A stretch of 64,000 nt of DNA, taken from NCBI GenBank assembly GCA_018694295.1, contig JABHNK010000053.1, positions 833-64,832 on the forward strand, in the 5' to 3' direction. Positions 1-64,000 of the stretch are shown piece by piece (the stretch's first letter is position 1; the number at the start of each line of letters is the position of its first letter). The translations under genes and the position numbers were made by a program. Below the pieces are notes generated by a model. That model made no database searches and was not told the DNA's origin. It was given only the letters and a program-made list of their open reading frames with translations. This DNA comes from Waddliaceae bacterium (GTDB taxonomy: Bacteria; Chlamydiota; Chlamydiia; Chlamydiales; JABHNK01).

Positions 1-170
1 GATGATACGATCGTTGATATGTCATAGATACTCCTTCGGTAGATATACAGCTATGGTGAAGCAAAAAAGAAATTTATTCAACAATAATCAAAAACCCTTG
101 TTTTTTATCGGAGAAGAATGTATCGTTGTAAGTCTTATAGATATCGATATCCGGAGAAAAAAGATATATT

Positions 171-455
171 ATGAAGAAAAAAACACACCCTAAGTATCAA
201 CAAGTTCTTTTCGTCGACTCTTCGACGGGATATAAGTTCCTATGCGGTACGACACTACAACCTAAAGAAAAAGAAGAATTCGAAGGCAAAGAATACCCAG
301 TATTCCGCGTTCCTGTGTCGTCGTCGTCACACCCATTCTTCACGGGAGACCAGAAATTCGTCGACTCCGAAGGACGTATTGACAAGTTTAAGAAGCGCTA
401 CGGAAAAACATCGTCTCGCAAGAAGAAAACAGAAGAAGTTCAAGAAGAAAAGTAA
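171..455 (+). CDS. rpmE2: 50S ribosomal protein L31, type B
   Basis: 94-aa [21 protein letters not shown] and SSSHPFFTG match the L31 type-B pattern. Lies upstream of prfA. Confidence 0.9.
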
Positions 456-638
456 AAGCTTAGCACTCAGGGCTGATACCAATGGCATGAAATAAACTCG
501 CAAATTGGCTCCAAGATTTTTGCGCAGAACATCGCGCGGAGATCGCAGTAAACATTTGTGTGTTAGCAAGATCGAGCGTGATGTTCTGCGTAAAAAGATA
601 GAGATGGATTTGCAGGTATATTTTATGGAGTTGGTATT

Positions 639-1709
639 ATGAAGGAGAAGATACAACGCCTTCTCGGCCGCTGTGCTGAGGTCGAAGAGATCTTGGGAGA
701 CCCCGAGGTCTTCAGCGACAATAAACGTTACAAAGCCCTTACTCAAGAACACTCCTATCTTTCCGATATAAAAGACCTGTGGGAACAGATAGAAAGTGAG
801 ACGAAAGGCCTCGCCGACAACAAAGAACTTGCCAAAAGCGAAGAAGACGAAGAATTCCTCGATATCATCAACGAAGATATCACTACACTAGAATCTTCTC
901 TAGGAATTCTTAACCATAAGCTCGAAACCCTGCTCGTCCCACCAGACCCCCACGACAATAACAACACCATCTTAGAATTTCGCGCCGGAACCGGCGGCGA
1001 TGAAGCAGCGATATTCGTTGGAGACTGCGTGCGGATGTATATGCTATACGCCGACAAACAGAAATGGAAATACGAGCAGCTGTCATGCTCTCCGTCAGAA
1101 GCCGGCGGATATAAAGAATATGTCATGGTATTTTCAGGGAAAGGCGTCCACAGGAAACTTCAATACGAAGGAGGCACACACCGCGTGCAGCGCGTCCCAG
1201 AAACAGAGACACAAGGACGCGTCCATACTTCTGCGATAACGGTAGCTATAATGCTAGAACCCGACGAAGAAGATGATATCGTCATCGACGAGAAAGACCT
1301 GCGTATCGACACCATGAGAGCTTCAGGCGCCGGCGGCCAACACGTCAACACCACAGACTCCGCAGTAAGGATAACACATATCCCTACAGGCATCGTTTCC
1401 GGATGCAAAGAAGAGAAAAGCCAGCATAAAAATAAAGATAAGGCTATGCGCCTACTAAAAGCTAAACTCCTCGATGCCGAAAGAGAGAAGCAACACAAGG
1501 AACGCTCTAACGCACGCTCACAACAGATAGGCTCCGGCGACAGGTCAGAAAGAATCCGTACCTACAATTTCTCGCAAAATCGTATCACCGACCATAGAAT
1601 AAACCTCACGAAATATAACCTCGAAAATGTTATGAATGGCGATCTCGACGATTTCGTCGACGCCCTCGTCAGCCACTTCCACCAGAAAAGACTGCAGAGT
1701 GAAGAATGA
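639..1709 (+). CDS. prfA: peptide chain release factor 1
   Basis: GGQ motif ([25 protein letters not shown]) and RF1-type P-x-T tripeptide (RVPETE). Confidence 0.95.
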
Positions 1710-2554
1710 AGACGGTACAACAGGTCCTCGACCTCACAATATCATACCTCGAAGATAATAATATCAACCACCCACGACGCCACGCAGAAGAAATTCTCGC
1801 AGCAGCACTCGATATGAAACGCCTCGACATATATATGAACTTCGATAGACCACTGTCCGATGAAGAGCTGAAACATTGCCGTGCAACGCTGACACGATGC
1901 GGCAAAGGCGAACCCATCGACCATATACGAGGATCAGTGGAATTCTACGGAACGACAATCGCCGTAAATAGCGACGTCCTTATCCCAAGACCAGAGACGG
2001 AACTCCTCGTCGACGCCATAGCAAAAATCATAGAAAATGAAGACCTCGAAGGTAAAACACTAATCGATATGTGCTGCGGATCAGGATGTATAGGGATAGC
2101 GCTGAAGAAAAAGTTTCCAAAACTCGACGTCATACTCTCCGACAAAGAGCCAAAAGCCTTAGAAATGGCAAAGAAAAATGCCGCAAATAATGACGTAGCA
2201 GTCGCACTATGCGAAGGCGATCTTACTGAAGCCTTAGGCGATATAAAAGCCGATTATCTCGTATGTAACCCGCCATACGTCACAGAAGAAGAATATAACA
2301 ACCTCGACAGAGGAGTCCGCGATTACGAGCCAAAATCCGCTCTGGTAGCAGGACGCACAGGGCTGGAATATTACGAACGCCTAGAACAAGAACTTCCAAA
2401 TATCTTAAAACCCAAAGCACTGATATGGCTGGAAATCGGCGCCGGACAAGGAAAACACCTCGAAAATATCTTCGGGAGCACTAAATGGCATGGCGCAATT
2501 TCTTCAAAAGACCTCTCCGGTAACGATAGATTCTTCACAGCACAAAAAGCGTAG
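1706..2554 (+). CDS. prmC: release factor glutamine N5-methyltransferase (HemK/PrmC)
   Basis: Start overlaps the prfA stop by 4 nt. SAM-binding motif [10 protein letters not shown] and catalytic NPPY (VCNPPYV). Confidence 0.9.
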
Positions 2555-2633
2555 TTATACCAATTAATTCTTTTCTTTTTATATCGTTTAGATATAAGAT
2601 ATTAGTTTTTAATCAATCTAAAAGGTTTTATTT

Positions 2634-3851
2634 ATGGGCCCTATACTACCTGCAGTAAATGAAGAATTAATAAAATATTTCACAGACCACTTTGATTGGG
2701 GCCTTGTTAGGCAAAGGATCACCAAAGATTATATTACTTCATTAAGAGAAAATTTTTTTTCCGACAGAATATCCGACTGCTTGGAAGCTATAGAAGAGCT
2801 TGATGGATTTGTGAGATGCCGGGAACTTGACGACGAACTTCGTCAAAAAGCTATTTACGTATTACGTGCAGCTGTTTTTTCCAGCTCTAGCACCGAAATA
2901 GTTCGTGTGGGGGCTCTAGCTTTTTATGAGCTTCTTGATACTTTGCGTGAGATTGTGAGCGATGCGGAGCGTGGCGACGGACTTCGTCAAGAAGCTATGT
3001 ATTCATTAAATTTCTTTGCTTCTAAAGATTCCTTTCTCGAAAACGAAGACCTTCGTGAGAGTGCTCTAACAGTGCTTGGTGGGCTTATCGATGCTTTGTG
3101 TGAGATTGTGAGAATAAGTGGGCGTGACAGCTACATTTGCATTATTGCTATTTTGTCATTAGGTTTCATTGTTTCTTCAGACAACATAGTTCATAGAACA
3201 AGGGCACTAGAAAAGCTTGATGGCTTTGTGAGGTGTAAGTCTCTTGGCCCCAATCTTCGCAGAAAGGCTAGTAAGGAATTAAATAGTTATATTTCTTCCA
3301 CTTCTGACAGCGAAGAAGCTCGTGCGCAGGCACTAGCAGTGCTTTGTGGGCTTATCGATACTTTTGGTGAGATTGTGATGGGTGATATTTTGACGGGTGA
3401 GGGTGGTGAAGTTTTTTTTCGTCAAGAGGCTATTTTGGGATTAAAACGGGTTGTTCGTTACGGTGAAAAGACTGATAGAACGAGGGCTCTAAAAAAGCTT
3501 GTTGGATTCTTGAGATCCAAAGAGCCTTACTCCATCCTTCTCGGCACCGCTTCGAATGCATTATATACCGCCACTCATTCTGACAAATATTTTGTCAGCG
3601 AAGAAGCTCGCAGGCAGACTCTTGTGGAGCTTGTTGGACTTGCCGATATTTATTATGCTGAGGCTGAGGTGGATAGTGATCTTAGCGACTTTTTTCATGA
3701 TAATACTTTTTTGGTATTAAAGTATTTTGCTTCTTCTGACAGCGAGGTCGTCAGCGAAGATGTTAAAAAAATAGCTATAGAAAAGTTAAGAGTTTACAAA
3801 CAACCCAGAGTTATAACTTTAGAGGAGCTGTATGCAAGATTAAATCCCTGA
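2634..3851 (+). CDS. hypothetical helical-repeat (HEAT/ARM-like) protein
   Basis: 405-aa ORF with about 5 degenerate internal repeats of the form LRQxA..(S-rich)..AL.VL.GLIDT..EIV. No catalytic motif recognised. Confidence 0.6.
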   Translation: MGPILPAVNEELIKYFTDHFDWGLVRQRITKDYITSLRENFFSDRISDCLEAIEELDGFVRCRELDDELRQKAIYVLRAAVFSSSSTEIVRVGALAFYELLDTLREIVSDAERGDGLRQEAMYSLNFFASKDSFLENEDLRESALTVLGGLIDALCEIVRISGRDSYICIIAILSLGFIVSSDNIVHRTRALEKLDGFVRCKSLGPNLRRKASKELNSYISSTSDSEEARAQALAVLCGLIDTFGEIVMGDILTGEGGEVFFRQEAILGLKRVVRYGEKTDRTRALKKLVGFLRSKEPYSILLGTASNALYTATHSDKYFVSEEARRQTLVELVGLADIYYAEAEVDSDLSDFFHDNTFLVLKYFASSDSEVVSEDVKKIAIEKLRVYKQPRVITLEELYARLNP

Positions 3852-3864
3852 CTAGTCCGCGTTT

Positions 3865-3967
3865 CCGTGGTAAAATCCTAATCCTATCCTATACGCTCTA
3901 CGCTCTTACTATACGTTAATTTTTGCCATTCGCTCTTCCTATACGCTATAAAAAGCTCCGAACTCAT
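3865..3967 (-). repeat. terminal fragment of the A-family repeat with an expanded TATACGC/TATCC micro-repeat and a CCGAACT end
   Basis: CCGTGGTAAAATCCTA matches the reverse complement of the A-family 5' end (GGAATAGGATTTTACCACGG). It is followed by CTATACGCT-type short repeats and ends in AGCTCCGAACTC. Confidence 0.6.
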
Positions 3968-4059
3968 TAATCACTGATAATTGATATTAATTCTCTTGAA
4001 AAAGAAAGCTTTTCATAGTAGAATGTCTTCTTTGTATTTGTAGGATTTGAAAAGGTTCG

Positions 4060-5385
4060 ATGTTTGGAGCTGTAACAGAGAAATTCGGGAGTGTATTTGC
4101 TGCAATAGCAGGGAAAAATAAGCTGTCCGAAGATAATATCACCGACGCCGTAAGACAGGTGCGCCTCGCGCTCCTCGAAGCCGACGTCAACTACAGCGTG
4201 ACGAAGAACTTCATAAAAAGAGTTAAAGAAAAAGCTCTCGGCGATGCCGTTATGAAGTCCGTTAAGCCCGGCGAACAGTTTATAAAAGTCGTCCACGACG
4301 AACTCGTCGCACTGATGGGCGGCGAAGAGCCGACGATCGACGTTAAAGGCAAGCCGGCAGTGATGATGGTCTGCGGATTGCAAGGGTCTGGAAAGACGAC
4401 ACAATGTGCGAAAATAGCACATATGCTACAAGGCGACGAGTATAAGAAGAGACCGCTATTAGTAGCATGCGACCTGCAACGGCCCGCCGCTGTAGAACAG
4501 CTGAAAACACTAGGGAAACACGTCGGTATCGACGTCTTCGCTATAGAAGGACAGAAGAAACCAGTAAAGGTCGCCAAAGAAGCAGTAGCATACGCCAAGA
4601 AAAATGGCCACGACGTCGTTATCGTCGACACCGCAGGAAGGCTGCACGTCGATGAAGAGCTTATGGAAGAACTCGCCGCAATAAAAAAGGCGATAACACC
4701 TAACGAGGTGCTGTTCGTCGCTAACGCAGCAACAGGACAAGACGCCGTAACGACAGCAGCAGAGTTCGACGCCCGTGTAGAGATGACCGGAACGATACTC
4801 ACCATGCTCGACGGGAATACCCGCGGCGGAGCAGCAATATCGATAACAGAGGTGACAAAAAAACCTCTTAAATTCGAAGGCATAGGCGAAAACGTCGAAG
4901 ACCTGCAGATCTTTAACCCAGAGTCGATGGCCGACCGTATCCTTGGTATGGGCGACACAATAAACCTAGTAAAGAAAGCTCAACAGCACTTTGACGAGAA
5001 AGAATCAGGGAAACTCGAGGAGAAACTTCGTAAGGCGACATTCACCTACGAAGATTACCTCAAGCAGATACAGACCGTAAAGAAAATGGGGTCGCTGAAA
5101 AGTATTATGAAGATGCTTCCAGGAATGGGAGCGATGAAAGATGTAGATATACCAGAAGATGAGTTCCGAAAAGTCGAAGCGATGATCCTCGCTATGACAA
5201 AAGAAGAACGACGCGGGAAGGTAGACCTCGGAATTAGTAGAAGACGACGCGTTGCACGTGGCAGCGGCACGAAAATAGACGACATAAATAGATTGAGAAA
5301 GTCGTTTAAAAGAGCGAAACAATTTTTTAAGAATATGCCACATAATATGAAACAATTAGAAAAAAAGATGGGAGGAGCTGTATAA
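4060..5385 (+). CDS. ffh: signal recognition particle protein Ffh
   Basis: GTPase motifs GLQGSGKTT and DTAGR. Met-rich M domain (MLPGMGAM). Confidence 0.95.
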   Translation: MFGAVTEKFGSVFAAIAGKNKLSEDNITDAVRQVRLALLEADVNYSVTKNFIKRVKEKALGDAVMKSVKPGEQFIKVVHDELVALMGGEEPTIDVKGKPAVMMVCGLQGSGKTTQCAKIAHMLQGDEYKKRPLLVACDLQRPAAVEQLKTLGKHVGIDVFAIEGQKKPVKVAKEAVAYAKKNGHDVVIVDTAGRLHVDEELMEELAAIKKAITPNEVLFVANAATGQDAVTTAAEFDARVEMTGTILTMLDGNTRGGAAISITEVTKKPLKFEGIGENVEDLQIFNPESMADRILGMGDTINLVKKAQQHFDEKESGKLEEKLRKATFTYEDYLKQIQTVKKMGSLKSIMKMLPGMGAMKDVDIPEDEFRKVEAMILAMTKEERRGKVDLGISRRRRVARGSGTKIDDINRLRKSFKRAKQFFKNMPHNMKQLEKKMGGAV

Positions 5386-5720
5386 TGGCTTTGAAAATCA
5401 GAATGCGTAGACAGGGAAGAAGAAATCGTCCGTTTTATCGCATAGTAGTAGCAAACTCGGAATCACCACGCGACGGAAGACACGTCGAGGTGATAGGATG
5501 GTATAATCCTATCGAAAAAGAAGATGATAAAATCCTCTCTATCGATGTCGAACGCGTAAAACATTGGCTGGAAGCAGGAGCACAGCCTACAGAGAAGGTA
5601 GAACACCTTATCGCTAAAGTAGCACCAGAGGTTATCAAAGAGCGTAAGCAGAAAGCTGTAGCACGCCGCGAGACCCTTAGAGCTAAACGTAAGGCGCGCA
5701 AGAGTAAAACAACAGCGTAG
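5385..5720 (+). CDS. rpsP: 30S ribosomal protein S16
   Basis: MALKIRMRRQGRRNRPFYRIVV N-terminus. Conserved ffh-rpsP-trmD-rplS order. Confidence 0.95.
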   Translation: MALKIRMRRQGRRNRPFYRIVVANSESPRDGRHVEVIGWYNPIEKEDDKILSIDVERVKHWLEAGAQPTEKVEHLIAKVAPEVIKERKQKAVARRETLRAKRKARKSKTTA

Positions 5721-5750
5721 AACTCTACGCAGTATTTGTGGGGCGGAACG

Positions 5751-6425
5751 ATGCAGATCGATATCGTATCACTGTTCCCGGAGTACTTCGCCGGGCCCTT
5801 CGATGAGAGTATGATAAAACGTGCTCGCAATAATGGTATCCTCGATATTCGACATACCAATATTCGCGATTATGCCGATAATAAACATAACCGCGTCGAT
5901 GATAGACCCTACGGCGGAGGACCAGGGATGGTCCTTATGGCGAAACCCGTCGTCGAGGCAGTGAGAAGTGTTAAAACACCAGAAAGTACGGTGATATACC
6001 TCTCGCCACAAGGGAAGACGCTGACACCAGCGATGGCACGTGAACTCTCCACAAAAGAACACCTCGTGTTTCTGTGTGGACACTACGAAGGTATCGACGA
6101 AAGAGCACTCGGCGCCATCGTCGACGAAGAGATAAGCATTGGAGACTACGTCGTAACAAGCGGATGCCCAGCGGCTATCGTCGTTATCGACGCTATGGCA
6201 CGGTATATCCCGGGATTTCTCGGCGATGAAGATTCTGCAGAAGAAGATTCTTTCGAAAACGGAATCCTCGACTGCCCACATTATACGAGGCCGCCAGAGT
6301 TCGAAGGGAATAACGTCCCAGAAGTCCTCCTCAGCGGCAACCATAAAGACATAGAAAAGTGGAGACACGAAGAAGCACTAAAAAAAACAAAAACAGTGCG
6401 TCCGGACCTCACAGAAAAGAGATAA
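5751..6425 (+). CDS. trmD: tRNA (guanine37-N1)-methyltransferase
   Basis: MQIDIVSLFPEYF and RPYGGGPGMV motifs. I prefer the ATG at 5751 over the upstream GTG at 5736. Confidence 0.93.
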   Translation: MQIDIVSLFPEYFAGPFDESMIKRARNNGILDIRHTNIRDYADNKHNRVDDRPYGGGPGMVLMAKPVVEAVRSVKTPESTVIYLSPQGKTLTPAMARELSTKEHLVFLCGHYEGIDERALGAIVDEEISIGDYVVTSGCPAAIVVIDAMARYIPGFLGDEDSAEEDSFENGILDCPHYTRPPEFEGNNVPEVLLSGNHKDIEKWRHEEALKKTKTVRPDLTEKR

Positions 6426-6442
6426 TATAGGAGAAAATAACA

Positions 6443-6877
6443 ATGAAAAATATATTAATAGAATCTATAGAGAAAGAACAGCTTCGTGATGATATCCCAG
6501 AATTTAACGTCGGAGATACCATAAGCGTACATTACCGTATCATAGAAGGCGCTAAAGAACGTAAGCAGATCTTCACAGGTACAGTAATAGCACGTAAAGG
6601 TAGAGGGCTTTCGGAGACAGTGTCTATCCACCGTATCGCCTACGGCGAAGGCATGGAGAGATTATTCCTCATCAATAGCCCACGTATCGCGAAAATCGAA
6701 GTCACACGTAAAGGTAAAGTGCGTAGAAGTAAACTTTATCACCTACGTGGTTCATACGGTAAAGCATCGAAAGTTAAAGGCCTCATGGAAGGACGTCGCA
6801 AGAAAACAACGACGAAAAAAGATGAAGCCGTAGAGGCAGTATCAGTAGAAGAAACTACTGTTGATGCCAAAGAATAA
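6443..6877 (+). CDS. rplS: 50S ribosomal protein L19
   Basis: FNVGDTISVHYRIIEG..RKQIFTG core. Follows trmD. Confidence 0.95.
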   Translation: MKNILIESIEKEQLRDDIPEFNVGDTISVHYRIIEGAKERKQIFTGTVIARKGRGLSETVSIHRIAYGEGMERLFLINSPRIAKIEVTRKGKVRRSKLYHLRGSYGKASKVKGLMEGRRKKTTTKKDEAVEAVSVEETTVDAKE

Positions 6878-7490
6878 TAAGCGTTACGACGAACTCTCAC
6901 AATATGAGCGCGACGCTGAACGGCAAGGATATAACATCATCGCCGGCGTCGACGAAGCAGGACGAGGGCCTCTGGCAGGCCCTGTCGTTGCTGCAGCCTG
7001 TATAATACCCCCACAACACTACATCGAAGGGCTCGACGACTCAAAGAAGCTGTCGCCAAAAAAACGTAAAGCCCTATACGATCTCCTCATCGCAAACCCA
7101 AATATCTCCTACGGCGTCGGTATAATAGAACCCGAAATCATCGACGAAATAAATATCTTCCAAGCAACAATATTGGCGATGATCAACGCCGTCGATGCCC
7201 TAAAAATACCACCACAATATATCCTCGTCGACGGTCTCTCCCTTCCACACAAAACAATACCTACACAGAAGATAATAAAAGGCGACACGCTGTCATACTC
7301 AATAGCAGCAGCATCGATAATCGCTAAAGAAACGCGCGACAACATAATGCTCGAATACCATAAACAATACCCACAATACTCCTTCGATAAACATAAAGGA
7401 TACCCAACAAAAACACACGTCGCATGCCTACACGAATACGGCCCCACACCAATACACCGCATGACATTTAAGGGGCTCCGCGCCCCTTAA
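6861..7490 (+). CDS. rnhB: ribonuclease HII
   Basis: IAGVDEAGRGPLAGPVV active-site motif. Confidence 0.92.
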   Translation: MMPKNNKRYDELSQYERDAERQGYNIIAGVDEAGRGPLAGPVVAAACIIPPQHYIEGLDDSKKLSPKKRKALYDLLIANPNISYGVGIIEPEIIDEINIFQATILAMINAVDALKIPPQYILVDGLSLPHKTIPTQKIIKGDTLSYSIAAASIIAKETRDNIMLEYHKQYPQYSFDKHKGYPTKTHVACLHEYGPTPIHRMTFKGLRAP

Positions 7491-7569
7491 AAAACCCGCG
7501 CCAAAGGCGGTATCCGCCTCTGGACTCCCCAAGTAGGCGACAAAGTGCTACTGCACTTTGCTGCCAAAG

Positions 7570-7818
7570 TTATCCGCTAAATGGATTGCCAAAGGCCGTT
7601 ATTGCTAGTATAGCATGCAGCGCCACTGAGATGATAAATACCCACCAGTAATAGCAGTGGTATCTGTAGAAACGCATATAAAGTTTTGACTTGCTGAGCT
7701 TTTCAATTCTTAATCCTAAGATGCACCTGCAAGAAAATAGAATCACGATAAGAGAAAAAATGTTCACCCATCCTAATATGTAAGCGGCCTTAGCCGCTAT
7801 TAAAAAGTCTGTTGTCAT
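7570..7818 (-). CDS. small two-TM membrane protein (hypothetical)
   Basis: The internal ATG at 7818 lies 1 nt after the stop of the upstream cupredoxin gene. Two hydrophobic helices. The ORF as listed (to 7875) would overlap that gene. Confidence 0.45.
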   Translation of the reverse strand: MTTDFLIAAKAAYILGWVNIFSLIVILFSCRCILGLRIEKLSKSKLYMRFYRYHCYYWWVFIISVALHAILAITAFGNPFSG

Positions 7819-7819
7819 A

Positions 7820-8254
7820 TTATTGTACCACCATTGTTCCTGCCATTGCACTATGTCCTGAGCCGCAAAAGACATTGCACCTAAATGGGAATGTCCCTAC
7901 TTTATCAGCAACGAATTCTATCGTTACTGGCTCGTCAGGGTTTAACCGTTCATTAATATTGAAAGAAGGCAATGAAAAACTATGGGCGACATCGGTACTC
8001 GTTACTGTTATCCTTACAGTATCGCCTTTATTTACCTCTATTATCTCAGGAACGAACTCCCATTGTTTCGCTATCATGGAGAATTCCTTAACAATACCTT
8101 GTCCTTCCGATATATCTTCGGAAGCTATAACATTTTCTAGATAGTCATTTTCTGGGAAAGGTACTGGCGATGGTGGCACTGTTTCTTGCTGCTGCGAACA
8201 ACCCAAAATAAAAATTAAACCTATTCCTAAAAAAACCGAATATATTCTGCTCAT
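7820..8254 (-). CDS. cupredoxin-domain lipoprotein with CuA-type ligand pattern
   Basis: Lipobox FILGC. DVAHSF plus C-x3-C-x3-H-x2-M (CNVFCGSGHSAM) equals the cytochrome oxidase subunit II CuA signature. Confidence 0.7.
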   Translation of the reverse strand: MSRIYSVFLGIGLIFILGCSQQQETVPPSPVPFPENDYLENVIASEDISEGQGIVKEFSMIAKQWEFVPEIIEVNKGDTVRITVTSTDVAHSFSLPSFNINERLNPDEPVTIEFVADKVGTFPFRCNVFCGSGHSAMAGTMVVQ

Positions 8255-8318
8255 AGATATTACCTCTTCCTAGAGATAACCTTTTCGCTAAATAATTATC
8301 TACCTAAAATTTGATGCT

Positions 8319-8471
8319 TCTCATCTCCATCGTTTCCGATTGTGATGATGGCAGAGACAAAGCAAAAAGCGAAGACAGTTTCTGTCTTCGCTTTTTGCTT
8401 TGTCGTGGGTTTACAAAGGGATATTTCCCTTTGTCGCGGGAGGTGTGGAGGGCGCGGAGCTCCTCCACTAA
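8319..8471 (+). repeat. B-family structured repeat, copy B1 (four hairpins)
   Basis: Alignable to 29306..29450 and 52327..52476. Contains a perfect 23-bp stem (GACAAAGCAAAAAGCGAAGACAG/ttt/CTGTCTTCGCTTTTTGCTTTGTC). Its terminal CCACTAA supplies the stop of the MBL gene. Confidence 0.85.
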
Positions 8472-9277
8472 GAGGTGCACAGCACCTTTTGCGTGGTGTG
8501 TGGCAGCGCTCCACAAGCGTTGCTTATGCTGTTTTGGTATGCTATGGAGATATCGAAGGTAGAGGTTTTTTCGCCGAGGATTTCGTTGATGGTGGTGAGG
8601 GCCTTCTCGGGGGAGTTGCATTCGTCGGAAAGGTGCGCAAGGTGTACGTGTTTCAGGTCTTCGTGGTAGACGTCTAGGAGTAGGTTGCCACAGGCTTCGT
8701 TGGAGAGGTGTCCGCTACGGCTTAGGACGCGCTGTTTGTATATGAAAGGCCGCGGTGAGGCATGGACCATGTCAGGGTCGTGGTTCGCTTCGATATAAAG
8801 ATAGTCGCAGTTTTGCAGGCGGTTTTTTACTAACGAAGAAGCGAAGCCGAGGTCAGTACAGAACCCTATCTTGATGTCGTTGGTGGTTATCGTGAAGCCT
8901 ACAGGGTCGACGGTGTCGTGCTGTATGCTGAAGGGATGGATCTCAAGGTCGCGGAATTCGAAGGTGTCGCCGGTGGTGAATATCGTGAACTTCGCAACGG
9001 CGCTGAACATGTCGCAGATGCTTCGTGCCGTGTCGCTGTTGGCAAAAACAGGGATGCCCATGCGATATGCCATAATACGAAGGCCTTTGACATGGTCGCC
9101 GTGTTCGTGGGTGATAAGAATGGCATCGAGGTCGGCAATGTCGACGCCGATCTCAGCAAGACGAGCTTTCGTGGCTTTTCCGCTTAAGCCCGCATCGATG
9201 AGGATCTTAGAGTTCTCGGTGCCGAGGAATACGCTGTTGCCTTTAGAGCCCGATGCAAGGGGACAAAATCCTATCAT
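8468..9277 (-). CDS. MBL-fold metallo-hydrolase
   Basis: THEHGDH zinc motif. Start at MIGFCPLASGSKGNS (GGAAGG RBS) is preferred over the upstream ATG at 9328. Confidence 0.85.
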   Translation of the reverse strand: MIGFCPLASGSKGNSVFLGTENSKILIDAGLSGKATKARLAEIGVDIADLDAILITHEHGDHVKGLRIMAYRMGIPVFANSDTARSICDMFSAVAKFTIFTTGDTFEFRDLEIHPFSIQHDTVDPVGFTITTNDIKIGFCTDLGFASSLVKNRLQNCDYLYIEANHDPDMVHASPRPFIYKQRVLSRSGHLSNEACGNLLLDVYHEDLKHVHLAHLSDECNSPEKALTTINEILGEKTSTFDISIAYQNSISNACGALPHTTQKVLCTS

Positions 9278-9343
9278 AATACCTTCCGTTTTCAGTGATA
9301 TATAATGTATATGAAAGCCGAAAAACACGCCATATAAAAGTTA

Positions 9344-9386
9344 GGAATAGGACTTTTACCACAGAGCCACGGAGGACACAGAGAGG
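9344..9386 (+). repeat. A-family repeat, 5' fragment
   Basis: GGAATAGGACTTTTACCACAGAGCCACGGAGGACACAGAGAGG matches the first ~40 nt of the A copies. Confidence 0.6.
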
Positions 9387-9443
9387 AAGAAACAGGTCCA
9401 GTTCACCAACATAGGTAACACTTTATCAAAGAAATTTCTGTAG

Positions 9444-9472
9444 TTGACTATAAAAATGATGTAAGCTATATT
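9444..9472 (+). promoter_or_regulatory. sigma70/66-like promoter of the tetR-efflux operon
   Basis: TTGACT, 17-nt spacer, TATATT. A 10-bp palindrome TGTTGCAACA at 9474..9483 is a candidate operator. Confidence 0.45.
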
Positions 9473-9499
9473 TTGTTGCAACAGGAGATAATTGTATAT

Positions 9500-10156
9500 A
9501 TGACGAAGAAAGAGGTGGTATTACAGCATCGCGAGATGAAGAAAGCCAAGCAGAAGCTTGCTGTTGCCGATGCTTTTATCAAGCAGCTTGAGACTTCGAA
9601 GTTCGAGGACGTCATTATTAAGGAAGTATGTGTTGCCGCCGAGATTTCCGAGGGGACGTTTTACAATTATTTCCCTAAGAAGTCAGACGTCATCTTTTAT
9701 TATAGAGAGATATCTTTCGTTAAGATAATAGCACACCTTAAAGGTCTAGGCTCGCGATACAGCGCTTTGCAGCGTATCAATACTATCTTCGACGTTCTTG
9801 CTGAAGGTGTTTCTAATGCTAATGTCTTATACGAGCTGAGTTCTTTGTTTATCAGGAACTATGAGAGGCGTCAGAAGAGGACGCTTACCCCCGCAGAGGT
9901 ATGTTATATCGCCCCTGAGGTGTCGTATGACGATATCATCGCTGCGGAGTCGCTACACGGCGTTTTCTGTGGGCTTCTTCGTGATGCTAAGAAGAATGAA
10001 GAGTTGCCTCCGAGGGCTTCTGTTGACGATGCGGCGTTGTCTTTGAATGTTATAATGGCGGGAGTTCCTATGTCTATTGAAGAGGGGCGTTTTGCCATGT
10101 TGAAAAAATATTATCAGAAGCAGTTAAAATTATTATGGAAAGCATTAAAAAAATGA
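9500..10156 (+). CDS. TetR family transcriptional regulator
   Basis: N-terminal HTH (VCVAAEISEGTFYNYFPKKSDV). ATG at 9500 follows AGGAG. The ORF listing begins at a TTG at 9473. Confidence 0.85.
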   Translation: MTKKEVVLQHREMKKAKQKLAVADAFIKQLETSKFEDVIIKEVCVAAEISEGTFYNYFPKKSDVIFYYREISFVKIIAHLKGLGSRYSALQRINTIFDVLAEGVSNANVLYELSSLFIRNYERRQKRTLTPAEVCYIAPEVSYDDIIAAESLHGVFCGLLRDAKKNEELPPRASVDDAALSLNVIMAGVPMSIEEGRFAMLKKYYQKQLKLLWKALKK

Positions 10157-11466
10157 AGATATTGAAATTGTTTAGCGTTGTACTTATTTTCTTAGTAGCA
10201 ACGACAGCGATATACGCCGAGGAAGAAAAGGATATTGTTTCTCTTGACGTTGAGACGGCTATAATTTTTGCGTTAGACGCCAGCGAGGCGTTACGCATAA
10301 AAGATAACGACATCGCCAAGAAAGACTCCCAGCATTCCGAGGCGTGTTCTATGTTGTATCCTAGCGTCGATGGCTCTGTGGCATGGCAGAAGCACTACCT
10401 GTATCCTAACATCTCCTCCACAGCATCAGTAAGAGACTATACTTTCAGCGCTGGCGTCACCGCTACGCAGATAATAACGACGTTTGGGAAGGTGTCAGCG
10501 GCGATAGGCGCTGCGGAGAAAGGCAAAGAGGTGACGGTATTCGTCCGTGAAGGCGTTAAGAACGACATAATATATGCTACGAAGGTAATGTATTTCAATG
10601 CGTACTTCGCGAAGAGGACCCTCGACCTCGTTCAGGAGTCGTACCACCGCGCTTCGCAGAACAATGACATCCTGAAAAAACGCTCCGAGAAAGGCCGCGT
10701 TTCTAAGCATGACAACATAAAGATTATGGCAGACCTCGCAGCACGCGTTCCCGTAGTGAACAACGCCAACGCGGAATTTTCGTCGGCGATGGAGACACTG
10801 AAGACACATCTCGACGTCGGAAAAGGTAGCGAGATGGAGTTCCTCGAAGGATACCGTTATGACAATGGCGACATCGACAAAGAATCCCTGTATAATGCTC
10901 TGGATACGTCATATCCTACGCTTAAAGCTTTGTATGAGACGATTTCGTTGTATGAAGAAGCAGTGAAAGGCAAGGAAGCAGAATACCTTCCTACGGTGTC
11001 GGCGTTTGTCAGCCTGAAGCATGCCGGAAACAGCAGCAAATATTATATCGTAGGAGATATGGGGAACTATGGCGATGTTGGTGTTAGCGTTTCTATACCG
11101 ATATTTTCGGGAGGAAAAAGGAAGCAGCAGCTTTCGCAGGCACGTCTCGACAAAGAGAATGCCGTCCTTTCTGCGCAGAAGATGCGCAAAGACCTTACTC
11201 TTGAGCTTGAAAAGTCTATAATAGAATATGAGGAGCTCCTGAAGAGTATACCTTCTAACGAGCAGGCAGTACACCTCGCAGAAGAGACGTTTATCCTTAG
11301 CCAAGACCTCTTCGCATCAGGGCAGATATCAGTGACAGACCTCAACGACGCCGAGTTTATGCTCACAAACCAGAAATTAAAAAGCGAGATGACGCTATTC
11401 AAAGTCAGCGTCCTACGCGCAAAGATAGAGATGTTTACAGGAGCCGCCGATGATTATATCCGATAA
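10153..11466 (+). CDS. TolC-family outer membrane efflux protein
   Basis: Signal peptide MKILKLFSVVLIFLVATTAIYA. Length and coiled-coil-rich composition fit an outer membrane efflux protein. The ATG overlaps the tetR stop (ATGA). Confidence 0.75.
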   Translation: MKILKLFSVVLIFLVATTAIYAEEEKDIVSLDVETAIIFALDASEALRIKDNDIAKKDSQHSEACSMLYPSVDGSVAWQKHYLYPNISSTASVRDYTFSAGVTATQIITTFGKVSAAIGAAEKGKEVTVFVREGVKNDIIYATKVMYFNAYFAKRTLDLVQESYHRASQNNDILKKRSEKGRVSKHDNIKIMADLAARVPVVNNANAEFSSAMETLKTHLDVGKGSEMEFLEGYRYDNGDIDKESLYNALDTSYPTLKALYETISLYEEAVKGKEAEYLPTVSAFVSLKHAGNSSKYYIVGDMGNYGDVGVSVSIPIFSGGKRKQQLSQARLDKENAVLSAQKMRKDLTLELEKSIIEYEELLKSIPSNEQAVHLAEETFILSQDLFASGQISVTDLNDAEFMLTNQKLKSEMTLFKVSVLRAKIEMFTGAADDYIR

Positions 11467-12115
11467 GAAAAGATTTTTTGTTTACCTCGCCCTAGCAATA
11501 ACGTTCGTTATTCTCGTCATTATAAAGATGCAGACGATAACGACAGGGCGAGAAAAAGAGATAACAAGCTCTTTCGACGAGTGGGAACGCCATGGTAAGC
11601 CCGTCGTCGTTGAAGAAGTCGTTAGGAAAGACACTAATATGTATATGAAGGTAACGGTGACGCCAGATACAGAAGGGACGCTCGTAGGGTATGTTCCCAA
11701 AAGCATGCAGCGTGATATCGTCGCTGGACAGGACGTCTTACTCGAAGGGTCTGTTAAAGGCACCGTCAGCGCCGTCGGCGATGATATCGATATGGATACA
11801 GGGATGTATTCCGTGACGATAACATATGAAGGCGCTAAGAGACTCCCTGGGCGGCGATATATCGCAGATATAACGATAGAAATCCTAGAAGATAGTATAT
11901 GTATCCCCAACGAGGTTACAGAGACGGTAGACGGTAAAGTGCTAGTATGGGTCGTCGATGACGGCATAGCAGAAAGACGTGCTATAACAGTAGGAGGCCG
12001 TAACGGCTACGGCGCAGAAATTCTAGGAGGCCTCGACATCGGAGAATTCCTCGTAGTAGAAGGGTTCTCGAAGCTCGACGATGGTGATAATGTCAATATA
12101 CAACAACAGAGATAG
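11450..12115 (+). CDS. efflux RND periplasmic adaptor (short MFP)
   Basis: N-terminal membrane anchor and beta-rich body. Sits between the TolC-like and RND genes with overlapping ends. Confidence 0.6.
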   Translation: MIISDKKRFFVYLALAITFVILVIIKMQTITTGREKEITSSFDEWERHGKPVVVEEVVRKDTNMYMKVTVTPDTEGTLVGYVPKSMQRDIVAGQDVLLEGSVKGTVSAVGDDIDMDTGMYSVTITYEGAKRLPGRRYIADITIEILEDSICIPNEVTETVDGKVLVWVVDDGIAERRAITVGGRNGYGAEILGGLDIGEFLVVEGFSKLDDGDNVNIQQQR

Positions 12116-12117
12116 CT

Positions 12118-15100
12118 ATGATAAAATTTTTCGTTAAAAACCCTATTACTACGATAATGTTCGTTTCGATATTCATCGTCCTAGGAATCGTAGCAGCATA
12201 TAACTTGCGTATCGAAAGGACGCCGAAGATCGACTTCCCAATAGTGACGGTTTCGGTGATATATCCCGGAGCGACACCGCTGGAGATGGAGACGTCGGTG
12301 ATCAACAAGATAGAAGACGCTATCGCCGAACTCTCAGAGATAAAGAATATACAAAGTCAGTCGCACGATAACTTCGGATATGTCTTTGTTGAGTTCCTGC
12401 TGTCTTCAGATATAAACATTAAGTTCATCGAAGTAAAAGACAAAGTAGAAGCTCTCCTCAACGACCTTCCTACTGAGATGATGAAGCCCGTCATAGAGAA
12501 ATTCGACCCACTCGTTGAGTCTGTGATGGACCTCGTTGTTATGAGCGATACCAGAGACGAAAGGGCTTTGTACGAGTTCGTCGACAAGAAACTTGTCGAC
12601 CAGTTCTCTTCGATAAAAGGCGTAGCAAATATAGGCCTTTACGGCGGAGAAGAAAGGCAGATACACGTAGACCTCGATCCTTTCCTTATGCAGAAGAACT
12701 ATGTCGACATCCGCGACGTCATCGCCAGCGTAAAAGCTAAAAATAAAAATATTCCAGGAGGCCTTCTTGAAAAAGGGGACTATTCCCTAAACCTACGTTT
12801 CATCGGAGAGTTCGAAGATATCACCGAAATTTCCGAGATGCTTATCGTCTCGAGAGACGGCGGCGCCGTAGCACTTAAAGATATAGCAACAGTATATGAC
12901 GGCGCTAAGAAGGTGGCAACACGAGCACGGCATAACGGAGAGAACTCTGTAGGGATGTCTTTGAAGAAAGTCTCCGACGGCAACGCTATAGAGATCGCCA
13001 AAGAAGTTCATAAGAAGCTCGCAAAACTCGAAGGCATCATCCCCGAAGATATAACGATAACAGTGTCGTCAGATACAACGACGTTTATCGTAGAAGAAAC
13101 AACAGATACAGAATGGGCTATCATCCTCGGAATAATTTTGACGATAGTGATACTATATTTCTTCACAGGAAGCGCAATTACGACATTTATCGCCTCGATA
13201 GTTATCCCTATATCAATAGTGTCGGCGATATTCCTCGTAGACGTCTCGGGTTTCACGATAAACTTCCTGACGCTGCTAGCTATAGCGACAGCACTAGGGA
13301 CGCTTATCGCCAACGCCATAGTAATAATAGAAAACTGCTTGAAACACGTACAGAAAGGCGAAGACCCCGTCGATGCCGTAATAGCTGCGACGAAAGAAGT
13401 GTCGGTAGCGATATTCGCCTCTACAGGGACGAACCTCGTCGTCTTCGCGCCAATAGCTTTCATGGGAGGTATCGTCGGACAGTTTATGCGCTCTTTCGGC
13501 CTTACCGTGATATATGTAACGATATTCTCCTTGATAGTGTCTTTTACGCTGACGCCGATGCTGTGTGGACTTCTGCTTCGCAAGAAAACAACGACGAAGA
13601 AAAAACGTTGGAATCCTCTATATCTCTTCGTGAATATCACAGACCGCTGTGTGCAGTGGCTTCAGAAGGAATACCATATCATCTTCAAGGTGATGTTCCG
13701 TTATCATAAGACCGTTGTCGTCGCAGTAGTTTGTATACTCTTATCGATAAAAATCGTAGTACCATATATCGGAAGCGATTTCCAGCCAAGCTCCGACGAA
13801 GATATGATCGTCGTCTCTATAGAGATGCCCCAAGGGTCTACACTAGAACGTACCCTCGATGTAGTTAAAAACGTCGAAGATAAAGTCTCCAAAATCGCAG
13901 AAGTTACATCGTACCTGTCGTATGTCGGTAAAAGCGGCGTCGAGAATGGCGAGGTCGTAGTAAACCTAGAGCCTTCGGAAGAACGTGAAAGAAGCGATAT
14001 GGATGTCATCGATGAACTCGTACCCTTCGTCGCTATGATCCCCGACGCTAATATAGCGATAAAACGTGGGATGTCGTCGATGCATGGCAGCGACGTCTCC
14101 ATCGACATCTACGGCGACGATATCGATGAGCTCCTAGCAAAAAGCGCTATGATGAAAGAATATATGGAAGATAGCGGATTCTTTAGGTCCGTAACATCGT
14201 CGTATAAGACGCCAAAAAACGAGATACGCTTCATCCCAGACCAAAAGCTTCTCCTTGAAAGCGGACTCCGTGGCATTGAAATCGGTAGCGTAATAAGAGC
14301 GTCGATATATGGCGACGATACAAATAGCTACAAAGAAGCTGGCGAAGACTATACTATCAACGTGAAACTCGACGACAGATACCTCGAAGATTTCGACGAC
14401 ATCGAACAGATAACGATAATATCACGGAAAGGCCTGAGCCCTATAACGGAGCTAGGAGACCTTGTAAGGCGTAAGGCGATGCCGATGATACAACACCGCG
14501 AAGGACAGCGTATCATACAGCTAAACGGTGACCTCGCAAAGTCTACAGCAGGATACGTTATGACGGTGCTCGACGAAGAGTTCTCTGCAATGACGTTCGA
14601 CGAAGGATACGGATATCGTTATGTCGGGAACGCTGAAATGCAGGACGAATCGTCAAGAGAGATAACGAAGGCGTTTATCCTCGCCGTCATCATGACGTAT
14701 ATGCTCCTAAGCGCTATAATGAACTCGCTGATATATCCTATCCCTATAGCATTGTCGGTGGCGACGTCGTTCTCAGGGGTTTTCTACGCGCTGTTTTTCA
14801 TGGGAGAGACGATAAATATTGCGTCGATGCTAGGGATGGTGATGCTCGTAGGGCTCGTCGTCAATAACTCCATACTACTACTAGACTATACGCTAATAAA
14901 AATAAAAGAGGGGACTCCCGTCATAGATGCCTTGTGGTATGGCGTAGAACAACGTTTCAAGCCGATAATAATGACGTCGATAGCGATAATACTAGGAGTC
15001 GTCCCACAACTGTGGTCGGTGATGCTCACCAAGTCGTCGATGGCAACAGTGATGATCGGCGGGATGATAGCATCGGTGATATTCACCTTCCTCTTCACAC

Positions 15101-15177
15101 CAATAGCTTTCTGGTACGCATATAGAGTGAAAACATTCTTCATGAAAAAATCAGCCGAGCCGAAATCGGCTGAGTAG
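12118..15177 (+). CDS. RND efflux transporter permease (AcrB/AcrD/AcrF family)
   Basis: 1019 aa. N-terminus MIKFFVKNPITT, 12-TM/2-loop architecture, C-terminal half repeats the N-terminal half. Confidence 0.93.
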   Translation: MIKFFVKNPITTIMFVSIFIVLGIVAAYNLRIERTPKIDFPIVTVSVIYPGATPLEMETSVINKIEDAIAELSEIKNIQSQSHDNFGYVFVEFLLSSDINIKFIEVKDKVEALLNDLPTEMMKPVIEKFDPLVESVMDLVVMSDTRDERALYEFVDKKLVDQFSSIKGVANIGLYGGEERQIHVDLDPFLMQKNYVDIRDVIASVKAKNKNIPGGLLEKGDYSLNLRFIGEFEDITEISEMLIVSRDGGAVALKDIATVYDGAKKVATRARHNGENSVGMSLKKVSDGNAIEIAKEVHKKLAKLEGIIPEDITITVSSDTTTFIVEETTDTEWAIILGIILTIVILYFFTGSAITTFIASIVIPISIVSAIFLVDVSGFTINFLTLLAIATALGTLIANAIVIIENCLKHVQKGEDPVDAVIAATKEVSVAIFASTGTNLVVFAPIAFMGGIVGQFMRSFGLTVIYVTIFSLIVSFTLTPMLCGLLLRKKTTTKKKRWNPLYLFVNITDRCVQWLQKEYHIIFKVMFRYHKTVVVAVVCILLSIKIVVPYIGSDFQPSSDEDMIVVSIEMPQGSTLERTLDVVKNVEDKVSKIAEVTSYLSYVGKSGVENGEVVVNLEPSEERERSDMDVIDELVPFVAMIPDANIAIKRGMSSMHGSDVSIDIYGDDIDELLAKSAMMKEYMEDSGFFRSVTSSYKTPKNEIRFIPDQKLLLESGLRGIEIGSVIRASIYGDDTNSYKEAGEDYTINVKLDDRYLEDFDDIEQITIISRKGLSPITELGDLVRRKAMPMIQHREGQRIIQLNGDLAKSTAGYVMTVLDEEFSAMTFDEGYGYRYVGNAEMQDESSREITKAFILAVIMTYMLLSAIMNSLIYPIPIALSVATSFSGVFYALFFMGETINIASMLGMVMLVGLVVNNSILLLDYTLIKIKEGTPVIDALWYGVEQRFKPIIMTSIAIILGVVPQLWSVMLTKSSMATVMIGGMIASVIFTFLFTPIAFWYAYRVKTFFMKKSAEPKSAE

Positions 15178-15373
15178 TTCGGAATAGGACTTTACCACGG
15201 AGATCACAGAGGAATCACAGAGTTTTCACGGAGAGCGCCCACTGCGCAGAGCGCGCAGCGGACGCACTTCTCATCATTGCCTGCGGCAGGCAATGATGAA
15301 CATAAATATTGTCATGTTCAGGTGATATATTCCCCAAATGTAAAATGTACTAAAATCTATTAAAGTAGTAGAT
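15177..15373 (+). repeat. A-family structured repeat, copy A1 (long form with palindrome tail)
   Basis: GTTCGGAATAGGAC..CACAGAGTTTTCACGGAGAGCGCCCACTGCGCAGAGCGCGCAGCG..TCATCATTGCCTG/cgg/CAGGCAATGATGA..AAATGTAAAATGTACTAAAATCTATTAAAGTAGTAGAT. Abuts the RND gene stop. Confidence 0.85.
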
Positions 15374-15483
15374 TTTTTAGGCGGTATATGTTTTTAAAAA
15401 ATAAAACAGCAATACTATGTAGTCTTTTTTTTATTGCATTAAAACTGGTTATAAGTTATAATATAGGCTTAAATTTAATTTAA

Positions 15484-15870
15484 ATGAGGTTTAGTATGAG
15501 AATTGAAGCATTTAGAGAATCGGTGAAGGATCTTTCTGAAAATAAATTAAGAGATCGCTATCTGAAAATTAAGGAGAGTAAAGAGTTTAGGACTGAATCG
15601 CTTATCGGGCTTGAAGCAGGATTGGCGGTTGTTACCGCGATTGCGTTGAAAAGCTTTGCGGTTTTATCTGGTACTTTTGCGATAGTATGCGCTTTAAATG
15701 TAGGCGTAGTAATCGGCGTTCTTCTCAAAAATCGTGCAGATGCGCGTAAGGAAAAAATAATAGAAGATGTTCTTAAGGACAAAGGAAGGCAGATAGAGTT
15801 CAAATGGGATAGATTTAGAATTTTGTCGGGTTGGTCTTCACAAATTACGGATATACAAGCGCAAGCATAA
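15484..15870 (+). CDS. hypothetical membrane protein, Inc-like (bilobed hydrophobic domain)
   Basis: 128 aa. A hydrophobic stretch of about 45 aa (GLEAGLAVVTAIALKSFAVLSGTFAIVCALNVGVVIGVLL) sits after a polar N-terminus. Confidence 0.5.
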   Translation: MRFSMRIEAFRESVKDLSENKLRDRYLKIKESKEFRTESLIGLEAGLAVVTAIALKSFAVLSGTFAIVCALNVGVVIGVLLKNRADARKEKIIEDVLKDKGRQIEFKWDRFRILSGWSSQITDIQAQA

Positions 15871-15918
15871 TAAAAACATCCTCAAAATCAGTTGGTTATT
15901 AAGACGAACGTTGATCGA

Positions 15919-16041
15919 GGTTCGGAATAGGATTTTACCACAGAGATCACAGAGGAACCACAGAGTTTTCACGGAGAGCGCCCACTGCGCAGAGCGCGCA
16001 GCGGACGCACTTCTCATCATTGTCTGTGGCAGACAATGATG
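15919..16041 (+). repeat. A-family repeat, copy A2 (short form)
   Basis: Same core as A1. The hairpin allele is CATCATTGTCTG/tgg/CAGACAATGATG. Confidence 0.85.
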
Positions 16042-16059
16042 TACTGACCTTGTACTACA

Positions 16060-17418
16060 TCACTTCCATGCTCGAATGATCGCTGATGATTCATGTGGCT
16101 TCATAACATGAGTATTAAATAAATAGTCGATTGTCTTGCGGCTTGTTGTAATGTTTACTTCTGTAACACTCGCTTCCGAAAAACCTAATTTCGTCATAAT
16201 TTCTTTTTTTGTCTTATCATGATCTTGCATAAAGCTAGAATAACGCTCGTCGCCAGAAGGAAGAAGCGGAGGATGTGGCGGGTGTTCTGAGGCTTTTTCT
16301 AGCAAAAACTCTGCTTGTTGCTTGAAAGCATCCTCAAACGCCGATTCTATCTCTTCCCTATGAAGCGTATCAATAACGGTGTCTCCAGGCTCTGCAGGCT
16401 TGTAAAAGTCACAAAATCCCTCGAGAGGGTCTAGCGCCATGCGATACTCTTCTTTATGACCACTAGCGAGTGCCTTTATATTCCGCTGCCTTACGCGTTC
16501 TCCCAAAATATGAAATGGGCAATAGGCCAAGCCTATTTTTAGTGGAGCATAGTTGTTTTTTTCTACCATGCGCGCTAAGAACGCCTCTTCATCATAAGGA
16601 TCAAAAATGACCGACGTCCCTTCTCTTGATTGTTCAATAACAGCCTCATCCATTTTTCTTGTGTACTCTTCTTCACGCTTGATATCATATTTTTCCTTTT
16701 TTGCCGCTTTCAAGGCTTCTTGTGCATCTTTTAGCACTTCTTTTGTAATGTCCGGCTTCCAACGCACTCTATTAGCAAATAGTGCACAAGCAATATCTTG
16801 GTGTTCCATTGCTTGAGCCATACGAGAATATAGTTCTGGAGTCTGATTTCGAACCAAATTAGCATCTCGTGATGCCGGGTCCATCATCGTTTTAAGCTCA
16901 CCGAGAGCTTCTTTAGCGTCCCTTAGCGTCTCTTCCGAAATATCAGGCTTCCAATGCGGTTCAAGGCCTATTCTTATCGCACGGCCAATATCTACAGGCT
17001 CTGTTGCCAAAATTATTTTCGCGTATAGTTCTGGAAACTCTGCTCGCGCTGTTTCCGCGTCTTGTAATGGAAAGTCTATGTCCATGCCAGATTCTTCCCA
17101 TTCAGGAGCTTCCTTCCTTAGCTGGCGTATTATCGATGACTTCCCCGCTGTAGAGTTCCCCAAAAGAACAAATATCTTTCCTTCACTATATTGGCGCAAA
17201 TGTTGAAGGGCGTATTTTTCTGCTTCAAGTGATCGGCGAAGCTGATGGGAAATGATTGCCTGAAAAATGGTGGCAATTTTTTTTACAGGCGCTTGTTGTA
17301 TAATCCTTGGATTATAACGTACTATTTGCTGATCACCCATTTTGCCAGTTTTTGATTGGCGGGATGGTGTCGACCCTGGTCTAGTTATACCTTGTCCTTC
17401 TATTTCTGGTATTGGCAT
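16060..17418 (-). CDS. chloramphenicol-phosphotransferase-like P-loop protein with internal duplication
   Basis: KIFVLLGNSTAGKSSIIRQLRKEAPEW resembles the CPT N-terminus (LNGGSSAGKSGIVRCLQ..PEPW). Walker-B-like VIFDP. GGAGG RBS. Confidence 0.7.
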   Translation of the reverse strand: MPIPEIEGQGITRPGSTPSRQSKTGKMGDQQIVRYNPRIIQQAPVKKIATIFQAIISHQLRRSLEAEKYALQHLRQYSEGKIFVLLGNSTAGKSSIIRQLRKEAPEWEESGMDIDFPLQDAETARAEFPELYAKIILATEPVDIGRAIRIGLEPHWKPDISEETLRDAKEALGELKTMMDPASRDANLVRNQTPELYSRMAQAMEHQDIACALFANRVRWKPDITKEVLKDAQEALKAAKKEKYDIKREEEYTRKMDEAVIEQSREGTSVIFDPYDEEAFLARMVEKNNYAPLKIGLAYCPFHILGERVRQRNIKALASGHKEEYRMALDPLEGFCDFYKPAEPGDTVIDTLHREEIESAFEDAFKQQAEFLLEKASEHPPHPPLLPSGDERYSSFMQDHDKTKKEIMTKLGFSEASVTEVNITTSRKTIDYLFNTHVMKPHESSAIIRAWK

Positions 17419-17497
17419 TGCTTAACCTCCACTTATATAAATGCGCTTATCGTATATAATCGTGATTTTAAAGAGAAAGTCAAGTGAAGTTTATTAA

Positions 17498-17684
17498 GAG
17501 TTCGGAGCTCGGAATAGGATTTTACCACGGAGATCGCAGAGGACGCACAGAGTTTTTCACAGAGAGCGCCCACTGCGCAGAGCGCGCAGCGGGCACACTT
17601 CTCATCATTGCCTGTGGCAGGCAATGATGAATATAGATATTCCCCAAATGTCAAAATGTACTAAAATCTACTAAATTAGTAGAT
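17498..17684 (+). repeat. A-family repeat, copy A3 (long form with palindrome tail)
   Basis: Core as in A1. The tail ends in the perfect 19-bp palindrome ATCTACTAAATTAGTAGAT (17666..17684). Confidence 0.85.
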
Positions 17685-17726
17685 AATTGGGCGAAAATGC
17701 CCGCTTTTCATGCGAAATTCTTCGTA

Positions 17727-17767
17727 AAATGTGTCAAAACCTACTAATTTTAGTAAAATTAGTAGAT
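17727..17767 (+). repeat. 40-bp AAATGT(G)TCAAAA..TTAGTAGAT repeat (D3)
   Basis: Direct repeat of 17646..17684 and 18087..18125. Contains the palindrome TACTAATTTTAGTA and the half-site TTAGTAGAT. Confidence 0.7.
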
Positions 17768-17775
17768 TCTTTGAT

Positions 17776-18087
17776 ATGGTCAACATAAAGGTAATCACCG
17801 AGGCGATACAAGAGCTTAAAGATCAAATTCGTGAAGAGGCAGAAAAAAGCAAAAAATTTCGGCAAGGGCTGATGACCTTTGATCCCGAGTTGAATATTCG
17901 TCAATCGGCGTTACTTTTTCATGCTATGAAGCATCCTTCTGAGGTTTTTTCTATAAAGGCTCACCAGACGACAAATCATATATCTTATCAGACGGCAAGG
18001 ACAGACCTTCTAGAGCTGGCAGATAAGGGATATCTGAAACAAATCAAAAAAGGAAAAACCTTTTATTTCATATCTGCCGATAATTGA
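17776..18087 (+). CDS. Fic-family C-terminal winged-helix fragment (stand-alone wHTH or gene remnant)
   Basis: The NIRQSALLFHAMKH..ISYQTARTDLLELADKGYLKQIKKGKTFYF pattern is typical of the C-terminal DNA-binding-like domain of long Fic proteins. There is no Fic core. The GTG at 17731 lies inside a repeat, so I prefer the ATG at 17776. Confidence 0.5.
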   Translation: MVNIKVITEAIQELKDQIREEAEKSKKFRQGLMTFDPELNIRQSALLFHAMKHPSEVFSIKAHQTTNHISYQTARTDLLELADKGYLKQIKKGKTFYFISADN

Positions 18088-18125
18088 AATGTCAAAATCT
18101 ACTAAAAGCTACTAAATTAGTAGAT
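18087..18125 (+). repeat. 40-bp palindrome-bearing repeat (D4)
   Basis: AAATGTCAAAATCTACTAAAAGCTACTAAATTAGTAGAT. Its first base (18087) is the last base of the wHTH ORF stop codon. Lies 200 bp upstream of rhs. Confidence 0.7.
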
Positions 18126-18324
18126 AAATCGTCGCGGATATATGGTGACAAGACGACGAAATAAAAAGTAACATGTTTCATATTAAAAAAGAGTAATAAA
18201 ATTTTTATTACGCTCTTGAGTGCTTCTGAGCCGTTTTTTAAAAATATCGATCGACACTTTTTCCTTTATCATAATGTGATTAATAGCATAATCTCTGCTT
18301 CGCACAAAATAATCGGAGCTTGCT

Positions 18325-21300
18325 ATGAAATGGTTTATTTCTCTATTGTTCTTCTGTAATTGTTATGCTGCTGACCCCAATACAATTCTCGACAATGTCA
18401 ACATCTCCACTGGCTCCATTAACTACAAACAAACGGATCTCGTTGTCGATGCTATCGAACCCTTGATCATCGAACATTCATATCAAGGCACTGAAAAAGC
18501 TGATGTCTTCTTCCCCCACCTTAAAGCAAAGATAGGATTAAGCTCGAATAACATAGAATTTTTCGCTTGTGAACCTAGCGGTCTTGCCCTTTATTATCTA
18601 TGGAATCGCTCAGCATCGTTTGATTGCTGTCCACAAAATATCCCAGGCTTAACAAACACTTCAGAAAATAATCTTTCAGCACGGAATAATCCTCTCAATA
18701 ATTGCGCTACTTTTAATCCTGGTGGCCATTCAGTGCGCGTTACTTTGCCTGACGGAGGATTCCGAGCATATCGCCTAAACTCAGATTCCTGCACTGAGAG
18801 AGACCTTCATTTAACGATGGAAGTATTGCCAAACGGCAATCAGCGGCACTATGAATATGATGGACAGAGGCGTCTCGCCCGCGTTAGCACAAAAAACTGT
18901 TCGGGAGCGATAGAATATGCATGGGCGAAATTTTCGTATGATGGTGACGACGTCGTTGTCGATACTAGCGACGGTCAGCAAGCCACCTATCACTTTATAA
19001 AACACAAACACAAAGTTTTTTTAGATACCGTTTCTATCCCAGAACGGCCGAAAATACAGATATCTTATCACGAAGGTAAAGAAAGCCTTTTACCTCAAGA
19101 AATCTCTGTTGATGGTCAGCCTGTCTTTCATGTCGATTACAACCCCGGAGAAACACGCATTTCGTCGATGGAGCTTTTCATCGAAAAAGACAAACCCTCT
19201 GTACCATTCCGCACTTTCTCCTATCAAGATGGCAAGACCGAAAGTCGTGACGCTGCGGGGATGCTCACAACACACCATTTCGACAAAGATTCTCGCCTTG
19301 CTAAGGTCGATAATTATAAAGAAAACGACGAGCTTTTTTCTAGCCAGCATTTAACGTGGGAAGGCGCTAATCTTAAAGAAAAGGCGCTTTTTTCTGCCTC
19401 CGGGGATTGTATTTTCTCTCGTGAGTTTTCCTATGACGATCTTGGTAATGTTACCGAAGACATCTTTCATGACGATTCCTTAGATACCACATACAGCAAA
19501 AGTTTTTCTTATTCTTCCGATGGCAGAAACATGCTTCTCAAAGAAACCGAAGACTCCGGGCTTATATCAACTTTCGAATATCTTCAAGGAACCGATCTGA
19601 TTTCAAAGAAACTTATCGCCGGCCCCGAAGGCACCTTCCAGCGCTATTTTTTTGTATATGACGACAACAATCTATGCGTCGCTGAAATCTCCGACGACGG
19701 CGATGCCAAAGGCATCGATGATTTTAGTGGCGTCTCCGAGCGTAAAATATGTAGAATTTCCCGCTCGGAAGAAAACTTTCTACCCATAACCATCCAAGAA
19801 CTGTATTGGGATGGCAAAGAAATTCCTTTGTCGACGCGGAAAATTTCTTACAACACCGAAAATAAAGTTGTCCGTGAAGATGTTTACGATAGCGATGGCA
19901 TATTTTTATATTCACTCCATACGGATTATGACTCTCGAGGAAACATATCCAGGAAAACAGATCCGCTAGGGCGTGAGAGCTTATATGAATATGATGACTT
20001 TGGACGCTTGATCTTCGAACAAAAAGCAGGAAAACCATTTTCAAGACGCTACTACTACGATCTCGCTGGAAGGTGTATCTTCTCCGAAGAATATGATATG
20101 GAAGGAGACAGACGTGCGGTGTCGACGCATTACGACACTCAAGGGCGTCCGATTTCTATTACTGACGAACATGGTAATATAACAGAAAACACCTATGATG
20201 CTTTCGGTAATTGTATTGAAACAAGAGCCCCTGACATCCTTGATGAAAATGGAAACATATATTCTCCAGTCCTTAAAAATGCTTTCGACGAGCAGGGTAA
20301 CGCCATAAAGTTATATGGCGCTGATAACAGTGTTGTCGAGACGAGTTTCAATGCCCTCGGTGGCCCTATAACAATAAACCATCCTGATGGCACCGTCACC
20401 AGAAACACCTATCTTCCTAATGGTTTGCGAGAAAAAACTATTACTGACGATGGCTTGGAAACACGTTTTACCTATGATATCCTTCAACATGTTATCGCAC
20501 AAGAAACCTTCTCTCCCGAAGGCATTTGTCTTGTTCGTGAAAGCTGGGAATACAATACTTTTCACATGCTGTCGCATACAGACATCGAAGGACAAAAAAC
20601 AGTATACTCCTATGACCGTGCAGGAAGGAAGACAGCAGAACAGTGTGGAGATCATCGCTTACAATTCTCTTATGATTCCAGAGGATATCTACTGTCGACT
20701 TTTGATGTTTCTAGCGGAATAACGCATACACAGAGTACCGACTTGGCAGGAAGAAAGACCGAAGAATGGATAGAGCAGCCTAATGGCAACGTCGAAGACC
20801 ATACGATATTTCATAACACATATTATGATAAAATCTTCCGTGTCGTTCGTGGCGACGCTGTCGACGAAGTCGAATATGATGGACGCGGAAGGAAAGTCTT
20901 ACATATCGACCCTCTTGGCGCTAAAACAACGACCTCATACGAAGACAACTACTGCAACGGTTTGGGACAAAACGTTCTGCGTACGACAACGACGATGCCT
21001 AATGGTATGAGCCTCGTTGAAACCTATGACACCCTGTCTCGCGTAATAAAGATAGAAAAGAAAGACCTCGAAAAACAGGTTCTTCACAAAGAAGAGCTTT
21101 TTTACGACCGTTCTAGTAATATGGCTATGTCTGTCGTCACGATTTTCAAGGATGATGCGCCGCCTAGGACAATTTCTACGTGCTTTGTCTATGATAGTAT
21201 GCATAGGCTTATTTCTAAAACAGAGGCAGACCAAAGGACGACGTCATATTCTTATGATTCTATAGGGCGTGAAATCTTACGTAAGAAGCCTGACGGCGTA

Positions 21301-23436
21301 GAGATTATGTCTTCATACGACTATCTTGGTAGGGTGACGGAACTACGTTCGTCTGATGGTTCGGTACAATATCGTTATTCCTATGACGAAGGCATGCAGC
21401 CGACGCGTATAGAAGATATTGTTGCAGGAACAACGCATCATTGTTCTTACGACAAAGAGGGAAATCTCATCTTCGAAGCAAACGGATGCGGTCTTGTCCT
21501 TCAGTGGACGTACGATGCTGTGGGGCGTCCATTATCGCTAAAACTTCCCGACGATACCCTCATAGAGTATTCTTATGAAGGCTCTCATCTGTCGGAGGTC
21601 TCACGGCCGACATATTCCCACAGATATCTTTCTTTCAACGAACATGGCCACATCGCCGAAGAGCAGCTTATCGGTGATATGGGCGCTAAGAGCACTTCAT
21701 ATGACATTCTTGACCGCCCGTTCTTACAACGCTCGTCATCTCATGAAATTTCACAGACATTCAACCTCAACGGTGAAATCGAAACGGTTACTTCTTCGTT
21801 GATAGGTTTCAAGGACTATGAACACAACCTTCTTTCGTTTCTTGTTAAGGAAGACGAAGAAGAGTATCAATACGATTCTATTGGGAACCCTGCGGAGATC
21901 CCTGTCGACGACCTCAACCAGCTTCAGAGGGAGGATCTTTCCTATGATTTGAACGGGAACCTCCTTACGAGAGAAGACCTGTCTTTCAGCTACGACGCTT
22001 TAGACCGCCTTGCCACGATAGCAGGTCCTAATGATACCATAACATATACTTACGACCCTTTTGGTCGTATGCAGTCTAAGACAACGAGCGAAGGGGTGAT
22101 ATATTTCATCTGCGATCACGATTCGGAGATCGGCGCTGTCGATGCAGAAGGCACTATCATACAACTTCGCGTCCTTGGTGATGGCATTAACAGTGAAAGT
22201 GGTGCTGCTGTTGCTCTTGAGCTTCGTGGAGAGGTTTATGTTCCAGTCCATGATCTTAGAGGAAACTTAATCGCTCTGTCCTCTCTCGATGAAAAAGATG
22301 TAGTGCAGACGTATGATATGAATGCTTATGGGCAATGTGATATATCCGACCCACTGTCGCCGTGGCGTTTTTCTTCCAAACGCCATGAAGAGGGAGGCCT
22401 AGTTTGTTTCAGACATCGTTTCTATGATACTACTCTAAAGCGCTGGCTTACTCCAGACCCTGCAGGGAATATTGATGGCTCAAACCGCTATGGTTATGTC
22501 CTCAGCAATCCCGTCAACCGCCTCGACCAGTGGGGGCTTTATGAAACTCCTATTTGTATTGAATCTCCATATGTTGGAGCCGCAAGCTTCCGAGTCACTT
22601 TTTCATTCGATATGAGCTCTATGATGAATGCAGGTACATTTGAAGAGCAGGTTAGTTCTTTAGGCCTTGTTATGCAACATCTCATAGTCAACAATGATGA
22701 TGTACACTACCTGCGTAGCAGCGCTACAGAAATTGCTCAAGCAAAGTCATATGAACTACAAAAGTTTTTCTCTGCGGCCTTGGAATTCTCAAATGAAGGC
22801 GAGATTCTCTTGACGTCTTTAACCAACGGTATTGGTAATAAACCACACGATTTTACATCATCGATTAAAAGTGTAAATAATATTTTTCATAACGACGTGT
22901 TCATGATGGGGCTCTTCAACGCAACAGAAGGTCTTAAAACGGATCTAAACAGGGTGTTCGTTGAAGGTCAGGGATATGATACTCCGATAGTCATTATGAT
23001 GAGAACGGAAATTCTTTTTAATGCACGTCTGTGTGAGAGAGTGGGAGATAACACCTATTTTTTAAAAATCCTCCACAGCGAAGCAGGCTTGATATACTGC
23101 AATGCTTTTAATGGGATGACTCTCGAACAGCAAAATCTTGTCAAAAAACATGCTTTGGTTGCTGCTTTTGGCCCTGCCGAGCCAGTTCCCAGATCTTCCG
23201 CTTATGAAGCGATAAACATATATTCTGAGAAAGACAATATTACAGGGGGCGCCGGTAGAAACAAAGATCCTAATGACTATGATATTCGTTTCGTTGAATG
23301 TATTTCATCGTGGTCTGAACATAATTTGCTTGGCTATGCAGATCATGCGTATCTTGGGTCGACATATCAAGAAGCTACTAGTGATATGATAAAACATTTT
23401 GATGCTAAATATAAGTTTTATCGCTATAATAAATAA
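18325..23436 (+). CDS. Rhs/YD-repeat polymorphic toxin with Sec signal peptide and novel C-terminal domain
   Basis: 1703 aa. Signal peptide MKWFISLLFFCNCYA. Dozens of YD repeats (YDDLGN, YDSRGN, YDDFGR, YDTQGR, YDPFGR and others). Core terminus RYGYVLSNPVNRLDQWGL at about aa 1405, then a 298-aa tail. Confidence 0.9.
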   Translation: MKWFISLLFFCNCYAADPNTILDNVNISTGSINYKQTDLVVDAIEPLIIEHSYQGTEKADVFFPHLKAKIGLSSNNIEFFACEPSGLALYYLWNRSASFDCCPQNIPGLTNTSENNLSARNNPLNNCATFNPGGHSVRVTLPDGGFRAYRLNSDSCTERDLHLTMEVLPNGNQRHYEYDGQRRLARVSTKNCSGAIEYAWAKFSYDGDDVVVDTSDGQQATYHFIKHKHKVFLDTVSIPERPKIQISYHEGKESLLPQEISVDGQPVFHVDYNPGETRISSMELFIEKDKPSVPFRTFSYQDGKTESRDAAGMLTTHHFDKDSRLAKVDNYKENDELFSSQHLTWEGANLKEKALFSASGDCIFSREFSYDDLGNVTEDIFHDDSLDTTYSKSFSYSSDGRNMLLKETEDSGLISTFEYLQGTDLISKKLIAGPEGTFQRYFFVYDDNNLCVAEISDDGDAKGIDDFSGVSERKICRISRSEENFLPITIQELYWDGKEIPLSTRKISYNTENKVVREDVYDSDGIFLYSLHTDYDSRGNISRKTDPLGRESLYEYDDFGRLIFEQKAGKPFSRRYYYDLAGRCIFSEEYDMEGDRRAVSTHYDTQGRPISITDEHGNITENTYDAFGNCIETRAPDILDENGNIYSPVLKNAFDEQGNAIKLYGADNSVVETSFNALGGPITINHPDGTVTRNTYLPNGLREKTITDDGLETRFTYDILQHVIAQETFSPEGICLVRESWEYNTFHMLSHTDIEGQKTVYSYDRAGRKTAEQCGDHRLQFSYDSRGYLLSTFDVSSGITHTQSTDLAGRKTEEWIEQPNGNVEDHTIFHNTYYDKIFRVVRGDAVDEVEYDGRGRKVLHIDPLGAKTTTSYEDNYCNGLGQNVLRTTTTMPNGMSLVETYDTLSRVIKIEKKDLEKQVLHKEELFYDRSSNMAMSVVTIFKDDAPPRTISTCFVYDSMHRLISKTEADQRTTSYSYDSIGREILRKKPDGVEIMSSYDYLGRVTELRSSDGSVQYRYSYDEGMQPTRIEDIVAGTTHHCSYDKEGNLIFEANGCGLVLQWTYDAVGRPLSLKLPDDTLIEYSYEGSHLSEVSRPTYSHRYLSFNEHGHIAEEQLIGDMGAKSTSYDILDRPFLQRSSSHEISQTFNLNGEIETVTSSLIGFKDYEHNLLSFLVKEDEEEYQYDSIGNPAEIPVDDLNQLQREDLSYDLNGNLLTREDLSFSYDALDRLATIAGPNDTITYTYDPFGRMQSKTTSEGVIYFICDHDSEIGAVDAEGTIIQLRVLGDGINSESGAAVALELRGEVYVPVHDLRGNLIALSSLDEKDVVQTYDMNAYGQCDISDPLSPWRFSSKRHEEGGLVCFRHRFYDTTLKRWLTPDPAGNIDGSNRYGYVLSNPVNRLDQWGLYETPICIESPYVGAASFRVTFSFDMSSMMNAGTFEEQVSSLGLVMQHLIVNNDDVHYLRSSATEIAQAKSYELQKFFSAALEFSNEGEILLTSLTNGIGNKPHDFTSSIKSVNNIFHNDVFMMGLFNATEGLKTDLNRVFVEGQGYDTPIVIMMRTEILFNARLCERVGDNTYFLKILHSEAGLIYCNAFNGMTLEQQNLVKKHALVAAFGPAEPVPRSSAYEAINIYSEKDNITGGAGRNKDPNDYDIRFVECISSWSEHNLLGYADHAYLGSTYQEATSDMIKHFDAKYKFYRYNK

Positions 23437-23449
23437 AAAAGGTTTTTCT

Positions 23450-24088
23450 ATGAAATATTTACTGCTTTCCTTATGTTGTTCTTTATTATTTTTAACGCTC
23501 TATGCGAGTGATAATTCCTATTTTGGTCGTGATCCCGAGCATTATAAAGAAGGTAATAAGCTCATCAACGAGATGTTTAGAGAGTATGCAGAGCGTGTAT
23601 GCAAGCAATATGATTTGAAGTGCGAAGGCGACATGGGGGGCTTCCCGGGGCAGATTCAATCTCTCGGCGGAGTATTTGGCGTCAAGCGGCTACTTGCTGT
23701 GGATGAATTGCGCATTCTCATCCTTAAACTTCTTGCAGACTTTCAAGATACTATAAACAGAAATGAAAAAATCAGACCATTTCTCGCAGAATATCCATTT
23801 GCTGCCGATCGCATCACTATTATGCTAAGAATTTACGATGGAAATAAAAGACCGTCACCTGATGAAATTTCTCTTGCTTTTTCATCTCGAGATCATATTT
23901 CATATTGCTATTCTGATCCAAAGAAATCTATTTTCGAGGATAAAAAAATCCAAGAACCATTCGAAGAGGCATGTGAAAAGGCTGGCATCGATGTTGCGAC
24001 GATATCCCCGATATATTCATTATATGATGATACAGGCCGCTTTCTTAAAACGGAAAAAAATGATAACCCCACTACCAAAAAGAAATAA
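23450..24088 (+). CDS. secreted paralogue 1 (candidate Rhs immunity protein)
   Basis: 212 aa. MKYLLLSLCCSLLFLTLYA signal peptide. 13 nt after the rhs stop. Paralogous to the next two ORFs. Confidence 0.7.
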   Translation: MKYLLLSLCCSLLFLTLYASDNSYFGRDPEHYKEGNKLINEMFREYAERVCKQYDLKCEGDMGGFPGQIQSLGGVFGVKRLLAVDELRILILKLLADFQDTINRNEKIRPFLAEYPFAADRITIMLRIYDGNKRPSPDEISLAFSSRDHISYCYSDPKKSIFEDKKIQEPFEEACEKAGIDVATISPIYSLYDDTGRFLKTEKNDNPTTKKK

Positions 24089-24097
24089 GACGAAATC

Positions 24098-24736
24098 ATG
24101 AAATATTTACTGTTGTTCCTGTGTTTATTCTTTTCGTCCCATATGCTTTATGCAAACGATGAATATTATCATTTTCGCACACCAGATAATCGTCAGGAGA
24201 GCGATAAAGTTATCAACGAAATTTATGAGGAATGTGTAGAACGCCTATGCGAAAAATATCATTTACTGTATCTAGCAGACCTATATCACTTTCCTGAAAA
24301 AATAGACTTCTTAGGCGGGGCATTCGGCATGAAGCGCATGATTTCCGTTGATGAATTGCGGCCTCTTGTACTAGCGTTACTTGCAGATTTTCAAGAGGCG
24401 ATAAACAACAACGAAAAAATCAGGCCGCTCCTCGTTGAATATCCATTTCCAGCGGATCGTATCACTATTATGATAGGTCTTTGTGACGGGGACAAACTAC
24501 CTCCTCATGATGAAGTTTCCAATGCTACTTCAGAGAAGGGTTTTCTTTGCTACAGGTTTAGCGATTTAATCAAAATAGTTCAAGGGAAGGAAGAAATCAA
24601 AGAATCCCTTGAAGAGGCGTGTGAAAAGGCTGGTATAGACCCTGCGACCATATCTCCGATATATTCGCTATATGATGATACAGGCCGCTTTCTCAAAAGT
24701 GAAAAAAACGACAATCCCACTACCCAAAAGGAATAA
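24098..24736 (+). CDS. secreted paralogue 2 (candidate Rhs immunity protein)
   Basis: 212 aa, colinear with paralogue 1. The shared C-terminus is EEACEKAGID.ATISPIYSLYDDTGRFLK.EKNDNPTT. Confidence 0.7.
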   Translation: MKYLLLFLCLFFSSHMLYANDEYYHFRTPDNRQESDKVINEIYEECVERLCEKYHLLYLADLYHFPEKIDFLGGAFGMKRMISVDELRPLVLALLADFQEAINNNEKIRPLLVEYPFPADRITIMIGLCDGDKLPPHDEVSNATSEKGFLCYRFSDLIKIVQGKEEIKESLEEACEKAGIDPATISPIYSLYDDTGRFLKSEKNDNPTTQKE

Positions 24737-24745
24737 GGTGAACTT

Positions 24746-25462
24746 ATGAAATATTTACTGTTATGTCTACCACTTTTATTTTCAACGCTCTATGCCGATA
24801 AATATGCTGATTATGAAGCCTTTAGTAAGAAGGGTGATGCCGCTATGAAGGAAATCGAGGAAGCGTTTGCCAGAGCAGATGGTGATATTGAAGCTTTTTG
24901 TAAGGAGGGCATAGGGGCTATGGATGAGATGCACAAAGAGTTTGAAGAAATAGAAGAGAGAGCAAAAGCTTATTACAAAGATGCCGACATAGATATTAAT
25001 GAATTCTACAAAAAATTTACAGAGCATGTTTATAAAAAATATGAAATGAAATCCGAGAGCAATATAGAAGAATATTTTAAAGAAACGGGCAAGCTTGGCT
25101 CATACTTTAGAACGAACCGCCTATTTACAGTAGAGGAATTGAGGATGCTTATTCTCAATCTTATTGCAGATTTTAAAGATGCTAATGAAGCGTTCAAACA
25201 ATATCCTGGGAAACCCACATATTTTGCGGAGTTTATTTCTTTTCTCATAATCTTTAACGATGATGAGAATGCTTCTCGTTATGATTGTGTTCCATTAGTT
25301 TTTCTGTGCAACGGCAATATCATGTACTTTGATTTAGAAGAAGATGACGAAATAAAAAGTGAAGAATTTCTTGAAGAGGCTTGTGAAAAAGCGAATATTG
25401 ATGTTGCGACGATCTTTCCTATATCTCCGCAAGATGTTGTTTTGCCAGAGCCATTAAAATGA
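24746..25462 (+). CDS. secreted paralogue 3 (divergent, with acidic coiled-coil insertion)
   Basis: 238 aa with the same signal peptide start. Shares the VEELR.LILNLIADF and EEACEKANIDVATI blocks. Confidence 0.65.
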   Translation: MKYLLLCLPLLFSTLYADKYADYEAFSKKGDAAMKEIEEAFARADGDIEAFCKEGIGAMDEMHKEFEEIEERAKAYYKDADIDINEFYKKFTEHVYKKYEMKSESNIEEYFKETGKLGSYFRTNRLFTVEELRMLILNLIADFKDANEAFKQYPGKPTYFAEFISFLIIFNDDENASRYDCVPLVFLCNGNIMYFDLEEDDEIKSEEFLEEACEKANIDVATIFPISPQDVVLPEPLK

Positions 25463-25465
25463 TAT

Positions 25466-25644
25466 GGTCAGGCCGAACATTCAGACATTCGGGGAGCTGA
25501 TAATCCAGACACGACAGTATCCCTGTTCGTCATTGCCTGCCACAGGCAATGGCGAGAAGCGTGTTCGCTGCGCGCTCTGCGCAGTGGGCACTCTCTGTGT
25601 AACTCTGTGTCTCTCCGCTCCCTCTGTGGTAAAAATCCTATTCC
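25466..25644 (-). repeat. A-family repeat, copy A4 (inverted)
   Basis: Reverse complement of the A core (..GCGCTCTGCGCAGTGGGCACTCTC..GTGGTAAAAATCCTATTCC). Begins 3 nt after the paralogue 3 stop. Confidence 0.85.
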
Positions 25645-25664
25645 CGTGGTAAAGCCATACTCTT

Positions 25665-26306
25665 CTATCGCAAATCGCAGGGCTGGCCCATTTCATCATA
25701 AGCTTCAATATCGCCGGTTTCAAGATCGAAATACCACGCATGTATTGAGAGCGTTTTTGCTGCAACACGCTCGGCAATCCAAGGGAAGGTTTTGAGGTTT
25801 TTTAACGACAACAGCAACGATTCCTTTTCGCAATGGCGTGCCTGTTCTTCTATAGAGTCGTTGGGATATTGTTCTACAACATGTTCTTTGGCAGGCTTGG
25901 CGATATCCATCCATGTATCGATAAAGCTTGAGGGGTCTTTATCATCGGGAGCTTCGAACAAAGAACGTATTCCTCCGCAATGGCTATGTCCCAAAATAAT
26001 GATATCGCTTATCTTTAAAACCTTCACACCGTATTCCAAGGCAGCACTGGTGCCATGATGATGGAGATCGCTTTCGAATGGAGGAATCAAGTTGGCGATA
26101 TTACGTACGACGAAGATATCGCCAGGATCACATTCTGTTAAAATAGCGGGATCAACGCGCGAATCGCAACACGCTACAATCAAAACCTTGGGGTTCTGTC
26201 CCTCATGGAATAAGTTTTCAGATAGAGGCTTCTCTTCGAAGTTTTTTTTGCGAAAACGCTCATATCCTTCGATAAGCGGTGTTATAGCAGAATCATTATC
26301 AGACAT
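25665..26306 (-). CDS. beta-class carbonic anhydrase
   Basis: Zinc ligand motifs CCDSRV and HSHCGG. Confidence 0.9.
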   Translation of the reverse strand: MSDNDSAITPLIEGYERFRKKNFEEKPLSENLFHEGQNPKVLIVACCDSRVDPAILTECDPGDIFVVRNIANLIPPFESDLHHHGTSAALEYGVKVLKISDIIILGHSHCGGIRSLFEAPDDKDPSSFIDTWMDIAKPAKEHVVEQYPNDSIEEQARHCEKESLLLSLKNLKTFPWIAERVAAKTLSIHAWYFDLETGDIEAYDEMGQPCDLR

Positions 26307-26332
26307 AGCGCTCTCCTAATTGTTATTGTAAT

Positions 26333-26505
26333 GGGCAAGGCCGAACATTCGGGGAGCTGATAACCCAGACACGACAGTATCCCTGTTCATTATTGTCTGC
26401 CACAGACAATGATGAGAAGCGTGTTCGCTGCGCGCTCTGCGCAGTGGGCACTCTCCGTGAAAACTCTGTGATCTCTGTGTCCTCTGTGGTAAAAAATCCT
26501 ACTCC
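26333..26505 (-). repeat. A-family repeat, copy A5 (inverted)
   Basis: Near-identical to A4. Its terminal AATCCTACTCC contains the ftsK stop codon (CTA at 26499..26501). Confidence 0.85.
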
Positions 26506-28901
26506 TTTTCTACGCTCTCTTCTACGCCGCTATCAGCGAGGACATTAGCGAGGACTTTCCGTGGTCTGCTTCCGTCGGCGGGGCCTACGATGTTATTTTC
26601 TTCCATCACGTCCATTAGGCTTGCTGCTCGTGCGTATCCGATCTTTAGTTTGCGTTGCAGGAATGTCGTTGATGCCGTTCCTGCGGCTTTAACAGTCTCT
26701 ACGGCGTCGTAATATAGGCTATCGAGTTCGGCGTCGTTGCTGCTGAGTAGGGCTTCGGTGAAGTGGCTAGCTTTTTCTTTGAAAGATTTTATCAGGTAGT
26801 TAGTAGGTGCTTGTTTTGTTACGAATTCTATTACTTTTGCGATATCTTCGTCGTGGACGAGCGGACCTTGTGCGCGCGTTAATGCTGAGGTGTCTGGTGG
26901 AAGGAAAAGCATATCGCCATTACCGAGGAGTGCTTCTGCGCCGGTCTCGTCGAGAATTATCTGGCTGTTTATCCTGCTAGCGACTTTGAACGCTATCTTT
27001 GCGGGGAAGTTCGCCTTTATCAGCCCTGTTATTATCTCTCGCGAAGGACGCTGTGTTGCTATTATCACGTGTATCCCTACGGCGCGGGCCATCTGTGCAA
27101 GGCGTGCTATTGGCATCTCGATATCGTTGCTAGAGATCATCATAAGGTCGGCGAGCTCGTCGATGATACAGACGATGTAGTGCATCTTCTTCGGTATCGT
27201 TATTTCCAGGGAATCTTCGAATTCAGCATTGGCGGGTCTGTGGTTGAAGGAGGCGAGGTTTCTTACGCCTACCTGTCTGAACACTTCGTAGCGCCATTCC
27301 ATCTCTTTAACCATCCATTTCAGCGCGGTACATGCTTCGTGTGGTTCTGTTATTACTGGTGCCACCATATGTGGGATATTGCTGTATGGTGTGAGTTCTA
27401 TCTTCTTGGGGTCGATCATCACGAGTTTTATCTCGTCGGGTTTGAAGTTCATCAGTATCGTCATTATTATGCCGTTCATACATACCGATTTCCCTGAACC
27501 TGTAGCGCCAGCGATGATGAGGTGTGGCATCTTCGTAAGGTCGCTGTTTATCGAGGCTCCGCTGACGGACTTCCCAAGGAGTAGAGGGATCTTAGCCTTT
27601 TTTGATTGCTGACGGTATGCTGCGAGCATGTCTTTGAAAGACACTTCTTGCGGAGAGGCATTGGGGATCTCTATGCCGACGGCGGCCTTCCCAGGGATTG
27701 GTGCGATTATGCGTATCGACCGCGCACGAAGGTTTAGGGCGATGTCGTTGGCAAGGGCTTTGATCTTCTGGACTTTTACGCCGACGGCAGGGTGTACTTC
27801 GAAAGATGTTATCGTAGGGCCACAGTTTATCTGTCCGACTTTCGCTTCGATGCCGAAGCTTAGCATCGTCTCTTCGAGGACTTCTGCCTGCTGTCTTAGG
27901 CCTTTCTTCAAGACTGACTGGTCGCCTTTCTTGGCGTCGGAGATTAATGATATAGGGGGCAGCTTGTAGTTGCTGTAGTCGTATTCTTTTGATTCTTCGT
28001 CTTCGACGACGTCGACATTTTCTACCTTCTGTGTTGGTAGTGTAGCGGTGATTGCACTCTTTGGAGGCTCGGGGATAGGCTCTTCTTCGAGAGGGAGGTC
28101 GTCATACTCTTCTTCTTCGAAGGTGTCGATGGCGATGTCGTTGGAGGTGTTTAGGGGGATCTTTTTCTTGAAACGAAACTTAGGGATTGTGATCTTTATA
28201 GAGCGTAGTGATTCCCAGGCTTTCTTACAGAGCGCCCACGTTGCTATTCCTAGCTTTTTGCAAGACCATAATATTCCGTTCCACATCACGATGAATGGCG
28301 CCATTAGGCTGGTATGTGTCATAAGGAGCAGTGATGTTAATGTCGTCGTAGAGAATATCAACGCCGTACCGACGTTGCTTAAGATACGCTGTAGGTTGAT
28401 GACAGGAAGGTCGCGGAAGATGTAGTAGAAAGGTACGCCACCGAGGTTGTAGCGTGTCGCCGTGTATGAAAAAGCCTGTGGACGTGGGATTTTCTGCGAA
28501 TACACCATACCGTCGAACCATAGTGTTGCCTGTGGGTATGCTTCGGCGACGAGGTTTAGAAGTATGCATGCCGATGACAGCAAGATACCAAAATAACATG
28601 TCTTTATGCCGAGCCTAGCGATAGGTCTATTGATAAGAAGGTGTATGCCTACCCATGCCAGAAAGATGTTGATGATATAGCTTCCCAAGCCGAAAAGATA
28701 CTGCGACACCCAAGCAACGGTATAGCCCATAAGGCCTAGCCAGTTGGAAGAGTCGTTGCCATCGGTGAAACTCAAAAGACTCAATAGCAGTATGGCGTCG
28801 AGAGTTAAGACGATAAGGCCTTTTACCTCATGGTGAGGGTGTAGAACCTTCTCGTTGTTATATTTCTTGCTTTTCTTTTTATTCTTATTTTTTTTGTTCA
28901 T
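26499..28901 (-). CDS. ftsK: DNA translocase FtsK
   Basis: N-terminal TM domain, Walker A IAGATGSGKSV, C-terminal gamma wHTH (LQRKLKIGYARAASLMD). Confidence 0.95.
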   Translation of the reverse strand: MNKKNKNKKKSKKYNNEKVLHPHHEVKGLIVLTLDAILLLSLLSFTDGNDSSNWLGLMGYTVAWVSQYLFGLGSYIINIFLAWVGIHLLINRPIARLGIKTCYFGILLSSACILLNLVAEAYPQATLWFDGMVYSQKIPRPQAFSYTATRYNLGGVPFYYIFRDLPVINLQRILSNVGTALIFSTTTLTSLLLMTHTSLMAPFIVMWNGILWSCKKLGIATWALCKKAWESLRSIKITIPKFRFKKKIPLNTSNDIAIDTFEEEEYDDLPLEEEPIPEPPKSAITATLPTQKVENVDVVEDEESKEYDYSNYKLPPISLISDAKKGDQSVLKKGLRQQAEVLEETMLSFGIEAKVGQINCGPTITSFEVHPAVGVKVQKIKALANDIALNLRARSIRIIAPIPGKAAVGIEIPNASPQEVSFKDMLAAYRQQSKKAKIPLLLGKSVSGASINSDLTKMPHLIIAGATGSGKSVCMNGIIMTILMNFKPDEIKLVMIDPKKIELTPYSNIPHMVAPVITEPHEACTALKWMVKEMEWRYEVFRQVGVRNLASFNHRPANAEFEDSLEITIPKKMHYIVCIIDELADLMMISSNDIEMPIARLAQMARAVGIHVIIATQRPSREIITGLIKANFPAKIAFKVASRINSQIILDETGAEALLGNGDMLFLPPDTSALTRAQGPLVHDEDIAKVIEFVTKQAPTNYLIKSFKEKASHFTEALLSSNDAELDSLYYDAVETVKAAGTASTTFLQRKLKIGYARAASLMDVMEENNIVGPADGSRPRKVLANVLADSGVEESVEKE

Positions 28902-28935
28902 GGTGATATAGGATTAAAATTTTAACCATATTATG

Positions 28936-29040
28936 GGCATGGTTCATTTTCGTTCTAGGGTCAGGCCTGCGTCTTTGCATTTTCCTTCGGAGAAACGCAA
29001 AGATGACAGGCCAGACCCGTCGAATCTTTTGAACCATGCC
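28936..29040. repeat. C-family palindromic element, copy C1
   Basis: 105-bp imperfect hairpin with 11-bp terminal inverted repeats GGCATGGTTCA/TGAACCATGCC. Inverted copy at 62902..63003. Confidence 0.85.
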
Positions 29041-29121
29041 AATAATATGTCACTATACATTCGCAATAAAAACAATGCCAGAAAAAAGGAGAGATAATGC
29101 CCGATGACGGGACAAAAGAAG

Positions 29122-29196
<75 letters not shown>

Positions 29197-29305
29197 ACAT
29201 TACTATCGTAAAACGAAACACTACTGTACTCCAAAACACCACTTTCCGTCAATATATTCGTTATTAAGTATGACATTGATAGAGACCTATTGTTTCTGAA
29301 TATAT

Positions 29306-29450
29306 ATCATCGCCATCGTTTCGATGGTGATGACGGCGAAGGCAAAGCAAAAAATACAGGCGTCTCGCCTGTGGGTTTTGCTTTGCCGCGGGTTTACAAA
29401 GGGCGCGCGCCCTTTGTCGCGGGTGGCGGGGCGCGGAGCTCCGCCACTAA
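29306..29450 (+). repeat. B-family structured repeat, copy B2
   Basis: Four hairpins (CATCGCCATCG/CGATGGTGATG; GGCAAAGCAAAA..TTTTGCTTTGCC; ACAAAGGGCGC/GCGCCCTTTGT; GTGGCGG..CCGCCAC). The terminal CCACTAA supplies the comEC stop. Confidence 0.85.
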
Positions 29451-31018
29451 ATAAATTGCCATTGTTGTTTTGTTGTTTCGGTGGTGTCGTAGGAGATTAT
29501 GGCGATGATAGCGATGAGGCATAGGTATACGGTGAAGAGCGTTGGTGAGATCGCCTGTGTCCTTATTGCGAAGTTCATCGTCGCTGGCACTGCCACGGCG
29601 AAGTCTATGATTGCGGCGGTGTAGACGTCTATTGCCGAGAAGAACATCGCGGCGACGGCGGGGATGACGAGGTCGATGAGCATGGTGACAAGTAGTGCTG
29701 CTATTGCGATGCTTACCAGGAACGGAAAGAATATATTGAAAAGGATTCCTAGCAGCGGGAATTTATGGAAATATAGTAGCATCATCGGCGCCGAGACAAT
29801 ATGTACGGCGATTGTTACGGCGCACGCCTTTTTTAGGAACGCGACGACGAGATACCCCCACTGCTCATACCATGGAAGCTTCTTCATGGCACCTAGCGGC
29901 CTTGTTGCTGAGATATTTCCGAGGAGAGCTTCGATAGGAGGGTATAGCGATACTATCGCTATCGTTGCCAGGAAGCTGAACTGGAATCCCAGGTTCATAC
30001 ATAGCAGGGGACTTACCGACAGTATCGCTAGCATCGCGATGCCTATGGTATTTAGGGCATATGTCGGCCTGCCGACGAGGACGCCGATTATTGTTATCAC
30101 TGCAGAAAGCCATGCTCGTTGTATCGAAGGCGAGCATCCTATGAAGACGAAGTAGCTGCTGAGAAGCGCTATTAGTATATACGACGACACGCGCAAAGAG
30201 AAAAAAGCTTTAAGCATGAGGGCGAGAAGCGCCGCTATTATCGCGAAGTGGAAGCCTGATATCGCCATGATATGCTGGAGGCCTAGACGCCCCAGCTGAA
30301 ACAGCGTGCTTCTGTCGTGGTATTCTCCAGTGGCAAGGCCCGCAAGGAAAGAAGCGCTACGATGGCGCGAAAGCTTTCTTGTGAGGTATGACGTTACAGC
30401 ACCTTTTGCGCGAAGACGGTATTCCGCCATACTCCAGCTGTGTGGGACGGGATACCATTTTCCTTGAAGGTCGGGCTTTAGTCGATATACCATGCCTTCG
30501 GTTGCGGAGATCGTGGCGTCGAGGATATATCTCCTGTCGGCAGAAAGGCGCTGCTTTCCTTTGCTGATATACATGATATAAGGGACATTCCTGGCGATGA
30601 TGTTGTCATCAGCGACGAAAGAACGCACAGCGCCACGATATACCCACGCCTCGCCGAAGTGGCTCTTCGACAGCGTGATAGAAGATATGTCGATATGTGC
30701 CTTGCCGGTGACACCGTCGTCGTCGACGACAGGGAAATCATATACGATAAAGGCTACGAAGAATGAAACGATGCCAAGAATGGCAGCAAACATAATACGT
30801 GTGCGGTTCTCCTTTCCTACATCGAAAATTTTCTTGGAGAAATATGGGGCGATGATAAGGATGATAGGGACGACGAGCGCCCACTGCCATGAAAAGGCGC
30901 TGCGGAACCCGAGAAACACTCCTATGCCATACAACAACGCCGGATGCTTTGCTAGGAACGAAGAATATCTCCTGCAACATTCCGACAGAGAAGGGAAAAA
31001 CCGTGACGATGAAAACAT
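29447..31018 (-). CDS. comEC: ComEC/Rec2 family DNA internalisation channel protein
   Basis: 523-aa polytopic membrane protein with competence-domain-like topology and sequence character. Confidence 0.8.
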   Translation of the reverse strand: MFSSSRFFPSLSECCRRYSSFLAKHPALLYGIGVFLGFRSAFSWQWALVVPIILIIAPYFSKKIFDVGKENRTRIMFAAILGIVSFFVAFIVYDFPVVDDDGVTGKAHIDISSITLSKSHFGEAWVYRGAVRSFVADDNIIARNVPYIMYISKGKQRLSADRRYILDATISATEGMVYRLKPDLQGKWYPVPHSWSMAEYRLRAKGAVTSYLTRKLSRHRSASFLAGLATGEYHDRSTLFQLGRLGLQHIMAISGFHFAIIAALLALMLKAFFSLRVSSYILIALLSSYFVFIGCSPSIQRAWLSAVITIIGVLVGRPTYALNTIGIAMLAILSVSPLLCMNLGFQFSFLATIAIVSLYPPIEALLGNISATRPLGAMKKLPWYEQWGYLVVAFLKKACAVTIAVHIVSAPMMLLYFHKFPLLGILFNIFFPFLVSIAIAALLVTMLIDLVIPAVAAMFFSAIDVYTAAIIDFAVAVPATMNFAIRTQAISPTLFTVYLCLIAIIAIISYDTTETTKQQWQFI

Positions 31019-31069
31019 AAAAACGACGATATTAGAAGAGCGTCTTTGTTGGCAATGTGAAAAATATTA

Positions 31070-32206
31070 TTAGGAAGGAACTGGTGGAGCAGAATCTGGC
31101 CGGGGTTGTTGTTGTGTGACATCAAGCGACGCGCTACGTTTTCTTTTATGTCGTTTTCCGGCTCGTCTTGTTGGCGATTGTTCTGGTGTTAGACTTGTTT
31201 TTTCCAGCTCAAAAAATTTTAGATTAGAAAGATCCTCAACTTCTTCGACACTGACTTCATAATCTGTATATTTAGCTCCACTTCTTAATTCTTCGTTGGG
31301 AATAAGGAATGCTTTAGTTTCTTTAACTCTGCTACCTTCTGTAACGCTATAAACTTTAAAAAAATGTGTGGGGATGGCGGGCCCATCGTCCCCCAAGGTT
31401 TTATGAAGATGTAAGGTGTCTCCGTGAATTTCCGTTTTTTTATGAAAGAGCGTTCCTGTGTAGATATGGATCACATTATTTAGTGTGAGCTCTTTGGATA
31501 TTGAATTTTCGAGATCGTGCCAAACCCCAGTATTGAGAGATAGAACTTGAGGAGCGATATTCAACGTTGAAAATGTTTCAATGTATCTTTCTTCTGTACA
31601 TTTATTATGGCTGGCTTTCGCGAGGTGTCCAAGACTAAGAAGAGGGCTTTCTCTAATTTTTTCAACGATGCTGCTACGAGAATCGGTTAACTCTTTGGCG
31701 TCATAAAATATGGTCGGGGCTTCTTTACGGTTTTTTACCTCTCCATGGGTTGATGACCAAGTTAATCTTTCGCCTACACAGACAGGGACTCTGTAGCGGT
31801 TGTCGTAAACCACACGATACCCCGTTTTTTGGAAAACATGTAGAAAGCTTGGTAGAGAATATCTAATCTCAGGGAATCTTTCATTTAAGACGTGCGGAAA
31901 AGAGCTGCTTTGGGAAGATTGTACTGGCGTTAGAGATGATAAGCCATGGGAAACATCCTCTTTTTTTTCTGGAGAGGGAAATTTTGTAGCGGTAGTGCTT
32001 ATAACTATAGCACGTGATGTCATAATCCTACGTAAAGTAAAAGCGGTGTATTCATGTAAATTAGCTTCCGCTATATATGAAAGAGTTGTATCAAGAGTGG
32101 CTACTGTTTCTTGATCTTCTCGAGAAAGTGCAATGATTTTAGAATTGGTTTCTAGTAAAAGAAAATCTGGGCTAGAAATTGTTCCGTCGATTGTTGAGAA
32201 TGACAT
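31070..32206 (-). CDS. DNA/RNA non-specific endonuclease (EndA/NucA/EndoG family) with basic C-terminal tail
   Basis: SLGHLAKASH..LNIAPQVLSLNTGVWHDLEN aligns with Serratia nuclease DRGHQAPLA..SNITPQKSDLNQGAWARLED. Ends 52 nt upstream of comEC on the same strand. Confidence 0.8.
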   Translation of the reverse strand: MSFSTIDGTISSPDFLLLETNSKIIALSREDQETVATLDTTLSYIAEANLHEYTAFTLRRIMTSRAIVISTTATKFPSPEKKEDVSHGLSSLTPVQSSQSSSFPHVLNERFPEIRYSLPSFLHVFQKTGYRVVYDNRYRVPVCVGERLTWSSTHGEVKNRKEAPTIFYDAKELTDSRSSIVEKIRESPLLSLGHLAKASHNKCTEERYIETFSTLNIAPQVLSLNTGVWHDLENSISKELTLNNVIHIYTGTLFHKKTEIHGDTLHLHKTLGDDGPAIPTHFFKVYSVTEGSRVKETKAFLIPNEELRSGAKYTDYEVSVEEVEDLSNLKFFELEKTSLTPEQSPTRRAGKRHKRKRSASLDVTQQQPRPDSAPPVPS

Positions 32207-32355
32207 CGTTATTGAAATTGTTATATTCTTCTATACTGTAGTATAAAAACCCATATATTTTCAAAGTCTTTTATCAGACCTTCGACGCAAGAGGTAGACA
32301 GCGATGGTGATGATATGATATAAAATATTATACTATATACACGATATAAAAGCTT

Positions 32356-32595
32356 ATGATAGAGATAACCTCGGCTACAGCATTTACGTTCTACTTGGCG
32401 CTTACTCTTGGCGTGGTTTTTGGGTTGGTGTTATATCATCATTTTAAGAAGAAAGACAACACAACGTTGCCTTTTGAGAAGAACCTTATAGTCTGTGAAT
32501 ATTGTCGTTATACTTATCTTGAAGAGATTACTGTAGAACTGACGAAATGCCCGCAGTGTCATTCATTAAATAAAGCCAACACTCCTTCGGAATAG
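32356..32595 (+). CDS. small membrane-anchored zinc-ribbon protein (hypothetical)
   Basis: One N-terminal TM helix and CxxC..CxxC (CEYC..CPQC). Confidence 0.45.
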   Translation: MIEITSATAFTFYLALTLGVVFGLVLYHHFKKKDNTTLPFEKNLIVCEYCRYTYLEEITVELTKCPQCHSLNKANTPSE

Positions 32596-33368
32596 AGCTC
32601 TGAGATGATATCATCGGCGTCGTCTTCGATTTCGAAGGTGATATTGACAATGCCTTCAGTGACGACGTCTTCGACGTCGAAGACCATCGTTTCGATGATA
32701 TTACGCGCTATGGCGTTGATGCTGTGCGACGGTGCCTTTTCTATGGCGTCGCTCCAGAAGACCTTTCCTTTCTTATTTTCTACGGCGACGGCATACGATA
32801 CCGTATAGTATGAGGTGTCGCCATGGCGTAAAGAGCGCGACCTTATCGTTGCAAGGCCATCGTCGATGACGGCACACGATGCCAAGGTCCCGGAGACGGC
32901 CACGGTGACGGGAGAATATTCTGTGGCATAGGCGAAATCTTCATGAGAAGGCATCTCGGCGATATGTTCCGTCTGCCAGAATATCCCTTCGACGAGGGTG
33001 TCTTCTTTGTTATGTTTCGTCGCCATAGTGATGGTCGATACCGGTATCGGCGGAGCTTCAGGGACAGAAGCTTCGGGTTCGGAGATATGCCGTGGAAGGA
33101 GGCCTCCAGCGTCGATGCTTACTGACGACGTGCTTCCCGTGACGGCGATGGCGTCGCTCATATCGGCACCGACGGTGATAGGACGGTGTATGACCTCGAC
33201 GTCGGCAGAAGCCATACTTACCTTGAAGATGACGAGAGCAAGGACGTGGAAGAGAATAGCCGCGGCGAAGGCGCGCATTGTGTCGGTGGTAAAGAAACGG
33301 TTTCTTTTTCCCATCGTTATAGCGATGCCTTTGCCGTCATGCTTTTTCTCTATGGTCAGCATATTCAA
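32559..33368 (-). CDS. TonB/TolA-like N-terminally anchored protein (hypothetical)
   Basis: Single TM (AAAILFHVLALVIFKV) and a short Pro-rich linker. Start overlaps the exbD stop. The call rests mostly on position. Confidence 0.45.
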   Translation of the reverse strand: MNMLTIEKKHDGKGIAITMGKRNRFFTTDTMRAFAAAILFHVLALVIFKVSMASADVEVIHRPITVGADMSDAIAVTGSTSSVSIDAGGLLPRHISEPEASVPEAPPIPVSTITMATKHNKEDTLVEGIFWQTEHIAEMPSHEDFAYATEYSPVTVAVSGTLASCAVIDDGLATIRSRSLRHGDTSYYTVSYAVAVENKKGKVFWSDAIEKAPSHSINAIARNIIETMVFDVEDVVTEGIVNITFEIEDDADDIISELYSEGVLALFNE

Positions 33369-33829
33369 AAACCCTGCGCGGTAGTTTCGAGGGCTTTGTC
33401 TGAAGACCTATATACAAGGCGTACCTTGGTGCCACACTCTTGCGCGGCGGAGAACATCCTAAGGAAAGGGCCATATTCTACGCTTTTGTCGACGCTAAGA
33501 ACGATGGTAGGCTCGACGCCAGGGTTCTGCTTCTTGGTGACGGCGACCTCATTTATAAGCGAGGCTTTGAGTCCTACTAGGCTGGTGATGTCTTTGCGGG
33601 GGCCGAGGTATATGACGTTCTGGGCGTCCATGACAACGATTATCTGGCTGGTCATCGGTGTCGAAGTCCTATCGAGTTCAGGGTTTTCGACGTTTAGGGA
33701 TTTCAACGGCAAGATGTCGGAGGTTACAATGAAAAATACTAGCATCAAGAATATGACGTCGACGAGCGGCGTCAGATCGATAAAGCTTCTGGATTTCTTT
33801 AGCGTCGTCTTAAATTTCATAGTCTTCAC
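33365..33829 (-). CDS. biopolymer transport protein ExbD/TolR
   Basis: IDLTPLVDVIFLMLVFFIV signature. Confidence 0.88.
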   Translation of the reverse strand: MKTMKFKTTLKKSRSFIDLTPLVDVIFLMLVFFIVTSDILPLKSLNVENPELDRTSTPMTSQIIVVMDAQNVIYLGPRKDITSLVGLKASLINEVAVTKKQNPGVEPTIVLSVDKSVEYGPFLRMFSAAQECGTKVRLVYRSSDKALETTAQGF

Positions 33830-34478
33830 GCTGGTTGACGAGAACGTCGACGATAGTTGATGACGTCGTCTGCACTTCCAAGACGAACCGGTCTACGCGG
33901 CTTACAAGGTAGTTGTAGGCGACGAAGGTTGGTATTGCGACGACGAGGCCTGCGGCGGTGGTGACGAGGGCGTATTCCATCGCTTCGCCGATATTCGTCG
34001 TCGAGATATCCATAAGCCCGGAAAGGCGCATCTCTCCGAATGCCCTTATAAACCCAAGCACCGTCCCAAGAAGTCCTATCAGCGGTGCGATGTGTGCTAT
34101 TATCGAGAGGATCCTGGTGTTTTTTTCTAGGAGGGCGATCTCGAGCATGCCAGTGACTTCCATAGCATCTTCGATCTCGTCTTGTTTTCTGTTGTGCCTC
34201 ATAAGCCCTGACCGCACGATGTTTGACAAAGGGCCTCCAGTGTTTTCACACGACGCTATTGCTTCGACATAGTTGCCGTAACGGAGGCTCTTCCTGAGGT
34301 CTATCACGAAGGCATTGGTGTCGATCTCAGACCTCTTAAGGAGAAGCATCCTCTCGATGAATATGGCGAAACTCACCACAGAACATCCGAAGATAAGGAC
34401 GAGTATGAGGTTCCAGTTTGCTATTGTGCTGATATGTTTCCATATCTCTGTAAATGCTATAGTATCAAAAGAAAACAT
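33810..34478 (-). CDS. MotA/TolQ/ExbB proton channel protein
   Basis: Three TM helices. Conserved PLIGLLGTVLG and ALVTTAAGL blocks. Confidence 0.9.
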   Translation of the reverse strand: MFSFDTIAFTEIWKHISTIANWNLILVLIFGCSVVSFAIFIERMLLLKRSEIDTNAFVIDLRKSLRYGNYVEAIASCENTGGPLSNIVRSGLMRHNRKQDEIEDAMEVTGMLEIALLEKNTRILSIIAHIAPLIGLLGTVLGFIRAFGEMRLSGLMDISTTNIGEAMEYALVTTAAGLVVAIPTFVAYNYLVSRVDRFVLEVQTTSSTIVDVLVNQREDYEI

Positions 34479-37236
34479 AGTCTTGCTCCAACTTTTCTTG
34501 TGCTAACGTTCCCCACACGCCCCCGGAAAGGGCTGTGACTTCTAATTGTTTAAGGGCGAGCTCACGGCGTCCCTGAATTTCGTAGACCTCTGCACGAAGA
34601 TACATCGCTTTGATGCGCAGCGGCGAGATGACGTCTTCGTTGATGACTTTCGACAGCATAAGCATCGCAGTATCATATTGCTCTAAGGCGCGGTAACACG
34701 CGCTCTGCTGTATCCACAGGTCGAGGTTCTGCTCGTCGCTGAGGACTCTGTCTTGGGCGGCCTCTTCGGCGCGAAGCAAAAACTTTATCGCAAGGTCGTA
34801 GTCGTTGTGTGCCTCCATGGCAAGGCGTCCCTGTTCGTACCACGCCCTCGAGAGGTAATATCCTCGCGATATCTTCGCCGAAGAGTAATGGCCTAGCAAC
34901 GACGACAAGGCCTTCTCCGCAGAGGAATAATCTTTCATCTTGATATATGCAATGGCGAGGCTGTATTCGCTCTCTTCACGAAGGCGAGGGAAAGGCCTCT
35001 CGCCGGTGAGCGATCGCATGATATCGTCATCGCCATCAAAGACTCGGACGATGTCGTTAAGGATCTTCGCAGCACTTTCGAGGTAAAGACGTCGTGCTGC
35101 ACCTTCGGTATCATCGGCGATGATCATCTTAATCAAAGCATTTTCTAAGATGGCACGGTATCGTATCGTCGCGAAATATTCCAGAGCATCGTCGGTGATG
35201 ACGCCACTGTCGTAACACGTTTCGAAGGCGTCAGAGGCCTTCTCGAAAGAAGAAATAGCAGCTTTGTAGTCGCTAGCACGGACGATTTCGTCGTTGTCGT
35301 CGTAGTGGACGACTTTGTTGTCGAGGCCTATTAGGTAATATGCTACGATGAGGTGTGGCGTTGTGGGGAAGAGATCTTCCATAGCATATATATGTTCTAG
35401 AGCGTCGACATTGCTGCGAAGGTATTCCGCGAAAGAATAGTAAGAAAAATATGCCTCTGAGGCATGAGAGCTCGAAGGATAACATTCGAAGGCGGTACGC
35501 CGGTATTTTTTTACGATGTCATCGTCGCTATGTTGCCAGTCGGCAGCCTCTCCAGCCCAGAACCATGCATCGCCAGCAAGAGAAGATGAAGGGTAGCGCT
35601 TTGCAAGGACAAGGAAGGTCTTCTCGGCATCTTCATGGGCGCCGCTGTGGAAATAGTGTGTGCCAAGAAGACTCAACGCCATAGGAGCAAAAGCACTGTC
35701 TGGGTATTCTGCGACGGTACGCTCGAGAGCATCGACGACAAGAGAACTCGATGCCTCCGCATCCTCAAGATGGTATGCTACGAAACCTTGAAGATATAGA
35801 ACCTCGTCGCGGCAATCAATAGCATCGAAGAGGTCGGCGCTGGAGACAAGACGCTCGAGAGCTTCAGCGGCAGAAAGGCGCGTCGCGCTAGTGCCACGAG
35901 AGAAATTCGCCTGCGCAAGGTATTTCAAGGCAAGGGCGGCTTTTTCTTTGTCGCTGTCGACGAGGATGTCGTACGCCTTGCCAAAAGCCTCTATGGCGTC
36001 GTCACAGAGATTATGCCACGAAGACCCGCCTTCGAGGTATTCTTTGAAGTCGTTGAGACCCCGGTAATACCAGCCTAAGCCGTATAATGGCGATGCCGAA
36101 AAACTGTCGTCGGTAAGGCTGCGATATATATCGGCACGGGCATTGTATGACTTCGCCGCCTCACCACGGAGAAGCAAAGCCTCGGCAGCAGTATCTCGAG
36201 AAAGAAAAAGACCGTCGTGGGATAGAATCTCCTCGATACGGGCGCTGTCGCTTTCATCGCCGAGAAGATCTTTACGGAGAAGGTATATCCTCGCAAGAGC
36301 AAGGTATGCGCGTTCGTCGCCATTGTGGGCGGCGAGCTTCTCGAAAACCTCTATGGCATTGCTGAGCGACACAGAACGCGTTGTGATATCGTCGTTGCCC
36401 TCTTCCCCGAGCTTAAGATAACACCACCCTATATTATAAAGGGCGTTGGAATGCCAGTCGGCAAGCTCGTAGTTTCGATGTGGGACGGCACTGCTGTACC
36501 ACTCTACAGCTTCAGAATACCTGCCGCTTCTGAACGCTATCTCGCCAAGGATATACGACGCTTCATAGCTAAGAGCGTCGCGGGAGGGAAGGACTTCAAG
36601 CAAAGCCTCTAAAACCTCGACGGCATTGTCGGGGTTGCGATCGATAAGGTGTATCCTCGCAAGGTATATCTGCGCACGATGATAGTATCCGTTGTCGCCG
36701 CCTTCAGAATATTTTATATTGCGAAGATGACGCCTTGAGAATGTCATCTTGCCGAGTTTGTAATATGAGAAACCAAGAAGCCACTGAGCTTTGTCATAGT
36801 TGAGAAGAGCTTCACGAGGACCAAGGTTTAGGTACGACACTAATACCGATACGGCTTGTGCATAGTCGCCACGATGATGATACGCGCTGCCCTGTAATAA
36901 CAACGCCTTAGCATGGTACTGCTCGTCAGAAAAATCTGCGCGGGCAATGACGTCAAGAGCATCGCGATACTCGTCGGAAAGATAATATGACTCCGCAAGA
37001 AGATACCGTACCATGTCATAGAAAGCATGTTTTTTGGAAGACTCCACCGAAACATCGAGAGAGCCTAAAACTTTATTGTATATAAGAGCAGCGTCGGAAT
37101 AAAGGCCCGCACTAGAAAAGCGATGCGCACGAAGAAGATCTTCGTCGTATGAAGAAACGCCGCTGTCAGCTATTACCGCTGACAACGCTGATAATGACAA
37201 AACCACAAAAAAACATGTCTTCCGCAAAAAAACCAT
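34465..37236 (-). CDS. secreted tetratricopeptide-repeat protein
   Basis: 923 aa. Signal peptide, then many TPR-like A..Y/W..G..Y...A helical pairs. First gene of the exbBD operon. Confidence 0.8.
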   Translation of the reverse strand: MVFLRKTCFFVVLSLSALSAVIADSGVSSYDEDLLRAHRFSSAGLYSDAALIYNKVLGSLDVSVESSKKHAFYDMVRYLLAESYYLSDEYRDALDVIARADFSDEQYHAKALLLQGSAYHHRGDYAQAVSVLVSYLNLGPREALLNYDKAQWLLGFSYYKLGKMTFSRRHLRNIKYSEGGDNGYYHRAQIYLARIHLIDRNPDNAVEVLEALLEVLPSRDALSYEASYILGEIAFRSGRYSEAVEWYSSAVPHRNYELADWHSNALYNIGWCYLKLGEEGNDDITTRSVSLSNAIEVFEKLAAHNGDERAYLALARIYLLRKDLLGDESDSARIEEILSHDGLFLSRDTAAEALLLRGEAAKSYNARADIYRSLTDDSFSASPLYGLGWYYRGLNDFKEYLEGGSSWHNLCDDAIEAFGKAYDILVDSDKEKAALALKYLAQANFSRGTSATRLSAAEALERLVSSADLFDAIDCRDEVLYLQGFVAYHLEDAEASSSLVVDALERTVAEYPDSAFAPMALSLLGTHYFHSGAHEDAEKTFLVLAKRYPSSSLAGDAWFWAGEAADWQHSDDDIVKKYRRTAFECYPSSSHASEAYFSYYSFAEYLRSNVDALEHIYAMEDLFPTTPHLIVAYYLIGLDNKVVHYDDNDEIVRASDYKAAISSFEKASDAFETCYDSGVITDDALEYFATIRYRAILENALIKMIIADDTEGAARRLYLESAAKILNDIVRVFDGDDDIMRSLTGERPFPRLREESEYSLAIAYIKMKDYSSAEKALSSLLGHYSSAKISRGYYLSRAWYEQGRLAMEAHNDYDLAIKFLLRAEEAAQDRVLSDEQNLDLWIQQSACYRALEQYDTAMLMLSKVINEDVISPLRIKAMYLRAEVYEIQGRRELALKQLEVTALSGGVWGTLAQEKLEQDYVFF

Positions 37237-37488
37237 ATAACGAAGATCCTTTGATTACAAAACACCTTATAACAACATTTCAAATAAAATGCACTTTTCT
37301 ATGAAAAATTATAAAATCACCGAAAAACAGCGATAAAACCCGGAATTTCAGGTAAAAATTAAAGAAAATGCTATATTTTTAAAAAAAATGTTGCACAATA
37401 TATTCAAAAGGGATTATTTAATAAATAAATTGTTTGATAAAGTTATCAAACCTAAAATGCACCAACTCTAAAAGGAGGAGTTTAAATA

Positions 37489-38088
37489 ATGGCATTATCA
37501 ACAACAATAAAAAAGCTTAAGGACCTTCTTGTAAAGGCCGTGGCTGATTTGGAAAAAGCCGACAACGGTAATAAGGCTGCTTCACAGCGTGTCCGTACAG
37601 GCACTGTTAAGCTCGAAAAGATAGCAAAGCTCTATCGCAAAGAGTCTATCAAAGAAGAAAAGAAGCCGGGCAAGAAGAAAAAAAAGAAGGCTCCAGCTAA
37701 GAAGAAAAAAGCAGTAAAGAAAAAAGTAGCAAAGAAAAAAGCTCCAGCTAAGAAGAAAAAAGTTGTAAAGAAAAAAGCTCCAGCTAAGAAGAAAGTCGTA
37801 AAGAAAAAAGCTCCAGCTAAGAAGAAAAAAGTAGTAAAGAAAAAAGCTCCAGCTAAGAAGAAGAAAGTTGTAAAGAAAAAAGCTCCAGCTAAAAAGAAGA
37901 AAGTCATAAAGAAAAAAGCTCCAGCTAAGAAGAAGAAAGTCGTAAAGAAAAAAGCTCCAGCTAAGAAGAAAGTAGTAAAGAAAAAAGCTCCAGCTAAGAA
38001 GAAAGTCGTAAAGAAAAAAGTTGTAAAGAAGAAAAAAGTAGTAAAGAAAAAAGCTACAGCTAAACTTCCAAAGAAAAAGAAGAAGTAA
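37489..38088 (+). CDS. hctA: histone H1-like nucleoid protein Hc1
   Basis: The N-terminal 60 aa match chlamydial Hc1 (..KGNKAA.QRVRT..KLEK.AK.YRKESIK.EK). The C-terminus is about 10 tandem KKAPAKKKKVVKK units. Confidence 0.92.
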   Translation: MALSTTIKKLKDLLVKAVADLEKADNGNKAASQRVRTGTVKLEKIAKLYRKESIKEEKKPGKKKKKKAPAKKKKAVKKKVAKKKAPAKKKKVVKKKAPAKKKVVKKKAPAKKKKVVKKKAPAKKKKVVKKKAPAKKKKVIKKKAPAKKKKVVKKKAPAKKKVVKKKAPAKKKVVKKKVVKKKKVVKKKATAKLPKKKKK

Positions 38089-38120
38089 AGCAATAATTTT
38101 CTTTAGCAGATAAAAGATAA

Positions 38121-38145
38121 GGGAGGCGATGCCTCCCTTTTTTTT
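38121..38145 (+). terminator. rho-independent terminator of hctA
   Basis: GGGAGGC/gat/GCCTCCC followed by T8. Confidence 0.85.
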
Positions 38146-38183
38146 GTGTGCAGTTTTTTCGATAACAGTCTATAATATATGCC

Positions 38184-39599
38184 ATGGGACGCAGAAAAAA
38201 AAAAGAAGCCATTATTGATATCGTCGCTTTTTCCGGCAAAGGAAATGGCTTGGGATATTATATCAATGTCCGCAACGAAGAATGTCCTGTAGAAGTCCGC
38301 GGCGCTGTTCCTGGCGACGTCGTCAAGGTTGTCTTGGCTCGTAGGGTAAAGAGGCGATATATCTCCAGTGTAGAAGAATTTATCACGATGTCACCGGAAA
38401 GAGAGCCTCTACGATGTAAACACGCAGGCGTGTGCGGCGGCTGTAGCATGCAGCATGTGCCATATCATCGACAGACAAACCACAAAGAATCCGCCGTCCG
38501 TGAGCTTTTTTCTGGATATTCTGATACCGCAGTTTTCCATGACATCATTCCATGTGAAGATCCATGGTATTACCGTAATAGGATGGACTTCTCGTTTTCA
38601 CAGGACGCCGCAGGAGAGAAATTCGCCGGACTTATGATGCCTATGGCGAAGGCGCGCGTTGTCGATATCGAAGAATGCTATATCACAAGCAGATGGTGTG
38701 TCGAGGCCCTAGACGCCGTACGGCAGTGGTGGAAAAACTCCGACCTAGAGGCATATTACCACCCAAAAGATAAAGGAACGCTTCGAGAAGTGATGTTCCG
38801 CGAAGGAAAAAATACCGGCGACAGGATGGCTGTCCTTACCGTCTCAGGGAACCCCGACTATGCCCTCGTTCATGATGATATCGCCGCCTTCGTCGAGGCT
38901 ATACGCGCCTCTTGCGAAGATGAAAACCACAAAGTCAGCATCTTCATACGCATACAACAGCTCGTTGCTGGAAAACCAACAGAATTCTATGAGATGCACC
39001 TATATGGCCCTGAATACGTCCGTGAGATCCTTGACGTCGGAGACAGGGGAGCGATAACGGTTAACATCAGCCCAGCAGCGTTTTTTCAGCCAAACACCAT
39101 CCAGACCGAGAAACTGTATGCCCTAGCCCTAGAACACGCCGATATCACCGAAGAAGACGTCGTATACGACCTATACTGCGGCACTGGAACGATAGGGCTA
39201 TGTGTGTCGAAAGCTGCCAAAAAAGTCGTCGGCATAGAACTTTCCCCTGAAGCCGTTCTCGATGCTCGTGAGAATATCAAAGACAATAACATAGAAAATA
39301 TGGAAGTGATACAAGGCGATGTCGGAACAGCCTTGGCAGACGTCGACGACAATGTCGATGTCGTCATCGTAGACCCTCCGCGTTCAGGCCTCGATGAAGA
39401 TGCCATCGCCAATATCTTACGGCTACGCCCAAAAAAAATCGTCTACATCTCATGCAATCCAAAAACACAGGCAAAGAACGTCGCCGATATCGTTGCAGAA
39501 GGGTATTCATTGACGTCAATACAGCCCATAGACCAGTTCCCCCATACACCACATATTGAGAATATAGTAATAGCGGACAGGAAAAACATTGATCATTGA
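38184..39599 (+). CDS. rlmD: 23S rRNA (uracil-5)-methyltransferase, RlmD/RumA family
   Basis: TRAM-like N-terminus, Fe-S cysteines CKHAGVCGGC, SAM fold DLYCGTGTIG, catalytic YISCNP. Confidence 0.88.
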   Translation: MGRRKKKEAIIDIVAFSGKGNGLGYYINVRNEECPVEVRGAVPGDVVKVVLARRVKRRYISSVEEFITMSPEREPLRCKHAGVCGGCSMQHVPYHRQTNHKESAVRELFSGYSDTAVFHDIIPCEDPWYYRNRMDFSFSQDAAGEKFAGLMMPMAKARVVDIEECYITSRWCVEALDAVRQWWKNSDLEAYYHPKDKGTLREVMFREGKNTGDRMAVLTVSGNPDYALVHDDIAAFVEAIRASCEDENHKVSIFIRIQQLVAGKPTEFYEMHLYGPEYVREILDVGDRGAITVNISPAAFFQPNTIQTEKLYALALEHADITEEDVVYDLYCGTGTIGLCVSKAAKKVVGIELSPEAVLDARENIKDNNIENMEVIQGDVGTALADVDDNVDVVIVDPPRSGLDEDAIANILRLRPKKIVYISCNPKTQAKNVADIVAEGYSLTSIQPIDQFPHTPHIENIVIADRKNIDH

Positions 39600-39635
39600 T
39601 CATTGATCATTGAGCATTGAGCATTGATCATTGTG
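39587..39635. repeat. heptanucleotide tandem array (CATTGAK)x7
   Basis: CATTGAT x3, CATTGAG x2, CATTGAT, CATTGTG. Contains the stop codons of both convergent genes. Confidence 0.9.
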
Positions 39636-40551
39636 CGTTGGCGCGGCGTTTTTTTGGAGTCTTGCGACGCGTTCTCTTCTTGATGCCTTGTCGACCATTG
39701 GCGATCTCGTGTAGATTCTGTATGGCGATGAATGCCGAAGGGTCTTCACGATATACCACCTTCTTAAGCTCGGCGAGCTGAAGACGCTCGACAACGACGT
39801 ATATTATCTCACGGTTTTTATTAGAAAAACCACCCCTACCATACATTATAGTAAGACCGAGGCCAAGTTCGTGGATTAGAGCGTCGGAGATGACTTTTAC
39901 CTTGCTAGAGATGATGTTTACCGACTTCGTCTCCTCAAGGCCTACAATGACGGTGTCCATCACCTTCATAGCAACGAAATAGGTCATAAGAGATAAAAAA
40001 GGAGGACGCCAGCTGCGGAAGACGATTCCTGCCAATGCGAAGATAAGGAGGTTTATGGCGAAGACAACCTGTCCTACAGTGAAACCTTTTCGGCTGTTAG
40101 CAATGATTCCTAAGATCTCAGTGCCGTCGAGACACCCACCCATCCTGATGATAAGGCCGAGGCCAGCGCCGAGAGAGACGCCACCGAGGATTACGATCTC
40201 AAGGGCGTCGCCTCCAACAAAAGGCGCTTTGCCATGGAGAAAGAAAAGAAAACCCGCGAACATCAATACCGCTGCGATCATATGTATGACGAAGGTCTTG
40301 CTGATGTTCTTATATGCGAGATATAAAAAGGGCATATTTAGAAGAAGAAGAAAATATGGGATGAATTGCTGTCCGAAAAGCTTGCCGAAAATCATGGCAA
40401 TACCAACGATACCGCCGTCAATAAGATCGTTGGGAACGAATATTATCTCTATAGATATCGCCGCTAATAAAGCCCCAAGAGCTGTAAAAATTACAGAATA
40501 AAAATATGTCGTAAACGACTTCCCGGTAGTGATACGCGATTTTGTTGCCAT
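39628..40551 (-). CDS. YitT family membrane protein (DUF2179)
   Basis: Five or six TM helices followed by a soluble C-terminal domain, as in the YitT family. Confidence 0.8.
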   Translation of the reverse strand: MATKSRITTGKSFTTYFYSVIFTALGALLAAISIEIIFVPNDLIDGGIVGIAMIFGKLFGQQFIPYFLLLLNMPFLYLAYKNISKTFVIHMIAAVLMFAGFLFFLHGKAPFVGGDALEIVILGGVSLGAGLGLIIRMGGCLDGTEILGIIANSRKGFTVGQVVFAINLLIFALAGIVFRSWRPPFLSLMTYFVAMKVMDTVIVGLEETKSVNIISSKVKVISDALIHELGLGLTIMYGRGGFSNKNREIIYVVVERLQLAELKKVVYREDPSAFIAIQNLHEIANGRQGIKKRTRRKTPKKRRANAQ

Positions 40552-40681
40552 AATATAGCCCTCCTAATCTTCACAGGAAAATACACCACGAGAAGACATT
40601 TGTACAGAAAATTCTTTCGGAAATAAAACATTATTACCCATAATCATGGATACAGCGATATGAATAATGAACAGGTGATTT

Positions 40682-40727
40682 CTATACGCTATACGCTATA
40701 ACTATACGCTATAACTATACGCTATAA
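40682..40727. repeat. CTATACG/CTATAA short tandem repeat array
   Basis: CTATACG CTATACG CTATAA CTATACG CTATAA CTATACG CTATAA, immediately beside tRNA-Asp. Confidence 0.8.
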
Positions 40728-40733
40728 AAAGAT

Positions 40734-40807
40734 CGCGGGAGACGAGAATCGAACTCGCAACTTCCGGCGTGACAGGCCGGTGCTCTAACCAATTGAACTA
40801 CTCCCGC
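40734..40807 (-). tRNA. tRNA-Asp (GTC)
   Basis: Acceptor GCGGGAG/CTCCCGC, anticodon loop CTGTCAC, T-loop TTCGATT. Confidence 0.9.
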
Positions 40808-40821
40808 TAAGGAAAATTTTT

Positions 40822-40894
40822 TGGGCGCAACAGGACTTGAACCTATGACCGCCTGTGTGTAAAACAGGAGCTCTACCAACTGAGCTATGCGCCC
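40822..40894 (-). tRNA. tRNA-Val (TAC)
   Basis: Acceptor GGGCGCA/TGCGCCC, anticodon loop TTTACAC, T-loop TTCAAGT. Confidence 0.9.
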
Positions 40895-41042
40895 TTAAAA
40901 TAAGAATAGACTGTAACAAAAATCCTAATTTTAACAAAGGAAAAACGTATGTAACACGAGATTTTTTTAGGGGAAAGAAAAAGGCCTCCGTCATACTGAT
41001 GCTGGAGACCTTGTATATACTATATTTTTTCTGAAGATATCG

Positions 41043-41417
41043 TTATGCGATGTTCAACGATTCGCCGAGCTTCTTAGCATGGGAGAATGCATAGGTTTTG
41101 ACACAGGATGTGACGAAGCCCTTTATCCCAGTAAGATTCTCTATAGAAGCCAAGAGAGTGAGGAAATCATCCATAGGAGGGTTGGAGAACTCAGCGATGA
41201 CACCAGAAGTTATGATGTTGACGAGTTCGTTCATCTCAGGAGATTGCTCAGAAAGCTCTTTCTCAATGTTAGTGTCGCACATCTCGGTAGCGAGCTTTTT
41301 AGGTGTGGCATTGTGGTCTTCGGTAAGAGTTTTACCAATTTCCATTATGATAGCCTTTATAGCAGAAGAAACGAGGTATTCTTCGGATATAGACTTTTCT
41401 TGTTCTGTAGAAGGCAT
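41043..41417 (-). CDS. hypothetical acidic protein
   Basis: 124-aa ORF with no recognisable motif. Coding is inferred from ORF length and the absence of a competing frame. Confidence 0.4.
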   Translation of the reverse strand: MPSTEQEKSISEEYLVSSAIKAIIMEIGKTLTEDHNATPKKLATEMCDTNIEKELSEQSPEMNELVNIITSGVIAEFSNPPMDDFLTLLASIENLTGIKGFVTSCVKTYAFSHAKKLGESLNIA

Positions 41418-41532
41418 AAAAAAACTCCTTTTTATATGGTAAGGTTTGTGGCCTCGGGTTTTATAAGTGATATGTCTTACTTATAATACATATACCATAC
41501 GAATGTTTTTTGTGAATCTTAATCTTAAATAT

Positions 41533-42225
41533 TTATATTTTTTTTGAAGTGCTATGCGATAGCCTTCTTAATAATGGTATCGACATAGCAAGAACCCACG
41601 CAATAGCGGCGAAACAAAGGCCTCCGAAAAAAACGTCGCTGAACCAGTGAGACCCAGCAATAATGCGAGGCAACGCAAGGAACGTATACAATATAGTGCT
41701 GACTATAGCGACAGGACGACGAAAATGCGACCACGAAAAGAAAGATACTATAAACAGCGACGTCGCATGGTCGGCAGGGAAGCTGTTATATGAAAAGACC
41801 TTGTTATTAAGGTACGGGAAGATAGAAAGGTCGACGGAAACAGGAAGCACAAGCGAAGGGCTCTGACGGGAGAGGCGTAATATCTTGAGACACAACGTTT
41901 TATTGACGAAGACCTGGATAGCAGCGATGTACAGCAGCAAAAACAGCAGTTGTTGTAGGCGTTGACGTCGCGATACCTCGCCCTTGATGATGCAATGTGC
42001 AAGATATACACCGACGGCGATGCCTTCGAACATCCAGTCGGCATATCGAGAGTTAAGCCAAGCGAAGAATTTCTGCATGCCAACGTGTCCTACAAGAGAG
42101 CCGTTGAGAGATAAGAAAACATTTCTGTCGATATAATCCCATATGCTGCGCGTAATAGGGACAAACCACGATGCCACGAAGATGGCTATGATGATAAAAA
42201 AGATATATAAGCGCTTGTTATTCAT
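41533..42225 (-). CDS. PAP2 superfamily membrane phosphatase
   Basis: Polytopic. PAP2 motifs SFPADHAT (PSGH-like) and GSHWFSDVFFG (SRxxxxxHxxxD-like). Confidence 0.75.
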   Translation of the reverse strand: MNNKRLYIFFIIIAIFVASWFVPITRSIWDYIDRNVFLSLNGSLVGHVGMQKFFAWLNSRYADWMFEGIAVGVYLAHCIIKGEVSRRQRLQQLLFLLLYIAAIQVFVNKTLCLKILRLSRQSPSLVLPVSVDLSIFPYLNNKVFSYNSFPADHATSLFIVSFFSWSHFRRPVAIVSTILYTFLALPRIIAGSHWFSDVFFGGLCFAAIAWVLAMSIPLLRRLSHSTSKKI

Positions 42226-43201
42226 GATATTTTTTTTGTTTCTTTCGCCACGCCAATGTTATTTCTTCTAAAAACACAGCATCATTGTCTGGCTGCATTT
42301 TAAGAAGAGACTCCTTGCTGTCTGCATCGTCGTGGAATAAAAATACTACTATGCCTTTAAGCTTGTTGATACGGATACGTCGCGACATATTCCCCGGGAA
42401 AAGACGGAGCACCTCATGGAGAAAGAGTATCACATCATCATGGTCTTTATGATATGGCGTCGATGAGAAAGCACGGCGTATGTCGTGGAATATCCACGGA
42501 TTCATAAGCGCCCCTCTTCCCACCATGATACCATCACACCAAGAAGCTTCTACCATAGCAACAGCATCACTATTATATATAATGTCACCATTACCAACAA
42601 CAGGTATCGACACCGATGCCTTCGCAATAACAAGACGCTCCCAGTGCGACGGCAAAGAGTATCCTTCTTTTTTCGTCCGTGGATGGACGATTATGAAGCT
42701 GGCGCCGCTGTCTTCGGCAGCATGAAGGTTTTCTTTGAAGAGGACATCGTCGTTGAAGCCGGCACGCATCTTTATCGAGACGGGGATCTCTACAGCATTG
42801 ACGACAGCATTGGCGATGTTATAGAGCTTCGTAGGGTCTTTTAGGATCACAGACCCAGCGTTTCTGCCGACGACAGTATTAGAAGGACATCCTACATTGA
42901 TGTCGATACGCGGAGCGCCACGACCCTCAAGCTCTGCGGCCATAGAGGCCATAAGGACAGCATCGCCGCCCATGATCTGTGCAGCACAAGGTATGTCGCC
43001 GAGCTGATGAGCATCGTATTTCTTTGCGAGGCTCTTAACATGGGCGTTGCTAGGGACGCGCATAAACGGTGTCGTCGCTTCGTCGTAGCCGCCGAAGACC
43101 TTGGTAAACGCTTTCCTGAACGATATATCGCCAAGACCTTCCATCGGCGCCAGGAAAAGCCTAGGACAGCGCCCGTCAGGCCTCCAATAAGAATGCGTCA
43201 T
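42218..43201 (-). CDS. tRNA-dihydrouridine synthase
   Basis: LAPMEGLGD N-terminus, INVGCP catalytic Cys loop, TIM-barrel length. Confidence 0.9.
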   Translation of the reverse strand: MTHSYWRPDGRCPRLFLAPMEGLGDISFRKAFTKVFGGYDEATTPFMRVPSNAHVKSLAKKYDAHQLGDIPCAAQIMGGDAVLMASMAAELEGRGAPRIDINVGCPSNTVVGRNAGSVILKDPTKLYNIANAVVNAVEIPVSIKMRAGFNDDVLFKENLHAAEDSGASFIIVHPRTKKEGYSLPSHWERLVIAKASVSIPVVGNGDIIYNSDAVAMVEASWCDGIMVGRGALMNPWIFHDIRRAFSSTPYHKDHDDVILFLHEVLRLFPGNMSRRIRINKLKGIVVFLFHDDADSKESLLKMQPDNDAVFLEEITLAWRKKQKKYHE

Positions 43202-43893
43202 TGCTTTTCCCCGCGGAGCATATGCCTCTTGGACCCAAAGCCACCGGCCTTTTCGACGTCAAAGCCTGCTAATGATAAACCTTCACGGATACAACGCGCA
43301 CAGGTGAACGTCGCAAAGGTTCCGCCGGCTTTCGTTGTTGTCCCTACTTTATTTAAAACAGCGTCTGACCACATCTCGGGGTTTTTCGCCGGAGAAAAAC
43401 CGTCGAGGAACCACGCATCAACGCTGCCGGCTTCGATGATATCGAAACTTTCAAGGACGTCGCCGAAGAATAGCGTCAGCGTAACATTGTTCTCGAAGGC
43501 GATGTCACACACGCCAGTCTCGGGAGTGTCGGGATAAAGTTCTAACAGCGGACCGGCATTAGCGATTTCAGGGATAGAACTATATACCTTCGCAAGGTTT
43601 TTCTTGCTGAGAGGGAACCTTTCTGCAGAGATATATCGCAGCGAAGCATCTCCAGGAGCGATGTCCTTCCACAGATTATAGGCACCGAGAAAGTTTAGCC
43701 CAGATCCAAAACCCGTCTCAGCTATTGTGAAGGTAGAACACTGCTTCCAGCGTTTATGAAGGTCGTTGCCTTTCAAAAAGACGTGCTCCGTCTCGGCAAG
43801 GCAGTCTCCAGCAGAGAAATATATGTCGTCGAAGAAAGCTGAACGTGGAGCACCATCGTCGCTCCATATTATGTCATCGTTGTTATAATCCAT
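43198..43893 (-). CDS. mnmC: tRNA mnm5s2U34 methyltransferase, MnmC methyltransferase domain only
   Basis: Colinear with the E. coli MnmC N-terminal domain: FDDIYFS, ETGFGSGLNF, DAWFLDGFSPAKNPEMW, GGTFATFT, GFGSKRHML. Confidence 0.88.
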   Translation of the reverse strand: MDYNNDDIIWSDDGAPRSAFFDDIYFSAGDCLAETEHVFLKGNDLHKRWKQCSTFTIAETGFGSGLNFLGAYNLWKDIAPGDASLRYISAERFPLSKKNLAKVYSSIPEIANAGPLLELYPDTPETGVCDIAFENNVTLTLFFGDVLESFDIIEAGSVDAWFLDGFSPAKNPEMWSDAVLNKVGTTTKAGGTFATFTCARCIREGLSLAGFDVEKAGGFGSKRHMLRGEKQ

Positions 43894-43897
43894 AATT

Positions 43898-44440
43898 CTA
43901 TAAAAAACCCATGATTTTAGCTTTTAGATAAAGAGATAAAGACTTTCCATCAACAACGACACCTTCTTTGATGGCAGACTCGAATTCTTCGGGAGACATA
44001 ATGACAACCTCTATTATCTCCTCTTCAGGGCCTTCGAGCTTCTTGGGAGATAACTCCTCGGCGATAAAATCATACTCTTTGTGGTTACAATATCCCGGAG
44101 AAGGAAAATGATACCCAAGAGACGTCCATTTCTTCGCCTCATAGCCGACCTCTTCGCAGATCTCCCGCTTCGCACAGTCGAGAGGGGACTCTCCTTCTTT
44201 GTCCATAGTACCAGCAGGGAACTCAAGGACGATGTCATCGACACCAGCGCGATATTGCTTCGTGATGATAAGCTTGCCTTCGGCAGTGATAGGCATGAAA
44301 ACAACAGAACCGCGATGCTCTACGATAGTACGTGTTACAGTGACATCTCCTGGCTGCAACACAGAATATTCCGCGACGTTGAAGACTTTCGTCTCCAAGA
44401 TCTTCTTCTGTGCCAACATAATAAAATCTTCTGCTTTCAT
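43898..44440 (-). CDS. NUDIX hydrolase (ADP-ribose pyrophosphatase-like)
   Basis: Nudix box GTMDKEGESPLDCAKREICEEVGY. Confidence 0.88.
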   Translation of the reverse strand: MKAEDFIMLAQKKILETKVFNVAEYSVLQPGDVTVTRTIVEHRGSVVFMPITAEGKLIITKQYRAGVDDIVLEFPAGTMDKEGESPLDCAKREICEEVGYEAKKWTSLGYHFPSPGYCNHKEYDFIAEELSPKKLEGPEEEIIEVVIMSPEEFESAIKEGVVVDGKSLSLYLKAKIMGFL

Positions 44441-44537
44441 AGCAATAACCTCATTTTTAAGATGTAATGATCAACGATTTAGGATAAATTTTCAATGAAA
44501 ATTGACAATTCGCATTATATTAGGTATCGTATAGTAA

Positions 44538-44610
44538 ATAGCGGATAGGAATAGCGTATAGCGGATAGGGATAGTTTTGTCTCCGAACTCCGAACTCTGA
44601 ACTCTGAACT
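44538..44610. repeat. mosaic short-repeat block (ATAGCGG/ATAGGA units plus CTCCGAA/CTCTGAA heptamers)
   Basis: ATAGCGGATAGGAATAGCGTATAGCGGATAGGGATAG..CTCCGAACTCCGAACTCTGAACTCTGAACT. The same modules occur at A-family 5' ends. Confidence 0.75.
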
Positions 44611-44629
44611 AATAAATTAGGAGATTATT

Positions 44630-45514
44630 ATGTTAAGAAGTATGACAGCATATGGACGCGGTGACGTCACCAGTGAAGCAGGACGCTTCGTTGTAGAGAT
44701 GAGTTCCGTCAACCGCAGACATCTCGATGTCAAAGTTTCGATGCCTCGCGAGCTACAACGTTTTGAAATAGACGTCAGGAAACATGTCGCAAGATCAACT
44801 TCGCGGGGGAGCGTCAGCGTGTATATCACAGCATACTACGATGATAAATCACCAAGGTCTGTAGTAGCAAACATGCCGCTGGTGCGACAGCTTCGCGATG
44901 CATGGTCAGCGATAAACGAAGAGCTGGGATATGAAAAAAAAGGCGTTAACCCAAAGCTTCTCCTCGAAGAGCAAGGCGTTCTTCTATATGACGATGATAT
45001 CGCCGACGAAGAAAGCTACCGCTCGGCGGTCCTTGCCGCCGTCGATAAAGCACTAGAAGGCTTCGTTTCAATGAAAAATGCCGAAGGCTCGGCCCTCAAC
45101 GACGACATCGTCGCAAGGATAGAAACTCTAGAGAAAACTGTCAGCGCCATAGAAAGCAATAGCACAGGAGCGACAGAAGCGTTCCGCGAGAAACTTCTCG
45201 CCAGGATAGAAGAAGTCGTCGCCGGCACCACAGAAAACGAAGAAAGAATACTCCGAGAAGTAGCGATATACGCCGAAAAGCTCGATATCACCGAAGAGAT
45301 AACACGCTTAAGGTCGAGTATAGCACAGTTTAACGGCATGCTCTCAGAGAAAAAAGACTCCGTGGGAAAGACTATAGAATTCCTCGTCCAAGAGCTAAAC
45401 AGAGAGATTAACACCATAAGCTCCAAAGCGTCGAGTGCCGAAATAGCAAAACTCGTCGTCATAGCAAAAAGCGAGCTAGAGAAAATCCGTGAACAAATAC
45501 AAAACGTAGAGTAG
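44630..45514 (+). CDS. yicC: YicC family stress-induced protein
   Basis: MLRSMTAYGRG N-terminus and the conserved C-terminal EFLVQELNREINTISSKA block. Confidence 0.88.
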   Translation: MLRSMTAYGRGDVTSEAGRFVVEMSSVNRRHLDVKVSMPRELQRFEIDVRKHVARSTSRGSVSVYITAYYDDKSPRSVVANMPLVRQLRDAWSAINEELGYEKKGVNPKLLLEEQGVLLYDDDIADEESYRSAVLAAVDKALEGFVSMKNAEGSALNDDIVARIETLEKTVSAIESNSTGATEAFREKLLARIEEVVAGTTENEERILREVAIYAEKLDITEEITRLRSSIAQFNGMLSEKKDSVGKTIEFLVQELNREINTISSKASSAEIAKLVVIAKSELEKIREQIQNVE

Positions 45515-45524
45515 CCAAAAAAAA

Positions 45525-46697
45525 ATGAAAGAAGCAAAAAAGTTTTTTTTGATGTTGATAGGCTTCCTCGCGTGTTTTTACCTTCCTGTGGAGTGGCTAA
45601 CTTTTAGAAACCCTATCTTTGAATCTTTGGCATTGGTGAAATGGTACGCCAGAGAGCATGTCTTGCTGTGCCTTGTCCCCGCATTTTTTATCGCAGGAGC
45701 GATTTCAACGTTCGTTAGCAAAGCTTCAGTAATAAAATATTTTGGCGTAAAGGCAAATAAAATTCTTGCCTACAGCGTAGCTGCAGTTTCCGGTACTATT
45801 TTGGCAGTCTGTTCTTGTACAGTGCTTCCTTTATTTTCAGGGATATATAAAAGAGGTGCTGGATTAGGCCCAGCTATAGCCTTTCTTTATTCAGGTCCAG
45901 CGATAAACGTTTTAGCGATTATTATGACAGCACGTATCCTAGGCTTTCAGCTAGGATTGGCAAGAGCGGTTGGAGCAATACTTTTTAGCGTTGTTATCGG
46001 GTTGATGATGCACTTGATATTTAATAAAGAAGAGAGAGAAAGAAGAGAAAAAGGAGAAATTCTTTCTGTAGAAGAAAAAAAAGGGAGAACATTGACGCAA
46101 GATTTTTTGTATTTCTTTTCAATGATAGGTTTTTTGGTTTTTGTTAATTGGGCAAAACCACAGAATGATGATAAGGACTTATGGGCATTGATCTTCAATA
46201 TTAAATGGTTTGTTTCTTTGGGGTTCCTGGTAGCGCTTTTTGCGATTATTGCAAAATGGTTTAAGAAGGATGAATTAAAAGGATGGACACAGGCTTCATG
46301 GAAGTTTGCAAAACAAATTATACCACTATTAATTGTAGGCGTATTTATCGCTGGATTGCTTTTAGGAAGGCCTGGACATGAAGGGCTTATCCCTTCTTCT
46401 TTAATATATAAAGCCGTGGGAGGAAACTCTTTAATGGCGAACTTCTTCGCTTCTGTTGTTGGAGCCTTTATGTATTTTGCGACTTTAACAGAAGTGCCAA
46501 TTTTACAAGGACTAATCGGTGCAGGCATGGGAAAAGGGCCGGCTTTGGCGTTATTGCTCGCAGGGCCAGCATTGAGTTTACCAAATATGTTGGTTATACG
46601 TGGTGTTTTAGGGACAAAAAAAACAATGACTTATGTTAGCTTGGTTATTGTTATGGCGACAATAAGCGGGATAATATTCGGAAGTATCGTAGGATAA
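45525..46697 (+). CDS. permease (UPF0718/ArsP-like family)
   Basis: 390-aa polytopic protein with the CSCTVLP motif and an internal two-fold repeat. Confidence 0.75.
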   Translation: MKEAKKFFLMLIGFLACFYLPVEWLTFRNPIFESLALVKWYAREHVLLCLVPAFFIAGAISTFVSKASVIKYFGVKANKILAYSVAAVSGTILAVCSCTVLPLFSGIYKRGAGLGPAIAFLYSGPAINVLAIIMTARILGFQLGLARAVGAILFSVVIGLMMHLIFNKEERERREKGEILSVEEKKGRTLTQDFLYFFSMIGFLVFVNWAKPQNDDKDLWALIFNIKWFVSLGFLVALFAIIAKWFKKDELKGWTQASWKFAKQIIPLLIVGVFIAGLLLGRPGHEGLIPSSLIYKAVGGNSLMANFFASVVGAFMYFATLTEVPILQGLIGAGMGKGPALALLLAGPALSLPNMLVIRGVLGTKKTMTYVSLVIVMATISGIIFGSIVG

Positions 46698-46738
46698 AAA
46701 AACAGGAAATATTTATAAAAAAAGGATAGTTATAATTT

Positions 46739-47326
46739 ATGGCATATAAATTATTAGGAAATAAAGACCGTGGCGCGGCGTTCGTCGTAAGCGGACCAGC
46801 AGGGACAGGAAAAAATACCCTCGTCGATAGACTCATCGCAGAATTCCCATGCGTAGTAGAAAGCGTGTCGTGTACAACACGAGACCCGCGTCCCAACGAA
46901 GTCCCCGGAGAACACTATAACTTCCTCAGCAAGGCAGATTTCGAAGAAAAAATCCTCCACGGAGAATTTCTGGAATATGCCGAGGTCTTCGGGAACTACT
47001 ACGGAACACTGGCAAGCACAGTAGAAAAAAAACGTGACGAAGGAAAGCACGTCTTCCTGGTCATCGACGTCCAAGGGGCGATGAACCTAAGAAAAGGCTT
47101 CGTAGCAACGTTTATCTTTATAGCTCCACCTTCACTAGAAGAATTGCGCCGCCGCCTTACAGAACGCGACACCGAACCACAAGAAAAAATAGAACAACGG
47201 CTCTCTATGGCAGACGGAGAGATGAGCAAAATCCCTGAATACGACTACGTTGTCGTTAACGACGACGTAGATATAGCATACGATACACTTAAAAGTATCG
47301 TCATAGCAGAAGAACATAAAGTTTGA
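46739..47326 (+). CDS. gmk: guanylate kinase
   Basis: P-loop SGPAGTGKNTL plus TTR..RP.E..G..Y.F. Confidence 0.93.
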   Translation: MAYKLLGNKDRGAAFVVSGPAGTGKNTLVDRLIAEFPCVVESVSCTTRDPRPNEVPGEHYNFLSKADFEEKILHGEFLEYAEVFGNYYGTLASTVEKKRDEGKHVFLVIDVQGAMNLRKGFVATFIFIAPPSLEELRRRLTERDTEPQEKIEQRLSMADGEMSKIPEYDYVVVNDDVDIAYDTLKSIVIAEEHKV

Positions 47327-47548
47327 ATTATAAAGGGCGAAATGGTAAACTCCCTTTAACAACTGACCTTATGCGCCACTTTCACTTTATTGGCTTGCTA
47401 CAAGGGCGATCTGCTGCGTATTTCTCCTCGCCCAGCTCTATTTGAGCTTGGCTCGTCGAAATATTTGCATCTCATCCCTTTCGCTATGCCACTAAAGCAA
47501 AATTGGCGCGTAACATCAGTTAGTAAAAAATAATAATTAGAGGGATCT

Positions 47549-47941
47549 ATGGGACTAAAAAATCAATTGACAGTAGAAAAACTTAGAAAGAAGTTCAAAA
47601 GCTCTTTCGACCTGGTAAGCTATTCGATAAAACTTACAAAAAATATCATAGATACAGGGCGACGTCCGCGCGTCACAATAAAAAGTGACAACCCAGCACG
47701 TATCGCACTAGAAGAAATAGCAGCAGGAGTAGATACCTTCGAAGAAGTCGTAGAAGAACAAGCCGACGAAATGATACTAGCACAACAAGGACTAGAGTCA
47801 GTAAAAGCAGCTATAAATGATGACGACACAGATACCGAAGAAGACGACACCGAAGAAGATACTCTCGAAGACGAAAAACTCGACGAAGACGAAGAAATCT
47901 TAGACGACACCGAAGACGACATCGAAGACGACAAAGAATAA
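47549..47941 (+). CDS. rpoZ: DNA-directed RNA polymerase subunit omega with long acidic tail
   Basis: Conserved gmk-rpoZ synteny. FDLVSYSIKLTKNII..PRV...NPARIALEEIAAG follows the omega pattern. The C-terminal ~50 aa are almost all D/E/T. Confidence 0.7.
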   Translation: MGLKNQLTVEKLRKKFKSSFDLVSYSIKLTKNIIDTGRRPRVTIKSDNPARIALEEIAAGVDTFEEVVEEQADEMILAQQGLESVKAAINDDDTDTEEDDTEEDTLEDEKLDEDEEILDDTEDDIEDDKE

Positions 47942-47968
47942 CACCACATCACACAAGAGGGAAGCCCG

Positions 47969-49645
47969 ATGCGAAAGAAAATACTTGTAACATCGGCGCT
48001 GCCTTACGCCAATGGTCCACTACACTTCGGGCATATAGCTGGAGCATACCTCCCCGGTGACACATATTCCCGATTCCAACGCCTTCAAGGTAACGACGTA
48101 AAATATTTCTGCGGATCAGACGAATACGGCGTAGCAATAACGATGAGCGCCGACATCGCAGGAAGAACACCACAAGAACACGTCGATATATACCACGAAG
48201 TCAATAAGAAATTCTTCGAGACACTGAACTTTTCCTTCGACCACTACTCGCGAACAACAACATCACACCACAAAGAACCTTCACAACAATATTTCCTCGA
48301 CCTCCTAGAAAACGGATATATCGAGAAAAAAGAGACGGAACAACTATACTCCGAAGAAGAAAAAAAATTCCTCGCCGATAGATACGTCGTAGGAATATGC
48401 CCGAAATGTCAATACGATAACGCCCGCGGCGACGAATGCCAGAAATGCGGCATGGCTTACGACGCTACAGACCTCATAGAACCACGCTCTAAAATAAAAG
48501 GAACACCGCTGACGCTTAAAAAGACAACGCACTGGTTCCTCATGCTCGATAAATTCAAAGATAAACTCCTCACATGGCTAGAGACAAAAAATTGGAAACC
48601 CAACGTAGTGAAATTCGTAGAGCACTATATCGAAGACCTAAGACCTCGAGCGATAACACGTGACTCAAAATGGGGGATACCAGTGCCTCTCGACGATGCC
48701 GAAGGGAAAGTCCTGTACGTATGGTTCGACGCTCCAATAGGCTATATATCGTCGTCAATGGAATGGGCAGAAAAACAAGGAAAACCCGACCTTTGGAAAG
48801 AATATTGGTGCGACCCAGACACCAAACTCGTCCAATTTATAGGAAAAGATAACATCCCTTTCCACGCCGTGATATTCCCGGCAATGACGATGGGACAAAA
48901 TCAAGATTATAAAATCGTAGACGAACTCCCAGCGAACGAATTCTATAACCTCGAAGGGAAGAAGTTCAGCAAATCTGAAGGATGGTATGTCGACCTCGAA
49001 GATTTCTTCACGAAATATACGCCAGACCAAATACGCTACACAATAGCATCTAACGCTCCAGAGACCTCAGACTCGGAGTTTTGCTGGAAAGCCTTTCAGA
49101 TGCATTGCAACGCTGAACTCCTAGGAAAATACGGTAACTTCGCAAACAGAACCCTCGTCTTCGCAAAGAAAAATTGCTCCTCCGCCGTCCCAAAAACACA
49201 CACCCTCACAACCATAGACGAAGAATTCCTCGCCGGAATAAAAAACCTCGCAGACAAAGCCGCTAACCACTACGAAACCTTCAGCATCAGAAAAGCCAGC
49301 CAAACAATAATGGAGCTAGCACAACTCGGTAACGTGTACTTCGACACAAAAAAACCGTGGGTCTCCGCAAAAGAAGGCGACACACAATCCCTAGAAACAG
49401 CGATAGCATGCTGTATAGAATGCCTCAAAACCCTCGCCATAATATCCTCGCCAATAATACCCACAGCAGCACAGAAGCTCTGGGAACTCCTCGGATATAC
49501 CACACCCCTAGCAGAACAAAACTGGAACTCCGCCATATCAACCACCGCACCACCAAAACAACAACTCCCACAACCCTCAATCCTCTTCAACAGAATCGAA
49601 GATGAACAAATCGACGCCGAGCTCTCAAACTTAGTGTCAAGCTAG
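47969..49645 (+). CDS. metG: methionine--tRNA ligase
   Basis: HIGH-type motif (PLHFGHIAG), KMSKS-type motif (KFSKS), zinc knuckle CPKC..CQKC. Confidence 0.95.
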   Translation: MRKKILVTSALPYANGPLHFGHIAGAYLPGDTYSRFQRLQGNDVKYFCGSDEYGVAITMSADIAGRTPQEHVDIYHEVNKKFFETLNFSFDHYSRTTTSHHKEPSQQYFLDLLENGYIEKKETEQLYSEEEKKFLADRYVVGICPKCQYDNARGDECQKCGMAYDATDLIEPRSKIKGTPLTLKKTTHWFLMLDKFKDKLLTWLETKNWKPNVVKFVEHYIEDLRPRAITRDSKWGIPVPLDDAEGKVLYVWFDAPIGYISSSMEWAEKQGKPDLWKEYWCDPDTKLVQFIGKDNIPFHAVIFPAMTMGQNQDYKIVDELPANEFYNLEGKKFSKSEGWYVDLEDFFTKYTPDQIRYTIASNAPETSDSEFCWKAFQMHCNAELLGKYGNFANRTLVFAKKNCSSAVPKTHTLTTIDEEFLAGIKNLADKAANHYETFSIRKASQTIMELAQLGNVYFDTKKPWVSAKEGDTQSLETAIACCIECLKTLAIISSPIIPTAAQKLWELLGYTTPLAEQNWNSAISTTAPPKQQLPQPSILFNRIEDEQIDAELSNLVSS

Positions 49646-49647
49646 GT

Positions 49648-49680
49648 AATGTCAAGGGTGCGCGGAGCGCCCTTGACATT
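49648..49680. terminator. bidirectional hairpin between convergent metG and the hydrolase gene
   Basis: AATGTCAAGGGTGCGC/gga/GCGCCCTTGACATT. The stem is near perfect. Confidence 0.7.
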
Positions 49681-49684
49681 GCTG

Positions 49685-50464
49685 TTAGATTTCGTTTTTT
49701 AGGAGGGCATAGAAGTCATCTTTTGATAGCTTTTCATGCCATGGAGTATGTCCGCAGTCGTTTAGTAAGATGAATTTAAAATTTTGTAGTGTTCTTGATA
49801 GCGGGGTTTTGACGCCTTCGTAAGGATGTGGGTCATAGTCGCCATGGATGGCGACGACGGGACATCGGACTTTTTCGCTGTAGCGCAATAATTCTCCGCT
49901 ACTTCTTAGCAGACTAGCTTCTTTATTAACTTTTTTATAGATGTCAGGCTGGAATTCAAGGCATGTATTATCATGAGGAATTGGTTGGTATGAATCTGTT
50001 ATAGAAATCAGACGTAAAATAGCGCTGGATGTCAGTTCTTTGCTGTCGTCTTCTGGATTATTCATTGAAGACAGTAAAGAGCTTAATTTTTCTTGATTCT
50101 CTTTGTCTAGACGAGACATCCTTGTTTTCATGATGTTGGCGGCGTATTTCGCTTCAAAAGGGCTGCTTCCTACAAGGATGAGTTTTTTGACATATTCGGG
50201 ATGGCGGGCAGTAAAAATAAATGACAGCATAGCTCCCCACGACCAACCAATTAAAGTTACGGGTTTTTTTGCATTTTCGTCCAAAGACGATTTCAGCTCT
50301 TCTACTTGGCCGTTGATGCTATTTTTCGTCTGTAGAGGCTCTAGGACGCCGTAGTCCGAAGATAGTTCCTTGGCGACAGGAGACATCTGTCCTGGCGCTC
50401 CTGGACCGCCGTGGACAACAACAACATTATAAGGTGCTTTTCCGTATTTTCTAGGATTTTCCAT
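49685..50464 (-). CDS. alpha/beta hydrolase
   Basis: HGGPG oxyanion loop, nucleophile elbow GWSWGA, HGDYD and CGHTPW complete the triad order. Confidence 0.8.
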   Translation of the reverse strand: MENPRKYGKAPYNVVVVHGGPGAPGQMSPVAKELSSDYGVLEPLQTKNSINGQVEELKSSLDENAKKPVTLIGWSWGAMLSFIFTARHPEYVKKLILVGSSPFEAKYAANIMKTRMSRLDKENQEKLSSLLSSMNNPEDDSKELTSSAILRLISITDSYQPIPHDNTCLEFQPDIYKKVNKEASLLRSSGELLRYSEKVRCPVVAIHGDYDPHPYEGVKTPLSRTLQNFKFILLNDCGHTPWHEKLSKDDFYALLKNEI

Positions 50465-50544
50465 TGTCTTTTAGATGTTATGTTTCATTTTGTTGCAAAG
50501 TATCTATAAAATAAAAAAACTTTCAAGGCCGAGTCTGAGGACAG

Positions 50545-50928
50545 TTATTGTTGCCGAATGATATAATTGAGGTTTTTAAGAGCAGCTTTAAGTGCTGCTG
50601 TAATCCTTTCAAAGTTTTTGTTGCCGTCGTAAGGACTAGCGATAAAATTAAGACAACGAGAACAGCATTCTTTTTCATCTACAAACACAGAATTTAAAGT
50701 GATCAACCCTTCGCTATGGTAATTGAGCAAAGCAGAAAACTGTTCGAAGCTTTTTCCTGTAGTGCTGATAAGAAGTAGCGCTCTTTCAATATCGTACAAA
50801 TTTCTACAAGAATAGTGATGAGAAGAATGTAGAGCTGGAACAACGACCACGACGTCACAAGAAACGGGTGTAATATTGTTTTGATTGAAGGGCTCCAAAA
50901 GATGTCTCCTAAATAAATGTCTGGTCAA
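50545..50928 (-). CDS. hypothetical protein
   Basis: 127-aa ORF between the hydrolase and Fic genes. No motif recognised. Confidence 0.35.
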   Translation of the reverse strand: MTRHLFRRHLLEPFNQNNITPVSCDVVVVVPALHSSHHYSCRNLYDIERALLLISTTGKSFEQFSALLNYHSEGLITLNSVFVDEKECCSRCLNFIASPYDGNKNFERITAALKAALKNLNYIIRQQ

Positions 50929-51045
50929 TGAAAATTATTGCAAAACTATAATTTGTCTGTACTAATAATTCAAGGAAAAGTGGACGGAAAAGGGGTATGG
51001 CCTTTTTCTTTTACGCCAGACTCCATTATGACCCCATTATTAATT

Positions 51046-51067
51046 TCTCATCGCCATCGTTTCGATG
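51046..51067 (+). repeat. B-family repeat, 5' hairpin fragment (B4)
   Basis: TCTCATCGCCATCGTTTCGATG equals the first 22 nt of the B copies. Abuts the Fic stop codon. Confidence 0.7.
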
Positions 51068-52159
51068 TTAATCAAGCAGAACCTGATACTTGTTAGCGAG
51101 CTTATATTTTCGTGCTTTATTTGAAGGGTCGACAATTTTTAAAAAACCGCATTCGGTCCATTTTTTGCACAGCGCTGAATTCGTTCTTGGCTTGAAGCCA
51201 AAGATTTCGCCTATCTGTCTGCTGGTAATGATGTCATGTTCTTTAAACAAATCCAGGGCTTTCCGCTGTTTTGGCTCTAACGTTCGCATCAAATCAGAAT
51301 AATCGCTTTCTCCTTTGTTTTGTGCCTTTGTCATCTGTGCGATGACTTTTTCAAAAGCGTAAGCCATGCCTCCGCAGAAATAATCAATCCAACCGGTAAT
51401 ATCAGACTCTGCGCGGCCGAGATAATAATTATGTGATGGGCCAATACTTATTGCATGATAGTATGAGAGAAGGTTTTTAGCATAATATTCTTCTAGAGAA
51501 TATAGGCCCTTTAGATCATAGCCTCCTAGATGTAAGATTAAAGTCGTTAATAATCTAGCTGTTCGCCCGTTTCCATCATAATATGGATGTATCGTAGCAA
51601 ATTGGTAATGAACTATAGCGGCAATAATTGGAATAGGCAATTCGTCATTTTCTTTAATCCAAGACACCATGTTGCGCATCAACCCAGACACGTCTTTGGA
51701 TTCGGGAGGCATATAAACAATTGTTCCCGTCCCGCTATCTTTAATAACGTTTTGGCCTTCGCGATAAGGTGTCGGTTTTACCTTTGAGCGTCCATTACTC
51801 ATAGCAAGAGAGTGCAATGTCTGTATAACTTTTTCTGTTACAGGATGATTTTGTGCAACATACTGTTCCAATTGAGCAAGTGCTGCATAATATCCTTTAA
51901 CTTCACGTTCGTCACGCTCACGACCAGGAAAATGACCTTTATGTTCTATAACATTTTTAACTTCATTAGGCTGTAGGCGATTACCTTCAATCATAGTAGA
52001 ATAATGAGTAGTTAATAGTTTGGTTGTTTCGCGTAGCGATGATAACACCGTGGGCGTTAGCGGCAAAAAGACTGCTTTTTCTTTGCATGCTTCAATACGC
52101 ATTAAATGCTTTGCGATTGTTGTTGTGATGGTATAGGTGGGCTTGAAATTTGTCGGCAT
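51068..52159 (-). CDS. Fic family protein (class II, intramolecular inhibitory helix)
   Basis: Fic motif HPYYDGNGRTARL. N-terminal [ST]xxxE[GN] inhibitory motif (STMIEGN). C-terminal wHTH. Confidence 0.9.
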   Translation of the reverse strand: MPTNFKPTYTITTTIAKHLMRIEACKEKAVFLPLTPTVLSSLRETTKLLTTHYSTMIEGNRLQPNEVKNVIEHKGHFPGRERDEREVKGYYAALAQLEQYVAQNHPVTEKVIQTLHSLAMSNGRSKVKPTPYREGQNVIKDSGTGTIVYMPPESKDVSGLMRNMVSWIKENDELPIPIIAAIVHYQFATIHPYYDGNGRTARLLTTLILHLGGYDLKGLYSLEEYYAKNLLSYYHAISIGPSHNYYLGRAESDITGWIDYFCGGMAYAFEKVIAQMTKAQNKGESDYSDLMRTLEPKQRKALDLFKEHDIITSRQIGEIFGFKPRTNSALCKKWTECGFLKIVDPSNKARKYKLANKYQVLLD

Positions 52160-52326
52160 ATTATACGCTCCATGGCGGCTTTATCTATATATCTTATTAT
52201 ACCGATAATTTGCCGATAAATCAAGCAAAATATGCCGATAACCTCAATTTCTTTCTAAAAACAGCCAAATTGACATAAATTCCAGTATTTAGCCGAACAT
52301 TTGAGATGATAATATAGTGCAATAAT

Positions 52327-52476
52327 TCTCATCGCCATCGCTTAGCGATGGTGATGACGGCGAAGACAAAGCAAAAGGGTGCAGGCGTTGCGCCTGTGCT
52401 CTTTTGCTTTGTCGCGGGGATGCAAGGGGACTTGTTCCCTTGCCGCGGGTGGCGGGGCGCGGAGCTCCGCCATTAA
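52327..52476 (+). repeat. B-family structured repeat, copy B3
   Basis: Alignable to B1 and B2 over their full length. Ends directly at the recD2 stop codon (TTA at 52477..52479). Confidence 0.85.
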
Positions 52477-54630
52477 TTACGAGAGGGCATGGAGGAGTCC
52501 TGTGTGGCGTTGTTTTACGTCATCGTTTCTTACGGCGGTGGAGAGTGCTTTTGTTGTGCCGACAAGGACGACGAGTTTTTTTCCGCGTGTTACTCCTGTG
52601 TATAGGAGGTTTCTGCAGAGCATTTTGTAGTGTGTTGTATGTACTGGCATTATTATGCAGGGGCATTCGCTGCCTTGGTATTTATGTACGGAGACGGCGT
52701 AAGCGTGGAGTAGTTCATCGAGTTCTGCGAAGGTATATTCTATATCTTTTCCGTCGAATTCTACTATAACGTGTTGTTCTGCGGTGTCGACATCTTTTAT
52801 TTGTCCGATATCACCGTTGAAGACCTCTTTGTTGTAGTTGTTACGGATCTGCATGATTTTATCTCCGACGAGGAAGTCTTTCCCTCCGCGGCTTATTCCG
52901 TGTCCGCGTGGGTTCATAATTTTCTGCAGTGCGATATTTAGGTTTTCGGTGCCGATGATGCCGCGTTTCATGGGCGTTAACACTTGTATGTCGTTTAGCG
53001 GAGACAGCCCGTAGCGTTTCGGCAGTCTTTTTGTTATGAGGCCCACGATGGTGCTAAGAACATCTTCAGGGCGGAATTTTTCTATGAAGAAGAAGTCGCT
53101 GTCGTGTGAGGTGTTGAGTTCTGGCAGGACGCCCATATTTATTCTGTGTGCATTTGTTACGATATGCGACCCTGCTGCTTGCCGGAATATTTCTGTCAGT
53201 GTCGTTGTGGGGATTTTCATTGAGAGGATCATATCTTTCAGGACATTTCCGGGTCCTATGCTTGGAAGCTGGTTGATATCTCCTACGAAGATTACGCGTG
53301 CCCTATCGGGGACGGATTTTAGCAGGTGGTACATCAGTGTTGTGTCGATCATACTTGCTTCGTCGACGATTAGAAGGTCGCAGTTTAGGGGGTTGCTATG
53401 ATTTTTTTTGAAACCCATTATCGAGAAATCATATTCCAGCAGGCTATGTATCGTTGATGCTTTTGCTCCTGTTATCTCTTCGAGTCTTTTCGCTGCGCGT
53501 CCTGTCGGTGCTGCTAGGAGGATATCGTCGGTGAGCTTCTGGTATATCATCAAGATAGCTTTTGTTATCGTGCTTTTCCCTGTACCCGGACCTCCTGTTA
53601 TTATCTGTACTTTCGACGTCATAGCTTGTGCTACGGCATCTTTTTGGTGGCTTGCGAGGTCGAACGAAAGCTCGCCTTCGACCCATTCTACAGCTTTTGT
53701 TATATCGATGTTACGCAGCATCGTCGGGGCGTAGCGTATCCTTGTTACATGGTTCGATACCCCGCTTTCGGCGACGTGTAGCCCTTTAAGCCATATGAAT
53801 GCGATATTATCGCCGCCGTAGGGCATATGCCCTGTGACGATACGCTGCTCTTTCTCTAGAAGGCCTATCTGGAAACGTATCGCTTGCTCGTCGACGCCTA
53901 GGATTTCTGCTGCCCTGACGACGAAATCATCGACGGGATAGCATACATGGCCGTTGCTTGAAAGTTCGCTGAGGACATGCTCTATGCCGGCTTCTATCCT
54001 ATGTGCGGAGTCGTGTGGGATGTCCATATTTTTCGCTATGGTGTCTGCCGTCTGGAATCCTATTCCTCTGATGTCTCTTGCGAGGAGGTATGGGTTGGTG
54101 TTGACTTTTTCTATGCAGTCTTCGCCGTATTTCCTATATATCTTCTGTGCATATATCGGGCTGACGCCGTACGACTGCAGAAAAACCATGACGTCCCTGA
54201 CGGCTTTCTGCTCGTTCCAATGTTCACGTATAGTATCGACGCGCTTTGGTCCTATTCCGGGAACGCCGAGAAGCCTCTCTGGCGAGTCTTCTATTATGTC
54301 TAGGGCGTCGGCGCCGAAGGCTTTTACTATCTTCTTGGCATATACTGGGCCGATGCCCCTGATAAGCCCTGAGGCGAGGTATTTCTCTATGCCTACGACG
54401 GTAGAAGGCGCGGCGGTGTGGTATTCTTTTACCTGAAATTGTCCGCCATGGACGGGATCGACCTTCCAATTCCCTGAACACGACACCGTCTCGCCGGGCT
54501 GTATTCCCGGCATGGTACCGACTATACATGTAAGGTCGTATTTCCGTGGCTCTTTTAGGCGCGCTACAGTGAAACCATTTTCGTAGTTGCTGTATACTAT
54601 CTTCTCAATATATCCGTATAGCTGTTCCAT
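52477..54630 (-). CDS. recD2: ATP-dependent RecD2-like DNA helicase
   Basis: 717 aa. N-terminal HhH region, Walker A GGPGTGKST, LIVDEASM, C-terminal SH3-like region and YAVSVHKYQGSE. Confidence 0.92.
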   Translation of the reverse strand: MEQLYGYIEKIVYSNYENGFTVARLKEPRKYDLTCIVGTMPGIQPGETVSCSGNWKVDPVHGGQFQVKEYHTAAPSTVVGIEKYLASGLIRGIGPVYAKKIVKAFGADALDIIEDSPERLLGVPGIGPKRVDTIREHWNEQKAVRDVMVFLQSYGVSPIYAQKIYRKYGEDCIEKVNTNPYLLARDIRGIGFQTADTIAKNMDIPHDSAHRIEAGIEHVLSELSSNGHVCYPVDDFVVRAAEILGVDEQAIRFQIGLLEKEQRIVTGHMPYGGDNIAFIWLKGLHVAESGVSNHVTRIRYAPTMLRNIDITKAVEWVEGELSFDLASHQKDAVAQAMTSKVQIITGGPGTGKSTITKAILMIYQKLTDDILLAAPTGRAAKRLEEITGAKASTIHSLLEYDFSIMGFKKNHSNPLNCDLLIVDEASMIDTTLMYHLLKSVPDRARVIFVGDINQLPSIGPGNVLKDMILSMKIPTTTLTEIFRQAAGSHIVTNAHRINMGVLPELNTSHDSDFFFIEKFRPEDVLSTIVGLITKRLPKRYGLSPLNDIQVLTPMKRGIIGTENLNIALQKIMNPRGHGISRGGKDFLVGDKIMQIRNNYNKEVFNGDIGQIKDVDTAEQHVIVEFDGKDIEYTFAELDELLHAYAVSVHKYQGSECPCIIMPVHTTHYKMLCRNLLYTGVTRGKKLVVLVGTTKALSTAVRNDDVKQRHTGLLHALS

Positions 54631-54715
54631 AAAGTTCTTTTGTCCAGGAAAATCGTTGATAATAATATCGACGATTCTATACCGTATACAAACAAAAAGC
54701 GAGGAATTTCCTACT

Positions 54716-55174
54716 ATGAAGATGATAACGTGTGCTGTCGCTGCAATAGCGATGCTTTTCTTATGCCAAAGCTGCTCGAAAAAGACGGATCAAAATATTA
54801 TAGTAGAGCATATCGAAGATGTATCGCGTGATGTCGACTGGTCGACGATGGAGACGGTGACGATATCTTTCAACGAATATACCGAAGGGCTTTCAGGAGT
54901 AATATTACGAAAGGGGATGCCTTATAAGCTAGAACTTGAAAACCATAGCCTAAAAGCTCACAATATCGTTGGCAGCGATTTCTTCGCAGCGATAATGCCG
55001 TGGAAGATAGAGACCATCGACGGAGAAATCAACGTCGCAGAATTCAACACTTTCCAGATATACCCCGGCAGATGTATCGACCTCTTCTTCGTGCCAACAA
55101 AAACCGGCGACTACACAATATCATATAATACCACAGACGATGACGCGCAACAGGGCACTATAACAATACAGTGA
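54716..55174 (+). CDS. hypothetical exported protein (possible lipoprotein, beta-sandwich-like)
   Basis: The ATG at 54716 gives signal peptide MKMITCAVAAIAMLFLCQSC. The listed TTG at 54587 would overlap recD2. Confidence 0.55.
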   Translation: MKMITCAVAAIAMLFLCQSCSKKTDQNIIVEHIEDVSRDVDWSTMETVTISFNEYTEGLSGVILRKGMPYKLELENHSLKAHNIVGSDFFAAIMPWKIETIDGEINVAEFNTFQIYPGRCIDLFFVPTKTGDYTISYNTTDDDAQQGTITIQ

Positions 55175-55199
55175 CCAGTGAAATGCGGCTATGCCGCAT

Positions 55200-55300
55200 A
55201 GTTCTGAGTTATGAGTTCATAGTTCAGAGCAGAGCCTCGGATTCCTTCTCCGAACCCCGAACCCCGAACCCCGAACTCCCGAACTCCCGAACTCTGAACT
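55200..55300. repeat. inverted heptamer arrays (AGTTCNG x4 facing CYCCGAA x7)
   Basis: AGTTCTG AGTTATG AGTTCAT AGTTCAG .. CTCCGAA CCCCGAA CCCCGAA CCCCGAA CTCCCGAA CTCCCGAA CTCTGAA. The two arms are mutually complementary. Confidence 0.8.
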
Positions 55301-55366
55301 TACAGTAGATATTTAATTTCCTTATCGGTATATTTTCATAAAACCCAAAAAAATGAGGGATTGTTT

Positions 55367-56725
55367 ATGAAGGCTAAGAGAGAAACGTGGAAGTCAAGCG
55401 CTGGTTTTATTTTTGCGGCGATGGGGTCTGCCGTTGGCATTGCTAATATTTGCATATTCCCATGTCTTGTTGGCGCTAATGGCGGTGCTGCTTTTATTGC
55501 GGTATATCTTATATCTCTGCTACTTATAGGGTTCCCAGTGTTTATTTCTGAGATAACACTCGGAAGAAAGACTCATAGAAACCCAGCGGGAGCCTTCAAA
55601 GAAGTCGGCAAGACGAAACTATGGTCGCGGGCAGGACTCCTTACTGTTGTCACCGGTCTTATCGTTACAGCATTCTATAGCGTTTTGGCAGGATGGGTCT
55701 TGGGATATTTTGTCGAGGCAATCGCCGGGCGTCTTCATATTATGACGACTATCGAAGAGACATCGTTTTTCTATAACACGCTGATGAGCAAACCGTTATG
55801 GGCTTTGGCGTTCCACTTTATCTTCATCGTGATATGTGGTGCAGTATTATATGGTGGCGTACGACATGGCATAGAGCGAGGTAGCAAATTTATGATGCCT
55901 ATACTTATTGTAATCCTTCTGTTTCTTGTGGTGCGCGGGCTTATGCTTCCCGGCGCAGGGAAGGGGCTGAGGTATCTTTTCTCTCCAGACTGGAGCCTGC
56001 TAACACCAACGGCTATATTGCTCGCTCTCGGGCAGGCGTTCTTCACGCTGAGTCTCGGGCAGGGGACGATGGTGACATATGGTAGCTACCTCACCAAGAA
56101 AGATAGTATCCCTTCTGTTGCCATCCCTGTTGCTCTTGGCGATACTGCAATATCATTATGTGCCGCTATTGTTGTCTTCACGACGGTGTTCTCAGTAGGA
56201 ATGGAACCGTCACAAGGTCTTGGCCTTATCTTCCAGACGCTACCAATAGTCTTCGGACAGCTGCCAGGAGGCTATCTCCTCGCGGTGGTGTTCTTCCTCT
56301 TCGTTACTCTGGCGGCGGTTACGTCGGAAATTTCTGCGATGGAACCCGTCATAGCGTATCTCGTCGATGAAAGACAGTGGCGACGACACTCTGCCGTAGC
56401 AGCATGTACCGTAGGAGGCTTCCTCTTGGGGATACCTTGTGCGTTGTCGTATAGCATACTGAAAGGCGTCACGCTGTCGGGCGTAAATATCATGGATGCC
56501 GTCATGTTTATCACTGAGGGAGCCCTTATCCCAGCAGGAGGCTTCTTCGCTGTAATCCTTGTTGGATGGGTATGGCGTCAGCGTAAAGCTCTTAGGAATC
56601 TCCGTGAAGGTTCTTCGGGTTTCTTCGACAAAAATATATGGTTCAGAAGGTATTTGTGGCTTTGCATAAAATACGTCGCACCTGTATTAATAATAGTTGT
56701 GTTTTTGAATAGGATATTTGGATAG
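55367..56725 (+). CDS. sodium-dependent transporter (neurotransmitter:sodium symporter family)
   Basis: The R.TW.S..GFI.A..G.AVG..N...FP N-terminal signature and about 12 TM helices. Confidence 0.88.
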   Translation: MKAKRETWKSSAGFIFAAMGSAVGIANICIFPCLVGANGGAAFIAVYLISLLLIGFPVFISEITLGRKTHRNPAGAFKEVGKTKLWSRAGLLTVVTGLIVTAFYSVLAGWVLGYFVEAIAGRLHIMTTIEETSFFYNTLMSKPLWALAFHFIFIVICGAVLYGGVRHGIERGSKFMMPILIVILLFLVVRGLMLPGAGKGLRYLFSPDWSLLTPTAILLALGQAFFTLSLGQGTMVTYGSYLTKKDSIPSVAIPVALGDTAISLCAAIVVFTTVFSVGMEPSQGLGLIFQTLPIVFGQLPGGYLLAVVFFLFVTLAAVTSEISAMEPVIAYLVDERQWRRHSAVAACTVGGFLLGIPCALSYSILKGVTLSGVNIMDAVMFITEGALIPAGGFFAVILVGWVWRQRKALRNLREGSSGFFDKNIWFRRYLWLCIKYVAPVLIIVVFLNRIFG

Positions 56726-56737
56726 GAGAGAGCCTTT

Positions 56738-57742
56738 ATGCCCGAAAACGTTATAGAGTCTTCGCTGTGTAAAGAAGATGCAAATTTCGAGGTGCCCTTA
56801 CGCCCCAGCACGCTAAAAGAGTTCGCTGGACAAGACGCCATCCGTGAACGTCTCGATGTCGTCATCGGCGCTGCGCGCCAGCGTGGCGAAGCCATCAGCC
56901 ATTGTCTTTTTAGTGGCCCTCCAGGGCTAGGAAAAACTACGCTGGCGAACATCCTCGCAAACGCTATAGATTGTGATATCATCGTAACATCGGGGCCCGT
57001 CCTCGAGAAGGCCGGAGACCTCGCCGGAATGCTTACAAACCTAAAAAAAGGCGATATCCTCTTCATCGACGAGATACATCGTCTCAACAGGGTAATCGAA
57101 GAATATCTGTATTCCGCTATGGAAGATTACTGTCTAGACCTTGTCATCGATAGCGGTCCCGCAGCGCGTAGCGTACAGCTTAAACTCGAACAGTTCACCC
57201 TAGTCGGCGCTACAACGCGGGCAGGAGCGTTGTCAGGGCCTCTAAGGTCGCGGTTTCCTATGACGTTCAGACTCGACTTCTATAGCCCAGACGTCCTTAA
57301 AACAATATTACTGCGGTCGGCGAAGCTCTTAGGCGTCACCATCGACGATATTTCGGCATGGGAGATAGCAGCACGGTCGCGGGGGACGCCACGCATCGCA
57401 AACAACCTACTTCGGTGGGTTAGAGACTACGCACAGATGAAAGCTGACAACATCATCACCGAAGACGTCGTAAAAAAAGCCCTTGAAATGATAGCCATTG
57501 ACGAAGAAGGCTTTGGGGAGATGGACAAGAAAATCCTGGAGATCATCATCGACCATCACAATGGCGGTCCTGTGGGCTTGGGGACGATAGCAACAGCTAT
57601 CGGCGAGGAAAAAGTTACTATCGAAGAGATGTATGAGCCATACCTAATAATGAAAGGTTTCCTACGAAGAACGTCGCGGGGACGTGAGGTGACGACGCTA
57701 GCATATGAACATTTAGGCAAGAAGCACGATTTTCTATTGTGA
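56738..57742 (+). CDS. ruvB: Holliday junction branch migration helicase RuvB
   Basis: LRP..L.EF.GQ, Walker A GPPGLGKTTLA, FIDEIHRL. Confidence 0.95.
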   Translation: MPENVIESSLCKEDANFEVPLRPSTLKEFAGQDAIRERLDVVIGAARQRGEAISHCLFSGPPGLGKTTLANILANAIDCDIIVTSGPVLEKAGDLAGMLTNLKKGDILFIDEIHRLNRVIEEYLYSAMEDYCLDLVIDSGPAARSVQLKLEQFTLVGATTRAGALSGPLRSRFPMTFRLDFYSPDVLKTILLRSAKLLGVTIDDISAWEIAARSRGTPRIANNLLRWVRDYAQMKADNIITEDVVKKALEMIAIDEEGFGEMDKKILEIIIDHHNGGPVGLGTIATAIGEEKVTIEEMYEPYLIMKGFLRRTSRGREVTTLAYEHLGKKHDFLL

Positions 57743-58213
57743 AGTTATAAGGTAATAGGGTAAAAAGATAGAAGTTATATAAACCTGATTGACTCCCTAT
57801 CCTTTGTCATAGGTTTTTTGCAGTGGTACAGATACGAAGATGAAAGACGAGCGAATGTTAAAACATTTGCGAGGATAGAAGCAAAGTAGATGTGTTGCTG
57901 CAAAAAGAAATATGGCAAAGCAAGATAAGGACAAACGAATAAATAAAAATAACAAGAAATAGCAAAGGCTTAAAATATTTATCTTTACGTAGTTATTTTC
58001 TGTCTGAGCTTTTTTTAAAAAAAAGGTTATGTTTCCTATAGCATTCATAGTGTCAGGCAATCTGGCTCATTTTACTCCTCGCTAATAGTTACAACTATTA
58101 GCTTGTCGTGCACTGAGCCATCTTACCTAACTCTATGGCGCTAAAGGAAAGATATGGGTCAAATCAGGTTTAAAATTATTGTATATATTCAGCAGCTTTA
58201 GGAGGAAAAAATC

Positions 58214-59404
58214 GTGATCTTAAGAACCCTTATCATGGTAATGGCTTTGCTAACATCATCGACAGCGATGCAGGCAGGCGTATGGGACACAATAAAGAAC
58301 GTAAAGAATCTATGGGACATCGATAAGAATATCGAAGAACCTACAGTCAAAGTCCTTATCGCCGACAGGTCCCAGGGCTCTTTCGTTGAAATTAAAGGCG
58401 GTTATAATATCTATAACCCTAAAAACGGCCACCGTATAAGCACACGCTTCTTCGGGAAACAGCAGTATGTTCAGCCACTGACACGCGGCATTAAATGGGG
58501 AGAGGAATTCCCAGGAATATACCAGCTGAAACTTATCCCCGATGACCAAGAAACACAGATATACGTCGATGGCATACAATATAAAGGCATTGTAGAAATC
58601 TACCAGATAGGTGATAAGCTTAGCGTTATCAATGAAGTTCCTGTCGAAGACTATCTCAAATCAACACTAGCCAATTCTTTCGAAGAAGATACTAAAGAAG
58701 AAGTCATGGCAGCTATAGTTATAGCAGCACGAACAGAAGCATGTTACCACGCCGCTCACGGACGTGACGCTTTCTGGCATGTCACAGCAAGCGACGTAGG
58801 ATACTACGGATATGGCGTAACACGACAAGATAACGGCGTCGATGATATCGTCAATAAGACAAAGAACTTCGTCATGAAGCGCTACAACAATGAAAATGCC
58901 GACAACTATTTTGCAGCACGCTGGACGAAACATAGCGCTGGTAAGACGATACCATTCCATGTGATGTATCGCCGTGATATGGGAGCACCACTCGATGGTG
59001 TAGAGGTCCCTATCGCCGCCGCTAACAGAGAAGAAACAATATGGACGTATTCCGTCTCGAAACGTGAGTTTGCCGAAAAGGCCGACGTCGCAGAAAAAGC
59101 CCTTCTAGAAGTTTATAGCGACGCCTTCTCTAGCAAAATCTATAGCGTACGACTACAAGACGAAAGGGGAATCCGTGACGTAACATTCTTCGAACTTCAG
59201 GATATCCTAGGCAAAAATAACATCCTTAGCAGCGACTTTACCGTATCATCGACAGAAGGAACTATAACCTTCACAGGATATGGCGAAGGAGCAGGGGTGG
59301 GGATATGCCTATATACCGCAGAAGTCCTTGCAGAAAAAGGAATGAATGCATCGCAGATATTGTCGATGTTCTTCTCCGACGCTACAATACACGAAGCGGC
59401 ATAA
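58214..59404 (+). CDS. SpoIID/LytB domain protein
   Basis: GTG start 8 nt after AGGAGG, then a signal peptide. VNEVPVEDYLKSTLANSF and AAIVIAARTEA follow the SpoIID pattern. Confidence 0.78.
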   Translation: MILRTLIMVMALLTSSTAMQAGVWDTIKNVKNLWDIDKNIEEPTVKVLIADRSQGSFVEIKGGYNIYNPKNGHRISTRFFGKQQYVQPLTRGIKWGEEFPGIYQLKLIPDDQETQIYVDGIQYKGIVEIYQIGDKLSVINEVPVEDYLKSTLANSFEEDTKEEVMAAIVIAARTEACYHAAHGRDAFWHVTASDVGYYGYGVTRQDNGVDDIVNKTKNFVMKRYNNENADNYFAARWTKHSAGKTIPFHVMYRRDMGAPLDGVEVPIAAANREETIWTYSVSKREFAEKADVAEKALLEVYSDAFSSKIYSVRLQDERGIRDVTFFELQDILGKNNILSSDFTVSSTEGTITFTGYGEGAGVGICLYTAEVLAEKGMNASQILSMFFSDATIHEAA

Positions 59405-59428
59405 TACACGAAGCAGCATAATGCTAAA

Positions 59429-59462
59429 AGCCTCGAAGTAAAAACTTCGGGGCTTTTTTTTT
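59429..59462 (+). terminator. rho-independent terminator
   Basis: AGCCTCGAAGT/loop/ACTTCGGGGCT followed by T10. Confidence 0.8.
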
Positions 59463-59508
59463 ATCGTAACATCTTCTATAATAGCTCCATAATAATTACG
59501 GAGATAAC

Positions 59509-60549
59509 ATGGAAGATCCATATTCATTGAAGTCGTATCATTACGACCTTCCCCAAGAACTCATAGCACAACACCCTTGCTCGCCACGTGACGCCTGTAG
59601 GCTCATGGTAGTAGAACGCAATACAGGAAAGCTATGGGAGATGCCTTTCCACGAGCTTACAAACTTCCTCGATACCGGCGATAGACTAGTCTTCAACGAT
59701 ACAAAAGTCGTGCCAGCACGACTCCTCGGAAAACGCACAAGCGGTGGCAATGCCGAGATCTTCTTAGTGAAAAATCGCAAAGGTACTACATGGGAAGTCC
59801 TCGCTAAACCAGGAAAAAAACTACGCCCAGGAGCAATAGTTACGTTCCAGGAAGGATTGTCTTGTGAGATAATAGAAAATATCGACGACGGAATGAAACT
59901 CGTAAGGTTCTCATGCAAAGAAGAAGATTTCGAAGATATCGTCGCCAAAATAGGACATATGCCGCTGCCACACTATATCAGCCGCGATGGAAAAGACCCC
60001 CACGACGTTGGAGATTATCAGACGATATATGCCGAAAACCCCGGCGCTGTTGCAGCACCGACAGCAGGACTGCACTTTTCTGAGGAGATGTTCGGCGCCC
60101 TCGACGACAAAGGAATTAAAAAAGCTATGGTGACGCTACACGTAGGCATGGGAACCTTCCGCCCTGTCATCGTCGATGACATCCGTTCCCACGATATGCA
60201 CTCCGAGCGATATCATATCACCACAAACACAGCATCGTTTCTCAATACACATAATTCTGATGCTAAGACGATATGCGTAGGAACAACATGCTGCAGGACG
60301 TTAGAAGCTGCCGCCGACGAAGAGGGGAATGTCGTCGCTGGTGATGGCGATACCAATATCTTCATATACCCAGGATATCAATTTCGTTATGTCACAGGGA
60401 TGCTTACAAATTTCCACCTTCCAGGATCAAGCTTGCTGATGCTCGTCTCAGCGTTCGCAGGACACGACCTAATAAAAGAAGCATATAACAAGGCGATACA
60501 CGACAAATTCCGCTTCTATTCCTACGGCGATGCTATGCTTATTTTGTAA
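59509..60549 (+). CDS. queA: S-adenosylmethionine:tRNA ribosyltransferase-isomerase
   Basis: Y.LP.ELIAQ.P N-terminus, MPLPHYI, TAGLHF, VGTT..R.LE blocks. Confidence 0.95.
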   Translation: MEDPYSLKSYHYDLPQELIAQHPCSPRDACRLMVVERNTGKLWEMPFHELTNFLDTGDRLVFNDTKVVPARLLGKRTSGGNAEIFLVKNRKGTTWEVLAKPGKKLRPGAIVTFQEGLSCEIIENIDDGMKLVRFSCKEEDFEDIVAKIGHMPLPHYISRDGKDPHDVGDYQTIYAENPGAVAAPTAGLHFSEEMFGALDDKGIKKAMVTLHVGMGTFRPVIVDDIRSHDMHSERYHITTNTASFLNTHNSDAKTICVGTTCCRTLEAAADEEGNVVAGDGDTNIFIYPGYQFRYVTGMLTNFHLPGSSLLMLVSAFAGHDLIKEAYNKAIHDKFRFYSYGDAMLIL

Positions 60550-60596
60550 AAAGGTTAATTTCTCTTTGGAAATAAACATATTGTTTGTATATAACG

Positions 60597-60630
60597 GAAT
60601 TATATGAATTATATGAATTATATGTGAATG
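60597..60630. repeat. 9-mer tandem repeat (GAATTATAT)x3
   Basis: Three exact units followed by GTGAATG, in the queA-slc1 spacer. Confidence 0.8.
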
Positions 60631-60776
60631 CCAGAACTTATCCTTTCTCTCTATAGATAAAAGGGTTTGCAATAATGTTGGCATTATGCACAATGAAGAA
60701 GATTTGTAATAATAAGGGCTTGTTTTAGGGAAGAAAAAGCCCGCAAAAAATAAAGACAATAAGTAAGGAGAAAACC

Positions 60777-61313
60777 ATGTCATTTGAAAACGCACAAGAG
60801 AACCTAAAAGAATTCGGTAAAGAGCTCGGCCTCGAAGGCCTAGAATTCGACGAAAACAACACCTGTATTCTCGGCATCGACGATGACTTCTCGATGCATA
60901 TAACTTTCGAGCCAAACTCCGATAGAATGTACCTATATTCTCCTATCATCGACGGTCTTCCCGCCGATACGAAAATAAAACTTAAGCTTTATGAAAAGCT
61001 CCTCGAAGGCTCAATGCTCGGTGGGCAAATGGCTGGTGGCGGAATCGGCGTTGCTGTCAACGAAGAACTTGTCCTTATGCATTGCACCCTAGACATGGCA
61101 CATGCCATAGCTTCGGCGCTTAGAGCATTCGCACCATTATACGTCGAGACAATAGAAAAATGGCGCAAAGTCGCACTCGATATCTCCGAAGGTCGCGAGC
61201 CCGAAGAAGTTGGAATAACAGCACCAGGCGCTGTAGCAGGCGGAGCAGCACCAGGCGGTGGCAAGCCTTCTGCAGGAGGCCTTGGCGGAGGACACCCAGG
61301 TATCAAAATCTAA
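60777..61313 (+). CDS. slc1: class I type III secretion chaperone, Slc1 (CT043-like)
   Basis: LYEKLLEGSMLGGQMAGGG and the CesT-like layout recall the chlamydial Slc1 sequence. Sits immediately upstream of ssb, as in Chlamydia. Gly/Pro/Ala-rich tail. Confidence 0.8.
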   Translation: MSFENAQENLKEFGKELGLEGLEFDENNTCILGIDDDFSMHITFEPNSDRMYLYSPIIDGLPADTKIKLKLYEKLLEGSMLGGQMAGGGIGVAVNEELVLMHCTLDMAHAIASALRAFAPLYVETIEKWRKVALDISEGREPEEVGITAPGAVAGGAAPGGGKPSAGGLGGGHPGIKI

Positions 61314-61341
61314 GAAGCCGAAAACCTCAGAATTATAAAAA

Positions 61342-61377
61342 AGAGAAGCCTTCCTAAAGAAAGGCTTCTCTTTTTTT
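61342..61377 (+). terminator. rho-independent terminator
   Basis: AGAGAAGCCTT/loop/AAGGCTTCTCT followed by a T-run. Confidence 0.8.
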
Positions 61378-61443
61378 GTCTCTTTTGTGTATAAAGCTTA
61401 AGTAACAATAGTTCTCTAACCATAAAAAAAAGGGTTTCATATT

Positions 61444-61875
61444 ATGAATATACTACAAATAGCAGGGCGTCTTGGTGCCGATCCAGAATCACGCTTTACA
61501 TCTTCAGGACAGAAAGTCACAACATTGCGCGTAGCATGCAACGTCCGTAAAGGCGGTAACGAAGATACTATGTGGTGGAGAGTGACAATATGGGGAGATC
61601 GCTTCGATAAACTAGTGTCATATCTTAAAAAAGGTAGCGCTATTATCGTTACAGGTACTATGCAAAAACCCGACGTCTATCAAGATCGTAACGGCGACTG
61701 GAAACCTTCTCTCGATATGACAGCAGAAATGATATCGTTCAGCCCATTCGGACGTAGTGATAAAAGTGACGAAAATGCCGATACCGCTTCTAAAGACGCT
61801 TCAGTAGAAGAAACAAAAGGTAATGATGAGCAGGCCGCTGCACCAGCAGCTACTGACGATAACCTTCCGTTCTAA
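61444..61875 (+). CDS. ssb: single-stranded DNA-binding protein
   Basis: OB-fold N-terminus (RLGADPE.RFT..G), acidic tail ending in DDNLPF. Confidence 0.93.
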   Translation: MNILQIAGRLGADPESRFTSSGQKVTTLRVACNVRKGGNEDTMWWRVTIWGDRFDKLVSYLKKGSAIIVTGTMQKPDVYQDRNGDWKPSLDMTAEMISFSPFGRSDKSDENADTASKDASVEETKGNDEQAAAPAATDDNLPF

Positions 61876-61877
61876 TA

Positions 61878-62978
61878 ATGCTCAATGATAAAAAGATACC
61901 GGTGGGGGTCCTCGGAGCAACAGGGATGGTAGGACAGAAGCTCTTGCAGCTTCTCGAAAACCATCCGTGGTTCGACGTCGTCGCTATGGCAGCATCGGGG
62001 AAATCATGCGGAAAACAATACCGCGATGCCGTCACCTGGAAGATGCCTACACCAATACCACCTTCCATCGCAGAGACTATTATCAGACCATGCTCGCCGG
62101 AGATGCCTTGCTCGATAGTGTTCTCGGCATTAGACGCCACTATCGCTGGCGATATCGAAGAACAGTTTGCTCATGCAGGGCATATCGTTATCTCCAACGC
62201 CAAAAATCATAGAACCGACAGCGACGTTCCATTGCTCATCCCAGAAGTCAACGCCTGTCATCTCGACATCGTAGAACGGCAGCATTACAGCGGGATGATA
62301 ATAACAAACCCCAATTGTGCGACGATAGGACTAACGATGGCGCTCAAACCTCTAGATGATGCCTTCGGCGTCGAGTCCGTCGATGTCGTTACCATGCAGG
62401 CGACATCAGGAGCAGGAGCCGCCGGCGACGACCTCGATATCGACGATAATATCATACCGCATATCGACGGCGAAGAAGAAAAGATACAAGAAGAGCCAAA
62501 AAAAATCCTAGGAACATATCACGAGGGGATAATCATCCCAAGTGATATCATTATAAATGCACAATGCAACCGCGTAAATGTCAGCGACGGACACCTCGCA
62601 TGCGTCTCGGTGAAACTCAAAGAAAAAACAACAATAGAAGCCATCATAGAAGCGTGGGAACGCTTCCCACAGCATCTTAATACACCAACAGCGCCAGCAA
62701 AACCCGTCGTATATCTTCATGAAAAAGACCACCCACAGCCCAAAATACACCGCACAATGGAAAACGGTATGGCAGTGACAATAGGACGACTTAAAACATC
62801 ACAGACTTTCGACTACTCGTTCGTCGTGCTCTCACATAATACCGTCAGAGGAGCAGCAGGAGGAGCTATCCTCAGCGCTGAAGCCATTGTCAATAAAATC
62901 TGGCACGGTTCAAAATTCGACGGGTCTGGCTTGCATCTTTGCGTTTCTCCGAAGGAAAATGCAAAGACGCAAGCCTGA
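61878..62978 (+). CDS. asd: aspartate-semialdehyde dehydrogenase (C-terminus extended by repeat C2)
   Basis: GATGMVGQ NAD motif, active-site NPNCATIG. The last 25 codons lie inside the C-family element. Confidence 0.9.
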   Translation: MLNDKKIPVGVLGATGMVGQKLLQLLENHPWFDVVAMAASGKSCGKQYRDAVTWKMPTPIPPSIAETIIRPCSPEMPCSIVFSALDATIAGDIEEQFAHAGHIVISNAKNHRTDSDVPLLIPEVNACHLDIVERQHYSGMIITNPNCATIGLTMALKPLDDAFGVESVDVVTMQATSGAGAAGDDLDIDDNIIPHIDGEEEKIQEEPKKILGTYHEGIIIPSDIIINAQCNRVNVSDGHLACVSVKLKEKTTIEAIIEAWERFPQHLNTPTAPAKPVVYLHEKDHPQPKIHRTMENGMAVTIGRLKTSQTFDYSFVVLSHNTVRGAAGGAILSAEAIVNKIWHGSKFDGSGLHLCVSPKENAKTQA

Positions 62979-63003
62979 CCCTAGAATAAAAATGAACCAT
63001 GCC
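62902..63003. repeat. C-family palindromic element, copy C2
   Basis: Inverted copy of 28936..29040. Termini GGCACGGTTCA/TGAACCATGCC. Confidence 0.85.
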
Positions 63004-63150
63004 TAAAATCTTCGCCGAAGACAAAGAAGTTTTCTGCGCAAAAGCCTTAACGTAAAGATAATACAGAATTCTTAGAAAATTCTCGTTAAGTTTACAAACT
63101 ATTCTTCCGATACTACTTCTATATGGTAACAACCAACAATGTGAAGTAAT

Positions 63151-63282
63151 ATGAATAGTAAGCAAAAAACATTAATTTCTAAGAAGACTAATAAAAGTAA
63201 AAAAACAGGGCTTATGCAGGATAAAAAACGACAGACTGCCGAAGGATGGAGACGCAAACGTATAGTAAAGCATAAGAATTAG
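63151..63282 (+). CDS. possible small basic protein (43 aa)
   Basis: MNSKQKTLISKKTNKSKKTGLMQDKKRQTAEGWRRKRIVKHKN. Found by eye, absent from the ORF track, no RBS evident. Confidence 0.2.
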   Translation: MNSKQKTLISKKTNKSKKTGLMQDKKRQTAEGWRRKRIVKHKN

Positions 63283-63399
63283 CATAAGTTTCTTAGTCCT
63301 TGTAAGAAAAGAGCATGTGCGTTATAACTAGGTATAACCGATACGGTAATATCCCTACGTAATTCGGCAAATGTAAAATATTATTTATAAAAGGATTAT

Positions 63400-64000
63400 A
63401 TGCTCTCTAGTATCACAAAAAAAAATAAAATAAACCTCGACGACTACAACTATCAAAGAGATATCGAGAATAGACTTCTTATGTCGCATTTCTCCGTCTT
63501 TGAAGTTGAAGTCCTAGAAGAAATTATCAACGGCTCTATAACGATGAAAATCAGCGATCTTACCGATGCGCTTGATGTCTCCGTTGATACTATCATGCCA
63601 ATCATCGAAGACCTTAAAACAACAGGACTCTTCGTCGTCAAAGACGATAAGATCGTTGTAAATAAAGAACTTCGCAAATACTACGAATTTCAGATAGAGA
63701 AATTCGACGATGACTTCAGACCAGATATGGAGTTCTTACAAGACCTTCACAGTAAAGTCCCTATCCATGTTTTGCCGGTATGGTATTCCATACCACGGAC
63801 GTCAGACAATATCTTTAAATCTTTGATAGAGCGTTATCTCCTTACTCCGAGCATATACCAGCGATATCTTGGAGAGCTAAATTTTACCGACCCCACCGTC
63901 TCCGGCATCGTCGAAGACGTTTTCTCTTCTCCAGATAAAAGAGTTTTCTCTTCAGAGCTGCGCGAGCGATATTCACTGTCACTAGAACAATTCGAAGAGC
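63400..64000 (+). CDS. hypothetical protein, 5' partial at the window end
   Basis: Open frame of 200 codons from the ATG at 63400 to the window edge (MLSSITKKNKINLDDYNYQRDIENRLL...). Absent from the ORF track because no stop is reached. Confidence 0.6.
   Translation, partial: MLSSITKKNKINLDDYNYQRDIENRLLMSHFSVFEVEVLEEIINGSITMKISDLTDALDVSVDTIMPIIEDLKTTGLFVVKDDKIVVNKELRKYYEFQIEKFDDDFRPDMEFLQDLHSKVPIHVLPVWYSIPRTSDNIFKSLIERYLLTPSIYQRYLGELNFTDPTVSGIVEDVFSSPDKRVFSSELRERYSLSLEQFEE

Follow-up and report, generated by a model that had tools for sequence, protein, structure and literature searches.

Intergenic repeats in an Rhs island of a marine chlamydia are probably gene-less derivatives of a GxxExxY nuclease element family

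An 11-kb block in a marine chlamydial genome is partitioned by five copies of a repeat of about 165 nt, here called A. We propose that these copies are not cassette borders and instead represent gene-less, one-headed derivatives of a family of inverted-repeat elements, members of which carry a gene for a GxxExxY PD-(D/E)XK nuclease of about 125 aa; we put the probability of this reading at roughly 60%. The source is a Waddliaceae-labelled MAG of a marine member of the Chlamydiota from Saanich Inlet. Hereafter, the window is the whole stretch of 64,000 nt in which the block lies, and the analysis covered about 110 kb of the genome.

Three copies are found on the forward strand and two on the reverse strand (Table 1), and the order along the block is acrB, A1, the 128-aa gene, A2, the 452-aa gene, A3, the wHTH fragment, rhs with three paralogues, A4, the carbonic anhydrase gene, A5, and ftsK. 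A reading made earlier from the sequence alone (the sequence-only reading) had described the same positions and order. Each A head, about 45 nt long, consists of TTCGGAATAGGATTTTyACCACrGAG and CACAGAG heptamers. All five copies contain an exact 24-nt core, GCCCACTGCGCAGAGCGCGCAGCG, which is absent from the rest of the window, with 0 occurrences expected in a control of 100 shuffles. Variants differ in their reading frames over this core, which is therefore non-coding. The core is invariant, whereas the surrounding sequence has diverged by 10–20%. Both hairpins are kept, with pairing in 95.6% of cells and three pairs changed on both sides. No inverted head was detected at the tail end of the window copies, where the head scored no better against the reverse-complemented tail than against shuffles. 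Outside the element itself, the flanks of the copies show no similarity.

Table 1. Repeats and genes of the block and its surroundings (positions in the window)
Feature	Position	Strand	Remarks
Solo degenerate head	3843..3889	-	core-gene spacer
Solo head without core	9339..9385	+	core-gene spacer; of the type of the right end of the GxxExxY element
acrB-type RND transporter	12118..15177	+	ACR_tran, E 2.5e-208; left flank, convergent with ftsK
A1	15177..15342	+	head, 24-nt core hairpin (HP1), 13-bp hairpin (HP2), tail
128-aa membrane protein	15484..15870	+	one long bilobed hydrophobic stretch
A2	15919..16048	+	head, core, HP2; without tail
452-aa P-loop protein	16060..17418	-	rare family, 169 clusters of 1.84 billion
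A3	17507..17648	+	head, core, HP2, shortened tail
SoFic-type remnant, wHTH fragment	17731..18087	+	match limited to the winged-helix C-terminus of SoFic-type Fic proteins
Rhs/YD-repeat protein, 1703 aa	18325..23436	+	RHS_repeat E 9.1e-53, TEN_YD-shell
Three tandem paralogues, 212, 212, 238 aa	23450..25462	+	downstream of rhs
A4	25484..25646	-	full copy
Beta-class carbonic anhydrase	25665..26306	-	Pro_CA, E 3.5e-47; between A4 and A5
A5	26344..26507	-	full copy
ftsK	26499..28901	-	right flank

The block is low in GC and its genes are lineage-specific or rare. The 128-aa protein has no family match, and its predicted architecture fits that of chlamydial Inc proteins. For the 452-aa protein, the name 'CPT-like' used in the sequence-only reading is a tentative label. 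The wHTH fragment is probably a pseudogene, since its match is restricted to one end of the Fic proteins; palindromic ATCTACTAAATTAGTAGAT repeats border it at 17646, 17729, and 18087, and one more such repeat lies at 15335. Several other repeat families are present in this marine chlamydia besides the A-type one. In the Rhs protein, about 300 residues without annotation follow the core-end motif ..DPAGN..LDQWGL and form a C-terminal domain presumed to be a toxin. The paralogues at 24098 and 24746, the two translated, start with a signal-peptide-like MKYLLL, and the first paralogue has the same ATGAAATATTTACTG start at the DNA level. All three are presumed to be periplasmic immunity proteins, an immunity role that we infer only from gene position. 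Neither the C-terminal domain nor any of the three paralogues gave a family match.

The heads of the A copies tend to face the 3' ends of genes. The sequence-only reading put every copy within a few nucleotides of a gene end, which describes A1, starting 0 nt past the acrB stop, and A5, whose head (GGAGTAGGA) contains the ftsK stop codon TAG (26501-26499). A4 starts about 18 nt past the carbonic anhydrase stop. The description does not extend to the start of A2, 50 nt past the stop of the 128-aa gene (its end is about 12 nt before the 452-aa stop), or to A3, some 90 nt away from the 452-aa start in a spacer between divergent genes; in no other copy does the head face a gene start. Of the nine A-type copies that could be scored, eight have the head turned toward the 3' end of a gene; at acrB, ftsK, a dCMP deaminase gene, and lpxD the head lies 0 nt from the stop codon or contains it. 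The opposite orientation of the copies at the two ends of the block follows from this habit together with the convergence of acrB and ftsK.

Of the intergenic gaps that measure 130 nt or more, six are inside the block, five of them with a full A copy, and 18 are outside it, none with a full copy (hypergeometric probability ~1.4e-4, computed by hand). The association with an accessory block thus stands insofar as the copies cluster among lineage-specific or rare genes. It does not hold for the family, which is not bound to accessory genes, since other A-type copies of the same genome adjoin adk, aroC/PAP2, a UMP-kinase-like gene, and ahcY/tRNA.

The evidence for a gene-bearing relative comes from outside the window. 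The contig of the window also contains two GxxExxY nuclease genes flanked by the A head, at distances of 2.2 and about 10 kb to the left of the window start. The head of A1 to A5 aligns with both ends of an element of about 680 nt (L022 7799-8475) and with a second copy (L022 1-303), the A profile matching the element ends with nhmmer E values of 2e-6 to 6e-5; judged by these alignments, the A head corresponds to the terminal inverted repeat of the GxxExxY element. The gene of the element encodes a PD-(D/E)XK protein of about 125 aa (TIGR04256 GxxExxY, E 5e-46). No GxxExxY coding sequence was found within the window by tblastn, so that the A copies are gene-less.

The family takes three forms in this chlamydia: an element of about 680 nt composed of head, GxxExxY gene, and inverted head; a gene-less form of about 290–400 nt with head, 24-nt core, a conserved stretch of about 130 nt, and inverted head; and the A form of the window, about 165 nt long, with head, core, and 13-bp hairpin. 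The long gene-less variants share head and 24-nt core with the window copies, and three of six end like the gene-bearing element, with a GGGGGTCTGGGGGA..TCCCCCAGCC hairpin and an inverted head. These six further copies have unrelated flanks and are distributed over four other contigs; at least two of the contigs (L006, L008) are part of the MAGs that also contain the window. Between two strains, the right arm of the GxxExxY element is the only structural difference, a sign that the family is dynamic.

The link between gene and repeat extends across phyla. The array TT(T)CACC[AG]C[AG]GAG + CAC[AG]GAG occurs once per A copy and as an inverted pair around the gene in all seven GxxExxY loci examined. 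We sampled six GxxExxY genes in other organisms (Chloroflexota, Planctomycetota, Bacteroidota, Acidobacteriota, and two further genomes); every one was flanked by such inverted arrays and lay between co-oriented neighbours. A gene-less version of the element was also present in an unrelated contig of 60% GC. The GxxExxY family (TIGR04256/PF13366) has more than 8000 matches, the 120 best of which are 57–69% identical and include Chloroflexota, Planctomycetota, Bacteroidota, and Acidobacteriota, and this identity across phyla suggests horizontal spread. To connect GxxExxY with a conserved heptamer-array inverted repeat, as is done here from sequence comparison, is to describe a candidate partnership; no description of such an element class was found in the literature searched.

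The similarity among the copies in the block bears on how they multiplied. A1 and A2 are 94% identical with a 64-nt identical run, A1 and A3 about 91%, and A4 and A5 89–92%, versus 78–85% between the two groups. That neighbours are most alike points to local copying or gene conversion, and a hairpin variant (TTGTCTG..CAGACAA) common to A2 and A5, across the groups, forms a mosaic pattern typical of gene conversion. The five copies might even all go back to one ancestral insertion, multiplied purely through local duplication and gene conversion during assembly of the island, without further mobility. We regard this as distinctly unlikely, as the flanks of the copies are unrelated and at least six further copies sit on other contigs of the genome; with unrelated flanks there too, some dispersal mechanism is needed for the family as a whole.

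Alternatively, the A copies could serve the host at the transcript level, for example in 3'-end stabilisation, processing, or termination, and be kept by selection rather than being selfish relics. Four of the five window copies are co-oriented with, and directly behind, the upstream gene, the two hairpins are kept with compensatory changes, and A1 has a folding z-score of -4.5. The core is also invariant in five of six long copies aligned, a count that is partly selected because the loci were found by an exact-core search. Such invariance within diverged surroundings could reflect selection for a host function and counts against the relic reading. On the other hand, no A copy has a U-tract terminator, A3 is not behind a co-oriented gene, and the opposite strand folds as well or better (A5 has a z-score of -4.5 on the opposite strand versus -2.4 on its own). 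Against Rfam 15, only tRNAs reached the gathering score; 15100-18350 gave no match even at E up to 5, and the matches over the long A variant were sub-threshold and due to chance. As the head is common to a cross-phylum gene-bearing element, a mobile origin fits better, and we consider host elements an unlikely explanation.

For each of two anchor genes, the carbonic anhydrase gene and acrB, we read gene order on 23 contigs, so that at least 23 contigs from three MAGs and several Saanich Inlet samples are covered. A single order was found throughout, and structural variants of the block were absent. All contigs compared in sequence have A1 to A5 at the same positions, without empty sites or insertion polymorphism for A copies, at 99.97–100% identity. 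Five aligned carbonic-anhydrase contigs were 100% identical to the window over 15665-36306, acrB-side contigs were 99.97–100% identical, and the third MAG showed 3 SNPs in 10.4 kb from acrB to rhs. The sole anomalies were assembly breaks within A1. The closest FtsK relative is just 58% identical, so that there is no close relative to set the block against; in distant relatives, synteny is kept upstream of ftsK and lost downstream.

These data weigh on the proposal of the sequence-only reading that the A copies are recombination sites rendering the block invertible and single genes excisable or duplicable, by homologous recombination or a site-specific enzyme encoded elsewhere. The geometry it described is present: arms of 161 nt (15181-15341 and 26345-26505), 78% complementary, form an inverted bracket around the block, direct copies flank the 128-aa, 452-aa, and carbonic anhydrase genes, and direct neighbours share runs of 31–64 identical bases. 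By this arrangement the copies are in principle substrates for inversion, deletion, and duplication through homologous recombination. In addition, a nuclease gene that shares the head is found 2 kb beyond the window, and the variable right arm of the GxxExxY element indicates that recombination among family members occurs. That the copies drive rearrangement finds no support in the contigs read, all of which show a single architecture. Moreover, inverted copies have just 24–28 identical bases in common, integrase and attC-type core sites were not found (see below), gene orientations are mixed, and A-type copies elsewhere flank housekeeping genes. We judge the proposal highly improbable; use of the A copies as recombination substrates is possible but unproven.

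According to the derivative reading that we prefer, the A copies would descend from the gene-bearing GxxExxY element, presumably having spread by some form of transposition, and the GxxExxY nuclease would act on the heads. Family elements would settle in short spacers with the head against a gene 3' end, often abutting or supplying the stop codon. Five copies would have accumulated in this manner between the convergent acrB and ftsK, in spacers of the lineage-specific Rhs toxin island, with local copying or gene conversion among neighbours, and the opposite orientation at the block ends would be a by-product of the insertion habit. Flank inspection revealed no consistent target-site duplication, the outer ends being degenerate. 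A 125-aa PD-(D/E)XK protein is not known to act as a transposase, which counts against mobile relics.

The block is best seen as a stable Rhs toxin island with probable relics of the element in its spacers, rather than a proven device for shuffling cassettes. Repeats and mobile DNA are generally regarded as scarce in chlamydiae; this marine member contains at least three forms of one repeat family. More tentatively, and with somewhat less than even odds in our estimation, GxxExxY genes and heptamer-array inverted repeats may constitute a cross-phylum class of minimal selfish elements, in which the nuclease recognises CAC[AG]GAG arrays and the elements are inserted sense-wise behind operon stop codons, the A repeats being non-autonomous offspring in an obligate intracellular bacterium. 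If so, nuclease breaks at the heads could make the A-rich Rhs island a recombination hotspot, and the earlier recombination idea would return with a new mechanism. The role of PDDEXK_3 has been entered as 'Unknown' (PMC3424549). Through the gene-repeat link, the very common, uncharacterised GxxExxY family acquires a role that can be tested, that of protein partner to a tiny mobile or homing element. The link also accounts for intergenic repeats of a kind that interrupt assemblies and yield spurious ORFs.

Among known systems, Rhs polymorphic toxin loci combine a YD-repeat shell with a variable C-terminal domain and adjacent small paralogous genes (PMC3482391). The Rhs gene of the block likewise shows RHS/YD repeats and a C-terminal domain past the core end; unlike in those loci, the C-terminal domain and the paralogues belong to no known family, and the paralogues look exported.

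As in integron cassettes, single genes are parted by structured repeats of about 60–170 nt. Here, genes and repeats are on both strands rather than in promoterless single-orientation units, and A-type repeats, unlike attC sites, also lie beside housekeeping genes. The scanned window ORFs, which comprise all but the last four predicted (59509-62978), encode no IntI, no integrase domain, and no transposase; over the same ORFs the claim of the sequence-only reading that the window encodes no recombinase also holds. The A ends (TTCGGAATAGGA... and ...CCCCrAATGT) do not conform to attC sites with RYYYAAC/GTTRRRY, and the nearest GTT motif, GTTCGGC, fails RRR. We see no sign that the A copies move single-gene cassettes.

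Neisserial intergenic mosaic elements and minimal mobile elements consist of modular repeats around variable genes between conserved flanking genes. The block resembles them in its modular repeats and in variable genes held between conserved flanks; the sequences are unrelated, and no cassette exchange was seen between the strains compared. In free-standing homing endonuclease genes, and in those intervening sequences of 23S rRNA that have a small ORF between inverted repeats, a gene for a nuclease or small protein is the central part. The GxxExxY element is similar to both in that a tiny gene lies between conserved co-oriented genes, with inverted repeats that can form a stem in the transcript. 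It differs in its multiple heptamer arrays and abundant gene-less derivatives, and homing is only a possible activity here.

Bacterial MITEs, such as the Correia elements of Neisseria, ERIC, and RUP, are gene-less, intergenic, 100–400 nt long, and found near gene ends. The A family is likewise short, non-coding, multi-copy (five window and six other copies), capable of hairpin formation, located close to gene ends, and surrounded by unrelated flanks, and it has a gene-bearing relative with the same ends (L022 7799-8475). MITE-like terminal inverted repeats are clear in the long A variant (three of six copies). The window form is single-headed, with no significant inverted head at the tail, so these copies are not classical MITEs; furthermore, the partner gene sharing the ends encodes a nuclease, not a recognised transposase, and presence/absence polymorphism was not seen among the contigs compared, which are 99.97–100% identical.

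In the REP/REPIN-RAYT systems of Escherichia and Pseudomonas, structured repeats lie at gene 3' ends, and a master gene flanked by inverted copies coexists with many gene-less copies. Neither a GTAG-headed palindrome of about 35 nt nor a Y1_Tnp match among the scanned ORFs was found here. In place of an HUH/Y1 RAYT the protein is a GxxExxY PD-(D/E)XK nuclease of about 125 aa, and in place of a GTAG-headed palindrome the repeat is a CACAGAG heptamer array behind TTTyACCAC. What the A family has in common with REP/REPIN-RAYT is its short structured intergenic repeats at gene 3' ends, a small gene between inverted repeat copies, and dispersed gene-less copies.

Repeat searches bore out the five A copies, intergenic repeats of about 165 nt, in the order and on the strands that the sequence-only reading had given them, and its gene list for the block, the Rhs toxin island of about 11 kb between convergent acrB and ftsK, also stood (see the table). 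A1-A5 share a 24-nt core without a single difference (GCCCACTGCGCAGAGCGCGCAGCG); it is found nowhere else in the window, with a chance expectation of 0. The copies open with a head of ~45 nt, (T)TCGGAATAGGATTTTyACCACrGAG and then CACAGAG heptamers at 9-11 nt spacing; the core folds as a GC-rich hairpin with a bulge, a further hairpin has 13 perfectly paired bp (TCATCATTGyCTG-yGG-CAGrCAATGATGA), and the tail terminates in CCCCrAATGT. Pairing in the two hairpins is kept in 95.6% of cells, with changes on both sides at three pairs. Full copies occupy 5 of the 6 block spacers of at least 130 nt, versus none of the 18 such spacers outside the block in the window (hypergeometric probability ~1.4e-4, computed by hand).

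Features of the window and of its own contig to the left (L022)
Feature	Coordinates	Strand	Basis or remark
A1	15177-15342	+	repeat search
A2	15919-16048	+	repeat search; without tail
A3	17507-17648	+	repeat search; part of tail missing
A4	25484-25646	-	repeat search
A5	26344-26507	-	repeat search
Solo heads	9339-9385; 3843-3889		head profile
Complete GxxExxY element	L022 7799-8475		~2.2 kb left of window position 1
Second GxxExxY copy	L022 1-303		~10 kb left of window position 1
acrB-type transporter			block's left flank
128-aa protein			one long bilobed hydrophobic stretch
452-aa P-loop protein			rare family: 169 clusters among 1.84 billion
118-aa ORF			matches only C-terminal end of SoFic-type Fic proteins
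Rhs protein			1703 aa
Three tandem paralogues			downstream of Rhs gene; two translated ones start with signal-like MKYLLL
beta-Carbonic anhydrase			in block
ftsK			block's right flank
ORFs of 60-73 aa through A copies	17433-17654; 15838-16020; 25464-25652	-; -; +
~48-nt palindrome repeat	15335-15382; 17646-17693; 17729-17776; 18087-18134		only after A1 and around SoFic-like remnant
Intact Fic-domain gene	51068-52159	-
Hc1 histone-like gene	37489		in agreement with Chlamydiota
Long-hairpin repeat	28930-29005; 62934-63009		inverted copies
~140-nt repeat family	8337-8474; 29302-29453; 52346-52479		all in core-gene spacers
TATAGCG/GGATAG motifs	3900-3958; 40682-40734; 44538-44568		short tandem, beside tRNA genes

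Identity is 94% between A1 and A2 and 89-92% between A4 and A5, versus 78-85% between the two groups, and one hairpin variant is common to copies of both. Neighbours being most alike and a hairpin variant crossing the groups, local copying and gene conversion appear to have shaped the copies. A reading of the A tail as a degenerate inverted head, hinted at by RNAfold, was ruled out by a shuffle test. A small ORF in the core was likewise dismissed, as the A form and the long form of the repeat have different reading frames there; the 60-73-aa ORFs running through A copies are repeat artefacts, since their frame is not kept between variants. The ~48-nt repeat, which holds a perfect palindrome (ATCTACTAAATTAGTAGAT), is possibly an operator, or else one end of a further small element.

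The head recurs in the window outside the block: with a profile drawn from 19 of this genome's heads, exactly seven were identified in the window, A1-A5 and two solo heads. Within 10 kb to the left on the same contig lie two GxxExxY genes of the PD-(D/E)XK type (TIGR04256, E 5e-46; Pfam PDDEXK_3), with inverted A heads at their flanks. The element of ~680 nt around one of them is complete, with a head on both sides and a hairpin (CTGGGGGA..TCCCCCAG) after each head. Within 21 kb, two strains (L022 and L023) differ in structure only in its right arm. Short tandem TATAGCG/GGATAG motifs, seen in the window, also stand immediately outside many heads, including heads on the contigs L007, L008 and L009, which suggests that element ends grade into simple-repeat arrays.

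Gene-less long variants of ~290-400 nt make up a third form. Scanning metagenome contigs for the core gave seven loci representing four distinct places, where head and core are the same as in A and are followed by a different, well-conserved stretch of ~130 nt; in 3 of 6 long copies this stretch leads into a hairpin (GGGGGTCTGGGGGA..TCCCCCAGCC), beyond which stands an inverted head. Several long variants occur per contig, with unrelated flanks, their neighbours being adk, aroC together with a PAP2 gene, a gene of the amino-acid-kinase type, and an SCPU/usher operon that faces ahcY and a tRNA. The proteins of adk and aroC fall in four NCBI MAG accession series, those in which the carbonic anhydrase of the window is also found, and at least two of these contigs (L006 and L008) thus belong to the window's genome.

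The association of head and gene extends beyond this organism. GxxExxY is a very large family; a search returned more than 8000 matches, the best 120 of which are 57-69% identical to the protein of the window's organism and include Chloroflexota, Planctomycetota, Bacteroidota and Acidobacteriota. In all six loci inspected from other organisms (L024, L025, L026, L027, L028 and L031), inverted arrays of the head motif flank the gene (for example TTTCACCACAGAGGCACAGAGAACACAGAG ... CTCTGTGTTCTCCGTGCCTCTGTGGTGAA), with CACGAAG and CGCGGAG as lineage variants of the heptamer unit. Each of the six genes occupies a short spacer and points the same way as both of its neighbours (leuC|leuD, moxR|DUF58, ABC|ABC, after cas2, before ligA, ftsX|ftsX), an operon-like setting that suggests they may be expressed by read-through. 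L024 and L025 carry extra tandem or nested copies of the inverted arrays, and an array pair lacking the gene was found on an unrelated contig of 60% GC. PDDEXK_3 is listed as 'Unknown' in a superfamily survey (PMC3424549), and a PDB sequence search with the GxxExxY protein gave no match. A limited literature search found no paper describing the association with the repeat, and GxxExxY and PDDEXK_3 were mentioned incidentally only.

The reading we favor, with a probability of roughly 0.6, takes the A copies as derivatives of the GxxExxY element family that lack the gene, have a single head, and built up within an Rhs toxin island that is stable and lineage-specific. The A form would derive from the gene-bearing form and the element family would be able to move; the nuclease may recognize the heptamer arrays, as the co-conservation of gene and repeat, the one pointer to this step, suggests. 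An alternative in which the copies are functional RNA elements draws on the invariant core, on the conserved hairpin pairing and on the location behind genes, but it is unlikely, as the A copies have no terminator signature, no Rfam match was obtained at either threshold, the permissive one included, and the opposite strand folds equally well or better. Direct searches of the A copies yielded no intrinsic terminator and, for a sigma-70 promoter, one weak promoter-like match only, in A5.

The GC content of the block is 0.39-0.44, versus about 0.45-0.50 in the flanks, rare genes such as that of the 452-aa family are present, and the island looks accessory. The 452-aa protein found no match in a PDB sequence search, nor did the ~300-aa C-terminal domain of the Rhs protein, which together with the downstream paralogues spans 22540-25462, in Pfam, NCBIfam or PDB sequences. 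The three paralogues look exported, and a presumed periplasm-acting Rhs toxin with periplasmic immunity proteins would fit this appearance. The 118-aa ORF is probably a remnant, as its similarity is restricted to the SoFic C-terminal end; an origin as a copy of the intact Fic-domain gene elsewhere in the window was ruled out, the two being unrelated in sequence.

For the carbonic anhydrase and for acrB alike, at least 23 contigs carry the protein; they derive from oxygen-minimum-zone metagenomes of Saanich Inlet and from 'Waddliaceae bacterium' MAGs, and the gene order is the same on all. The MAGs found include GCA_018646305.1, GCA_018656665.1 and GCA_018669495.1. Over 15665-36306, five fetched carbonic anhydrase contigs match the window at 100.000% identity; of four acrB contigs three are identical to it, and the remaining one, from a third MAG, has 3 SNPs in 10.4 kb and an unchanged architecture. 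The sole irregularity is that two contigs from independent assemblies (L035 and L036) end inside A1, at window positions 15275 and 15270, within the 64-nt run common to A1 and A2; we read this as an assembly break at the repeat, and A repeats thus fragment short-read assemblies. Beyond this lineage, a search seeded with the FtsK protein reached only distant Chlamydiota and Bacteroidaceae (nearest FtsK 58% identical). The ftsK loci of two of the closest relatives (57-58% identity) keep the upstream TPR protein, ComEC and BacA and have unrelated genes downstream and no A-like sequence; this is compatible with, though no proof of, a lineage-specific block.

Such constancy bears on the proposal that the A copies partition the block into single-gene cassettes and act as recombination sites for inversion, deletion or duplication. 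The proposal is possible in principle, given runs of 31-64 identical nt between direct neighbours, but inverted copies share only 24-28 identical nt, and positive evidence is nil, with one architecture on all contigs compared; we consider it very improbable. The locally enriched repeats and the accessory look of the island were upheld, the partition into mobile cassettes was not, and neither isoforms with an inverted block or a deleted or duplicated cassette nor an empty site for an A copy was seen on the contigs compared.

The arrangement of the copies can be ascribed to a habit of the heads: of the 9 A-type copies that could be scored, 8 have the head facing a gene 3' end (one-sided binomial ~0.02). 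One head begins 0 nt past the acrB stop, the TAG codons of ftsK and of a dCMP-deaminase gene each lie inside the rTAGGA of a head, and CCACAGAG comes immediately after the lpxD TAA. Since the block lies between convergent genes, acrB and ftsK, the habit alone is enough to give outward heads, and hence inverted copies, at its two borders, and it also accounts for the direct repeats that bracket the 128-aa gene and for those that bracket the carbonic anhydrase gene. To the gene for the 452-aa protein, between the direct copies A2 and A3, the habit does not apply, A3 being the exception whose head faces the start of that gene.

Two further repeat families were observed in the window. The copies of the long-hairpin repeat (GGCATGGTTCATTTT...GGTCAGGC..GCAAAGATG..CAGGCCAGACC...TGAACCrTGCC) are 93% alike, with aligned arms of 76 nt and a longer hairpin region of ~110 nt as read from the sequence; one stands upstream of the ftsK start beside tRNA-His and the other at a gene end near 62978, and the repeat is perhaps a further MITE or else a structured RNA. 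The ~140-nt family holds several GC-rich palindromes (TTTTGCTTTGyCGCGGG...CCCTTTGTCGCGGGTGGCGGGGCGCGGAGCTCCGCCAC).

In wider searches, the exact core had 0 matches in 185,579 reference genomes, from which we conclude that the species is absent from that set, and 0 in viral contigs. The head pattern had five matches in viral contigs, one contig (L018) being the only true relative, and the head consensus gave marginal matches only against plasmids. The repeat strings appeared in no paper found, apart from primers, in a limited literature search, which does not in itself prove novelty.

The chief gain is that the A repeat is now assigned to a widespread, uncharacterised nuclease-gene element family. 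Counting against a simple MITE label are a second inverted head that is not significant in the window's A form, and the fact that neither a target duplication nor an empty site was seen. We place the A family in a known kind, in which dispersed intergenic repeats have a master that bears a gene.

Follow-up and report, generated by a model that had tools for sequence, protein, structure and literature searches.

A chlamydial Rhs family with a predicted serine hydrolase tail and tandem, putatively exported partner proteins

Rhs proteins have been described several times in the environmental chlamydiae. Waddlia chondrophila has at least 11 rhs genes (rhs1-rhs11), rhs9 and rhs11 being among those annotated (PMC4989314, PMC7143554). 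An Rhs-CT/immunity pair of Waddlia was noted in 2011, and the tail of D6YTT8 resembles a CdiA-CT (PMC3150448). "Rhs-like" proteins form some of the largest orthogroups of the Parachlamydiales and are absent from the Chlamydiaceae (PMC6171736), the RHS-linked toxin domains of chlamydiae have been tabulated (PMC3482391), and rhs11, a signal-peptide-bearing W. chondrophila Rhs of ~200 kDa, was found in the host-cytosol fraction (PMC7143554). On these published grounds, the phylum is not the unusual context for an Rhs locus that a preliminary description of the present DNA had taken it to be; Rhs proteins are both known and abundant there. The kind of enzyme discussed below also has precedents, in the Tle lipases with their periplasmic Tli immunity proteins (10.1101/2023.03.28.534661) and in the Tox-ABhydrolase domains carried by RHS toxins (PMC3482391).

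The locus studied here lies in a window of 64,000 nucleotides (the whole stretch of DNA that was analysed) and comprises an rhs gene followed by three paralogous ORFs (Table 1). The layout given in the preliminary description was reproduced in full: a 1703-aa rhs ORF with a signal-peptide-like N-terminus, a YD shell, a core and a tail, and then, from the ORF layout, three paralogues separated by spacers of 13, 9 and 9 nt, all starting at ATG and each opened by the same ATGAAATATTTACTG. The paralogue genes form a tandem unit that repeats every 648 nt, and no terminator-like site was seen on the + strand from rhs to p3. The ORFs upstream (16060-18087) were considered as part of the module and rejected, as they are missing from the homologous loci L007, L010, L013 and L014. 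The chlamydial setting is borne out by an Hc1 gene and by a CesT-type chaperone gene adjoining SSB elsewhere in the window (Table 1). The identical Rhs protein was found on at least 23 contigs, from several marine metagenomes. Domain scanning of ~45 window ORFs returned no T6SS, PAAR or VgrG domain, in agreement with the earlier reading, and we know of no T6SS in environmental chlamydiae.

Table 1. Features of the locus and of its surroundings, in positions of the window
Feature	Position (nt)	Strand	Basis or remark
rhs gene, 1703 aa	18325..23436	+	ORF; four parts, from a signal-like N-terminus through YD shell and Rhs-associated core to the predicted hydrolase tail
rhs N-terminus, signal-peptide-like, MKWFISLLFFCNCYA	18325..18369	+	hydrophobicity/charge heuristic; predicted cut before ADP
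YD-repeat shell, including the Rhs-associated core at its end	18370..22539	+	RHS_repeat, TIGR01643 and TIGR03696 matches
Rhs-associated core, aa 1334-1405	22324-22539	+	contains RFYD...RW, with PVNRLDQWGL as demarcation motif
C-terminal domain (tail), aa 1406-1703, predicted α/β-hydrolase	22540..23433	+	AF2 model, Foldseek, invariant residues
Oxyanion N1501-G1502	22825-22830	+	tail
Nucleophile S1585, within LHSEAG	23077-23079	+	tail
D1637	23233-23235	+	tail; triad acid
H1674	23344-23346	+	tail; triad His
Partner (immunity-like) paralogue 1 (p1), 212 aa, signal-peptide-like MKYLLLSLCCSLLFLTLYA	23450..24088	+	ORF
Partner paralogue 2 (p2), 212 aa	24098..24736	+	ORF
Partner paralogue 3 (p3), 238 aa	24746..25462	+	ORF
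Hc1	37489-38088		PF07432, 5.7e-20
CesT-type chaperone adjoining SSB	60777-61875		

Profile searches identify the large protein as a genuine Rhs with repeats, core and a demarcated C-terminal domain, as had been proposed. It matches RHS_repeat (PF05593, E = 9.1e-53, in 7 stretches), YD_repeat_2x (TIGR01643, 5.7e-36), TEN_YD-shell (PF25023, a precomputed match) and, near the end of the shell, Rhs_assc_core (TIGR03696, 1.2e-15). Since this last match ends at aa 1405, the core ends at nt 22539 (...NPVNRLDQWGL) and is followed by a 298-aa tail. Compared with PxxxxDPxGL, the boundary motif PVNRLDQWGL keeps the catalytic Asp and has its Pro replaced; the form PxxxxDxxGL was present in 49 of the 50 long family members, mostly as PxNRLDLFGL. 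At the other end, a signal-like segment leads directly into the shell, without PAAR or prePAAR. Signal peptides were judged throughout by a crude heuristic of hydrophobicity and charge, by which the Rhs N-terminus (KD 2.12 over a 10-mer, n-region +1), all three paralogues and 44 of the 50 long family members appear signal-like.

What is the nature of the tail? No match to it was found in Pfam, NCBIfam or the PDB sequences, and when it was searched together with 35 homologues against Pfam/NCBIfam nothing rose above threshold, with no DUF2235, lipase or PLD-type match; sub-threshold Pfam matches to DUF900, DUF676 and PGAP1 came each from single members of the family. The tail profile gave only chance matches against the PDB, and its alignment by hhalign with an Abhydrolase_1 protein encoded in the window yielded no match. 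Single-sequence and word-indexed searches underestimated the families (2 matches for the tail and 3 for the paralogues), their true sizes being seen only by exhaustive profile search, which returned 336 clusters for the tail, and by a pattern-based metagenome scan.

Structure prediction was more informative. The AF2 model of the tail reached a pLDDT of 84.8 and a pTM of 0.86, with low confidence over the first ~85 residues (a model built from a 3-sequence alignment, with a pLDDT of 34.6, was discarded). The 50 best Foldseek matches in the PDB were all α/β-hydrolases, headed by RavL (E = 2.7e-4) and including cutinases, CALB, B. subtilis LipA and a dienelactone hydrolase (TM 0.59, target-normalised). 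In the model, the order and positions of the catalytic elements are canonical, with the oxyanion residue after β3, Ser after β5, Asp after β7 and His after β8 (strands 89-95, 173-179, 223-229 and 249-252 of the tail, respectively), and the Ser sits between strand 173-179 and helix 182-191. Furthermore, G1502, S1585, D1637 and H1674 are invariant in all of the 98 tail domains (98/98). The tail is thus a predicted serine hydrolase with a lipase/esterase/cutinase-like α/β-hydrolase fold and an intact Ser1585-Asp1637-His1674 triad, and such a domain would fit the envelope-acting toxin with periplasmic immunity that the preliminary description had in mind. The nucleophile elbow is LHSEAG (family consensus xHSExG, and AHSRG in the divergent member L072) rather than the canonical GxSxG, and the fold matches are at the superfamily level only (E ~1e-4, TM 0.35-0.59, identity 8-15%), so that the substrate of the hydrolase is a guess.

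The genes downstream follow this domain closely. Of 52 testable metagenomic loci, 50 have the partner family directly downstream of the hydrolase domain: in 47 the domain ends no more than 100 nt upstream of the partner, both on one strand; two further loci have the pair adjacent, and in another the hydrolase tail is divergent. The two exceptions are loci disrupted by mobile elements, where an IS transposase or else an intron maturase-like ORF takes that place. The same linkage was seen at all six of the loci from other organisms that were directly inspected (6/6). The family is therefore not one commonly found apart from the domain. Indeed, it follows the domain rather than the Rhs shell, as the hydrolase occurs fused to Rhs, on other N-termini or standalone. 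The partners lie downstream of an Rhs with the hydrolase tail at L007, L010, L013 and L014, and at L015, L016 and L097 they lie downstream of a hydrolase gene that is standalone or lacks Rhs. By this pattern of linkage, the three paralogues appear to behave as cognate partners of the hydrolase domain.

Within the window, p1 is 57-58% identical to p2 and 35-38% to p3; the last ~45 residues of p2 are nearly the same as those of p1, and p3 has an acidic, helical-looking insert of ~50 aa after its signal peptide. The three paralogues and 17 further family members had no match in Pfam/NCBIfam, including the Imm*, Tli, SUKH and Lif (Lipase_chap) families, and the sequence and profile of the family gave only chance matches against the PDB. 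A genome-collection scan built on the close alignment of the paralogues found a single other genome, the Chlamydiota MAG VAR_78, because the pattern was narrow and not because the family is rare. A signal-like N-terminus was present, by the same heuristic, in 28 of 31 first partner genes, some of them with a lipobox (LAGC). For the three paralogues of the window, lipoprotein status was rejected, as no lipobox precedes the h-region Cys, and a role as T3SS chaperones was likewise rejected, in view of their signal-like N-termini. In the standalone pair L015 neither protein has a signal peptide. The number of partner copies per locus ranges from 1 to 8, and fused double-domain versions also occur. 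Copies within one locus are 57-85% identical, against 27-49% to the copies of other genomes: the partner gene has undergone repeated lineage-specific tandem amplification.

Could the partners be helpers of the enzyme rather than its inhibitors? As dedicated periplasmic chaperones, foldases or activators, comparable to Lif or to an activating Tli, they would account for the strict linkage to the hydrolase gene, a pattern shared with lipase-foldase pairs, and for the export of the partner alongside a Sec-exported enzyme; moreover, activation of Tle in Enterobacter cloacae requires Tli (10.1101/2023.03.28.534661). However, the partners match neither Lipase_chap nor any other Pfam family, and arrays reaching 8 tandem copies, like fused double domains, are typical of immunity genes and not of chaperones. 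At L016 and L097, furthermore, the partner is signal-like and the hydrolase has no signal peptide, so that the two would not meet in the producer. We regard a helper role as improbable.

The preliminary description had called the toxin polymorphic, and this label did not survive. The same tail is carried by ~50 long Rhs clusters and is conserved in Waddliaceae, Rhabdochlamydiaceae, Parachlamydiales and other Chlamydiota MAGs. Against four homologues, the shell is 32-41% identical and the tail 32-35%, and identity does not drop at the DxxGL boundary. No swapped CT/immunity modules were seen among the tail-family loci, and no orphan modules of another type were found after the locus among the window ORFs. 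Judged from these sequences, shell, tail and partner appear to diverge in parallel, as a conserved, vertically diverging chlamydial family without CT swapping. A classical contact-dependent toxin of the WapA/CDI type, with a constant Rhs body and CT/immunity modules swapped between strains, would share the toxin-then-immunity order, the demarcation motif and the signal peptide, and other chlamydial Rhs do carry different tails, as in the CdiA-CT-like Waddlia D6YTT8 (PMC3150448). Nevertheless, the single tail of the long clusters, the unbroken identity across the boundary, the lack of other modules behind the locus and the existence of the module without Rhs make this scenario highly improbable here. 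Of the toxin-then-immunity reading, gene order, downstream linkage, domain demarcation and the hydrolase fold stand, and "polymorphic" falls.

Taken together, the locus is probably, in our view, an effector-immunity cassette whose effector is an α/β-fold serine hydrolase, carried here as cargo at the C-terminus of an Rhs cocoon that Sec exports. The pre-protein would pass the inner membrane via Sec, the YD shell would fold round the tail, and cleavage after DQWGL would be the work of the aspartyl protease in the core. Acting from the periplasm or from outside the cell, the hydrolase may then cleave ester bonds in the lipids of envelopes or membranes, and the three exported paralogues would bind and inhibit it, thereby protecting the producer and its siblings in a shared vacuole; the additional, diverged paralogues might neutralise variant hydrolases of other chlamydiae. 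Exit from the cell could be by T2SS or by outer-membrane vesicles. We know of no mechanism that would take a Sec-exported Rhs out of a diderm cell or through the outer membrane of a target.

Which membranes would be attacked? We lean slightly towards bacterial envelopes, those of other chlamydiae or symbionts in a shared host cell, over host membranes. All chlamydiae known to us are intracellular, and the cassette can also be read as a host-directed effector whose partners serve self-protection only. The cocoon would be released into the inclusion or the host cytosol, where the hydrolase would act on host membranes (entry, exit or lipid acquisition), and the partners would shield the cell's own membranes in transit or amid a build-up of enzyme round siblings. 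The conservation of the tail across Chlamydiota groups and its co-divergence with the shell are atypical for kin-discrimination toxins and fit a host-directed role equally well. By analogy, the recovery of W. chondrophila rhs11 from the host-cytosol fraction (PMC7143554) would point the same way, Waddlia toxins have been argued to act on the host (PMC3482391), and the best structural match, RavL, is a Legionella Dot/Icm effector (PMC11696984). On the other hand, self-protection needs one inhibitor, and 3-8 diverged copies look more like a defence against variant toxins; moreover, the toxins that intracellular bacteria direct at their hosts were characterised by having no immunity genes (PMC3482391). 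A purely host-directed cassette is a possibility to be kept in mind, on the unlikely side.

Few gene families of environmental chlamydiae are larger than the "Rhs-like hypothetical proteins", for which there is no assigned function. One large Rhs subfamily now gains a testable reading, that of an Rhs-encapsulated serine hydrolase with its cognate exported inhibitor, and the hydrolase tail and partner families could enter domain databases. An antibacterial hydrolase would mean that obligate intracellular bacteria compete within their host cells and need no T6SS to do so; a host-directed one would be a candidate for the lysis of the vacuole or host membrane, with the producer kept safe by periplasmic antidotes. 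A bolder proposal, which we find doubtful, extends T6SS-independent use of Rhs cocoons to the whole phylum: Sec export, release by T2SS or vesicles, delivery of a membrane-lytic hydrolase to rival bacteria in a shared host cell or to the host vacuole membrane, and periplasmic immunity arrays shielding the siblings. Were it true, diderm bacteria would have a new way of delivering Rhs toxins, and obligate intracellular chlamydiae would have their first described weapon dedicated to interbacterial use (or to exit/entry).

How does this locus compare with known systems? The Tle1-5/Tli pairs would resemble it in their membrane-targeting hydrolase, with a Ser-Asp-His α/β-hydrolase core in Tle1-4, and in an immunity protein that is exported or a lipoprotein, its genes often in tandem arrays beside the effector. 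However, the present tail has no DUF2235, lipase or PLD Pfam match, its elbow is LHSEAG and not GxSxG, and the putative effector is either standalone or attached as a tail to a Sec-exported Rhs, in a window without T6SS, VgrG or PAAR. The signal-peptide ("T2SS-class") RHS toxins (PMC3482391) have a Sec signal, RHS repeats, a C-terminal toxin and a downstream immunity gene, to which the signal-like N-terminus, the shell, the predicted hydrolase and the candidate immunity genes of the present locus would correspond. Among the toxin domains, Tox-ABhydrolase-1/2/3 are α/β-hydrolases on RHS toxins, Tox-ABhydrolase-2 occurring in a Parachlamydia (PMC3482391); types 2 and 3 were compared with the tail by description only. 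Their partners SUKH, Imm66 and Imm69 do not match the present partner family, and the Parachlamydia Tox-ABhydrolase-2 was reported without an immunity gene (PMC3482391), whereas the hydrolase family described here nearly always has a partner.

WapA of Bacillus subtilis and the other Gram-positive Sec-exported Rhs toxins have a comparable layout of Sec signal, YD shell, DPxGL-type boundary and immunity gene directly downstream, independently of a T6SS; at the present locus the signal and the immunity genes are putative. Here, in contrast, the bacterium is diderm and there is an outer membrane to cross, the tail is a predicted hydrolase and not a nuclease, immunity is probably exported rather than cytosolic, and the tail is non-polymorphic. 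The TcB-TcC cocoon has a YD shell that encloses a C-terminal toxic domain and frees it autoproteolytically, as is proposed here, and it is used against eukaryotic cells. Unlike the present locus with its candidate immunity genes, however, Tc toxins have no immunity gene, and no TcA/TcB partner or β-propeller plug was detected here. RavL (PDB 7x2p) comes, like the tail, from an intracellular bacterium and is a small α/β-hydrolase that lacks a lid and has a Ser-Asp-His triad (PMC11696984), but the two are only 11% identical (TM 0.35-0.46), and RavL uses another secretion system and has neither Rhs nor a partner gene. To the same phylum belong the Waddlia/Parachlamydiales Rhs, of a similar size (~200 kDa) and with a predicted signal peptide (PMC7143554), to which these papers assign neither a hydrolase tail nor a partner family (PMC7143554, PMC6171736). 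In conclusion, the type of system is itself familiar, and the hydrolase tail and its partner add to it two unannotated protein families, in environmental chlamydiae.

The rhs gene encodes a protein that matches RHS_repeat of Pfam (9.1e-53) and TIGR01643 (5.7e-36). Its Rhs-associated core (TIGR03696, 1.2e-15) spans aa 1334-1405, which places the end of the core at ...NPVNRLDQWGL (aa 1405, nt 22539) and leaves a 298-aa tail. The three downstream ORFs (p1, p2 and p3), separated from rhs and from each other by 13, 9 and 9 nt, all open with ATGAAATATTTACTG, at a start-to-start distance of 648 nt. Their identities, 57-58% for p1/p2 and 35-38% for p1/p3, make the small proteins paralogues, and all four products of the locus carry signal-like N-termini, as judged here and throughout by a heuristic based on hydrophobicity and charge. 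What the preliminary description had reported (ORFs, spacers, core end, tail and shared starts) is fully present in the sequence, and the Pfam/HMM check that it proposed for the repeats and the core gave the matches just cited. Since no terminator-like site was found on the + strand between rhs and p3, the four genes are likely co-transcribed. The 3′ ends of p1 and p2, taken with the start of the following gene (23943-24135 versus 24591-24783), are 80% similar over 193 nt, and their middles 71%, which points to a recent unequal crossover, or to gene conversion, at the junctions.

Coordinates of the rhs locus and of other window features discussed in the text
Feature	Position	Strand	Remark
rhs	18325-23436	+	ORF, 1703 aa
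p1	23450-24088	+	ORF, co-directional with rhs
p2	24098-24736	+	ORF, co-directional with rhs
p3	24746-25462	+	ORF, co-directional with rhs
118-aa ORF	17731-18087	+	just upstream of rhs
P-loop protein gene	16060-17418	-	452 aa
Fic gene	51071-52159	-	intact
~160-nt repeat, upstream of rhs	15181-15341, 15924-16044, 17511-17639		three copies, one orientation
~160-nt repeat, downstream	25485-25644, 26345-26505		two copies, opposite orientation

By sequence, the tail matched nothing in Pfam, NCBIfam or the PDB. A word-indexed search returned two relatives only; an exhaustive profile search recovered 336 clusters at E <= 1e-3, 118 of them at E <= 1e-30. About 50 of these clusters comprise 1650-1840-aa proteins in which the domain forms the extreme C-terminus, most with a signal-like N-terminus (44/50, heuristic) and a PxxxxDxxGL boundary (49/50). 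Across 98 full-length domain copies G1502, S1585, D1637 and H1674 are invariant, and H1584, S1634 and T1680 nearly so. The structure prediction suggested earlier for the tail, an AlphaFold model from 35 sequences (pLDDT 84.8, pTM 0.86), gave an α/β-hydrolase fold. In this model strand 89-95 leads into N1501-G1502, strand 173-179 and helix 182-191 flank S1585, and D1637 and H1674 come after strands 223-229 and 249-252, respectively; the four invariant residues are thus predicted at the canonical oxyanion, nucleophile elbow, acid and histidine sites, in this order. All of the best 50 Foldseek hits against the PDB are α/β-hydrolases, among them RavL (a Legionella Dot/Icm effector), cutinases, Candida lipase B, B. 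subtilis LipA, dienelactone hydrolase and PETase, and the likeness goes no further than the superfamily (E about 1e-4, 8-15% identity). With a match at this level, and an elbow that reads LHSEAG and not GxSxG, a lipase or esterase activity is putative.

Our main result is that the three paralogues are dedicated partners of the hydrolase domain. For their family, neither Pfam models nor PDB sequences gave a match, and a metagenome scan seeded with it returned 80 loci, of which 52 offer 300 nt or more of sequence before their first partner gene. In 47 of these 52 a same-strand hydrolase domain ends no more than 100 nt ahead of that gene; two further loci, missed by this cut-off, have it adjacent. 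At L072 (1638-8032), two partner genes follow a 1753-aa Rhs protein whose hydrolase tail (VNGI...AHSRG...TRD...DH) is more divergent; this tail, with its canonical-looking AHSRG elbow, is missed by the family HMM yet partnered, so the hydrolase family is broader than the 336 clusters counted. In the two real exceptions among the 52, the upstream region is interrupted by an insertion: an IS transposase at L092 and a group II intron maturase-like ORF at L083. A partner family common apart from rhs, which would have spoken against the original toxin-immunity proposal, is thus clearly not what the loci show.

The family lies directly downstream of a homologous Rhs gene in two copies in a second Chlamydiota MAG (L007), in one copy at L013, and as two fused double-domain copies at L010. 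There, the partners are followed by a 246-aa ORF (15476-16216) in which a signal peptide like that of the partners is fused to a further hydrolase domain, without Rhs. This ORF encodes an orphan effector or, alternatively, a secondary exported one. At L014 (13432-18867), a 1819-aa Rhs protein is followed by 8 tandem partners (202-204 aa, 77-85% identical), interleaved with three 45-aa ORFs that match the hydrolase domain's final ~40 residues; these remnants indicate that the duplication unit included the 3′ end of rhs. Partners also follow standalone, non-Rhs hydrolase proteins of ~320-340 aa (L015, L016). At L097 (6001-10561) the domain is found on a 633-aa non-Rhs protein with an acidic, unrelated N-terminal half and without signal peptide, followed by two copies of a gene pair in which a partner (179 or 199 aa) is accompanied by an unrelated exported protein (235-236 aa, the two copies 91% identical); the latter may be a third component in some cassettes. 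Partners have a signal-like N-terminus in 28 of 31 loci (heuristic), some with lipoboxes, and such exported-type N-termini are present even beside hydrolases devoid of a signal peptide. L015 also carries a second polymorphic-toxin-type module, an Ntox50 toxin gene and a MafI2 immunity gene (2702-3690, - strand), 1-2 kb from its hydrolase-partner pair.

For the four homologues compared, shell identity was 41, 36, 34 and 32%, tail identity 33, 35, 33 and 32% and partner identity 49, 43, 28 and 31%, and no break in identity was found at the boundary motif. Shell, tail and partner have diverged together. The label "polymorphic" used at first does not hold, as there is no such break and the ~50 long clusters share the tail. 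Partner copies are 57-85% identical within a locus versus 27-49% to copies elsewhere, so amplification has been recurrent and lineage-specific. Family members of named source are all chlamydial (Waddliaceae, Rhabdochlamydiaceae, Parachlamydiales, Parachlamydia sp., Chlamydiota).

The identical Rhs protein occurs on at least 23 marine metagenome contigs, Saanich Inlet among them, and in MAG GCA_018646305.1 ("Waddliaceae bacterium" in NCBI). The window encodes Hc1, a chlamydia-specific histone-like protein (PF07432, 5.7e-20), and a CesT-type type III chaperone whose gene adjoins SSB; the remaining ~45 ORFs scanned are housekeeping (RND efflux pump, FtsK, ComEC, ExbBD, for example). The chromosome is therefore chlamydial, as the preliminary description had it from Hc1 and the SSB-linked chaperone, and the locus lies amid core genes. 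Its statement that the window lacks T6SS, PAAR and VgrG was also confirmed, no such domain being found among the ~45 ORFs. The sequence examined is 64 kb of the genome; genome-wide, T6SS is presumably absent, as none is known in environmental chlamydiae.

Within the 64 kb, the ~160-nt intergenic repeat (81-89% identity) is confined to the five copies of the table, and it has no Rfam match. The 11 kb that it brackets have a G+C of 0.39-0.44 versus 0.45-0.50 in the flanks; the repeat is possibly MITE/REP-like and the marker of a variable island. The 118-aa ORF, with weak winged-helix and SoFic-like C-terminal matches, looks by its sequence like the C-terminal remnant of a Fic protein. The P-loop protein, member of no known family, has sub-threshold matches to RsgA, AAA and CPT and an internal duplication (...WKPDISEETLRDAKEALGELK... 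/ ...WKPDITKEVLKDAQEALKAAK...); within the species its gene is conserved together with the locus, and homologous loci elsewhere lack it.

Rhs genes were already on record in environmental chlamydiae, Waddlia carrying rhs9 and rhs11 (PMC4989314, PMC7143554), so the unusualness in this phylum first claimed for the locus is not supported. A Waddlia Rhs-CT/immunity pair was pointed out in 2011 (PMC3150448), a 2012 catalogue lists RHS-linked toxin domains of chlamydiae as well as α/β-hydrolase toxin domains (PMC3482391), and few Parachlamydiales orthogroups are as large as that of the Rhs-like proteins (PMC6171736). The literature searched contains no description of the hydrolase tail, the partner family, their near-obligate pairing or the cassette's spread over architectures. 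We would file the locus as a cassette in which a hydrolase effector, on Rhs or standalone, is paired with its probable cognate immunity, a reading that offers a testable function for a large chlamydial gene family so far uncharacterised.

The mechanism that we propose builds on the observed architecture, fold and triad, linkage, exported partners and amplification. The Rhs pre-protein would be exported by Sec, the shell would fold around the tail, and autoproteolysis would take place after DQWGL; the tail would hydrolyse ester bonds in envelope or membrane lipids, and the periplasmic partners would inhibit it. That the partner is rather a chaperone or activator of the hydrolase is a minority alternative, such a second role being reported for Tli (10.1101/2023.03.28.534661). 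The diverged partner arrays suggest protection against variant enzymes, and for this reason we lean slightly towards an interbacterial role. A host-directed role is nearly as likely: the tail is conserved, chlamydiae are intracellular, and a Waddlia Rhs has been detected in the host cytosol (PMC7143554). That exported partners stand beside signal-less hydrolases speaks for a partner that shields the envelope from enzyme coming in from outside. The same logic is found in the Tle/Tli pairs of T6SS lipase effectors and periplasmic immunity proteins.

Follow-up and report, generated by a model that had tools for sequence, protein, structure and literature searches.

The genome analysed here, that of an uncultured marine chlamydia, carries structured repeats that are set on stop codons with single-base precision. 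One of them, directly behind comEC, is a copy of an element of ~150 bp (hereafter B), and its four hairpins are all kept in each of the three full copies (B1, B2 and B3) found in the window, i.e. the whole stretch of 64,000 nucleotides that was analysed. Our preferred reading, to which we assign a probability of about 40%, is that B would be a once-mobile modular repeat, acting today as a two-way transcriptional insulator or terminator between tandem genes. In its favour we count the occurrence at unrelated loci, the double changes in the stems, the duplication of a module, the anatomy of hairpin 2, the junctions with the neighbouring genes, the absence of the element behind comEC in the nearest relative, the assembly breaks at B3, an exact 29-mer and a strand bias. 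Judged by its sequence, B is a new family within a known kind, the dispersed intergenic palindromic repeats, and the element type itself is ordinary. The unusual parts are the stop-codon anchoring and an antisense-strand wobble bias that is common to a second repeat family. To our knowledge, environmental and marine chlamydiae have been seen in metagenomes only, with a non-coding repertoire that is essentially undescribed.

The window encodes the chlamydial histone Hc1, and the best relatives of its ComEC are found in Parachlamydiaceae and other Chlamydiota (at most 45% identity). The same sequence is present in marine MAGs as well as in assemblies from Saanich Inlet and Hawaii. ComEC consists here of the Competence (channel) domain only, and its gene follows one for an EndA-like non-specific nuclease; a B copy is also found at a separate MBL-fold gene elsewhere in the window.

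Three full copies and one fragment had been reported in an initial annotation of the window, and their positions were confirmed by reading the sequence and by BLAST (Table 1). Pairwise identity is 82% for B2 and B3 (152 nt), 77% for B1 and B2 (151 nt) and 75% for B1 and B3 (157 nt), with E values between 1e-20 and 1e-34. B2 and B3 have an exact 29-mer in common, and the fragment, a 20-22 nt piece of hairpin 1, matches B2 at 20/20 bases. As also described before, all full copies are in + orientation and lie directly 3' of minus-strand genes (coding for an MBL-fold hydrolase, ComEC and RecD2); the three loci are unrelated. A covariance model built from B1-B3 and run on the window scores these copies, on which it was trained, at 145-163 bits (E 7e-34 to 2e-38).

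Table 1. Positions of the B copies, their hairpins, relatives and neighbours, and of other repeats. Numbers refer to the window unless a contig handle precedes them.
Feature	Position	Strand	Description
B2 (focal full copy)	29306-29450	+	between comEC stop and tRNA-His; covariance model 163.4 bits
B2 hairpin 1	29307-29333	+	TCATCGCCATCG-TTT-CGATGGTGATGA; 12 bp including one G.T pair
B2 hairpin 2	29341-29387	+	GGCAAAGCAAAA..CAGGCG-TCT-CGCCTG..TTTTGCTTTGCC; bidirectional, intrinsic-terminator-like
B2 hairpin 3	29388-29420	+	core ACAAAGGG..CCCTTTGT at 29396-29417; flanked by two direct CGCGGG tags
B2 hairpin 4	29422-29448	+	GTGGCGGGGC-GCGGA-GCTCCGCCAC
comEC	29447-32206	-	
comEC TAG stop	29447-29449	-	TA from the gene plus the element's first G
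tRNA-His	29121-29195	-	next gene beyond B2
B1 (full copy)	8319-8471	+	adjoins 3' end of MBL-fold hydrolase gene; covariance model 145 bits
MBL-fold hydrolase gene	8468-9328	-	
B3 (full copy)	52327-52476	+	0-3 nt past the recD2 TAA stop
Solo hairpin 1 piece	51046-51067	+	left arm, loop and 5 nt of right arm; abuts Fic gene stop
div1 (B' subtype)	7462-7600	-	27 bits, E 3.7e-5; between convergent rnhB gene and 82-aa ORF
div2	L066:17830-17975		just outside the window, between recF and smpB
Solo hairpin-4 look-alike	49646-49682	+	13.5 bits, E 0.07; GC-GCGGA-GC top; between convergent metG and hydrolase genes
A family (~125-165 nt)	15177-15301, 15920-16044, 17508-17632	+	
A family (~125-165 nt)	25485-25644, 26345-26505	-	
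A family, partial copy	9339-9383		
A family, outside copies	L062:7793-7850, L062:8420-8475		
C repeat	47340-47530; L066:17617-17790		long irregular hairpin of ~170 nt; in gmk/rpoZ-like and recF/smpB spacers

Compared with dinucleotide shuffles, B1-B3 fold with z-scores of -7.4 to -11.3 on both strands, and 0/200 shuffles are equally stable. The RNAalifold consensus contains 57 pairs, nine of which have changes on both sides. In a model-fitted alignment 96.5% of the cells pair and 8 pairs have changed on both sides where shuffles give 3.0 +/- 1.3 (0/500 reach 8), though such covariation statistics have little power when resting on three sequences. Sliding the partner by 1-3 columns lets the pairing fall to 40-58%.

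The double changes are located in hairpins 2, 3 and 4. The outer stem of hairpin 2 is GGCAAAGC/GCTTTGCC in B2 and GACAAAGC/GCTTTGTC in B1 and B3, and in B1 this hairpin has a perfect 23-bp stem. Hairpin 3 has the stem ACAAAGGG/CCCTTTGT in B1 and B2 (GCAAGGG/CCCTTGC in B3), while hairpin 4 is formed by GTGGAGG/CCTCCAC in B1 and has the left arm GTGGCGG in B2 and B3. The stems quoted in the initial annotation agree with these, except that the right arm of hairpin 4 in B3 had been given as CCGCCAC; it is actually CCGCCAT, which results in a terminal G.T pair. Compensatory changes had furthermore been claimed for each of the four hairpins. They hold for hairpins 2-4 (8-9 pairs) but not for hairpin 1, which has two mismatches in B1 and is merely one pair longer in B3.

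Hairpins 2 and 3 share the form RCAAAG..CTTTGYCGCGGG, and because both end in CTTTGYCGCGGG we regard them as tandem paralogous (duplicated) modules. On the G-rich strand, which is the + strand, each hairpin is followed by a tag of the CG(G)CGGG type. The top GC-GCGGA-GC of hairpin 4 does not vary between B1-B3, the diverged copy div1 and the solo hairpin-4 look-alike. Hairpin 1 is not related to hairpin 4 (local alignment score of 5 in either orientation).

Two diverged relatives, div1 and div2, have GGAGTCCAGAGG..CCTTTGGCGSGGG..GGGGC in common. The final 6-7 codons of rnhB and its stop codon lie in hairpin 4 of div1; div2 is not located beside a stop codon and is without the TTA junction described below. 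In a MAFFT alignment of the B and div copies hairpin 3 is out of register. The B and div copies adjoin the DNA-transaction genes comEC, recD2, rnhB and recF, an association that was noticed post hoc.

The B copies begin 0-4 nt after the stop codon, in constant orientation relative to the gene. Read in the sense of the gene (with a slash at the junction), the transitions are CTCTTA/GTGGAGG for B1, ATTTA/GTGGCGG for B2, TAATTA/ATGGCGG for B3 and CATTTA/AGGGGC for div1, so that TTA/R is found at 4/4 stop-abutting junctions. The first base of the element completes the TAG stop of comEC and likewise that of the MBL gene. Since the native C-terminus of ComEC (..FI) lines up with those of its homologues (..F[ILMV]), the TTA is gene sequence and the TAG is completed by the element. 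RecD2 matches its family model to 713/717 residues, and its TAA stop is probably native; the TTA at B3 is a second one, beyond this stop.

We infer that this precision is what insertion 3' of TTA, combined with survival where the stop is kept, would give. B would thus have been inserted as a unit of ~150 bp at its present sites and not have evolved there. Insertion 3' of TTA with a purine as first base would keep a TAG or TAA stop and leave the protein intact, and B copies would survive at stop codons in a gene-dense genome for this very reason. The mechanism might be likened to, though it is not demonstrably, a single-strand process of the IS200/IS605 or REP type. In the nearest relative (45% ComEC identity) synteny is conserved up to comEC, which is not followed by a B element; no empty site was found. 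Several independent metagenome assemblies (public contigs L005, L009, L010 and L011, covering window 52327-52476) end at B3 or within it, which would fit a repeat or a strong hairpin that disrupts assembly, and B3 is base-for-base identical in 8 public assemblies.

Insertion without any host role would make B a purely selfish single-strand-DNA element (an IS200/IS605-type PATE, or REP/RAYT-like) whose hairpins are recognised on one strand. Palindrome-associated elements (PATEs) derived from IS200/IS605 have neither inverted termini nor target duplications, insert 3' of a short target, and carry subterminal hairpins and a strand-specific structure. B resembles them in several respects. Inverted ends are lacking: aligned with the reverse-complemented last 35 nt, the first 35 nt score 5 (shuffled mean 5.0-5.5), as opposed to what is found in MITEs. 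No target-site duplication is seen either, as the longest words that the flanks have in common measure 4-5 nt and differ between copies. The hairpins are subterminal, on the gene-sense strand a TTA stands before hairpin 4 in 4/4 stop-abutting copies (B1, B2, B3 and div1), the irregularities are strand-specific, and the differences between copies are compensated, as expected with selected master copies. However, the end hairpins 1 and 4 are unrelated where PATEs have similar ones, and the target-bearing strand is the one with the A.C mismatches and not the better-folding one. Moreover, no transposase, recombinase, integrase, Y1, TnpA, TnpB or RAYT gene was found in the ~90 kb sampled (the window plus ~26 kb of flanking sequence), and B3 is the same in all assemblies containing it, with no polymorphic site found. 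All in all we regard a purely selfish element as decidedly improbable.

Searches for further members were carried out at several levels. An Rfam search, as recommended by the initial annotation, shows that only three tRNAs in the whole window reach the gathering score (Rfam 15), and permissive scans of B2 and B3 yield generic hairpin matches of 9-23 bits against gathering scores of 45-124. Plasmid and phage BLAST with B gave no match. B belongs to none of the described families. With the pattern TGCTTTG-N35-60-GGGCGCGGAGCTCC, genome contigs returned 3 unrelated matches (Paenibacillus, Pyrinomonadaceae and Acidobacteria). A metagenome-contig pattern that left out the known flanks returned 0. 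A looser pattern yielded 18 matches, none of which is B according to the covariance model (best 21 bits), and two viral-contig patterns gave matches at chance level only. A six-frame translation of the three copies (concatenated) found nothing at E<=1 among 5.8 billion proteins. The ~26 kb beyond the window edges contain no full copy and one diverged relative; a GxxExxY paralogue search for other contigs of the organism retrieved one cluster from it.

The initial annotation had likened B to REP/BIME or RPE-like elements. The resemblance is justified insofar as B is a dispersed, structured, intergenic repeat, but membership in the REP/BIME, MITE or RPE classes is contradicted by tags, inverted ends, duplications and reading frame. 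Protein coding was rejected given that indels shift the frames between copies. An in-frame insertion with a conserved peptide, as in the palindromic elements of Rickettsia (RPEs), is likewise not seen: no frame runs through all copies, and the six frames match no predicted protein. A GTAG tag is absent, with CGCGGG found beside hairpins 2, 3 and 4; CGTC stands beside hairpin 1 in B2 and B3 only, partly within the stem. At the ends of B the attC core sites RYYYAAC and GTTRRRY are absent, and the region has no integrase. A role as DNA uptake sequence was discarded as well, there being no over-represented 8-12-mers besides the Hc1 repeats.

REP/BIME elements are dispersed GC-rich imperfect palindromes, located mostly downstream of genes in the spacers of tandem or convergent ORFs; unpaired tags adjoin their stems, and they have been associated with termination and with the stabilisation of mRNA (PMC3733652). 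A REP is a palindrome of 20-40 nt that has GTAG or CGTC as an unpaired tag on one side (PMC3733652). B is likewise dispersed, GC-rich, 3' of genes and tagged next to its stems, but it consists of four different hairpins in a fixed direct order instead of inverted REP pairs, its tag is CGCGGG, no RAYT gene accompanies it in the sampled 90 kb, and its density there is low. The BOX repeats of Streptococcus pneumoniae and the enterobacterial RU/ERIC-type repeats are modular intergenic repeats of ~100-200 bp with stable multi-stem folds, able to influence neighbouring genes (PMC2229807, PMC3184786). From these B differs in being unrelated in sequence, in having no terminal inverted repeats and in its exact anchoring to stop codons. 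QMITE2 of Coxiella burnetii, also an intracellular bacterium, is 150-190 bp long, lies mainly in 3' untranslated or intergenic regions, includes a REP-like palindrome, and has been proposed to affect neighbouring genes and to give rise to sRNAs (PMC5896051). It has direct repeats of 7-11 nt and a GTAG REP targeted by IS1111, whereas B has neither.

A possible present-day function of B is suggested by hairpin 2. Its inner stem is GC-rich and lies between an A-rich arm, CAAAGCAAAA, and a T-rich arm, TTTTGCTTTG; both arms are identical in all copies. A terminator scan flags hairpin 2 of B2 on both strands and that of B3 on the + strand; in B1 the T-tract is absorbed by the 23-bp stem of the perfect palindrome. 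Ordinary terminators of this genome (at 38105, 59426 and 61337) have the same form of A-tract, stem and T-tract, which bears out the terminator module that had been among the initial suggestions. No further terminator-like hairpins are seen in the three B-bearing intergenic regions, and B fills the position where other genes carry a simple terminator. The A-tract, GC-rich stem and T-tract are those of bidirectional Rho-independent terminators, with the difference that B embeds hairpin 2 in a repeated unit of 150 bp with three more conserved hairpins.

According to our preferred reading, transcripts of comEC, recD2 or the MBL gene would terminate at hairpin 2, having passed hairpins 4 and 3; RNA coming the opposite way, from the AT-rich promoter region of the next gene, would terminate there once hairpin 1 has been transcribed. 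Counted against this reading are the T-tract, which is interrupted (TTTTGCTTTG) and in B3 lies 5 nt off the stem in the gene-sense direction, and the restriction to three full copies in ~90 kb together with the failed searches for more. The lack of inverted ends, duplication and transposase, the off-stop location of div2 and the absence of a predicted + strand promoter upstream of the copies count against it as well.

The same anatomy would also suit a host-evolved 3'-UTR module, in which hairpins 4 and 3 together with the terminator hairpin 2 act in the sense mRNA only, to end transcripts or to stabilise them against 3' exonucleases. The start within 0-4 nt of the stop codon, the constant orientation, the GC-rich hairpins and the simple-terminator position all agree with such a module. 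On the other hand, hairpin 1 would be left over beyond the terminator, and div2 is not located 3' of a stop codon. Transition-type non-Watson-Crick pairs provide a cheap, sequence-only probe of which strand of a repeat is under selection, and here they contradict the default annotation as a "3'-UTR hairpin".

With helices defined strand-neutrally, the G-rich strand of B1-B3, the solo hairpin, div1 and div2 has 14 G.T against 2 A.C cells (~11 independent positions against 2). This strand is antisense to the abutting gene for B1-B3, and for div1 it is antisense to rnhB. The same holds for the A family, an unrelated repeat in the same window (Table 1), whose sense strand has 0 G.T against 13 A.C cells (5 distinct positions) with copies in both genomic orientations. 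When all hairpins of the window are pooled the numbers are 23 against 19, and because there is no such bias window-wide we consider the asymmetry to be intrinsic to the elements. Its direction is opposite to what would be expected from selection on hairpins in the upstream mRNA or from transcription-linked deamination.

For the sense-strand module these pairs mean A.C cells that are true mismatches on the mRNA strand, with the G.U pairs on the opposite one, and the A family shows the same reversal. A 3'-UTR stabiliser, as had been proposed initially, predicts G.U on the mRNA-sense strand; the finding of almost all G.T on the antisense strand speaks against it, and we consider the module in the sense mRNA unlikely. 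Two other candidates were tried and dropped. Replication-strand mutation bias as the cause is at odds with both the window-wide count of 23 against 19 and the A copies, which retain their bias in both orientations. Strand choice by minimum free energy alone also fails: the + strand is 5-24 kcal/mol more stable, yet z-scores are similar on both strands, because G-rich shuffles fold better too.

Pairing is best preserved on the G-rich strand, antisense to the abutting gene; under the preferred reading of B as an insulator, selection would act on that strand, be it through RNA made from it or through a single-stranded DNA stage. One may go further and suppose that the G-rich strand is itself transcribed: B would be a small RNA gene, or else a divergent or antisense transcript starting in the AT-rich spacer would carry it as its structured 5' part. 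Starting with hairpin 1, such a transcript would either stop at hairpin 2 or continue as antisense RNA into the 3' end of the neighbouring gene. In favour of this strand is the asymmetry of the wobble pairs, which is seen in B, div1, div2 and the solo hairpin and, on the equivalent strand, in the A family. Both families start there with a TCATC..GATGA hairpin, hairpin 2 has a T-tract in that direction, and the abutting genes mostly concern DNA transactions (comEC, recD2 and rnhB, with recF nearby). Even so, we find this reading doubtful: none of the B copies has a predicted sigma-70-like promoter upstream on the + strand, the AT-rich hexamers are unaligned between copies, hairpins 3 and 4 would fall past the terminator, Rfam holds no relative, and the association with these genes is post hoc.

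The fragment 51046-51067 gives rise to a different idea, in which hairpin 1 is a site-specific recombination site, B a landing pad and the Fic gene a cassette integrated at hairpin 1, leaving the full hairpin in B3 and a half-site in the fragment. Hairpin 1 of B3 and the fragment indeed form direct repeats around 167 nt plus the Fic gene (51068-52159), with the break inside the right arm; the interval of 48-52 kb, in which this gene lies, has a GC fraction of 0.424, the second-lowest among the 4-kb bins, and A-family copies also bracket single genes. Nonetheless this is a single case with no integrase nearby and no Fic-less allele found, and the same layout would arise if each gene had its own 3' element, one of which decayed. 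Integration at hairpin 1 therefore seems highly improbable to us, even though the Fic-domain gene may as such be an acquired cassette.

A broader proposal would unite both families, with B and independently A as stop-anchored elements whose working strand is the antisense one. After insertion behind a TTA, with their own first purine restoring the stop codon, they would produce or terminate structured RNAs, antisense or divergent, at gene 3' ends (here mostly for DNA uptake and repair: comEC, recD2, rnhB and recF), or else serve as strand-specific single-stranded DNA sites that also capture genes such as Fic. We consider this rather improbable. If the antisense-strand reading were true, these repeats would represent compact mobile insulators or generators of antisense RNA; if false, they would be one more REP/BIME-like family, which also breaks metagenomic assemblies.

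The A family has a head consisting of GTTCGGAATAGGATTTTACCACAGAG and CACAGAG repeats, which equals the inverted termini around a GxxExxY/PDDEXK_3 gene just outside the window. Its terminal hairpin TTCTCATCATTGCCTG..CAGGCAATGATGA resembles hairpin 1 of B. A copies mostly lie 0-17 nt past stop codons in sense orientation, and they bracket single genes (ORF128; carbonic anhydrase).

A third repeat, C, has no match in Rfam even at permissive thresholds. The 231-nt stretch that holds it folds at -72 kcal/mol, and C may be an unannotated structured RNA in two copies.

Several smaller repeats were seen in the same region. Four copies of a motif of ~48 nt with the palindrome TCTACTAAATTAGTAGA (15335-15382, 17646-17693, 17729-17776 and 18087-18134) surround small ORFs that immediately precede an RHS-repeat gene (18325-23436), and look like operator or regulatory sites. 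This gene is followed (23399-25462) by three tandem paralogous ORFs with a period of 648 nt and no Pfam match, which may be an immunity gene array. Finally, short tandem heptamer and 11-mer repeats occur at gene ends and in upstream regions (39587-39640, L065:11370-11460 and 44540-44610), with the units CATTGAT/CATTGAG; GACCAGT, TATCAGT and GATCAAT; and TAGCGGATAGG and CTCCGAA.
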